Shown here: in pieces, positions 1 through 31,448 of the stretch
Layout of the letters: every line of letters starts with the position of its first letter
Position numbering within the stretch: position 1 is the first letter of the stretch
Origin: a virus
Taxonomy: Duplodnaviria > Caudoviricetes
Direction: 5' to 3' (one strand)
Virus record (IMG/VR): IMGVR_UViG_3300030103_002403
Coordinates: 1 to 31,448 of that record
Length of the DNA stretch: 31,448 nucleotides
Notes under the pieces: model-generated
Seen by the model: the letters and a program-made list of their open reading frames with translations, nothing else
Databases searched by the model: none
What the model was told of the DNA's origin: nothing
Made by a program: the position numbers and the translations under genes

Positions 1-1
1 C

Positions 2-3000
2 ATGCCGCAACATTTTGAAACGGTGCATTATCACGATAGTACTTATTATGCAAGTCTTGGTCCTTTCACATTAAACATAGAAACTCCTTCTCCTATTGCC
101 ACTAATCCTAGTATCTTTGTTAGTGATGACCGTAAAGTATCAAGTAAAGGTGCTAACACTATTGTCACAAATTCTACTACTACAAATGCAGGTGTAACAG
201 TGACATATTCTCAAGGTACAAGAATAAGCGTAGACGGACACATCTACACGGTTGATTCGGATAATGGAACTACTATAACAGTGTTTGAAAATACCGCTAA
301 TGAAATACCAACAGGAACTACTGTCTTTTTATTCGGTGATGGCTCACCAATTACAGGTTTATCTTTACAAACATTAAGAGATAGTGAAGGTGGATTATAT
401 GATAGCCAAGCCGGTAATCCGTTTAATTTTGCTAATAAACTACAAGCAAAACAAGCAGGGCAAATTGCTAGTGATTTATATTTTGGTGCATCTATGTTAA
501 ACAACTTTTGGCCTTGTGGTAGTAGAGGTGGACCGTTAGTAAGCAGACTTGACGGATATGGATATGTCACTGCATCTTGGGTGCTACCTACACAATACGG
601 TTATGGAATAACAAGCAACAATAACGGTGTAGTATGGCAAGACTTAGGTGATGATGGTTCTTATGACGCTACTACAGGTGTAAGCAATACTGATTACGAT
701 ACAATTATGTCGGCTTGGAATACATATACTGATGGGGCAACGGCATTTCCTAATGTAAGACCAAGACCATTCGGTTATAGGTTTGGACTACGACAACCAT
801 ACAACAAACCTCAATGGGCTATGTATGGTATGAGAGCATACATAGAAGCAGGTATTACAACTACTAACAACCTTACAGAATATCAACATGGACCGTTAGT
901 GCAAATTGATAGGGCAAGCGGTACATGGACATACGCAGGTGGTAAAACTTCACCCACAAGTGGTAGTATTAGTGATACTTATGTAGGTATACTTGAGAAA
1001 CAAACTAATCTTGCAGGTATGACTAACGATGATATATACGGTCATCAAACTAGATATTCCGATGGTATGCGTATGACAAGACCATTCGGTTGCCCTGTAA
1101 GAACATTAAGAAATATATCTCGTATGGCGGAAGATGAATTAATTAATCATATACAAAACCCAACTGTAAGAAGAGAATGGTGGGGCGATGATTTCGGTAA
1201 AGGTATATTTGATGTAGCCACCGCTTCACAATATTACTTAGTAGATTGGTGGGGTAATACTCGTGGTGAAGATGTAAGAAGAATGCCTGTCCGTGGATTT
1301 GGTATAAAACCTGCTTGGGATTGTCAAGATGTATATGATTATTCAACTAAGAAAATAGTAGATGGTTCATTTGCTTATACACCGTTCCTTCACGGTTACA
1401 AATATTATAACACTAAAAATATTATTGCGTGGGATGCTACAAACCAAGATTACATAGTGTCCGAGAATGCTTCAGTCGCAGTAGCCGGAGCGCATAGTTA
1501 TCAAAAAATACCATCTCAAGTAGGTAATTTTGACCCGTTAGGATTCGCTAGACACAATATAATACAGGATATGTTTTTCCCTCCACACGCAAATAGGGTA
1601 GGTAGTGCGCCTAATGGTAGAGGTATAAGATACCCAACGGCTTTCAGTGATGGTCGTATTGGTAGATTACCGTATTTGTTTAATGAATCAATACATGATA
1701 TTTTTACTACTAAAGGTGCAGTGTTATCACATAATACCGCAGAACCTAATATTGGAAGCGGGTACATAAGACCAAGAAATGATATTCTACAAAGTGATGA
1801 AGTACCAAGAGGTATCAGTGCAAAGTTAGGTATAGAACAAGATGGACTACTCAAAGTAGAGTCTATGGTGAGTGATAGAGATAAAACTATGAACACTGAT
1901 ATACCCATTTTTTACAGAAGTTATCATTATAACTTAGTAAGTAGAAGTAGTCCTAAGATTGGGTTAGATGTAGAAAATGTTGAGGGTATTGATAATAACC
2001 ATGTCATAATTACTACAGAAGCATATAGTTTACACGCTGATAGAAATATAGGACATAGAGGTATTATTAATGCTAGAAGTGGAATTTATAATCATTTTAC
2101 TCACACATCATTCGGTACAGTATATCCATTTGCTGAAACATCTATGTTATCACCTTACGGTGGTTCTTACATCATGGAAAAGAAGAACTTTTTACAACCT
2201 ATATCATTGGGTACTTGGGGTAGTTTAAGCACAAGTGGATTAGTGCTTTGGTTAAGAGCCGATAGTTTAAACTTAGAAGATGGAGATAGTGTAAATACTT
2301 GGGAAGATGAAAGCGGCGGAGGGCGGAATTTCACACAATCTACTGTTTCAAAGAAACCGACATTTGTAGCCTCCGATGCTACATTTAACAATAAACCATG
2401 TTTAAGTTTTGATGGTGGCGACCAATTATCCCTTGCTTTTGATGCTAATTTAAACACTAATGAATTTACTATATTCATGGTTATGTCGGTGACTAATGAC
2501 AATGACGCTAATCAATTAGGATATGAAAGTAGAACTTTTAATGGTAGTGAAACACCTCAAAGAAGAGGATTTAATCTATACGCAGATATGACAGGTGGTA
2601 ATAATCAATGGGAGTTTTGGGCAGGGGCAGATACAAGTTGGAGTGCGGCTAAATCAGCAGTAGGTAGTATTACTCTTAATCAACCGGATTTACTTACTAT
2701 GTTTATAGACGGCGGAAACGGTGCAGGTGGAACTGTGACGGCACAAACGCTAAGAGTAGATGGTACAGTAGTGCAAACTTTAACGCCCGCTTATTACAAA
2801 ACACATGCCGGTTTAACTAATGGAGATGAACCTCAAAACATAGGTACACTAAATACATCTTCTGCACCATTGATAGGTAAGATTGCCGAGATTATACAAT
2901 TTAATAGACATTTAACCGATTTTGAAATAAAACAATGGGAAGGATATTTAGCAACTAAATATAATATAAGCGGTCCTACAAAATGGAAATCTCCTAACCC

Positions 3001-3625
3001 GTACTTTAGTAGTGGATTAAATACTGATAATAATAAGATAGACAAGGATATATCATTCTTGATTAGACCGATAAGAGTTCTTAATAAATATCAAGCAAGA
3101 ATGGGTGAAGGTCTTGTTATGTCGTCACTTTCACCCCAATATCAAGGAAACGGATTGAAACAAAATTATTTTTACACTACTATGGGTGGTAAGTACGGAA
3201 CATTTGCATATAATATGCCTAATGCTAGAGCATCGGAGGGATATTACTTAAGAGCCACTAATCCCGATACTAACCCACCTTACGCACCTATTGTAGATAA
3301 TATGTTAGTAGGTACTGATGAGAGAGCATTATCACCCGGATTCATATATTTAGATGCTACAAATATAGAATATGTAAATCCGCTTGAAACAACTCAATTA
3401 GTGCCTTCTTTAAGAAACGATATTAACAATGTAATAATTACTGAAAATACTTTACAACACTATAGGGCAGATGCAAGTAGAAGAAGAACAGAAATAGAAG
3501 ATGATACTAATATAACAAGAAAAGACTTTTCAATTGAACCTAGATTTAGTCAATCTCTACACCCTAAAGGACATAAAAACGATGTATCATACAATAAAGG
3601 CGACCATACAGGCGACGGGAGTTGA
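2..3625 (+). CDS. Large virion/tail structural protein, probably 5'-truncated, with a LamG/concanavalin A-like domain near the C-terminus
   Basis: 1207-aa ORF open from the window edge, rich in T/G/N/S. The segment LVLWLRADSL..GDSVNTWEDESG..NFTQ..P.F....FDGGD...GKIAEIIQFNRHL..EI...EGYL..KY is the typical LamG-like signature. It lies upstream of other tail-like genes. Confidence 0.65.
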   Translation: MPQHFETVHYHDSTYYASLGPFTLNIETPSPIATNPSIFVSDDRKVSSKGANTIVTNSTTTNAGVTVTYSQGTRISVDGHIYTVDSDNGTTITVFENTANEIPTGTTVFLFGDGSPITGLSLQTLRDSEGGLYDSQAGNPFNFANKLQAKQAGQIASDLYFGASMLNNFWPCGSRGGPLVSRLDGYGYVTASWVLPTQYGYGITSNNNGVVWQDLGDDGSYDATTGVSNTDYDTIMSAWNTYTDGATAFPNVRPRPFGYRFGLRQPYNKPQWAMYGMRAYIEAGITTTNNLTEYQHGPLVQIDRASGTWTYAGGKTSPTSGSISDTYVGILEKQTNLAGMTNDDIYGHQTRYSDGMRMTRPFGCPVRTLRNISRMAEDELINHIQNPTVRREWWGDDFGKGIFDVATASQYYLVDWWGNTRGEDVRRMPVRGFGIKPAWDCQDVYDYSTKKIVDGSFAYTPFLHGYKYYNTKNIIAWDATNQDYIVSENASVAVAGAHSYQKIPSQVGNFDPLGFARHNIIQDMFFPPHANRVGSAPNGRGIRYPTAFSDGRIGRLPYLFNESIHDIFTTKGAVLSHNTAEPNIGSGYIRPRNDILQSDEVPRGISAKLGIEQDGLLKVESMVSDRDKTMNTDIPIFYRSYHYNLVSRSSPKIGLDVENVEGIDNNHVIITTEAYSLHADRNIGHRGIINARSGIYNHFTHTSFGTVYPFAETSMLSPYGGSYIMEKKNFLQPISLGTWGSLSTSGLVLWLRADSLNLEDGDSVNTWEDESGGGRNFTQSTVSKKPTFVASDATFNNKPCLSFDGGDQLSLAFDANLNTNEFTIFMVMSVTNDNDANQLGYESRTFNGSETPQRRGFNLYADMTGGNNQWEFWAGADTSWSAAKSAVGSITLNQPDLLTMFIDGGNGAGGTVTAQTLRVDGTVVQTLTPAYYKTHAGLTNGDEPQNIGTLNTSSAPLIGKIAEIIQFNRHLTDFEIKQWEGYLATKYNISGPTKWKSPNPYFSSGLNTDNNKIDKDISFLIRPIRVLNKYQARMGEGLVMSSLSPQYQGNGLKQNYFYTTMGGKYGTFAYNMPNARASEGYYLRATNPDTNPPYAPIVDNMLVGTDERALSPGFIYLDATNIEYVNPLETTQLVPSLRNDINNVIITENTLQHYRADASRRRTEIEDDTNITRKDFSIEPRFSQSLHPKGHKNDVSYNKGDHTGDGS

Positions 3626-3629
3626 TTAA

Positions 3630-5033
3630 ATGGGGCGATTAATTAAAAATTCAAATGATGGTAGATTTGAAAGTGTTTCTAATACGATGAAACATATCCG
3701 TAAACCTGTATTTGTAGATAACGCAGTTCATTATGCGGAAATAAAAAAGACTGATAACGCAAATGCTAATTTTACAACTGCAAGAGCAGTAAATACTTTT
3801 CAAGTAATGCCCGATACTACATACTCAATAGTAGAAGGTGAGTCTTTTGTGAGGATAACACACAAGGGCGCAGATGGACACGACAGTAGTACATTAATAC
3901 CATTCTTTAACAATGAAAGTATTTCTAATTCTAATAAACCAACTTTACTTTATAATCCTAATTTTCCCAATCAAAGACTATTACCTTCTACTATAAATGG
4001 AAATATTATAAATTTAACAAATATGAAAAATAAAACACTTAATCAAATAGGTTTTGACAGTAATGAAGTTAGATTGGGCCAACCTATAGATGTAGGTTTT
4101 AGAACTACTGATACTGCAATAAGGATTGGAGAGAGTGTTACCAATAGTAGTTTGACAAGTGTAAATATATCTAAAATTAACAGTAAAAATAAAAAAGACA
4201 AAAAACATTCTATGAGATTTGTCGCTAAAGATTTTAACGGAATTAACATTATGACCGCATTAAGATTTTTAGGAAGACATGATACTCGCATGGTTATGCT
4301 AGATAGATTCGGTAATATGATATATGTACCAATTAGTTTTAGTGAGTCAAATAGAATTGTAGACCCCAACATAAAAACAGGTATGGGTGCAACAGACAAG
4401 ATAGATAACATACCTAATAGAATAACTATCAAAGGATTACCTATTGCTCTAAATGATGATGTATCTATAACTATGAATGATACCGAAAAACAAAGCGGTA
4501 CTAACGGAGAAGTGATAGAAGGTGAACCTATATTTGATACTACAATTAGAACATCTAGTGCGGCTAGAAGAATAGGTAGACAAATACTACGGGCTAATTC
4601 TTTAGAAAGTGGTACTATAATAAGTGAAGGGCAAATCAATATAACTGATTTAAGACCGGGTATGGCCGTAGATTACGGTGGTACACAACACATAATCACT
4701 GAAATAACTCATTACCCATTTGAAAAGAAATCCGATATTGTACTTTTGACAGTTGATACAGGTCTTGAAGGTGTACTGCAAGGTATTAGTGAAGGTATTA
4801 GCGTGGAAGGTAATGATAAAAACCCAACAGAATTTATACAAAATATCAAAGAGAACATTACCATGTTTGGTAGAATACAAATTAGAACTGTAGTAAGAGT
4901 TTCACAAAGAGAGGTACTTACTACTGCTTTCCTCATAGGAGGTGTTAAAGGAAATAACACAAGAGGGTTAATTGGTAAGGGTGGCTTACCTATAGGAATA
5001 AATAAATCACAAGAGCAAGAGAGGGTGTACTAA
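3630..5033 (+). CDS. Putative tail/baseplate hub-like structural protein
   Basis: 467-aa ORF in the structural operon. The C-terminal part (AARRIGRQIL...DLRPGMAV...IITEITH) resembles tail hub proteins. Function is inferred. Confidence 0.45.
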   Translation: MGRLIKNSNDGRFESVSNTMKHIRKPVFVDNAVHYAEIKKTDNANANFTTARAVNTFQVMPDTTYSIVEGESFVRITHKGADGHDSSTLIPFFNNESISNSNKPTLLYNPNFPNQRLLPSTINGNIINLTNMKNKTLNQIGFDSNEVRLGQPIDVGFRTTDTAIRIGESVTNSSLTSVNISKINSKNKKDKKHSMRFVAKDFNGINIMTALRFLGRHDTRMVMLDRFGNMIYVPISFSESNRIVDPNIKTGMGATDKIDNIPNRITIKGLPIALNDDVSITMNDTEKQSGTNGEVIEGEPIFDTTIRTSSAARRIGRQILRANSLESGTIISEGQINITDLRPGMAVDYGGTQHIITEITHYPFEKKSDIVLLTVDTGLEGVLQGISEGISVEGNDKNPTEFIQNIKENITMFGRIQIRTVVRVSQREVLTTAFLIGGVKGNNTRGLIGKGGLPIGINKSQEQERVY

Positions 5034-5383
5034 TGGCTATATCTAGTAAAATAAAGTTTGATTTAATATCTCAAATAGCCACCTCAATTAACACATTAGT
5101 GTTAGGTTTTGACGGTACACCCGCTACTAATGATGACGGGGGTGCAGGTAGACCTGCAATTACTTTAGTTCCTAATGTATCTATTGTAGATGAAAGTACA
5201 ATATTAATTGAAGCAAGTTTACCTATTACAGAATCATTTAACGATACCATAAAAGAAGTTGTATTGTTAAATAGAAACGCTACTACAGGTGTTTTTTCAG
5301 CAGTAGCAAGATACAACACTAGACCAATAATTAAAACATCACAAAATGAAATAAAAATTGAAGTTAGTATAGAGGTGATATAA
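5033..5383 (+). CDS. Small putative tail/baseplate protein
   Basis: 116 aa, with TAATG overlaps on both sides. The IKEVVL..ARY..PIIKT...IEV pattern recalls tail-fibre anchor domains. Confidence 0.45.
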   Translation: MAISSKIKFDLISQIATSINTLVLGFDGTPATNDDGGAGRPAITLVPNVSIVDESTILIEASLPITESFNDTIKEVVLLNRNATTGVFSAVARYNTRPIIKTSQNEIKIEVSIEVI

Positions 5384-6540
5384 TGACAGGAAATCCATTA
5401 TCGGGGCATACAAATCATAACATGACACTTAGCGGAACGGCACAACCTGTAGATGGTTTGGCTGATGGCGACCATATCACATCACCTACGCTAACTAATC
5501 TACTTGAAGGTGTACATGGTAATGGTATCATCTTAGAGGAAGATACGGCTAAAGCCGCAGGTACAAGATTACAACCCGAAAACTTACCCGGTATATGCGA
5601 AAGAACAGGCAACAATACATTCACGGTAGCAGGTGGTAATGTTATTCTTGATGGATTAGTATACACATTCGCAGGTGGATTCGGAAGTAGTAGTACACTT
5701 ACTATTACACAAGCAAGTACGGAAGGAAGTAATACTCCTTTATCATCGGGTCAAGAGGCATTGATTACAGTTTATGCTACTGCTGAACAATCGTTAAATC
5801 ATGTAAAAATGGAAATGGGTACTGCCGTAACAACAGGAACTAATGTATACCCTACTACACCACACGCATTTTTGAATAACCCTTCTTCAACTGACAATTA
5901 TCAAAGCGTAGTACTATGTGTTTTAAGAGTTGTACACAGTGGTAGTGGTGGAGATTTAAATGTTAATATTGCTGAAATTAACGACAAAAGGGTATTTGTT
6001 AGACCTACACCAATTTACTTTACTCCTGTAGTAGATGGTGCGGTAGGAGCGACAGATGCCGTTGATTCTCATACAGATTTAGATGCCTTCCATACAGGCG
6101 GGGCAGGTGGAAATCTTACAACTACAAGATTAGGTTGTATGTGGTTAGGTAAAGGCGGTCAAATAGGTAGTACAACTGCCGGAGATAACACAAAAGATGT
6201 GTTATACTACAGTGCTACTCACGCCGCTAGATTTACCCGTTCAGTGTTTGACCGTGTGCTTACAAGTACTGCTTCTTCGATAGACCTTACATCTACAGAT
6301 GCTAATGTACTCGTGCTTAATCCCACCGGAGGTAATTTTACCATCACTACAAATGGTCCATTCCCTGCGGGATATATTATAGAAATTAAAAATACTCACG
6401 GTTCTAATACAGGTACATTCGCTCTAACCAATTCTACTACATCAGCAATAGGTGATACTGCTGACGCTGATGGTGGATATGGTAGATTTGTATGCACAGT
6501 AAGCGATGCTACCAATCCAACCTTTGTAAGACTACAATGA
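5383..6540 (+). CDS. Putative tail fibre/virion protein
   Basis: 385 aa, T/G/S-rich beta-type composition, last gene of the + strand structural operon. Confidence 0.5.
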   Translation: MTGNPLSGHTNHNMTLSGTAQPVDGLADGDHITSPTLTNLLEGVHGNGIILEEDTAKAAGTRLQPENLPGICERTGNNTFTVAGGNVILDGLVYTFAGGFGSSSTLTITQASTEGSNTPLSSGQEALITVYATAEQSLNHVKMEMGTAVTTGTNVYPTTPHAFLNNPSSTDNYQSVVLCVLRVVHSGSGGDLNVNIAEINDKRVFVRPTPIYFTPVVDGAVGATDAVDSHTDLDAFHTGGAGGNLTTTRLGCMWLGKGGQIGSTTAGDNTKDVLYYSATHAARFTRSVFDRVLTSTASSIDLTSTDANVLVLNPTGGNFTITTNGPFPAGYIIEIKNTHGSNTGTFALTNSTTSAIGDTADADGGYGRFVCTVSDATNPTFVRLQ

Positions 6541-6705
6541 TTACTTCATAGCCGAATCTCGCCAAAAATGACCGCACTTACGACATTGAAGTAAAGTGAA
6601 TCGCTTTCTATCTTCATCAAGATAGCGAGCAGTAATTCTTCTTGCTATATGCTTGTGGCTACAAGCACGACACTTTACTTTCAGCCTGTCTATCAAGCGA
6701 CCCAT
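6541..6705 (-). CDS. 54-aa Zn-ribbon protein resembling the TFIIS/TFS C-terminal domain
   Basis: Hand translation: MGRLIDRLKVKCRACSHKHIARRITARYLDEDRKRFTLLQCRKCGHFWRDSAMK. It fills the gap between the thermosome stop and the convergent structural gene. Not in the ORF track (<60 aa). Confidence 0.7.
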   Translation of the reverse strand: MGRLIDRLKVKCRACSHKHIARRITARYLDEDRKRFTLLQCRKCGHFWRDSAMK

Positions 6706-6707
6706 GC

Positions 6708-8213
6708 TTACTCAACTTGTCTTCTTGCTACTATATCATCAATTCTAAGTATAGAGTTTGTCACTTCGCTTGCGCTAAGTACTGCTTGTTTGACAAGTTC
6801 TGTAGGTTCAAATACGCCCATATCCGCCAAGTCAATAACTCCACCTTCCTCAACATTAGGACCAAAAGAAGTATTACCACGCAGTATTTCATGTCGCATA
6901 GCAAGTATAGTATCTAACGGGTCATGACCTGCATTCTCGGATATAGTAGCAGGGATAATCTCAAGAGCATCAGCAAAGGCTTCTATAGCCATTTGCGCCC
7001 TACCACCTATCTGTGCCGCATGTTGTCGTAGATGTGCCGCCATACGAGCGTATGCGATACCACCGCCAATAACGAAGTTTTTGTTCTTTAACACTAAAGA
7101 TACTACACCGAGAGCATCATCAAACCCTCTCTCTACTTCTTCAAGTGTATGACTTGTAGCACCACGAAGCACTAGAGTAGCCTCATTATGTTTCTTCTTA
7201 CTTTCAACAAATAGATACCATACATCATTATGTTTTTCACGCTTTACAGACGCTACAGATGATGTTTCAATCTCATCGGGAGTTTGGTACACACTCGCTT
7301 TAGTAATTCTTGACAATGCTCTAAGAGAAGACTCCGGTACACGGCGTACTACCATGATGTTGTTCTTCTTTAGATATGCACATACATGGTCGTTTACTGC
7401 ATCACGAACAAATACTACACCACCTTTAGGTAGTGCTTCTACTATGTTCTTTGCTAGTGAGATTAATGTTGTCTTACCCGATGCCTTGTAAGTTTGATAC
7501 GATTTAGCATCAAGTTGAACTTGTACATTATCTTCGCTTTTCTCATTTTCAAGACCTGTATTAATTAATAATATGTTGTTGTAAGAGTCATCTCCATCTA
7601 AAACATAATCCTTGTTTACAATACTTCCACTGTAAAGATACGAGTCTTCTAGTGAACCACCGGGGAAAGATACTACCTTTACGCTTTCAGCATCTCCCGC
7701 TTTCTCTACTGCTGATACACACAACTCCGCTACAATATCAATAGCATTCTCCAATGTTTTACCTGTAATAGCGGTCCTTGCTACTGCAATCAATGTATCT
7801 CTACAGTTTTCTGCTGATAAAGAAATTTCATCTTTAAGGTATTTTATCGCCATACCTGTTGCTTCATGATAACCACGACAAATTACATTCGGGTGTAGAC
7901 CACGCTCAAACAATGCTTCACTGTTAGCCAACAATTGACCTGCTAGTATAACTGTACTTGTTGTACCATCATAACATAAACTCTCTTGAGTCTTTGCTAC
8001 TTCTACAATCATCTTACCACCGGGGTGAGATACATCAAGTTCACGCAAGATAGTAGCACCATCGTTTGTTACAATGACATTACCACCACCGTCTAACATT
8101 AGTTTGTCCATACCCATAGGACCAAGTGTAGACTTTACCGTTTCCGATACTGTCTTTGCCGCCCTTATGTTGTGTATCTGTGCTTTACTCTTTTTACTCT
8201 CTATTTCTGCCAT
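6708..8213 (-). CDS. ths: Group II chaperonin (thermosome subunit)
   Basis: Motifs TLGPMGMDK, TNDGATIL, DGTTS, LRG...L.EVER...DA, GGG and ILRIDD. Start placed at ATG 8213 (TAATG overlap with the upstream stop). Confidence 0.95.
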   Translation of the reverse strand: MAEIESKKSKAQIHNIRAAKTVSETVKSTLGPMGMDKLMLDGGGNVIVTNDGATILRELDVSHPGGKMIVEVAKTQESLCYDGTTSTVILAGQLLANSEALFERGLHPNVICRGYHEATGMAIKYLKDEISLSAENCRDTLIAVARTAITGKTLENAIDIVAELCVSAVEKAGDAESVKVVSFPGGSLEDSYLYSGSIVNKDYVLDGDDSYNNILLINTGLENEKSEDNVQVQLDAKSYQTYKASGKTTLISLAKNIVEALPKGGVVFVRDAVNDHVCAYLKKNNIMVVRRVPESSLRALSRITKASVYQTPDEIETSSVASVKREKHNDVWYLFVESKKKHNEATLVLRGATSHTLEEVERGFDDALGVVSLVLKNKNFVIGGGIAYARMAAHLRQHAAQIGGRAQMAIEAFADALEIIPATISENAGHDPLDTILAMRHEILRGNTSFGPNVEEGGVIDLADMGVFEPTELVKQAVLSASEVTNSILRIDDIVARRQVE

Positions 8214-8818
8214 TACCAATCAACCTCTATTGTGTTTATTTCTCCCGTTTCTAAATTTCTTGATTTGATATAACCTTCACTTTTTCCAAAATTATACAAA
8301 TCAAATGTGAGTTGTGCATCGCTTAGACAATACTTCGCTACATCGTCGTACTGCCCCGCCCTCCACGCTACAGGCGCATCTTCACTGTTCATTAACTTAT
8401 TGTCCTCTAAAGTGGTCTTTATCAGTATTCCAAGTGAAGTATCTACTTTACCAAGCGACATGGCCGCCTTCTGTACAAGGTGTTTTGTGTCAATAATACT
8501 TTCAGTCTTACTTAACAAATCTCCGGCAGTATAACAATCAAGAGAATCACGCAGTACAGGTAAGTCAAATCCTTTTATGTTGTGTCCTATTATGACACCG
8601 CCCTTTGCTACATGGTCGGCTAAATCATCACCTAGTGTACGAGGGTGAAGTGCTTTTACTGTAGCATCTATATCTAAACTTTTATTACAATAAATAGTAC
8701 CATCATTACCATTCCAAGTGGCAACTACTGTTGGGTCAAAAGAAGCGGTCTTATCCCAACCACCTATCTCCCAAGAGAAATTACTTGTTTCAATATCTAG
8801 TGCTAATATATCAGTCAT
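8213..8818 (-). CDS. DnaQ/DEDD-like 3'-5' exonuclease (RNase_H_2/YprB-like)
   Basis: Exo motifs LDIET, GHNIKGFDLP and YCLSD. Start placed at ATG 8818. Confidence 0.85.
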   Translation of the reverse strand: MTDILALDIETSNFSWEIGGWDKTASFDPTVVATWNGNDGTIYCNKSLDIDATVKALHPRTLGDDLADHVAKGGVIIGHNIKGFDLPVLRDSLDCYTAGDLLSKTESIIDTKHLVQKAAMSLGKVDTSLGILIKTTLEDNKLMNSEDAPVAWRAGQYDDVAKYCLSDAQLTFDLYNFGKSEGYIKSRNLETGEINTIEVDW

Positions 8819-10214
8819 GATTCTTCGCACCCTTTCTACGGAAATAAACTCTTCCACCCGACATTTTACGATTAAACAATTTACTCGCATAATCTTTGAA
8901 ATGTCTTCTCACTGTACTTTTAGATACACCAACTGTATTCATATATTGTTGCTCTAATGAAGACTGTCTTCGCCAACCATCACCTTGACCGTCAATTTCA
9001 TAACCTGTACATTCATTGTATACTTTAATCATGTCTTCATGGATTTTACCTTCTTTACCTTTGTTTCCACCTATCTCAACTGAATCCTCTAACCAAGATA
9101 TTAAGTTTTTAAATAAGTCTAAAAGTATGTCAAAAGCCATATCTACATGTTGTGCAGTAATTACCCACTTCTTATCCAACACCGCCATGTGTAATGAAAT
9201 AATAGCAAGGTAGTTTTCAATAGCGGGTGTAAATGACGCTACAATCTCGGACATACTCGCTGACATGTTTCTTAACAAATCAAACACTTCATCGCTTGCT
9301 TGATACAACGCAGTTTCATAGTCTTCTTCTACAGTAAACATATCCCACATATACTGTTGGGCTATCTCTTCTTGTTCCTCACGACTCATTTCTGTCCATT
9401 GTGTAAATGTTAATTCTGCAAAGTTGAGTAGTCTATCTCTTACTCTCTTTTCAGTTTCTTTAAAGTAATCATACAAGTCATCTTTTGTTAAATCAATAAC
9501 CTTTGGTTTTTTATAGAAAGTAGCAAGTCTTGTATTACTCACTTCTTGTCGCATGTCCATATCCCAATGCGCCCAAAAGAGTAATACTCTTTGAAATATA
9601 CCTTTGGTAAGAACATACTCTTTAACATTCTTTGGAGGATATGTAGTAATCCAAAGTGATACTAATGACTCACACTTGATAATATCACCCTTCATCGGTT
9701 TAGTCAAAATATTTCCACCACTACCCACTGAATTACAGGCAGTTTGTAGATACAATACAGTTTCTTGACTGTGTTTGTTGGGAGTAAGAATGATAGAACC
9801 TTCATCAACATTCAATCCCTTTTGACCTGCTAACAAACCTTTGACTGTTTCAGTTTCACCTGTAGGTTTACCGTTCTCATCGTATACTTGTTTATTAGAA
9901 CCTATCAAACCTGCATCTGTACCTGTAGAATATAACTCATAATCTAATTCGGCATTCTTCATTACATCTCCAATAAAGTTCCATGCAACGGATTTACCTG
10001 TTCTTGAAGGTTGAATCCAAAATATGTGTACTCTTGGGTCTAAGTGGGAATCACTTGTTGGTATTCTTATGTAAGGTAATATCGCTTGTCCTTGTATAAA
10101 GAAAAACGATAGCAAACCCGGTATCTCATTTCTCATAGATGTTTGAGAAAAATGATGGAGATACGCTTGTAGTGTGTCAAACTTTTTTACTGCGCCGTAA
10201 TTTTTATAATCCAT
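8811..10214 (-). CDS. MCM-like AAA+ helicase (divergent)
   Basis: Walker A-like PSRTGKS, T.AGLIG, GLL....LNVDE (Walker B), an FQR arginine-finger-like motif and a winged-helix-like C-terminus. Located in the replication module. Confidence 0.65.
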   Translation of the reverse strand: MDYKNYGAVKKFDTLQAYLHHFSQTSMRNEIPGLLSFFFIQGQAILPYIRIPTSDSHLDPRVHIFWIQPSRTGKSVAWNFIGDVMKNAELDYELYSTGTDAGLIGSNKQVYDENGKPTGETETVKGLLAGQKGLNVDEGSIILTPNKHSQETVLYLQTACNSVGSGGNILTKPMKGDIIKCESLVSLWITTYPPKNVKEYVLTKGIFQRVLLFWAHWDMDMRQEVSNTRLATFYKKPKVIDLTKDDLYDYFKETEKRVRDRLLNFAELTFTQWTEMSREEQEEIAQQYMWDMFTVEEDYETALYQASDEVFDLLRNMSASMSEIVASFTPAIENYLAIISLHMAVLDKKWVITAQHVDMAFDILLDLFKNLISWLEDSVEIGGNKGKEGKIHEDMIKVYNECTGYEIDGQGDGWRRQSSLEQQYMNTVGVSKSTVRRHFKDYASKLFNRKMSGGRVYFRRKGAKNHD

Positions 10215-10236
10215 ATTATCAACCCTTTATTCTTTA

Positions 10237-10248
10237 ACAGTTTATATA
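10237..10248 (-). promoter_or_regulatory. Conserved TATA-box element, copy 1 (TATATAAACTGT)
   Basis: One of five near-identical elements lying 23-24 nt upstream of a start codon, here ATG 10214. Confidence 0.7.
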
Positions 10249-10254
10249 TTATTT

Positions 10255-10956
10255 TTATCTTCTAACCCTTCTTTCCTGTCGAACTGCCTCTTCACTTGTT
10301 AATACTTTAATTATTAATTTTCTTCGTACTTCGCCAAGTCCTTTAATTTGTTTTAATGATTCGGGAAAACACATCTCTTCTATGCTACCACATTTCTCAA
10401 GTATTCTTTCCGCCATTTCACGCCCTATGCCCGGTACGGTCATTATCATGTCCAAGCGTAAGTCATTACTCCCGACCCTGCGTATGGTATGCGCTCCGTG
10501 TTTACTTGCGGGTTTGTGTAATTTATCATGTAATTTAACAATGAATTGCGCCGCCTCACTTGTATTAGTGCTAAAGAAAACTTGGCAATCAAAATCAGCC
10601 ATTACTCTAGCCATATATCCTGTAAATGTATCTTGTAATGCACCGATTGATTTATTGATACCAAATTGCTTTCTCATAAATTGAGCATGTTTAGTAATTG
10701 TACCATGTACTACAAGGAAGAATCTTTCAACATTAGCATCCATGTTGTCTAACTGTTTTTGTAAATGTCCACTAAACATTGATTGGTAAAAATCTGTTAC
10801 ACTTTTAGCCTCTACTAATGCTCCGCCTAGTTTGTAATCTCCTACAACTAATGCTTGTCTTACCACTGTTAGTCCGGCACTTTTCGCTCGTCTTTCTACT
10901 GCATCACACAATAGACCTCTTTCATTACTATCTATAATTAAATCAATCTTCGCCAT
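10255..10956 (-). CDS. ERCC4/XPF-family structure-specific nuclease with tandem HhH motifs
   Basis: Motifs IIDSNE, GDY and VEAKS..D, plus HhH motifs VPGIG and IKGLG. Start placed at ATG 10956, behind a GGTGA RBS. Confidence 0.88.
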   Translation of the reverse strand: MAKIDLIIDSNERGLLCDAVERRAKSAGLTVVRQALVVGDYKLGGALVEAKSVTDFYQSMFSGHLQKQLDNMDANVERFFLVVHGTITKHAQFMRKQFGINKSIGALQDTFTGYMARVMADFDCQVFFSTNTSEAAQFIVKLHDKLHKPASKHGAHTIRRVGSNDLRLDMIMTVPGIGREMAERILEKCGSIEEMCFPESLKQIKGLGEVRRKLIIKVLTSEEAVRQERRVRR

Positions 10957-11212
10957 TACTTTCACCTTGATTTTTATGATGACTACAATAATCATCAATG
11001 GTAATTAATCTACATTTTTTACCTGCTTTGTTTACACCTTTACAGAAAAACCGTTCCGGTAAACTATCTCTATCATTCACACAAGTATGACACAAATTAG
11101 TTTTGCTTTCTCTTCCCCTTGCAGGTGGGCGCATACCCTTACCACAATGAATACATTTCCTTGCATTTATTGTATGCTTCTTTTCAAAATACTTATCAAA
11201 TATATTACTCAT
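10943..11212 (-). CDS. Small Zn-finger protein
   Basis: CIHC...CHTC and C.G.NK.G..C.......CSHH motifs. Start placed at ATG 11212. Confidence 0.65.
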   Translation of the reverse strand: MSNIFDKYFEKKHTINARKCIHCGKGMRPPARGRESKTNLCHTCVNDRDSLPERFFCKGVNKAGKKCRLITIDDYCSHHKNQGESNGED

Positions 11213-12299
11213 TCCAATCTCCACTCCCGTCATAAAATTGACATTTTCCAATACAAAACCCTTCATCGTATAAGGTAGTACATGTAGCGTGTGGATAACC
11301 CGCCATGACTATACTCGCAACTTGATGTTCAGTTACATCTTTATTGTAGTCTACCCAATTCTGCCCTCCACAGAACTTAGATATAATCTTTACATGTCTT
11401 TCTTTATCTTCTTTTGATATTTGCCAAGCGGGAAAGAACATACGGAATCTATCTGCTAAGTAAGATGCAAGATGAAATCTCGCACGATGTGTAGGGTTTC
11501 CTCCACCCAACGCCGCTTGAGATAAACAAGGTAGTATGATTATGTCGTCTAAGAATACAGTCGGTATCTCAATAGGTTTTATATCGCTCATATTCATAAT
11601 CTTACTTTTAATTACTTTAAATGTTAATTTATTTTCTCCTAGCGGAATATAACCCGATTGACTATCCTGTGCCTTGTCCATGTAATAATCAAAATTACCG
11701 TTTAGAATATCCTCACTTGTAAGTGGTATACTCCAACATTCTCTTCTAGCATTGTAAGAGTTAGGTATGCGTATCATACCGCTTGTATCAAACGCTACGG
11801 TAGGGTCATTACATCGTAAACTACCTATTTTCTTTTCCCAAGAGTTAATCAGTACTCTTCCCGAATGTTTTATCCTTGACAACTCATTACCACTTTTGGG
11901 ACTTAGTGTTTCACTTAGCGGAATCCATACATGAAATCCACCACCACTAAACCATACAAAATGTAAGGTATTATCTTTAATTAGCATTTTATGTAATCGT
12001 TTTACTTCTGCATGAGGTTTCTCAAACTCCACATCTTCTCCACCATTCTTGAAATCTTTACAATCAAAGTCCATTACAAAATGATGTATGTTAGGAGTAT
12101 TGTAATCTACTCTATGGTGTTTAGGTGCTTTGGTTTCATTGTACCCATAAGCAGTGAAGTATACATTACCACTACCGTTCTTTCCCTTCCAATATTTTTC
12201 TAATTCATTACTGTCTTTAACCAATCTTCTCCAACCTCTTGCTCCCGAACTAGGTAGTTCAAGAACTTCACGAGGGAAGTCAATAGGCACAAAGGGCAT
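11205..12299 (-). CDS. Archaeo-eukaryotic primase, PriS catalytic domain fused to a PriL-like Fe-S C-terminal domain
   Basis: AEP motifs DFD, SGGGFH and D..GMIRIPNS. The C-terminal PC...H.AR..LA.YL...TC..L...G.C...C matches the PriL C-terminal domain pattern. Confidence 0.85.
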   Translation of the reverse strand: MPFVPIDFPREVLELPSSGARGWRRLVKDSNELEKYWKGKNGSGNVYFTAYGYNETKAPKHHRVDYNTPNIHHFVMDFDCKDFKNGGEDVEFEKPHAEVKRLHKMLIKDNTLHFVWFSGGGFHVWIPLSETLSPKSGNELSRIKHSGRVLINSWEKKIGSLRCNDPTVAFDTSGMIRIPNSYNARRECWSIPLTSEDILNGNFDYYMDKAQDSQSGYIPLGENKLTFKVIKSKIMNMSDIKPIEIPTVFLDDIIILPCLSQAALGGGNPTHRARFHLASYLADRFRMFFPAWQISKEDKERHVKIISKFCGGQNWVDYNKDVTEHQVASIVMAGYPHATCTTLYDEGFCIGKCQFYDGSGDWNE

Positions 12300-12303
12300 G
12301 TAA

Positions 12304-12603
12304 TCACCGTAAAGAAAACAATTTATCGTCAAGATGTTCTTTTATCTCACTATAAGTTTCTATTACATTACCTACTTTCAATAATGAAGGGTGTACTGAA
12401 TATGTAAGTTCGTAAGGGTGTGAAACTCTCTTTTCACCAAGTCCGAAGCCGAACTCATCTAGTGTGGTTTGTCGCATTACATTTGTCATTTCCCACTTCT
12501 TACTTCTCATGCTTTTAGAAACATGTACTCTTACGAGTATATCATCTCTATTAGCAAACTCATTCAATACTTTCTCCATTAATACTGCTACTTCTTTCAT
12601 CAT
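12304..12603 (-). CDS. Hypothetical protein with PIP-box-like motif QTTLDEF
   Basis: 99-aa ORF, tightly packed in the operon. Confidence 0.65.
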   Translation of the reverse strand: MMKEVAVLMEKVLNEFANRDDILVRVHVSKSMRSKKWEMTNVMRQTTLDEFGFGLGEKRVSHPYELTYSVHPSLLKVGNVIETYSEIKEHLDDKLFSLR

Positions 12604-12692
12604 TCTTCCTCCTGTTTCTTTTTCTTTTCTTCTTTCTTTTTACTTTCTCTAACTGTTTCTAAATAAAGTTTCATCTGTTTTCTCATATTCAT
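12600..12692 (-). CDS. 30-aa charged peptide (possible translational-coupling ORF)
   Basis: Hand translation: MNMRKQMKLYLETVRESKKKEEKKKKQEEE. TAATG overlap upstream and ATGA overlap downstream. Confidence 0.5.
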   Translation of the reverse strand: MNMRKQMKLYLETVRESKKKEEKKKKQEEE

Positions 12693-13708
12693 TATTTTTC
12701 CTCTCCTATTTTATCTAAATATTCATCTGTTATTGTCCAAAATTCACAATGGTCTTCAAAACTACACCACTTACATTTTAGGTTTTGTTCTTCCATAGGT
12801 AAACCCTCTTTGAATCTACCAAGAAAGGGCATAGCAGGGAAGTCCATTTCTATGTGTGCTTTGATAAGTTTAACTAAACTCTTTTCTACACTTCTCATAG
12901 CGTACTTCCCACCACCCTTTGCATCTTCATAATGTATTGTTGGACCATCACCACCGTTTATGCCTCCACCCGGAAACTCCCACCCCCAATGGGTTATAGG
13001 TAAAAATTCTTGATGTGGGCTATGCTCCAACATCATTTTGTAAAACGCCATTTCCTTCCTCATAGAACCCGGTTTGTTCTTGTTATACTTACCCGTCTTC
13101 AATTCCATAAGAGCAAAACCATCATCATCAGCAAAGAGTGTATCAATAAATCCGTTCATGTGTATAGGTATTTGTTCACCATCTACCTCAACAAACCTTG
13201 TTGCTTGTATGTTAGCCTCTACACCTACAGGTCGCCATTGTTCACCTTGTGTAGAAATCAATCTTGTAAACTGCCAATTCAACCATTGTTCTATTTGTTC
13301 ATCTTCACCAAACTGATACGGTTCGGGAGGTTTAGGAATAGCACTAAAGAAAATCTCTCTTGCTTGAGAATATGATTCTGCTACTAACTTTAACACTGAT
13401 TTTTCTTGTTCCTTTGTAAAATTAGCCCAAAACCATTCCATCATATCGTGAACATTCAATCCTCTAATGTGATGGTCTTCTTGTTCTCCCCTCAATCCTT
13501 TGAATTTCTCTATGTAATATTGTTGTGGACACCAACCAAATGTACCAATGCTTGACTTTGTAATTCTCAAAATACTACCGTCTTGTAGATTAGGATTCCA
13601 TGCGTATGTGCTACGCTTGTATGATTCAGCCTCCTTCTCATTACCCGTTTCTTTTAGGTAATCATCTATCTTAGGGCGACTATCATCACCATTGGGGTTA
13701 TATCTCAC
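12692..13708 (-). CDS. Cas4-like/RecB-family PD-(D/E)XK nuclease with Fe-S cysteines
   Basis: N-terminal WCP, G..VH, GFID and ELKTG, plus C-terminal CKWC.....C. Confidence 0.88.
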   Translation of the reverse strand: MRYNPNGDDSRPKIDDYLKETGNEKEAESYKRSTYAWNPNLQDGSILRITKSSIGTFGWCPQQYYIEKFKGLRGEQEDHHIRGLNVHDMMEWFWANFTKEQEKSVLKLVAESYSQAREIFFSAIPKPPEPYQFGEDEQIEQWLNWQFTRLISTQGEQWRPVGVEANIQATRFVEVDGEQIPIHMNGFIDTLFADDDGFALMELKTGKYNKNKPGSMRKEMAFYKMMLEHSPHQEFLPITHWGWEFPGGGINGGDGPTIHYEDAKGGGKYAMRSVEKSLVKLIKAHIEMDFPAMPFLGRFKEGLPMEEQNLKCKWCSFEDHCEFWTITDEYLDKIGEEK

Positions 13709-13938
13709 TCATTCAACTCCTTTAGTAAATCAACAATCTCTTGTCTGTTAGCGTACTTTTTGTAATCATGAATAAGACGCTCTACATACACTGCGGCATC
13801 CATCAGTTCTTCCTGTAAATGCGTAAGCCATTCTACAATGTTCAAGTCTGTTCTTTCCATTGAAACGCCATACTTAGCCTTACCAACTTCGGCTCTCATT
13901 AGTATCTTCTTACAAACTTCATCTTCATGTTTACTCAT
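13705..13938 (-). CDS. MazG-like all-alpha NTP pyrophosphohydrolase-type protein
   Basis: G..KYG....R.DL...EWL.HLQEELMDA.VY pattern seen in small phage NTP-PPase-like proteins. Confidence 0.6.
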   Translation of the reverse strand: MSKHEDEVCKKILMRAEVGKAKYGVSMERTDLNIVEWLTHLQEELMDAAVYVERLIHDYKKYANRQEIVDLLKELNE

Positions 13939-13947
13939 CTTATCACC

Positions 13948-14073
13948 TCAATCAATTAAATCTAAAAATAATTCAGCCTCAACTCTTTCTTCTTCTGCAC
14001 ATCTTTTACAGTGAAACTTACCTTCAAACTCCGGCCTGTGTACTAACGGCTTTTTACATATAACTCTCTTCAT
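13948..14073 (-). CDS. 41-aa Cys/His microprotein
   Basis: Hand translation: MKRVICKKPLVHRPEFEGKFHCKRCAEEERVEAELFLDLID. It has a GGTGA RBS upstream and fills the gap after polB. Confidence 0.6.
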   Translation of the reverse strand: MKRVICKKPLVHRPEFEGKFHCKRCAEEERVEAELFLDLID

Positions 14074-14078
14074 TTTAA

Positions 14079-16475
14079 TCACCAATATTTTTTAGGAATA
14101 CGCCTTTCAGTTAATTTTTCTAAATCCCAATCAAGAGTTTCATACACAAGTTTTAGTTTCTTAGTAATCCATTTTTCTACTGCCGTATTCCAATCAATAT
14201 CATATCCTCTAAGTTGAGATTCGTCTTCATAGGCTATCACATTACATGGTGGTTGCCCTTCCGGTACACCATTTATAAATACCCATTTGATTCCTTCACC
14301 CTTACCAAATGAAGTGTTAAGGTGTGTGTTAGAATACATAGCCGCTTTAGCGGTCATAGGAGTATGACTTGGTTTGTATTCGTGTAAGTGTTTAGACAAA
14401 CGCCCATACGCACTTACAGACTCTATAGGTTCATTACCCTTGTATACATTCTTTACAATCGGTCTAACTACTTCCCATACTTCTTCTTCACCCTTACCTG
14501 TAGCAATCATAGTGAATGCCGTTTTCTGTACTCGTTTACATATCGGTGTAGCATTAGACGCTTTAACTTCAAAGCCTGTGACTTTCATTTGACCTGCATC
14601 TTCTTCCGGCCATACTTTAATTCCAAAGTTTCTATTCTTTGTCGCCGCAGTAATCCAATAGTCAAAGTACGCTTCAAGTTCTACATCAAGATACTTTAGA
14701 TTCATTTCATTCTGTGCTACATCAGTAAGATACTTAGAAATCTCCTGTGCCTTGTCAAATGGTACTTTGATGTACGCTGAATCTGTATGACCTGCTAAGG
14801 GTATGAATCCCTTTTCAGCACTTTTTTCCGTAAGCATAGTGATAGATTCTCTACCTAAGTAAGTAATACATTGAGCGATAGGATAACTACTCCATTGACC
14901 CGCTACCACTTTACTTCCTGTCATACCATAAATTGCATTGACCGCAACCTTCACGGCCATTTGTAGCATATTGTACCCTAGTTTAGTATCAGCATCATCA
15001 GCCTCGTACATGAGCGACTTGTACTTCTTCCTCAAGTCTAACATGTCTTTGACTACAGAAGGCAACAACCCCATTCTGTCTTGTCGCCAATGAAATGTAC
15101 CACCCGTACCCGCTATAGCAGTGCCGTTAGCATCATACTTTGGTGGTACTTTAATTGTTAAAATATTCTCGCCTCCCGAATCTACCAATGTTGTATAACA
15201 TAAATTAGCGGAGAGTATAATGTTAGGATATAGAGAAGCAAAGTCTACCAATGCTACTCCTTCATGTCTACCCGCTACAGGAGGCATAACCCATGCGGCC
15301 TGTAGTTCGGGTCTTTGTTCTTTGTAAGACGATGGTGCTTTCAAGTCTGTACGCCTACCCATCAGTCCTCTAAAATATCTAGTCACCTTGTGAGTACTAC
15401 CGAATGAAACTCCGGCTAATTGTTGCATGGCTATGTGATATGAGATACAGTTTAGTTTCTCATCACAATCACGCAGTAGTGTAGTATCTACTAAACAGTA
15501 ATCTACAAAATCATCATAGTATTCTTTCCAACCATTGTGTACTGTCATGCCCTCTATTTCATTAGTTAGTTTACCACCAAAACCGAGTTCAGTAGCAAAC
15601 CAATCTAATTTGCGAGATTGAGCCTGTCCTCTACCGGACTTCTGCCATATACCCTCAAAACCACTACCGTCTGTCCACTGCGCCGCAGTATCAAATATCA
15701 GTCTACCCTTGATAGGTTGTGCCGTAGTTCTGTATGCTCCTGTCTTCTTGTTGGGAGCAATAACCCTGTTTACAGGAGATAACCTTTCTCTCAATGCACC
15801 TAACTGATGATAAAGATGAGGCAAGTCAGCCCAAGCAATAGCATGCGCTACTAACATATCGGGATTACATTCATCGAGATAGTCAAGGAAACCTTCGTGC
15901 ATTTTGTGTACATTAGGATATGTTCTAAGTTCATACCCTTCGTACCTATCAATCCATTCAGTCTTAGTAATAGTATCACGGATAGATTCTTCACTCCATG
16001 CGAAGACTACAGGATGCTCACTAAAGTTATCCGATACCGCCATGACTGTAGTAGTTTCATCTTCTGTACTCCACTCAAGGTCAAAGTACCATATGCGGGG
16101 TTTGAACTCCGGTATCTTATCGGGATAGTTAATGAGTAATATTTGGTCTAAGTAATTAACATCGGCTTCATAAGTCCATCTAGGACATTTATCTTTTATC
16201 TCCCATAATTTATTAGGATGGTCTACAGATACTTTAACAAGTATTTTATTATCAATACCTTTAGCCTTAATTTCACGGTGTACCGTAGCATTGTGAGCCT
16301 TTAGCCTATTCATTACCCATGTAGGTGCGGCCTCCGCTACCCAACAATGAGGTTTGACATAATCTTCATCACCTTCCATAATGTACCTCTCATGAAGCAC
16401 ACCATCAGCCCCACGAGTACGCTCATAGAGTACAGGTGGCTCATAAGGGTCATCAGTAAACCAATCAATAATCAT
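14079..16475 (-). CDS. polB: Family B DNA polymerase
   Basis: Exo motifs FDLE and YCLVD. Polymerase motifs DFASLYP, K...NAIYG, GHTDS and KNRNFG. Confidence 0.96.
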   Translation of the reverse strand: MIIDWFTDDPYEPPVLYERTRGADGVLHERYIMEGDEDYVKPHCWVAEAAPTWVMNRLKAHNATVHREIKAKGIDNKILVKVSVDHPNKLWEIKDKCPRWTYEADVNYLDQILLINYPDKIPEFKPRIWYFDLEWSTEDETTTVMAVSDNFSEHPVVFAWSEESIRDTITKTEWIDRYEGYELRTYPNVHKMHEGFLDYLDECNPDMLVAHAIAWADLPHLYHQLGALRERLSPVNRVIAPNKKTGAYRTTAQPIKGRLIFDTAAQWTDGSGFEGIWQKSGRGQAQSRKLDWFATELGFGGKLTNEIEGMTVHNGWKEYYDDFVDYCLVDTTLLRDCDEKLNCISYHIAMQQLAGVSFGSTHKVTRYFRGLMGRRTDLKAPSSYKEQRPELQAAWVMPPVAGRHEGVALVDFASLYPNIILSANLCYTTLVDSGGENILTIKVPPKYDANGTAIAGTGGTFHWRQDRMGLLPSVVKDMLDLRKKYKSLMYEADDADTKLGYNMLQMAVKVAVNAIYGMTGSKVVAGQWSSYPIAQCITYLGRESITMLTEKSAEKGFIPLAGHTDSAYIKVPFDKAQEISKYLTDVAQNEMNLKYLDVELEAYFDYWITAATKNRNFGIKVWPEEDAGQMKVTGFEVKASNATPICKRVQKTAFTMIATGKGEEEVWEVVRPIVKNVYKGNEPIESVSAYGRLSKHLHEYKPSHTPMTAKAAMYSNTHLNTSFGKGEGIKWVFINGVPEGQPPCNVIAYEDESQLRGYDIDWNTAVEKWITKKLKLVYETLDWDLEKLTERRIPKKYW

Positions 16476-17224
16476 CAGTCATCAGCCTCATCTACAATCA
16501 TGAGTAAAGTATTGGTCTGCTCAAAGATAACACAAGTACTCTTACCCATGTGCATGCGAGTATCTTCTTCATCAAGAAACTGTAGACACATCGGCATCTT
16601 TTCACTAAAGTATGATTCAACAGTAGTAGCCGGTCCGTCGCTATCCCATACAGGAAGTGTGGTAAACAAACGACCACTTGAAGCCTTACCTGCTACAATA
16701 CCCATCTCATTTTCACCACAATGTATGCGGAGTTTGAATTGTGTATCTTTAGATACAAGACTACGCATACCTGCTAATGAAGTCAAATCTTTAGTTGCTA
16801 AACTAGCGTGTGTACTAAGAGATACTTTACCGAACTTAGACCAACCGGATTCTTCACAGTCTTTCAATAGTTTTCTAATCACTACGGTCTTTGATGCTGA
16901 TTCAATATCATCAGTACTAGGTAGTTGTAGTTTGTTTCCACCACCCTCTATGTATAGTGGTTTTGTAGGTTCAGTCTGTCTAATGACTACATCATCTTGT
17001 TTACTTGACTTTAAGAATAAAAGTAATTTATCCAAGTCGGCAATATGTAATGCGCCTTCTTGGTTTACATCAGCAAGAAATTGTTTCCTTAGATAATACC
17101 ATGCGTATGCAATCTCTACGGTGAGTCTACCACCTGCACATTCTATACGCAAGTCCGGTATACCTTTCCCAAATGTTGTTAGGAAAGTTAGGAACTCTTT
17201 TCTTTTAACTGTTATTTTTGTCAT
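16475..17224 (-). CDS. PCNA-like sliding clamp (divergent)
   Basis: 249 aa (PCNA size) with a two-domain alternating alpha/beta pattern. Coupled to polB by TGATG, and an RFC gene lies nearby. Confidence 0.65.
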   Translation of the reverse strand: MTKITVKRKEFLTFLTTFGKGIPDLRIECAGGRLTVEIAYAWYYLRKQFLADVNQEGALHIADLDKLLLFLKSSKQDDVVIRQTEPTKPLYIEGGGNKLQLPSTDDIESASKTVVIRKLLKDCEESGWSKFGKVSLSTHASLATKDLTSLAGMRSLVSKDTQFKLRIHCGENEMGIVAGKASSGRLFTTLPVWDSDGPATTVESYFSEKMPMCLQFLDEEDTRMHMGKSTCVIFEQTNTLLMIVDEADD

Positions 17225-17233
17225 ATTATCACC

Positions 17234-17336
17234 TGCATTTTTAGATAGGAAAGCGGTTCATAGACTATGATAAAAACTACTATACCGTTTAAGTGTCATT
17301 TTCCGCTTATTATTTGGTAAACCTATCTCAAAAGCA
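17234..17336. other. Intergenic nested inverted repeats (possible structured RNA or origin)
   Basis: AGATAGG (17243-17249) pairs with CCTATCT (17322-17328), extendable outward with one mismatch and one bulge. AAGCGG (17251-17256) pairs with CCGCTT (17303-17308). An inner palindrome TCATAG-A-CTATGA lies at 17258-17270. Confidence 0.45.
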
Positions 17337-17347
17337 CCATTTGAGTA

Positions 17348-18307
17348 TTACAATGTACCGTCATACAGGTCGGGTAGACCGTACCATTTCGGCTCTCCAT
17401 CTGTGTAAGTAGTCATTACTGTCCTTGTTTGATTAACAAGTGAAGGATTAGTTTTACATTTAGTGTATGTAGCAGTGTAAGTAGTAGATACTAATTCATC
17501 TTCATCATCGTATTCATTGACGGCTTCCATGCGAATAAGTGTAGGTAAGTAGTTGTTAGTTTTCTTCTCCCATTCCGGTTGCCATACAACAGGCGCATCT
17601 TCCTTGTAGGAGAAGTTAGTAGCCCGTAAGTGAGTTTCCCAAAATACTCTAACACCAAGTCTAACCAAATCACGACTTAGTTTAGTGAGTTGATGAAACC
17701 GAGTATTACGGATAGCCCAATCGGACTGTCGCTCTACACGCTTTGCTTCACCTGCACCCCTGTTATCTGCCGCATCAATACCATCTTTAGCCAAACCTAA
17801 GTCAATGATACGCATGTTGTTAGTACATATCTCAAGCCATGAGTCAAGACCGCTTACAAGTACACCCCATACCGGAACGCCTCTTTCTACTTCGCTAATA
17901 ATGAACTTCATAATATCCATGACACGCTGATGTGTACCCGGATAATCGTATGCGGTTCTATCTTTTACTCCCATCTGCCACGGATTCCATGCTTTGATGT
18001 TAGGGTTATTGTAGATAGCCGAATTAAGCATACCTACACCGTTGTCAAAGTCAATAGCATGTGTTATCGCTCCTTCGGCTTTGTTAGCATCTTTTTCATA
18101 CGCATCTAAGAATACGGCTGACTTACAAGTACCATCATGACCGGAAGCACCAACAAAGAAATGAGTCTTAAAGATATGACTCATTGATTCTTGTTCTTGC
18201 CTCAAATGTGCATAAGGGTCTTTACTGTTAGTAGGTTTACTAACTACCTCTTCTACTGCTTCTTCAATCTTTTTCTGTGCTTTTACTGTCTGTCCAAATC
18301 CCGCCAT
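17348..18307 (-). CDS. AAA_24/RecA-like (Sak4-like) P-loop ATPase
   Basis: Variant Walker A GHDGTCKS, IDFDNG, VLVSGLDSW and V..ETH. Adjacent to the putative SSB. Confidence 0.65.
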   Translation of the reverse strand: MAGFGQTVKAQKKIEEAVEEVVSKPTNSKDPYAHLRQEQESMSHIFKTHFFVGASGHDGTCKSAVFLDAYEKDANKAEGAITHAIDFDNGVGMLNSAIYNNPNIKAWNPWQMGVKDRTAYDYPGTHQRVMDIMKFIISEVERGVPVWGVLVSGLDSWLEICTNNMRIIDLGLAKDGIDAADNRGAGEAKRVERQSDWAIRNTRFHQLTKLSRDLVRLGVRVFWETHLRATNFSYKEDAPVVWQPEWEKKTNNYLPTLIRMEAVNEYDDEDELVSTTYTATYTKCKTNPSLVNQTRTVMTTYTDGEPKWYGLPDLYDGTL

Positions 18308-18315
18308 GTTATCAC

Positions 18316-19632
18316 CTACTCAAATTGTCCTACTCCTGTATCTCCACCGCTTGCTCTCCTTCGGCATCTACGAGGGTGTCCATATACACCCATGACTGTA
18401 ATCTTAGGACTCATCAAACCATCACGGTCTTTCATACCTAAACGACCAAACAGAAGCACTGTTGAGTTTTCAGCATAGTCAAATGCTTGCTCTCCCCAAT
18501 GCGCCGTAAACGGTTTAGTCATCTTACCTACTGCACCCGGAATCCAACAGTCTACATCACCATTCATACTACCAAGCGACATGAAATAGTTGAACCCTTC
18601 GGGGTCATACTCACTATCTCTTGGTTCACTGTTCATACTGTTGATTGTACCTTTGGTAATGATTAGTGGACCGTATGTAATACTTCTACCATCAATGTTA
18701 GTCTTGGTCTTACGATTGTCAAACGCTTCTTCAACATCATCTAGTGCTACAAACAGTTCATGGTTCTCATCATCTGTCCAATAGTTCATCGGTTGTAGTA
18801 ATGCCCTATATTCTTCTTTTACAAACTCATCAGTGTAAGTAATTTCAAAGTTAGAGTATGTACCAAGAACTGTCTTGAAGAAATCATTTGTTTGTCCTTC
18901 TCTTGGAGGTATAACAGGAATCTTACATGGTCTACCTATGTCTAGTTCCATGTCTGCATTCTCACCTGTAAGGTCTACTTGCCATAGTCCAACGCTACCG
19001 TTCTTCACGAAGTCGCCTTCTTCACCACCCAAGAAGTATGCGTATCTACCCATTCTTGTAGATGGGGAAGGCATACCCTTACGAGTAAGTAGACATACAT
19101 ATTCGCTACCAACTTTGATACCATATGTAGGCTCTTGGTCTGCTTGTTCATCAAGAGGCGTTAAGCCTTCTTTAGTACGCACTGACCATAGGCCACCGTC
19201 TTTCTCAAATACACCTAGACGACCACTACTAATTGCATCATTAGGGTCATCTTTGTATAACTTTAGATTTGATTTTACTATGTTAGTAAGTCTATCCTTC
19301 TTTCTGTCTGCTACACCTAAGAAGCAACCAACCCATGTAGATGTACCCGATGAAGACATTTGCTCTTTTCTTGTTTGAACAAACACTTGTTCAGCCCAAT
19401 CAGTAAGCAAGTCTTCATCTTCTACTGTGTGGTCTGTACAACCATATTCTTTTCTTATGTAGTTAAGATACATAGTCTTTACTTCTTCTACATCTTTACC
19501 TGTTCTATTACTGTAAGCGACAATTCTTTTCGCTACGGCAGGGGGGAATGTAGGGCTTTTAGCCTTTTCAACCTCACTACCTGTGCTTTCACTTTCAGCA
19601 TCAATGTATTCATCTTCTTCTTTCCAACTCAT
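18316..19632 (-). CDS. Putative OB-fold ssDNA-binding (RPA-like) protein
   Basis: Position between RFC and the ATPase, beta-rich segments and an acidic/Gly tail. Start placed at ATG 19632 behind AGGTGA. Function is inferred. Confidence 0.45.
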   Translation of the reverse strand: MSWKEEDEYIDAESESTGSEVEKAKSPTFPPAVAKRIVAYSNRTGKDVEEVKTMYLNYIRKEYGCTDHTVEDEDLLTDWAEQVFVQTRKEQMSSSGTSTWVGCFLGVADRKKDRLTNIVKSNLKLYKDDPNDAISSGRLGVFEKDGGLWSVRTKEGLTPLDEQADQEPTYGIKVGSEYVCLLTRKGMPSPSTRMGRYAYFLGGEEGDFVKNGSVGLWQVDLTGENADMELDIGRPCKIPVIPPREGQTNDFFKTVLGTYSNFEITYTDEFVKEEYRALLQPMNYWTDDENHELFVALDDVEEAFDNRKTKTNIDGRSITYGPLIITKGTINSMNSEPRDSEYDPEGFNYFMSLGSMNGDVDCWIPGAVGKMTKPFTAHWGEQAFDYAENSTVLLFGRLGMKDRDGLMSPKITVMGVYGHPRRCRRRASGGDTGVGQFE

Positions 19633-19633
19633 T

Positions 19634-20575
19634 TTATTCACCTTGTTTCATTTCTTTTTTTAGTCTAGCCACCAATACATCTACGAAGGCATTATCTCTT
19701 CCCGCAAACTCATGTACTCTATCCATCATATCGCCCCATACGCACAATACGCTGAATACAGTTTCGGAGTCTTTGTCAAAGAACCCCTTGATGTATTGGT
19801 GAAAATTATTCATGAAAGGTAAGCGACCACCTGCCCTTTCTAAATTGTCTTGAAGTTTCAACCGTAGTTCATTATACTCGCATGATGTAAAGTCATTCCA
19901 CCATTCATCTTCGGTTGTATTATTCAAAACTTTGAGAGCATCGGGTTTCTTAGGCGTACTCTCTAAGAGATTCACTGCCGCCCTTAAATCACCACCGCAT
20001 CTTGTGATAACATCTTCATACACTTCTTCCCATTCCACAGGCGCACCACATGATTCAGTCGCTCTCATCAAATGTCTAGCACCCTCTTTAGGTGATACAC
20101 GAGTAAATGTGTAAACTGTACACCTGCTCTTAATGGCAGGTCTTATCTTATCGGGATAGTTAGCAGTAAGTACAAACAGTACCCTATGAGCATACTTCTC
20201 CATGATACCCCTAAGAGCATCTTGAGATTGGGGAGTAAGCCCATCAGCCTCATCTAGTACAACTAATTTACGAGCAACCCCTATACCACTCAATCGTGCA
20301 AACTGTTTAATCTGTTCACGAATGTGTGCTATCCCCCTATCATCGCTCGCATTAGTCCAAAGAACATTCATATCATTGTTCCATTGTCCTAACATTGTGT
20401 GTCTAATAGCGTTTGCCGCACTAGATTTACCTGTACCCGGTGGACCGACTATAAGTATGGCCGATGGGTACTCACCCGTTTTTTCCCATTCAATAAAGTC
20501 TTGAACAAATACATTATTACCTACAATCTCCACCGGAGTAGTAGGTCGTAATTTTTCATTCCAATTCAACTTCAT
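19634..20575 (-). CDS. rfcS: Replication factor C small subunit (clamp loader)
   Basis: Motifs W.EKLRP, GPPGTGKS, NASDDRG, LDEAD, SRC and GDLR. The true start may be TTG 20569. Confidence 0.93.
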   Translation of the reverse strand: MKLNWNEKLRPTTPVEIVGNNVFVQDFIEWEKTGEYPSAILIVGPPGTGKSSAANAIRHTMLGQWNNDMNVLWTNASDDRGIAHIREQIKQFARLSGIGVARKLVVLDEADGLTPQSQDALRGIMEKYAHRVLFVLTANYPDKIRPAIKSRCTVYTFTRVSPKEGARHLMRATESCGAPVEWEEVYEDVITRCGGDLRAAVNLLESTPKKPDALKVLNNTTEDEWWNDFTSCEYNELRLKLQDNLERAGGRLPFMNNFHQYIKGFFDKDSETVFSVLCVWGDMMDRVHEFAGRDNAFVDVLVARLKKEMKQGE

Positions 20576-20592
20576 CAACCTTCTATTCTTTG

Positions 20593-20604
20593 ACAGTTTA
20601 AATA
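20593..20604 (-). promoter_or_regulatory. Conserved TATA-box element, copy 2 (TATTTAAACTGT)
   Basis: Same element as at 10237, upstream of rfcS. It contains the TAA stop of the preceding gene. Confidence 0.65.
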
Positions 20605-20999
20605 CTATTTTCCAAAATCAAGTTATAGTCATCCCATTTTTTAACCCAATCATAAAAATTATCTAGCGATGTATTCTTATTTGCTCTAGGCATTGGATTA
20701 TCTAATATCCATTTCATACGCTTATACCCATTCCTATTTTCTATAAACATGTCATACGGAGCGATAGCATCTATCCATGCTTGTATGTCTGCTTTCTTCT
20801 TTACACGATATTTCAGTGTTAATTTATTTTCATCACAAAACAACTGTACAATCGCTTTAGTATGAGAATCTTGTATGTCTATCTGTATGTACTTCTCTAC
20901 TCTAAACCCATGACCGTAATGTACCTTAGATACAGATACCGAGAAGCGCATCTTAGTAAGCACTACACCCAAACCTATGTCCATTAAATGTTTACTCAT
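20598..20999 (-). CDS. Hypothetical protein, possibly a degenerate LAGLIDADG-fold DNA-binding protein
   Basis: The pattern helix - FSVSVSK...GFRV..YIQI..QD...YRV....DI...I..I.PY resembles single-motif LAGLIDADG proteins but lacks the acidic catalytic residue. Confidence 0.4.
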   Translation of the reverse strand: MSKHLMDIGLGVVLTKMRFSVSVSKVHYGHGFRVEKYIQIDIQDSHTKAIVQLFCDENKLTLKYRVKKKADIQAWIDAIAPYDMFIENRNGYKRMKWILDNPMPRANKNTSLDNFYDWVKKWDDYNLILENSI

Positions 21000-22230
21000 T
21001 GTCTACACCTACCAAAGAAATGTATGTCGTGTAATCATCTACATCATTTATGCTTCCCTCATCTTTAGTAGACATATACCGCCAACCCCAACCATCTTCT
21101 GCTCTCCATGAGTATGCTACTTCTAAAACTAAAAACGGTATGTCATGGGAAGTGTGGGAGTTCTGTATAGGGATTTTCCGTTTCTTTAACACCGTTTCTA
21201 ACTCAAATGGTAGGCTTTGTATCTTCATTTTGTCTACATCAATTATGTCTGTTAAACCATCTTTAACACCTAAAATAAATTCATACCCAATACCCTTAAT
21301 CATTCTTACAGATAACGCTTGAACTTGTAGTGCGGGAGTACCTTTAGTGAACAGATAGTATTCATTATGATATTCTATCAAAAAACCACCCTTCGGGTAG
21401 TCATATAAAATTTTACTAGCCTCACGCCAAGATACATTTTCCGATTTTAAACCACCTAGCGGTTCTTGATATTTTGAGAATGGTATATATTGTTCATGGT
21501 TATGTAATCTTGTAGTTCCTAACAAATCTATCCAACACCAACAATCTTCGGCTTCACCTACCTGTGGTGTATACTCACGATTCACTTCACCATTTCTATT
21601 TCTTACCATGTAATTTTCTATGAACAACAAAGTACCACAATCGGGAATAAACCAAAACTTATGAGGTAATGCAGTAGGACTATCCCATGACTGTAATCGT
21701 TTGAATTTACTTGTAGGTTTAGATACTTCTTCCTTAGATATTAAACCATAAATTACATCTAACATGGTATAAGTATCTACAATCTCATCGTGCATGTTAG
21801 ATAAATTTTTAGCCCACTTACGCATTCTGTATTTGATTGAACGCCACCTTTCATTTAACGCCCAACGCCATACAAATTCGGCTTCTGTTATATTCATATA
21901 ATGACACAATCCTATAATCCATTTTTCTTCTCTATTTATAGAAGCGAAATGAGTTTTAATTTGGTTAATTGTAAGCATATTTCCTTTAGAATCGGAAGAC
22001 TCCATTACTAATACTTCTGCTAATGAAGCACCGTTGGCTACCGCATCTAACTGTTCAATGAAAACCCCGCATTCATCTGCTAGTCTTACTTTCAGTCTTG
22101 TTTTTGTTATTGGGAGTTTGCATTCTTCATCAAGAAACTCCCAAAGTTCATACGCTTCTTCTTTAGTTATTTCATCTAAAGATAACTTAGGCATTTTTGA
22201 AATTAACACTACGGCTCTTGAGATTAACAT
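20992..22230 (-). CDS. Degenerate ATP-dependent DNA ligase-like protein
   Basis: Helical N-terminus, then RNRNG, GGFLIE (motif IV-like), and FILGVKDG and VLEVAY (OB-domain-like). No KxDG motif. Confidence 0.45.
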   Translation of the reverse strand: MLISRAVVLISKMPKLSLDEITKEEAYELWEFLDEECKLPITKTRLKVRLADECGVFIEQLDAVANGASLAEVLVMESSDSKGNMLTINQIKTHFASINREEKWIIGLCHYMNITEAEFVWRWALNERWRSIKYRMRKWAKNLSNMHDEIVDTYTMLDVIYGLISKEEVSKPTSKFKRLQSWDSPTALPHKFWFIPDCGTLLFIENYMVRNRNGEVNREYTPQVGEAEDCWCWIDLLGTTRLHNHEQYIPFSKYQEPLGGLKSENVSWREASKILYDYPKGGFLIEYHNEYYLFTKGTPALQVQALSVRMIKGIGYEFILGVKDGLTDIIDVDKMKIQSLPFELETVLKKRKIPIQNSHTSHDIPFLVLEVAYSWRAEDGWGWRYMSTKDEGSINDVDDYTTYISLVGVDNE

Positions 22231-22568
22231 TAGTCCACCACCACCCCGATGTATAATTCATCTATACACCCAATGAGATATTGACAATCAATCCAACCTG
22301 TGCCTATCTCATCATTAGTATATTTACCGCTAATACCCTCTTGCTCTAATAAATTAAATTTGAAAGTATTAGGTCTTTGTATATTACTCATAAGTAATTT
22401 ACAACCATTATGTAAGGCTCGTCTGTATTTTACTGCACCTTCCATCTGCAACAGTTTAGTTATGATTCTATCAAAACCATAGTAAATAGGTTGGTCTTTC
22501 AACGCACCATCATTGAAAATCCAAACCCTGTTAGGGTGATACCATTTAATGTGATACGCTTGAAGCAT
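22230..22568 (-). CDS. Hypothetical phage protein (DUF6717-like)
   Basis: W.FND..L..QP...G.D.II...GW..C...P/D.LYI pattern, recalled from memory and not verified. Confidence 0.5.
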   Translation of the reverse strand: MLQAYHIKWYHPNRVWIFNDGALKDQPIYYGFDRIITKLLQMEGAVKYRRALHNGCKLLMSNIQRPNTFKFNLLEQEGISGKYTNDEIGTGWIDCQYLIGCIDELYIGVVVD

Positions 22569-22770
22569 CAATCTTCTCCCCCACTGCTATATGAAAAGGA
22601 GTTGCTACGATATAATTTTGATTAGGGGGTAATCTACTTATCACTTCTTTTCTTAATTGAGTTAAATTATCTTTATTAGGGTACAATGAAAGTAAGAACT
22701 CCCACTTTAATTCATTAGGGTTATGAGATTCTATTATGTACCCATTAGAAAAATCATATTTTCTGTCCAT
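22546..22770 (-). CDS. Hypothetical protein
   Basis: 74 aa, with a GGGTGA RBS and the conserved promoter element upstream. Confidence 0.65.
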   Translation of the reverse strand: MDRKYDFSNGYIIESHNPNELKWEFLLSLYPNKDNLTQLRKEVISRLPPNQNYIVATPFHIAVGEKIDASSVSH

Positions 22771-22792
22771 ATTATCACCCTACTTATCTATG

Positions 22793-22804
22793 ACAGTTTA
22801 TATA
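22793..22804 (-). promoter_or_regulatory. Conserved TATA-box element, copy 3 (TATATAAACTGT)
   Basis: Lies 23 nt from ATG 22770 and contains the stop of the PC4-like gene. Confidence 0.7.
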
Positions 22805-23073
22805 TCATCTTCCCGTTCCGCTTTTTCAATAGCATCATCTATGTCGCCTAACATTTCATTTAACATAGGTAGCATACTGCGTAATTGTTCGGGTGTAAGT
22901 CTAACTCCTTCTTTAGAATGTATATATCCGTCTTCTTCACGCCTAAGTATTCTTAGGTCAATCCAATTTCGGCCTCCCCACTTAACCCAAGCAAGGCGAA
23001 CCTTACCTTTACCGGAAGACCACTTCCTTACCTTTGAATCATCTTCCCAAAAGTTTCTTTCAAAATTACTCAT
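22798..23073 (-). CDS. PC4/YdbC-like ssDNA-binding protein
   Basis: W.GR.WIDLR......G...SKEGVRLT.EQ is the PC4-fold signature. Confidence 0.8.
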   Translation of the reverse strand: MSNFERNFWEDDSKVRKWSSGKGKVRLAWVKWGGRNWIDLRILRREEDGYIHSKEGVRLTPEQLRSMLPMLNEMLGDIDDAIEKAEREDDI

Positions 23074-23785
23074 CTTCTTCAACCTTAGATAAAATTCTCT
23101 TGACTACATAAGCACCCCAAAGCCACGGAGGTACTTTCTTTCCGTCATGGTTGCTTCCGAGAACTTCACCATTGAGTACATTTGCATCTTGCATCTCTTT
23201 CATCTGTACTCTTGTTAGAGCCATGTATTGACGACTATCATCAAAGTTCCAACGCATGAAGTATTCATCACCTGCTAACAAATGGTAATCATCGGGATTC
23301 ATTTTTATTTCTTCATTACAACCTTCGCTACCACATTTAATTGTACAACTCCATAGTTCAATTTCAGCACTATCTCCATCGGTAAGTTCAGCATCTATTA
23401 CTTCTATGAACTCATCTTTTCTATCTTCAAGTTCACAGTTAGCAAGTGGGAACTCACAAGAGGGACACAACCAACCTCTCGCTTGTTGTTGCTTCATCTC
23501 ATACTCTTGTTGCATTCTAGCCATAGGGTCGAGTGGTGGAGTAATCTTTTGCGCCCCATCACCCTCTAAGACTTCATATCCACATGCCTTCATTATCTCC
23601 ATGTACCTTTCATGGTGTACTTCACATTCGGGATGATTGTACATAAACATAAGTGCAAAAGTATTCTCACCTGTTTTTCTGTATTGTATACCGCTACCTT
23701 CCGGCGACCATATACCATCAACAGGTATTGCCCCTAAGTGTTCATTTCCCCAAGTTATCATTTCAGTTGTCGGTTGCCATTCCAT
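23066..23785 (-). CDS. Hypothetical protein with CxxC motifs
   Basis: Start placed at ATG 23785 (MEWQPTT) behind GGTGAGG. Contains CPSC and C....C. Confidence 0.75.
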   Translation of the reverse strand: MEWQPTTEMITWGNEHLGAIPVDGIWSPEGSGIQYRKTGENTFALMFMYNHPECEVHHERYMEIMKACGYEVLEGDGAQKITPPLDPMARMQQEYEMKQQQARGWLCPSCEFPLANCELEDRKDEFIEVIDAELTDGDSAEIELWSCTIKCGSEGCNEEIKMNPDDYHLLAGDEYFMRWNFDDSRQYMALTRVQMKEMQDANVLNGEVLGSNHDGKKVPPWLWGAYVVKRILSKVEEDE

Positions 23786-24038
23786 TGTCCTCACCATTGA
23801 CCTCACACAGTCCAAACATGCCACAACATACCCCTTTGTAAAGATACTGCCCGTTGCTAAGTAAATACATTTTATTTTTACTGTTAATTTTATTACAAGT
23901 CGGACAGTTAATCCCGTTATCCCAAATCGCAATTTCCATCACAACAGTATGATACTCCCCATTAAGAAGTATCTCATAATCTCTCATATCTCCTTCGGCA
24001 CTATCGGGAGTAATTGTTTCTATTTCTTTATCATTCAT
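23763..24038 (-). CDS. Small Zn-finger protein
   Basis: Start ATG 24038 behind GGAGG. Contains CPTC...CC. Confidence 0.65.
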   Translation of the reverse strand: MNDKEIETITPDSAEGDMRDYEILLNGEYHTVVMEIAIWDNGINCPTCNKINSKNKMYLLSNGQYLYKGVCCGMFGLCEVNGEDNGMATDN

Positions 24039-24039
24039 T

Positions 24040-24204
24040 TTACCGCCTCCAATCTTTTCCTTCATATCTATAAGTTTCTATCCAACTACACTCTTGAGAT
24101 TCATATTCAAATATAAGTAGTTCACCTTCTGTATAATAATTTACAGGGTCTACCATTTCTCCGTTGCATTCACAATCTTCTTCTGTACATACTGATGGTA
24201 TCAC
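24040..24204 (-). CDS. 54-aa microprotein started from the last array repeat
   Basis: Hand translation: MIPSVCTEEDCECNGEMVDPVNYYTEGELLIFEYESQECSWIETYRYEGKDWRR. It does not end in VEVTA. Confidence 0.7.
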   Translation of the reverse strand: MIPSVCTEEDCECNGEMVDPVNYYTEGELLIFEYESQECSWIETYRYEGKDWRR

Positions 24205-24356
24205 GCCGTCACCTCCACGCTTCGCTTGTAAGGATATTTAGAAGATACTCTTCTACTCTTACAGAATGAACAATACCATTCGTGTTGCTCTCTACCCGTA
24301 GGGGTGTAGCCTACGGGATTTATGTTGAGTCTTTCCCAATCACAATCACAACTCAT
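24201..24356 (-). CDS. Cassette microprotein 10 (51 aa, CxC...CxxC)
   Basis: Hand translation: MSCDCDWERLNINPVGYTPTGREQHEWYCSFCKSRRVSSKYPYKRSVEVTA. Confidence 0.8.
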   Translation of the reverse strand: MSCDCDWERLNINPVGYTPTGREQHEWYCSFCKSRRVSSKYPYKRSVEVTA

Positions 24357-24472
24357 GCCGTCACTTCCACGCTTGGTTCAAATGAACCACATGAAGTATC
24401 GCAATCCCAACAAATAGCGACGAGTCCATCTATCATACCGTATGCTTCTTCATCGCATAATTCGCACTTCAC
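24353..24472 (-). CDS. Cassette microprotein 9 (39 aa, CxxC...CxxC)
   Basis: Hand translation: MKCELCDEEAYGMIDGLVAICWDCDTSCGSFEPSVEVTA. Confidence 0.8.
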   Translation of the reverse strand: MKCELCDEEAYGMIDGLVAICWDCDTSCGSFEPSVEVTA

Positions 24473-24630
24473 GCCGTCACCTCCACGCCTTCGGGCAATT
24501 CGCAATCATCACAGTAGTAACGATAATACTGTGCCGTTTGCCACGCTATCGGAGGAAATGCTTTACAGATAGGTGCATGACAATTAGTGCATGTAATCAT
24601 TATACCTTCGCCCCAATCTTTTTTACTCAC
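24469..24630 (-). CDS. Cassette microprotein 8 (53 aa, CxxC...CxxC)
   Basis: Hand translation: MSKKDWGEGIMITCTNCHAPICKAFPPIAWQTAQYYRYYCDDCELPEGVEVTA. Confidence 0.8.
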   Translation of the reverse strand: MSKKDWGEGIMITCTNCHAPICKAFPPIAWQTAQYYRYYCDDCELPEGVEVTA

Positions 24631-24737
24631 GCCGTCACCTCCACGCTTAGTCTAATTGCTTCATCATAAGCCTTCTTGAGAGGCCAACCCTTCTTGAGTA
24701 GGTCAATGTAATACGCCCTGTGTATAGCCCAATTCAT
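24627..24737 (-). CDS. Cassette microprotein 7 (36 aa, helical)
   Basis: Hand translation: MNWAIHRAYYIDLLKKGWPLKKAYDEAIRLSVEVTA. Confidence 0.78.
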   Translation of the reverse strand: MNWAIHRAYYIDLLKKGWPLKKAYDEAIRLSVEVTA

Positions 24738-24877
24738 GCCGTCACCTCCACGCCTTCTTCTGTTTGAATACTAACTCCACAAGAATTACACCATAGGTTG
24801 TTTAAATTATCTTCATCTTCATCAATGAAGCAATCTCCAACCTCTTTACATATCGGACATTCAATACCTTCACTCAT
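24734..24877 (-). CDS. Cassette microprotein 6 (47 aa, acidic Zn ribbon)
   Basis: Hand translation: MSEGIECPICKEVGDCFIDEDEDNLNNLWCNSCGVSIQTEEGVEVTA. Confidence 0.8.
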   Translation of the reverse strand: MSEGIECPICKEVGDCFIDEDEDNLNNLWCNSCGVSIQTEEGVEVTA

Positions 24878-25050
24878 GCCGTCACCTCCACGCTATAATC
24901 TTGCTCTTGTTTTATTTGTTCTTCACTCATCATGTATGGCCCTTCAAGTTTCTGTGTTGAGGATAGATTAGCGTAGCAATCCATTTCTTGCTTGCTATCA
25001 CATATTACTGTTGTTCCGTCATTGTTCAATACAATCCATACTCGCTTCAC
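24874..25050 (-). CDS. Cassette microprotein 5 (58 aa)
   Basis: MKRVWIVLNNDGTTVICDSKQEMDCYANLSSTQKLEGPYMMSEEQIKQEQDYSVEVTA, starting at the GTG inside the repeat. Confidence 0.8.
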   Translation of the reverse strand: MKRVWIVLNNDGTTVICDSKQEMDCYANLSSTQKLEGPYMMSEEQIKQEQDYSVEVTA

Positions 25051-25349
25051 ACCGTCACCTCCACGCAATCACAACGCTCACAGTAGTCGCTATCTTCAAC
25101 CAACTCATCACACCGTGTGCAAATTTCACAGTAGCATTCATCTTCCGGTTCATTACAGTGGTAGCAAACCTTACTGTTATCATGACATACTACACCATCT
25201 TCGGGGCTTTCTACATTACAAGCAACATGAGTGCCACATTTTAAACAAGTAAAAGTGACAACCAATTCCCCTCTACCATAAAAACTACCGTCATCCCATT
25301 CGTGGTCGCAAGTCACAGGGAAGAATCCTTTTTTGATAAACTCACTCAC
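25047..25349 (-). CDS. Cassette protein 4 (100 aa, very Cys-rich)
   Basis: MSEFIKKGFF...CDHEW...CLKC...CYHC...CYCEICTRC...CERCDCVEVTV, starting at the GTG inside the repeat. Confidence 0.82.
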   Translation of the reverse strand: MSEFIKKGFFPVTCDHEWDDGSFYGRGELVVTFTCLKCGTHVACNVESPEDGVVCHDNSKVCYHCNEPEDECYCEICTRCDELVEDSDYCERCDCVEVTV

Positions 25350-25486
25350 GCCGTCACCTCCACGCACTTACATGGTGCTACCTTAATCATACCACCAAAG
25401 TAGTCAGCATCTACATACTTACCACATTTTGAGCATACCACACTGCTAATTTCCTTGTTGTATAATACTTCACTATTCAATCTCAT
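25346..25486 (-). CDS. Cassette microprotein 3 (46 aa, CxxC...CxC)
   Basis: Hand translation: MRLNSEVLYNKEISSVVCSKCGKYVDADYFGGMIKVAPCKCVEVTA. Confidence 0.8.
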   Translation of the reverse strand: MRLNSEVLYNKEISSVVCSKCGKYVDADYFGGMIKVAPCKCVEVTA

Positions 25487-25632
25487 GCCTTCACCTCCAC
25501 GCCTTTATGGAACACACGGTATCTTGTACCGTTTATAGTCCAACAAGGAATTGCTATCGTGTCTGTATCATCACAGATATACACTTCTCGACCTTCTCTC
25601 ATTTCTGCTCTCCATCCTTTTATTCCTTTCAT
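25483..25632 (-). CDS. Cassette microprotein 2 (49 aa)
   Basis: Hand translation: MKGIKGWRAEMREGREVYICDDTDTIAIPCWTINGTRYRVFHKGVEVKA. Confidence 0.8.
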   Translation of the reverse strand: MKGIKGWRAEMREGREVYICDDTDTIAIPCWTINGTRYRVFHKGVEVKA

Positions 25633-25763
25633 GCCGTCACCTCCACGCATTCCTCATGTTCCGGTATAATCCAATTGTTTGTATCTCTACCGTTTTCAAA
25701 GCACCAATCAACGCCATTTATTTTGGCTATTTCATCATCACCTACATACACATATCTGCTCAC
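25629..25763 (-). CDS. Cassette microprotein 1 (44 aa)
   Basis: Hand translation: MSRYVYVGDDEIAKINGVDWCFENGRDTNNWIIPEHEECVEVTA. Confidence 0.8.
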   Translation of the reverse strand: MSRYVYVGDDEIAKINGVDWCFENGRDTNNWIIPEHEECVEVTA

Positions 25764-26275
25764 GCCGTCACCTCCCACCAAGTAGGAACATCTGCTCGGA
25801 CATACCGTACACCGCCCTTACTGTATTGTTTGGACTTGTAGTAAGACCTGTAGGCTTTGACTGCATCATCGTCTTTGTATTCGTCGGGCATGGCCTGTGC
25901 AAATGTAGTAAGTTTACCTTTAGGTACAATAATCTTTGATGCTTGTAAAGCATTCATTTTAGCAATCGGTTCTAAACACGCATGTTGTTTACCGAAGCGA
26001 CTTGTGTACTCAACACACAAAGCAATAGCATGGTTGGCTAACCACATGAAATTGTCATGGCTATCGCCCGCCCATACTGTACAAGGGTGATGCTTGTAGC
26101 CTCCCTTGTATGGCTTACCTGCTTTGGTAAGTGGCATCTGCTCATCAGTAGCACCATGCCTACGCAAACTAGCGGCCATCATCTGTGCGCTTTCTACGCA
26201 CATTTTAGGTACTCTTACATCATCTAAATACTGCGCCGCAGTAATAGGGTTTTCATCTAATACAAATATGTTCAT
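25760..26275 (-). CDS. Pyrimidine-dimer DNA glycosylase/DenV-like (Pyr_excise family) protein
   Basis: MNIFVLD.NP..AA....D..V.KM.VESAQM, YK...HHPC.VW and L..EY..R.GK.H motifs. Ends WWEVTA in the partial repeat. Confidence 0.8.
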   Translation of the reverse strand: MNIFVLDENPITAAQYLDDVRVPKMCVESAQMMAASLRRHGATDEQMPLTKAGKPYKGGYKHHPCTVWAGDSHDNFMWLANHAIALCVEYTSRFGKQHACLEPIAKMNALQASKIIVPKGKLTTFAQAMPDEYKDDDAVKAYRSYYKSKQYSKGGVRYVRADVPTWWEVTA

Positions 26276-26532
26276 TCTTCTTCACCCCAATAGTCAATCA
26301 CCTTTTCTAATGTTTTAATTGCATTATCCAATTCTTCATACGCCGTATGTAAACCACTTACTACACTCATTAAAGGTGATAAAGTGTGGCTACCACGATT
26401 ATGTAGTTGCACTTCTTCTTCTTCATGCACCCAAAAATGAGCAATATCATCACGCAGTGTTTCAATTACTTCAAGTGATTCTGTTAATTCAACTAACTGT
26501 TTTTGTATGTTTATTATATCTTTATCATTCAT
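26272..26532 (-). CDS. Hypothetical helical/coiled-coil protein
   Basis: 86-aa ORF with an ATGA overlap into the next gene. Confidence 0.7.
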   Translation of the reverse strand: MNDKDIINIQKQLVELTESLEVIETLRDDIAHFWVHEEEEVQLHNRGSHTLSPLMSVVSGLHTAYEELDNAIKTLEKVIDYWGEEE

Positions 26533-26534
26533 AC

Positions 26535-26708
26535 TTACACCCCCAACTTATTCTGCATCCATTCAATACAGAAGTCTACTTCTTCTACAGTCCATACTCC
26601 CATACCGTAATTAATGGTAGTCAAGTTTTCATACAAGTTAGGATGGTCTATACCTTCACAAAGTAAACTGTGTACTAATTCTCTAAGTCTATCTGTCATT
26701 CTAATCAT
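26535..26708 (-). CDS. Hypothetical protein (57 aa)
   Basis: Start re-placed at ATG 26708, 24 nt from promoter element copy 4 and behind GAGGTTGA. Confidence 0.65.
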   Translation of the reverse strand: MIRMTDRLRELVHSLLCEGIDHPNLYENLTTINYGMGVWTVEEVDFCIEWMQNKLGV

Positions 26709-26731
26709 TTTCATCAACCTCTTTTTCTTTA

Positions 26732-26743
26732 ACAGTTTAAATA
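26732..26743 (-). promoter_or_regulatory. Conserved TATA-box element, copy 4 (TATTTAAACTGT)
   Basis: Same element, and the nearest copy upstream of the DenV-like gene and the cassette array. Confidence 0.7.
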
Positions 26744-26748
26744 ATAAT

Positions 26749-27114
26749 TCAGTAATCTCCCGTAGTGTAGTAATCATTTAACGATGTTTGATTTGCATAC
26801 GGTCTGTGGTCTAGCCCATACCTGTACATCACATGCCATACACTCATTAGTGAATCGTGATACTCGTTATCATCTACACTTGCTTTGAAGTTATCATAGG
26901 TAATGTCCAATAACATATCACCAATTATTCTTGACACTTCAACTTCTTCTATGTCTGCCCTGTATGGGTAGTCTGCCTTATCATCAACATATACTTTAGC
27001 ATCTTCAAAAATACTTTCAATGTGATTTTTATTCCTCGCTCGCACCAATAAAGTATTTTCTTTATCCCTGTGCCTTACGATACTCAACCATCCTTTATTC
27101 GTCGCTATCCACAT
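26749..27114 (-). CDS. Hypothetical phage protein with C-terminal PIP-box-like motif QTSLNDYY
   Basis: MWI....GWLSIV...LLVRAR...ADY.YRA...I.Y.NFK pattern. Start ATG 27114 behind GGAGG. Confidence 0.75.
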   Translation of the reverse strand: MWIATNKGWLSIVRHRDKENTLLVRARNKNHIESIFEDAKVYVDDKADYPYRADIEEVEVSRIIGDMLLDITYDNFKASVDDNEYHDSLMSVWHVMYRYGLDHRPYANQTSLNDYYTTGDY

Positions 27115-27418
27115 ATTCTTCCCTCCATTGTTCTTCCGTGTAGTCCTCATCAAAGTGATACAAGTGTTTGTATGTGTTTCCGTTATTATGAGAAGTTTCC
27201 ATCATCGTTTGTTTAAACTTGATACCGAGTGTTCTGTCCTCGCTATACAATCGTAAGAAATCAAGGACACCCTCGTAAGAACCCCACCTGTCTTGCATTC
27301 TTTCAATGTGATATTTCATCTCTTCAACAACAACCTCGCCGTCAGTAACACCATCTGCTATCTGTGCATGGTCAAGATAACCAAGCATGTATTCTATGTT
27401 GTAATCACTCATACTCAT
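27095..27418 (-). CDS. Hypothetical acidic protein
   Basis: 107-aa ORF with an ATGA overlap. Confidence 0.7.
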   Translation of the reverse strand: MSMSDYNIEYMLGYLDHAQIADGVTDGEVVVEEMKYHIERMQDRWGSYEGVLDFLRLYSEDRTLGIKFKQTMMETSHNNGNTYKHLYHFDEDYTEEQWREEYVDSDE

Positions 27419-27915
27419 TCTTCATCACCCACATGTTCTTCTCCCTCTAATTCTTCTCCTACTTCCTCATGCTCATCTACAATTTGCATATCCATATCAT
27501 AACTTATATCATCATCTATTTCCTCAATGTAATCCGAAAACTTCGGATGAATAATTTTCATTATAATTACTTCGCCTTCATCGTAGGTAATTCGTTTTAA
27601 GAAATTGGTAGTTCTTCTCGTGGTCTTAAATCCTAAACCACCCGAATGATATACTATGCTCCCGTTCTTTATCCATAGACATATTGTATGATATGAAAAT
27701 GGGTTATGATAATTATATTCACTTACAGAAGTATCGTCAAAGTTAGCAAGCCAATCAAGTAAATGTGTTTTGTTATTACCGTTTATTGATACATCATCTT
27801 TACAACACTCAATATAATTTCTTGCTATACTTATAGTAGTAAAGTATTCTTTAATTTCAAAACCGTAGTCTTCACTATTGTACAACTTACCCTTCTCTAT
27901 ATATTTAAGATTCAT
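27415..27915 (-). CDS. Hypothetical protein with highly acidic C-terminus
   Basis: 166-aa ORF with ATGA overlaps at both ends. Confidence 0.75.
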   Translation of the reverse strand: MNLKYIEKGKLYNSEDYGFEIKEYFTTISIARNYIECCKDDVSINGNNKTHLLDWLANFDDTSVSEYNYHNPFSYHTICLWIKNGSIVYHSGGLGFKTTRRTTNFLKRITYDEGEVIIMKIIHPKFSDYIEEIDDDISYDMDMQIVDEHEEVGEELEGEEHVGDEE

Positions 27916-28292
27916 TCTTCTTCATCTCCTTCATATTTTATCGTGTCTAAATTTGTCCATCCATCACTACCAAATTCCTGAAAAATAATCTTTCTTGGTT
28001 CACCATACTTGTTAATGAGTTGTTCTCGTATAAATTCAAGATGTTCTTCATAACCCCAACAATTTAACACACTCATTATATCGTGATAATTTACATCTCC
28101 ACAATCAGCATCACACCAAGCACAAGCATGATAACCCCGAACTATTTTTCCGTCTTTTAACAGTAATTCTACACCTGTATCGGGGTCTTCTTCACAATGT
28201 TTGTATTTTGGTGTAGGGCATGGCCTATGGTAGCCACCTAAGAATGCGCCTAACCTTCCGTTATATCTTTTCCATTCATCTAAATCTGTCAT
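27912..28292 (-). CDS. Hypothetical Cys/His-containing protein
   Basis: 126-aa ORF with ATGA overlaps at both ends. Confidence 0.75.
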   Translation of the reverse strand: MTDLDEWKRYNGRLGAFLGGYHRPCPTPKYKHCEEDPDTGVELLLKDGKIVRGYHACAWCDADCGDVNYHDIMSVLNCWGYEEHLEFIREQLINKYGEPRKIIFQEFGSDGWTNLDTIKYEGDEEE

Positions 28293-28573
28293 TCTTCTTC
28301 AACTCCTTCACGGTACTCCGCCCATTCGTCAAGTAGAGTTTCACTTGTCACATCAAAGTAGCGTATCATAGTCATACCACATTTAGGACAACCGTATCTC
28401 AACTCTAACTTATCCATTGAATCTGTAGGTGTAGCGTGTATACCAAGCACCCAATTATGTTCTATACACGGTTGGTCTGCGTAACCGGACTCTTCCCAAA
28501 AGTTTAGTTTGTCCAACCTGTTCTGTAAGTCTAACATGTCTTGTTTTATTTTATCTCTTAATTTATTTTTCAT
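28289..28573 (-). CDS. Zn-ribbon protein (C.EH.W...CPKCG)
   Basis: 94-aa ORF. Confidence 0.72.
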   Translation of the reverse strand: MKNKLRDKIKQDMLDLQNRLDKLNFWEESGYADQPCIEHNWVLGIHATPTDSMDKLELRYGCPKCGMTMIRYFDVTSETLLDEWAEYREGVEEE

Positions 28574-28769
28574 CTTCCTTCACCAAATTAAAACCCTCAT
28601 GCTCAAGTATCGCTTTAATATCAAACTTATCTATCGGCCTCAAGTCTTCCTCGTTTAGATTCGTTAGTATCATCCGAATCAATGATTCAGTAGTACCTCC
28701 TATCTTTCCTTCATCTAAGACAAAGAGTTCACCATCTATGTCAAAGGTTATGTTCCATACGCTTATCAT
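28563..28769 (-). CDS. Hypothetical protein
   Basis: 68-aa ORF with an ATGA overlap and a GGTGA RBS. Confidence 0.68.
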   Translation of the reverse strand: MISVWNITFDIDGELFVLDEGKIGGTTESLIRMILTNLNEEDLRPIDKFDIKAILEHEGFNLVKEDEK

Positions 28770-28948
28770 GTTATCACCAAATCCTCTTGATTCTCATTCA
28801 CTTCAAAGTGTTCAAATGCCTTTCTCCATACTCCATCTTCCATGAAGTATTCAACCAAAGGGTGAAGTAGCATATTCATGCTACCGCTTTTCTGCACCTT
28901 ATGATACTGACTCCACATCTTTTTCGTTATAGTGTATGGTCTGTTCAC
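28766..28948 (-). CDS. Hypothetical protein (60 aa, DUF5049-like SG.MNM motif)
   Basis: Start re-placed at GTG 28948 (GTGA overlap with the DUF932 stop). Confidence 0.62.
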   Translation of the reverse strand: MNRPYTITKKMWSQYHKVQKSGSMNMLLHPLVEYFMEDGVWRKAFEHFEVNENQEDLVIT

Positions 28949-29946
28949 GCTATCATCTCCATCGCTTTGTTCCATGCAATTACTTTCCTTCGTGCAAGTG
29001 GGCCGAACATAGCCGACTCTAAACGCTTAGTGCTTTTCTCACCGTTTCTAAGTTCGGTTAGTTTGTGGTCTATCGCTTCTGTGATTGCATTGTACGCCGC
29101 CCACACTGTACCACCCATACGACCTACATTATTTGTAGGCGACATGAGAAGTATGTTGGTATTGTGAATAATGTTCTTGCCTCTTGTAGCAAGTTCTCCG
29201 TCTTCATCACGCTTGAGTTGCATAACATCAATGAAGTATTCTTGAGCATCATCAAGAGTAATCTTAGTTTCAAGCATTCTCTCTACATCGTTAGCCCAAC
29301 TGCTAAAGTCTTCCTCTACATTCTTCATAGCCTGTAGTGCCTCATTCATTCTTTCGTGCATCTTACCCGTATGTCTAATTGCATAACCTTGACCTGCCCC
29401 TTGTCTAAGAGCCATTGACAAAGTATTGAAACAAACTACACGGATAGGTGTAGGTAGTATGCGTACTGAACCTGTACCATCATGTGTATTAGTGATAAGT
29501 ATATACTTGTGAATAGTATCAACACCATCAAAGACAATACTCGTAGGTAGTCTTGCTAATATCCATACAGTCTGTCCTTCACCTAGCGCACCACATACCT
29601 CAACCTTCGGCTTGTGGTCGCCCGATAGTTCATCAAGGAATGCAAACGCATCTACATTCTGTAGTGCTTTCCATACCTTACCAACTGCTTTACCGTTCTT
29701 AGTCAATGGTATTCTCTTTCCACCTTCTGTACGGAATACTCCGTAGGTAGCAGGTAGTACCTCCATCTCATCATTGTCCTCATAGTACAACGGCTCTTTG
29801 ACAACTCGCCAATCCAAGTGCGCTTTCTCTAACGCCTCGGTTGTTGTCATCAATCCTTGTGCCTGTGTACCCAACTTGTGCCACGGAGTCGCCCCCGCCC
29901 AAGCCGTCATCCATTCTCCTTCTTTTGTCTGTGCTAAATTGTGCAT
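28945..29946 (-). CDS. DUF932 / phage-plasmid TIGR03299-family protein
   Basis: Motifs PWHKLG, LDW.V, QN.DAF.F, G..VWILARLP, N.HDG.GS, TPIRVVC.NTL, IRHT and T.WAAYNAITE. Confidence 0.88.
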   Translation of the reverse strand: MHNLAQTKEGEWMTAWAGATPWHKLGTQAQGLMTTTEALEKAHLDWRVVKEPLYYEDNDEMEVLPATYGVFRTEGGKRIPLTKNGKAVGKVWKALQNVDAFAFLDELSGDHKPKVEVCGALGEGQTVWILARLPTSIVFDGVDTIHKYILITNTHDGTGSVRILPTPIRVVCFNTLSMALRQGAGQGYAIRHTGKMHERMNEALQAMKNVEEDFSSWANDVERMLETKITLDDAQEYFIDVMQLKRDEDGELATRGKNIIHNTNILLMSPTNNVGRMGGTVWAAYNAITEAIDHKLTELRNGEKSTKRLESAMFGPLARRKVIAWNKAMEMIA

Positions 29947-29948
29947 TC

Positions 29949-30098
29949 TTATTCCTCCACTGTTATGTATTGCATTATATCTTCTATGTTCGCTCTAATG
30001 TATTGTTCAACTACACTCATTAAATCCGTGTGTAGTATATCTTCTACATCAATCTCCATGTTTATTTCTCCATCTAATCTCAGTCTTATATCTATCAT
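29949..30098 (-). CDS. 49-aa acidic microprotein
   Basis: Hand translation: MIDIRLRLDGEINMEIDVEDILHTDLMSVVEQYIRANIEDIMQYITVEE. ATGA overlap and an AGGTGA RBS. Confidence 0.65.
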   Translation of the reverse strand: MIDIRLRLDGEINMEIDVEDILHTDLMSVVEQYIRANIEDIMQYITVEE

Positions 30099-30205
30099 TC
30101 TTCCTCACCTATCATGTTATTTTTCTTCATCGCTTTCGCTATGCTCTTTCTAAACTTAGCCAAGTATCTACCTCGCCTCGCTTTCTTTTGTCTTTTTGTC
30201 GCCAT
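30095..30205 (-). CDS. 36-aa highly basic microprotein
   Basis: Hand translation: MATKRQKKARRGRYLAKFRKSIAKAMKKNNMIGEEE. First gene after promoter element copy 5. Confidence 0.65.
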   Translation of the reverse strand: MATKRQKKARRGRYLAKFRKSIAKAMKKNNMIGEEE

Positions 30206-30228
30206 CTTTCTCAACCTCTTTATCTTCA

Positions 30229-30240
30229 ACAGTTTATATA
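30229..30240 (-). promoter_or_regulatory. Conserved TATA-box element, copy 5 (TATATAAACTGT)
   Basis: Lies 24 nt from ATG 30205 and contains the phosphatase stop codon. Confidence 0.7.
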
Positions 30241-30719
30241 TTATTTCTTTCAGTGTTAATTTTAATTTCTCCATCGTGAATTAAATTATTACATACCTCT
30301 CTCGCTATGTCAGCGTACAAGTCTTTGTTCTCATGTAGTATGGTAGACCATTCCTCCACCATAGACGGCCTCGCAACCATCATCTTAGAGATAGTTTCAC
30401 CTATCGTATTACCGAGTAGATGTAGTACAACATACGCTACACCACCTGTCCTATCCCTACCATGTACGCAGTGCAAGAGAACATCTTTGCCCCCATCAAG
30501 TAAATCAATTACCAAGTCTACGGCATGCGCCCATATCTCCGGTGAACTATTTTTAGCCCTAAAGTAATAGTGGTGTCGCTCATGCTTGTCCGAGTCTATA
30601 AACTTAGGTGGATAGCGACATAGCGATACAACTGTATGATGTGCTTTCAGTGTATCACGGAAATCATTAAGGCCACACATAGTAAGTGAGCCATTACTTA
30701 CTTTGATTGATTTGTTCAT
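30234..30719 (-). CDS. Dual-specificity/tyrosine protein phosphatase family (CX5R)
   Basis: VLLHCVHGRDRTG active-site loop. Confidence 0.88.
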   Translation of the reverse strand: MNKSIKVSNGSLTMCGLNDFRDTLKAHHTVVSLCRYPPKFIDSDKHERHHYYFRAKNSSPEIWAHAVDLVIDLLDGGKDVLLHCVHGRDRTGGVAYVVLHLLGNTIGETISKMMVARPSMVEEWSTILHENKDLYADIAREVCNNLIHDGEIKINTERNNI

Positions 30720-31072
30720 TCCCATAAAATCATCTCCACCTTTTGTAATAGTTCATAACTCCAATACTCTTTAGCGTCATGTTGCGCTATTTCTTTTATC
30801 AGTTCACGCAACCGCTTGACTTGTTCATTCCTATCTTTTACTGCTTTTAATAAACCATCAATTGCCTTTATCATCCCTGTATCATCATTCTTCACTTCTT
30901 CAAGCAACATCTCTTTTTCCTCACGCAACCGCTTGTAATCTTCAAGGATAAGTGGTGCGTCTTGTACAAGTTTCCTGTCTGCATCTTCCGCCCATCGGGG
31001 GAGAGTATTTGCGAACATTTGCCAACGCCCAATGTTTTCAATGTGTCCTGTATATTTGTCTGTGTCAATCAT
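30716..31072 (-). CDS. Hypothetical coiled-coil protein with MIDTDKY N-terminus
   Basis: 118 aa, with KRLRE occurring twice. Confidence 0.78.
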   Translation of the reverse strand: MIDTDKYTGHIENIGRWQMFANTLPRWAEDADRKLVQDAPLILEDYKRLREEKEMLLEEVKNDDTGMIKAIDGLLKAVKDRNEQVKRLRELIKEIAQHDAKEYWSYELLQKVEMILWE

Positions 31073-31258
31073 TCAATCACCCCAATACTCAATATCATCT
31101 TCGTCAAGGCCATCGTAGCCATGATGCTTCATAACAATCAATTTCTCAACGCAGTAAGAATGATACGGTATTCCGTATGTAGTCATCGTTGCTTCCCCTT
31201 CAATTGCTTCTTCGCAGTAAGCGCAGGTGTGTCCTTCGTATTTGTCTGTGTCAATCAT
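31073..31258 (-). CDS. Zn-finger microprotein with MIDTDKY N-terminus
   Basis: 61 aa, with CAYC...H..C. Confidence 0.75.
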   Translation of the reverse strand: MIDTDKYEGHTCAYCEEAIEGEATMTTYGIPYHSYCVEKLIVMKHHGYDGLDEDDIEYWGD

Positions 31259-31412
31259 TTCTTCTCACTTCCTCTATGTAATGTGCTTCACGCCATTCTT
31301 CATCGTGTGAATCATAGTGAGCCTTTGCTTCTTCGTAGGTAGCAAATGCCCCATCGGACTCTCCGCTTTTGAAATGTGTCACCATGTATTCGTATTTGTC
31401 TGTGTCAATCAT
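31251..31412 (-). CDS. 53-aa microprotein with MIDTDKY N-terminus
   Basis: Hand translation: MIDTDKYEYMVTHFKSGESDGAFATYEEAKAHYDSHDEEWREAHYIEEVRRND. Confidence 0.72.
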   Translation of the reverse strand: MIDTDKYEYMVTHFKSGESDGAFATYEEAKAHYDSHDEEWREAHYIEEVRRND

Positions 31413-31447
31413 TCTTCATCACCTTCTTCTAAACCACAGATGTTACA
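31409..31447 (-). CDS. C-terminal end of a CxxC protein running off the window
   Basis: ...CNICGLEEGDEE-stop, with an ATGA overlap into the next gene. Confidence 0.5.
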   Translation of the reverse strand, partial: CNICGLEEGDEE

Positions 31448-31448
31448 A

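Follow-up and report, generated by a model that had tools for sequence, protein, structure and literature searches.

In a virus that probably infects Poseidoniales, a run of small genes appears to be a string of exchangeable cassettes. The 16-nt junction between the genes is likely the crossover site for short-homology recombination by a RecA-fold, Sak4-like protein, that is, for general recombination rather than for an integrase; we put the probability of this joint reading at roughly 0.7. As judged from aligned contigs, related viruses are shown to differ at this junction by the gain, loss and reordering of single genes. The window, meaning the whole stretch of DNA that was analysed, comprises 31,448 nucleotides (IMG/VR record IMGVR_UViG_3300030103_002403).

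A preliminary description of the window had reported eleven direct copies of a 20-bp repeat on the minus strand, separated by unique sequence. The copies were confirmed (Table 1): seven are exact, three carry one mismatch and the first carries three. The plus strand of the window has no copy, and the number expected by chance is zero (100 shuffles). The ten periods (131, 146, 137, 299, 173, 140, 107, 158, 116 and 152) all equal 2 modulo 3, and the ten units are, as had been stated, stop-free reading frames of 36-100 aa. Each unit is a single ORF ending in VEVTA (eight), VEVKA (one) or VEVTV (one). They belong to ten different families and are, as claimed, otherwise unrelated. The units between the repeats (87-279 nt) are coding, and the array has no intergenic space. 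One argument of the preliminary description did not survive: the figure of (1/3)^10 attached to the common phase speaks only to RTGA coupling and not to the cassette idea. A Shine-Dalgarno (SD) sequence in the gene tail followed by an RTGA overlap is a general and common junction style in these viruses. The putative cassette character rests on the comparison of relatives. The 20-bp repeat is real, but the exchanged part is shorter: the 16-nt core comprises repeat positions 5-20 (SD, spacer, RTGA), whereas GCGT is the tail of the upstream gene.

Table 1. Array, anchor gene and candidate recombination genes of the window
Feature	Position	Strand	Remarks
DenV-like anchor gene, 171 aa	25760..26275	-	Pyr_excise PF03013, E=2.6e-8; C-terminus WWEVTA, closed by copy 1
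Repeat copy 1	25760..25779	-	Three mismatches, all within GCGT
Cassette 1, 44 aa	25629..25763	-	
Repeat copy 2	25629..25648	-	Exact
Cassette 2, 49 aa	25483..25632	-	VEVKA end
Repeat copy 3	25483..25502	-	One mismatch
Cassette 3, 46 aa	25346..25486	-	CxxC
Repeat copy 4	25346..25365	-	Exact
Cassette 4, 100 aa	25047..25349	-	Cys-rich; possibly two fused cassettes
Repeat copy 5	25047..25066	-	One mismatch, VEVTV
Cassette 5, 58 aa	24874..25050	-	
Repeat copy 6	24874..24893	-	Exact
Cassette 6, 47 aa	24734..24877	-	Two CxxC
Repeat copy 7	24734..24753	-	Exact
Cassette 7, 36 aa	24627..24737	-	Most widespread of the ten
Repeat copy 8	24627..24646	-	Exact
Cassette 8, 53 aa	24469..24630	-	Two CxxC
Repeat copy 9	24469..24488	-	Exact
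Cassette 9, 39 aa	24353..24472	-	Two CxxC
Repeat copy 10	24353..24372	-	One mismatch, in SD
Cassette 10, 51 aa	24201..24356	-	
Repeat copy 11	24201..24220	-	Exact; supplies SD and start of 54-aa ORF
54-aa ORF	24040..24204	-	Begins at last repeat; no 3' repeat
TATA-like motif	26719..26748	-	Repeat families D3/D5; five copies in window; two ORFs upstream of anchor
Putative RecA/Rad51-fold ATPase, Sak4-like	17348..18307	-	AAA_24 in 4/14 homologues, best E 7e-5
PD-(D/E)XK exonuclease-like gene	12692..13708	-	PF12705, E=9e-17

There is next to no chance that the repeat misled the assembly into producing the array or its variants, although all comparisons were made on metagenomic contigs and runs X1/X2 may represent the source sample. 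The Logan contigs were built from 31-mers, which exceed the 20-nt repeat in length, and they tile the array with no differences. In the Logan contigs of X1/X2 nine of the 11 repeats are bridged with at least 31 nt on each side and the other two are covered by overlapping pieces; the junction of repeat copy 4 is bridged by the independent run X5 (contig joints with a side below 30 were disregarded). Cassettes that have moved differ through substitutions that bear the mark of purifying selection, the repeat's 5' part is inherited together with the upstream gene, and the window lacks most of the cassettes found in other arrays. Misassembly had been named beforehand as a possible refutation; the tiling and the bridged junction speak against it.

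Comparison of orthologous loci, the check proposed in the preliminary description, revealed that cassette number, content and order vary among relatives, with breakpoints in the repeat, which supports the proposal that whole genes are excised, inserted or swapped there. Among 278 cassette pairs with at least 85% body identity, which are not mutually independent, both flanks differ in 234, one flank in 26 and neither in 18. On the upstream side identity rises from about 0.3 to above 0.9 at repeat position 5, and on the downstream side it falls to about 0.3 directly after position 20, 234 of 250 extensions ending within 2 nt. Pairs with at least 98% identity have new neighbours on both sides in 47 of 80 cases. 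In each of 30 pairs the cassettes had a higher identity than the anchor genes (medians 0.94 and 0.73), and the core is found at the end of the anchor gene in 52 of 80 related anchor genes, while 25 of the 80 anchor loci have no repeat. Seven overlapping loci were dropped in the early locus comparisons (array variation; tail-less homologues at array ends), as were six single-match loci without anchor (L010, L016, L037, L053, L055, L056) from the counts. Identical body-plus-flank records were removed before the spacer and breakpoint-pair counts. L337 and L338 carry the array of the window unchanged and were left out as independent cases.

Single loci display the individual changes. L123 is an empty site, which is filled in L094, L128 and L142. 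L291 and L333 differ by one 155-bp cassette; the blocks on its two sides are 99.8% and 98.1% identical. In run X7, which belongs to another study than the window, a contig lacks exactly cassette 6: the joint 24733>24874 skips 140 nt, and 20 nt fit either side. The body of cassette 7 recurs with different neighbours in L013 (100% identity) and L075 (99%), and that of cassette 10 is 100% identical in L012, the anchor gene of which is only 63% identical. Cassette 3 has a homologue in L070 (98% nt), and cassette 1 has homologues in other arrays (89-96% nt). The order changes as well. Contigs of run X10 have the orders 8-7 and 9-2; cassette 2 also comes after cassette 9 in L291, L300 and L333, and cassette 8, swapped in X10, is likewise swapped in L347, where it follows cassette 9. 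Of 224 adjacencies in 93 non-nested arrays (L358 left out), 17 recur and four are found swapped; among 65 pairs that co-occur, 17 are found inverted. From array to array, cassette families occupy any position from the first to the last, with no gradient away from the anchor. None of the 93 arrays contained the same cassette twice; unequal crossing-over should yield transient duplicates, which may be purged. The assembled contigs that were compared contain no circle or excision junction. A putative circle of cassette 8 (a joint in X1/X2 that goes back 180) was rejected: it fits an array of the L041 type, in which the tail of cassette 8 is followed by another cassette and then by a gene with a similar head.

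The exchange unit is the 16-nt core, which, by the pattern of base conservation, is kept as DNA rather than as VEVTA. In 165 SD-N4-RTGA junctions picked without spacer constraint the spacer was CGGC in 89; in two genomes it occurred in 5 of 10 array junctions vs 0 of 13 elsewhere. The extra conserved bases of the repeat presumably do not pair with the host anti-SD sequence, as we take that sequence to be. Codon -6 is GGC in 49 cases and GGT in three, whereas only 6% is GGC in core genes. An ACG count was set aside, being biased by the junction definition used. The shared VEVTA end noted earlier does hold for most cassettes but looks like a by-product: 11 units with intact repeat end in another frame (AWR/GW/GR/QR-type tails), and among 14 out-of-phase units the stop of 11 is the TGA of the SD itself. 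These observations make it highly improbable that selection acts on the xVEVTA C-terminus as a peptide tag (degron or docking motif) of early proteins, the DNA repeat being secondary. In favour of a tag, EVTA ends most cassettes, but residue -6 varies (G, C, S) while its bases GC are retained, rare codons are used, and tail-less homologues occur at array ends.

We also consider it quite unlikely that the repeat is just a convergent strong SD plus RTGA coupling signal, with illegitimate recombination and survival of the viable joints. Such selection would also place apparent breakpoints at gene boundaries, and the junction style is general in these viruses. This explanation leaves the common non-SD spacer and the rare codons unaccounted for, and it fits neither the units that keep the repeat but read it in another frame nor the near-identical cassettes with two new neighbours. 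The start-codon R is the same in 17 of 17 same-context pairs, whereas polymorphism was seen upstream in 6 of 41 clusters and downstream in 16 of 38; the crossover appears to have no single fixed point and to fall on both sides of position 17.

The array would be a true integron analogue if a site-specific recombinase that has escaped recognition, encoded by virus or host, acted on the 16-mer and cassettes were made and integrated as circles. Near-single cassette movement with both flanks changed, four adjacent pairs found in both orders, the lack of within-array duplicates, the conserved non-SD bases CGGC and the dependence of the arrays on one anchor gene in 63 of 95 assessable runs are all compatible with this. 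We nevertheless regard it as unlikely, since near-complete relatives have neither a tyrosine nor a serine recombinase: PF00589 was detected in 0 of 4 genomes of 94-100% completeness (positive control 14/14) and in none of the 48 window ORFs scanned, PF00239 in 0 of 5 genomes, and an integrase in none of the 127 ORFs of two genomes. The repeat lacks a dyad or hairpin, and its folding is not above that of shuffles (z = 0.13 and 0.28; with flanks -0.79 and 1.04). Crossovers on both sides of position 17, the absence of a positional gradient and repeat variants that grade into ordinary gene junctions of these viruses also argue against it.

The earlier statement that no integrase is visible in the window stands, yet a protein with a RecA fold is encoded there. 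In the alignment-based model of this ATPase (pLDDT 87.7) we found a RecA-core fold with Walker motifs. The best PDB fold matches are RecA, RAD51 paralogues and RadA, with TM-scores to RecA of about 0.45; sequence searches against PDB gave no match, and by sequence (4 of 14 members) the Sak4 assignment is weak. The gene is present in 5 of 5 related genomes. The protein also occurs in relatives without array (L081, L082, L091), therefore nothing ties it to the cassettes. On the modelled fold, the RecA-fold, Sak4-like protein is a likely candidate for the catalyst of the exchanges. Passages of PMC5928155 state that up to 80% of sak4 genes have an adjacent ssb gene. The 441-aa gene adjoining the ATPase had no match in Pfam, PHROG or NCBIfam and none usable in the Atlas; from its context we would guess SSB/RPA. 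The PD-(D/E)XK nuclease may possibly be a resection partner.

In the mechanism that we propose, the 16-nt junction (SD-type sequence, stop and start) would serve as crossover site. Crossovers would join copies on genomes that co-infect a cell or on sister genomes, or would proceed through excised circles as for T4 PeSLs. Sixteen nucleotides are short for RecA-type exchange. Any crossover in the core would leave each gene with SD, start and stop, therefore the recombinants should be viable, and their genes would be read from a single upstream promoter. In the window this is likely the TATA-like motif; the motif is absent from the 3 kb upstream of the anchor in all relatives examined, so the promoter claim is confined to the window. 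Within the array a scan blind to archaeal promoters found no sigma-70-type site on the minus strand. New genes would be recruited by microhomology at their own SD/RTGA junction and then gain the EVTA tail, and the payload of Zn-binding-type microproteins and DNA methyltransferases would act as rotating host-takeover or counter-defence factors. A bolder version, which we hold to be doubtful, is a minimal integron analogue of archaeal viruses: single genes would be excised as circles at a dedicated 16-nt coding exchange site, hundreds of microprotein cassettes would be traded community-wide, an ATG/GTG toggle in the site would reset expression with each move, and the driver would be an unrecognised recombinase or a specialised RecA-fold protein.

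The cassette pool comprises about 126 families, 65 of them seen once (Chao1 about 227). With pN/pS of 0.24, and pN<pS in 50 of 60 families, the cassettes are, on this measure of purifying selection, real genes. Pfam had no match for 121 of 126 family representatives. The payload had been described as microprotein genes; it mostly consists of CxxC microproteins, but DNA methyltransferases of 209-297 aa also belong to it and, in some cases, so does the DenV-like gene. The roughly 126 selected, unannotated microprotein families are candidates for host takeover or counter-defence in a presumed archaeal host that is abundant in the sea and as yet uncultured. Short GTG-started genes tend to escape annotation pipelines, and the repeat locates such genes directly. 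The translation signal would double as recombination joint, therefore each exchange would yield expressed, in-frame genes with no intergenic DNA, an accessory genome at zero overhead. With hundreds of events and a 16-nt unit, the arrays also make it possible to put numbers on an old question, that of why breakpoints in mosaic phage genomes sit at gene boundaries.

In integrons, single-gene cassettes without promoters of their own follow one another behind a fixed anchor; they are drawn from a large open pool and undergo reordering. Integrons have an IntI-type tyrosine recombinase, an attC hairpin and polarised insertion at the leader site. The layout had been likened to an integron or CRISPR array. 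The likeness to integrons holds for the promoterless single-ORF cassettes behind a fixed anchor, for the likely single promoter and for the large variable pool, but there is no IntI-type recombinase, no attC-like hairpin (rejected on the folding results) and, as far as cassette positions in different arrays go, no sign of polarised insertion. A CRISPR array, with short uniform non-coding spacers and a cas operon, was rejected: the units range over 87-279 nt, are coding and under purifying selection, and the window has no Rfam match. Its sole Cas-like candidate is a Cas4-like PD-(D/E)XK gene, below cut-off. Integrons are compared with PeSLs in passages of PMC2839356.

The closest known systems are the T4 PeSL cassettes and phage boundary sequences; new here is that the cassettes are promoterless and the junction lies wholly in coding sequence. 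The feature singled out earlier, a repeat coding at both gene ends, still sets the system apart; the mechanism has precedents in PeSL mini-circles and boundary sequences. According to parts of PMC2839356 and PMC4122927, PeSLs of T4-type phages likewise flank small ORFans in variable regions, contain SD and start codon, and show indels, replacements and displacements with crossovers within the repeat and no integrase identified; mini-circles were demonstrated (PMC2839356). PeSLs differ in being intergenic, with promoter and stem-loop, so that each gene has its own transcription signals, whereas the window repeat has 16-20 nt, has neither promoter nor stem-loop, is coding both where one gene closes and where the next opens, and contains the stop of the former. 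Going by these parts, circles are shown for PeSLs only, whereas the present system is known from contig comparison.

In sections of a preprint on cluster AU Arthrobacter phages (Giantsbane, bioRxiv 2020.01.10.891226), which cites lambdoid boundary sequences, the boundary sequence is a 32-bp intergenic repeat with a five-gene set; the window repeat, in contrast, is coding, is SD, stop and start at once, and serves a pool of at least 126 families. The start-associated sequence (SAS) of cluster K mycobacteriophages, as portrayed in excerpts of PMC3203893, is also a short asymmetric repeat over the SD, upstream of unrelated non-structural genes, with conserved bases unable to pair with rRNA. It differs in being 13 bp long, dispersed and tied to given gene families, and its proposed role is translation initiation, not gene exchange; the window repeats are clustered in arrays, and their neighbours turn over. 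PeSL-like motifs of halovirus HGTV-1 (part of PMC3950731) also precede many ORFs of an archaeal tailed virus and shuffling was proposed, but only as a suggestion, and they are promoter-type, with TATA box and inverted repeat. Charybdis elements are, from portions of bioRxiv 2025.08.03.668216, unrelated. In the literature we found no description of the repeat; the primary magrovirus papers (Philosof 2017, Xu 2023, Zhou 2023) may mention it.

From gene content only, we infer that the window is a Poseidoniales virus (magrovirus) with a likely archaeal host. Magroviruses, in the account given in parts of PMC11706807, encode PolB, a thermosome/chaperonin and a PD-(D/E)XK nuclease and are lytic without integrase; the gene content of the window matches this set. 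Haloviruses were the best PolB matches among named phages, and none of the 20 listed PolB matches was a named magrovirus. The array DNA had no match in named phages. None of the datasets listed as containing sequence of the window is an RNA dataset. An 18-mer scan of cellular genomes (14 of 64 parts) gave no arrays and at least 80 single matches, mostly in GC-rich bacteria, which carry no information on hosts. The datasets that most often contain sequence of the window are marine metagenomes.

The array in the window is real. It comprises 11 minus-strand copies of the 20-nt direct repeat, as the preliminary description had claimed, running from 25779 (copy 1) down to 24201 (copy 11): seven are exact, three have one mismatch and the first has three. 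The plus strand of the window contains no copy, and chance alone predicts no copies. Logan contigs of two sequencing runs, possibly from the source sample, tiled the array without differences and bridged 9 of the 11 repeats with at least 31 nt on each side; one junction was bridged by a run from a separate study. Repeat-induced misassembly, raised earlier as a danger, is thus poorly supported and can practically be dismissed.

The ten repeat periods are all 2 mod 3, and each unit (cassettes 1-10) is a single ORF of 36-100 aa that starts at the RTG within one copy and stops at the TGA within the following copy, also as claimed. The phase statistic attached to this pattern, (1/3)^10, shows that the genes are coupled but nothing beyond that, because these viruses typically join their genes by a Shine-Dalgarno sequence (SD) within the tail of the upstream gene together with an RTGA overlap. 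The N- and C-terminal halves of cassette 4 weakly match two adjacent cassettes of the related locus L295 (combined E 8e-5), and it may represent two fused cassettes.

Comparison with related viral and metagenome loci indicates that the genes move singly, at the repeat. In 278 cassette pairs with body identity of at least 85%, which share members and hence are not independent, both flanks differed in 234, one in 26 and neither in 18; at 98% body identity or more, both flanks still differed in 47 of 80 of these non-independent pairs. When two genomes were compared, their cassettes were more similar than their DenV-like anchor genes in 30 of 30 pairs (median identity 0.94 vs 0.73); in L012, cassette 10 is identical and the anchor 63% identical. 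A site ahead of the clamp-loader gene that is empty in L123 holds a different cassette in each of L094, L128 and L142, and L291 differs from L333 by one 155-bp cassette. In a contig from a different study precisely cassette 6 is missing, and 20 nt at the joint fit either side; contigs of a further study show the orders 8-7 and 9-2. Among 93 non-nested arrays, 17 of 224 adjacencies recur, four were found in both orders, 17 of 65 co-occurring cassette pairs are also found inverted, and no cassette is present twice in any array. Variable number, content and order with breakpoints in the repeat had been predicted, and this was what the loci displayed.

The breakpoints lie within the repeat, but the exchanged unit is shorter than the 20 bp first proposed. 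On the upstream side identity climbs from ~0.3 to >0.9 at repeat position 5, and on the downstream side it drops to ~0.3 immediately past position 20; what is exchanged thus comes down to the 16-nt core (SD, spacer and RTGA). The preceding GCGT is the tail of the upstream gene, outside this unit.

Several features indicate that the repeat is kept as DNA. The spacer is CGGC in 89 of 165 SD-N4-RTGA junctions selected irrespective of spacer and, in two near-complete genomes, in 5/10 array junctions vs 0/13 others. At the sixth codon from the end, GGC (49), TGC (12) and AGC (10) outnumber GGT (3) and TGT (5); GGC makes up 6% of glycine codons in core genes. Eleven of 14 out-of-phase units retain the repeat and terminate at the TGA that belongs to the SD itself, giving tails like AWR. 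The VEVTA ends, correctly recognised as a repeat-encoded tail, are therefore a by-product, and a function as C-terminal peptide tag is poorly supported and very improbable. That the repeat is purely a translational signal, with selection acting on the joints, is improbable: it leaves the non-SD bases and the frame-independent retention unexplained.

We favor, with a probability of roughly 0.70, short-homology recombination within the core. Exchange would occur between genomes or via circles and would yield only viable, expressed recombinants; repeated use of the core would homogenise the junction. Against this reading, no excised circle was seen in the contigs, duplicate cassettes are missing from the arrays, and RecA-type exchange would have little homology to work with in 16 nt. 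A dedicated site-specific system would fit the single-gene mobility, the swapped neighbours and the absence of duplicates, but we regard it as unlikely, for no such recombinase was found in the genomes scanned, the repeat has no dyad and the crossovers do not appear to share a fixed cut. Repeat folding was no better than that of shuffled sequences. The start-codon R was identical in 17/17 same-context pairs; in moved cassettes it was polymorphic in 6 of 41 clusters relative to the gene it starts and in 16 of 38 relative to the gene it ends, thus mostly tracking the former. We infer, modestly, that crossovers are spread across the core and not confined to one cut. The lack of a visible integrase noted for the window extends to near-complete relatives: tyrosine recombinase was not detected in 4/4 relatives of 94-100% completeness, nor resolvase in 5/5, and no integrase was found among 127 ORFs of two genomes (from 182 candidates of at least 110 aa, excluding overlapping frames and most structural genes).

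Short-homology exchange of cassettes might be carried out by the candidate recombination ATPase listed in the table. Its predicted model is confident (pLDDT 87.7), with RecA, RAD51 paralogues and RadA as top solved-structure matches (TM ~0.45), and among viral proteins it matches AAA and RecA-like recombinases. Present in 5/5 relatives, it also occurs in array-less loci and is therefore a general enzyme. Sak4 is described as a RecA-core annealing protein tolerating 12% divergence (PMC5928155).

Several of the common repeat variants (ACAGC, ATG vs GTG, GCATG) arise by transitions at CG dinucleotides. Other variants end in TAA, and their overlap is 1 nt or shifted (TAATG) in place of RTGA (L083, L092 and the L128 junction that follows the anchor).

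Exact matches to the 20-mer were found at 76 viral loci. Among the best 80 of 438 anchor relatives, the anchor gene ends in the core in 52; additional downstream copies are present in 36, and 25 lack the repeat altogether. A phase-free two-repeat search gave 87 metagenome loci, in which 80/80 distinct matches were single ORFs with a 2 mod 3 period; over all loci, 283 of 297 distinct units of ≤330 bp were in phase. None of the 93 non-nested arrays has more than ten cassettes, and some arrays occupy a second site apart from the anchor. L009 and L019 each have two arrays 2.7-3.3 kb apart, one not behind the DenV-like gene.

The cassette products fall into 126 protein families, of which 65 were encountered a single time (Chao1 ~227); the median length is 52 aa (>120 aa in 15/294), and 86 families have a CxxC. 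Pfam names five: three DNA methyltransferases, one zinc ribbon and the DenV-like gene, which is sometimes repeat-bounded on both sides and so itself payload. It is so flanked in L012 and L317, and close relatives carry different anchor alleles. The methyltransferase cassettes (N6/N4 and C5) lie at L035:212-955, L059:3378-4004 and L299:1614-2504. With pN/pS of 0.24 over 60 families (pN<pS in 50), the cassettes are selected genes. Homologues without the EVTA tail at array ends suggest how genes might be recruited. Judging by size, position and the methyltransferases, the cassettes may serve host takeover or counter-defence.

PeSL cassettes of T4-type phages recombine between repeats into mini-circles without integrase (PMC2839356; PMC4122927); the array resembles them in repeat-mediated shuffling. 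Cluster AU boundary sequences work similarly but are 32 bp and intergenic (bioRxiv 2020.01.10.891226), whereas the array repeat is coding. A similar action was proposed for promoter-type motifs of HGTV-1 (PMC3950731), and cluster K SAS likewise overlap the SD (PMC3203893). T4-like modules and SAS had been named as nearest; the likenesses hold, but the array, having no promoter, stem-loop, intergenic DNA or integrase, belongs to none of these families, nor is it an integron. What sets it apart is that the translation junction itself serves as the joint, within coding sequence at both ends. A search of open-access literature, with primary magrovirus papers and supplements outside its reach, found no description of the repeat. 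That the array is a real new variant of repeat-mediated gene shuffling is well supported.

Genes of the window include those for a thermosome subunit, PolB, a clamp loader, and PD-(D/E)XK and ERCC4 nucleases; among named phages, halovirus enzymes are closest to its PolB, and its best-matching runs are marine metagenomes. Section 3.5 of PMC11706807 reports a comparable gene set for Poseidoniales viruses. Gene content, PolB matches and marine runs suggest a Poseidoniales virus. The TATA-like motif upstream of the anchor is likely the promoter for the array, and the five copies, each heading a gene block, likely form a viral promoter class. The MIDTDKY repeat could represent a second kind of junction repeat, one at the N-terminus, and the GGTGA-GAAGAA-ATGA junction, whose style recurs in L151 and L154, may be another homogenised family.

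Features of the window in and around the repeat array
Position	Strand	Feature	Remarks
25760-26275	minus	DenV-like gene (PF03013), 171 aa; anchor	end formed by repeat copy 1
		54-aa ORF	begins at repeat copy 11
25047-25349		cassette 4, 100 aa
17348-18307		candidate recombination ATPase, 319 aa	Walker-A-like motif; AAA_24 in 4/14 homologues
26699-26749	minus	TATA-like motif (26719-26748), SD, start codon	two ORFs upstream of anchor
10204-10254, 20560-20610, 22760-22810, 30196-30246	minus	further TATA-like copies, then SD, start codon
28945-29946		DUF932/TIGR03299 protein	upstream of array; also in related genome G001
30234-30725		tyrosine-phosphatase-family protein	upstream of array; also in G001
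31049-31087, 31235-31273, 31389-31427		MIDTDKY head of three consecutive small genes	from ~24-nt repeat
26272-30274	minus	several small genes with GEEE/DEE-type tails	from GGTGA-GAAGAA-ATGA junction
24295-24317		8-bp stem-loop	lies in cassette 10; terminator-like score on plus strand
4172-4194, 23870-23892		perfect 23-nt AT-rich inverted match	separated by 19.7 kb, within two unrelated ORFs
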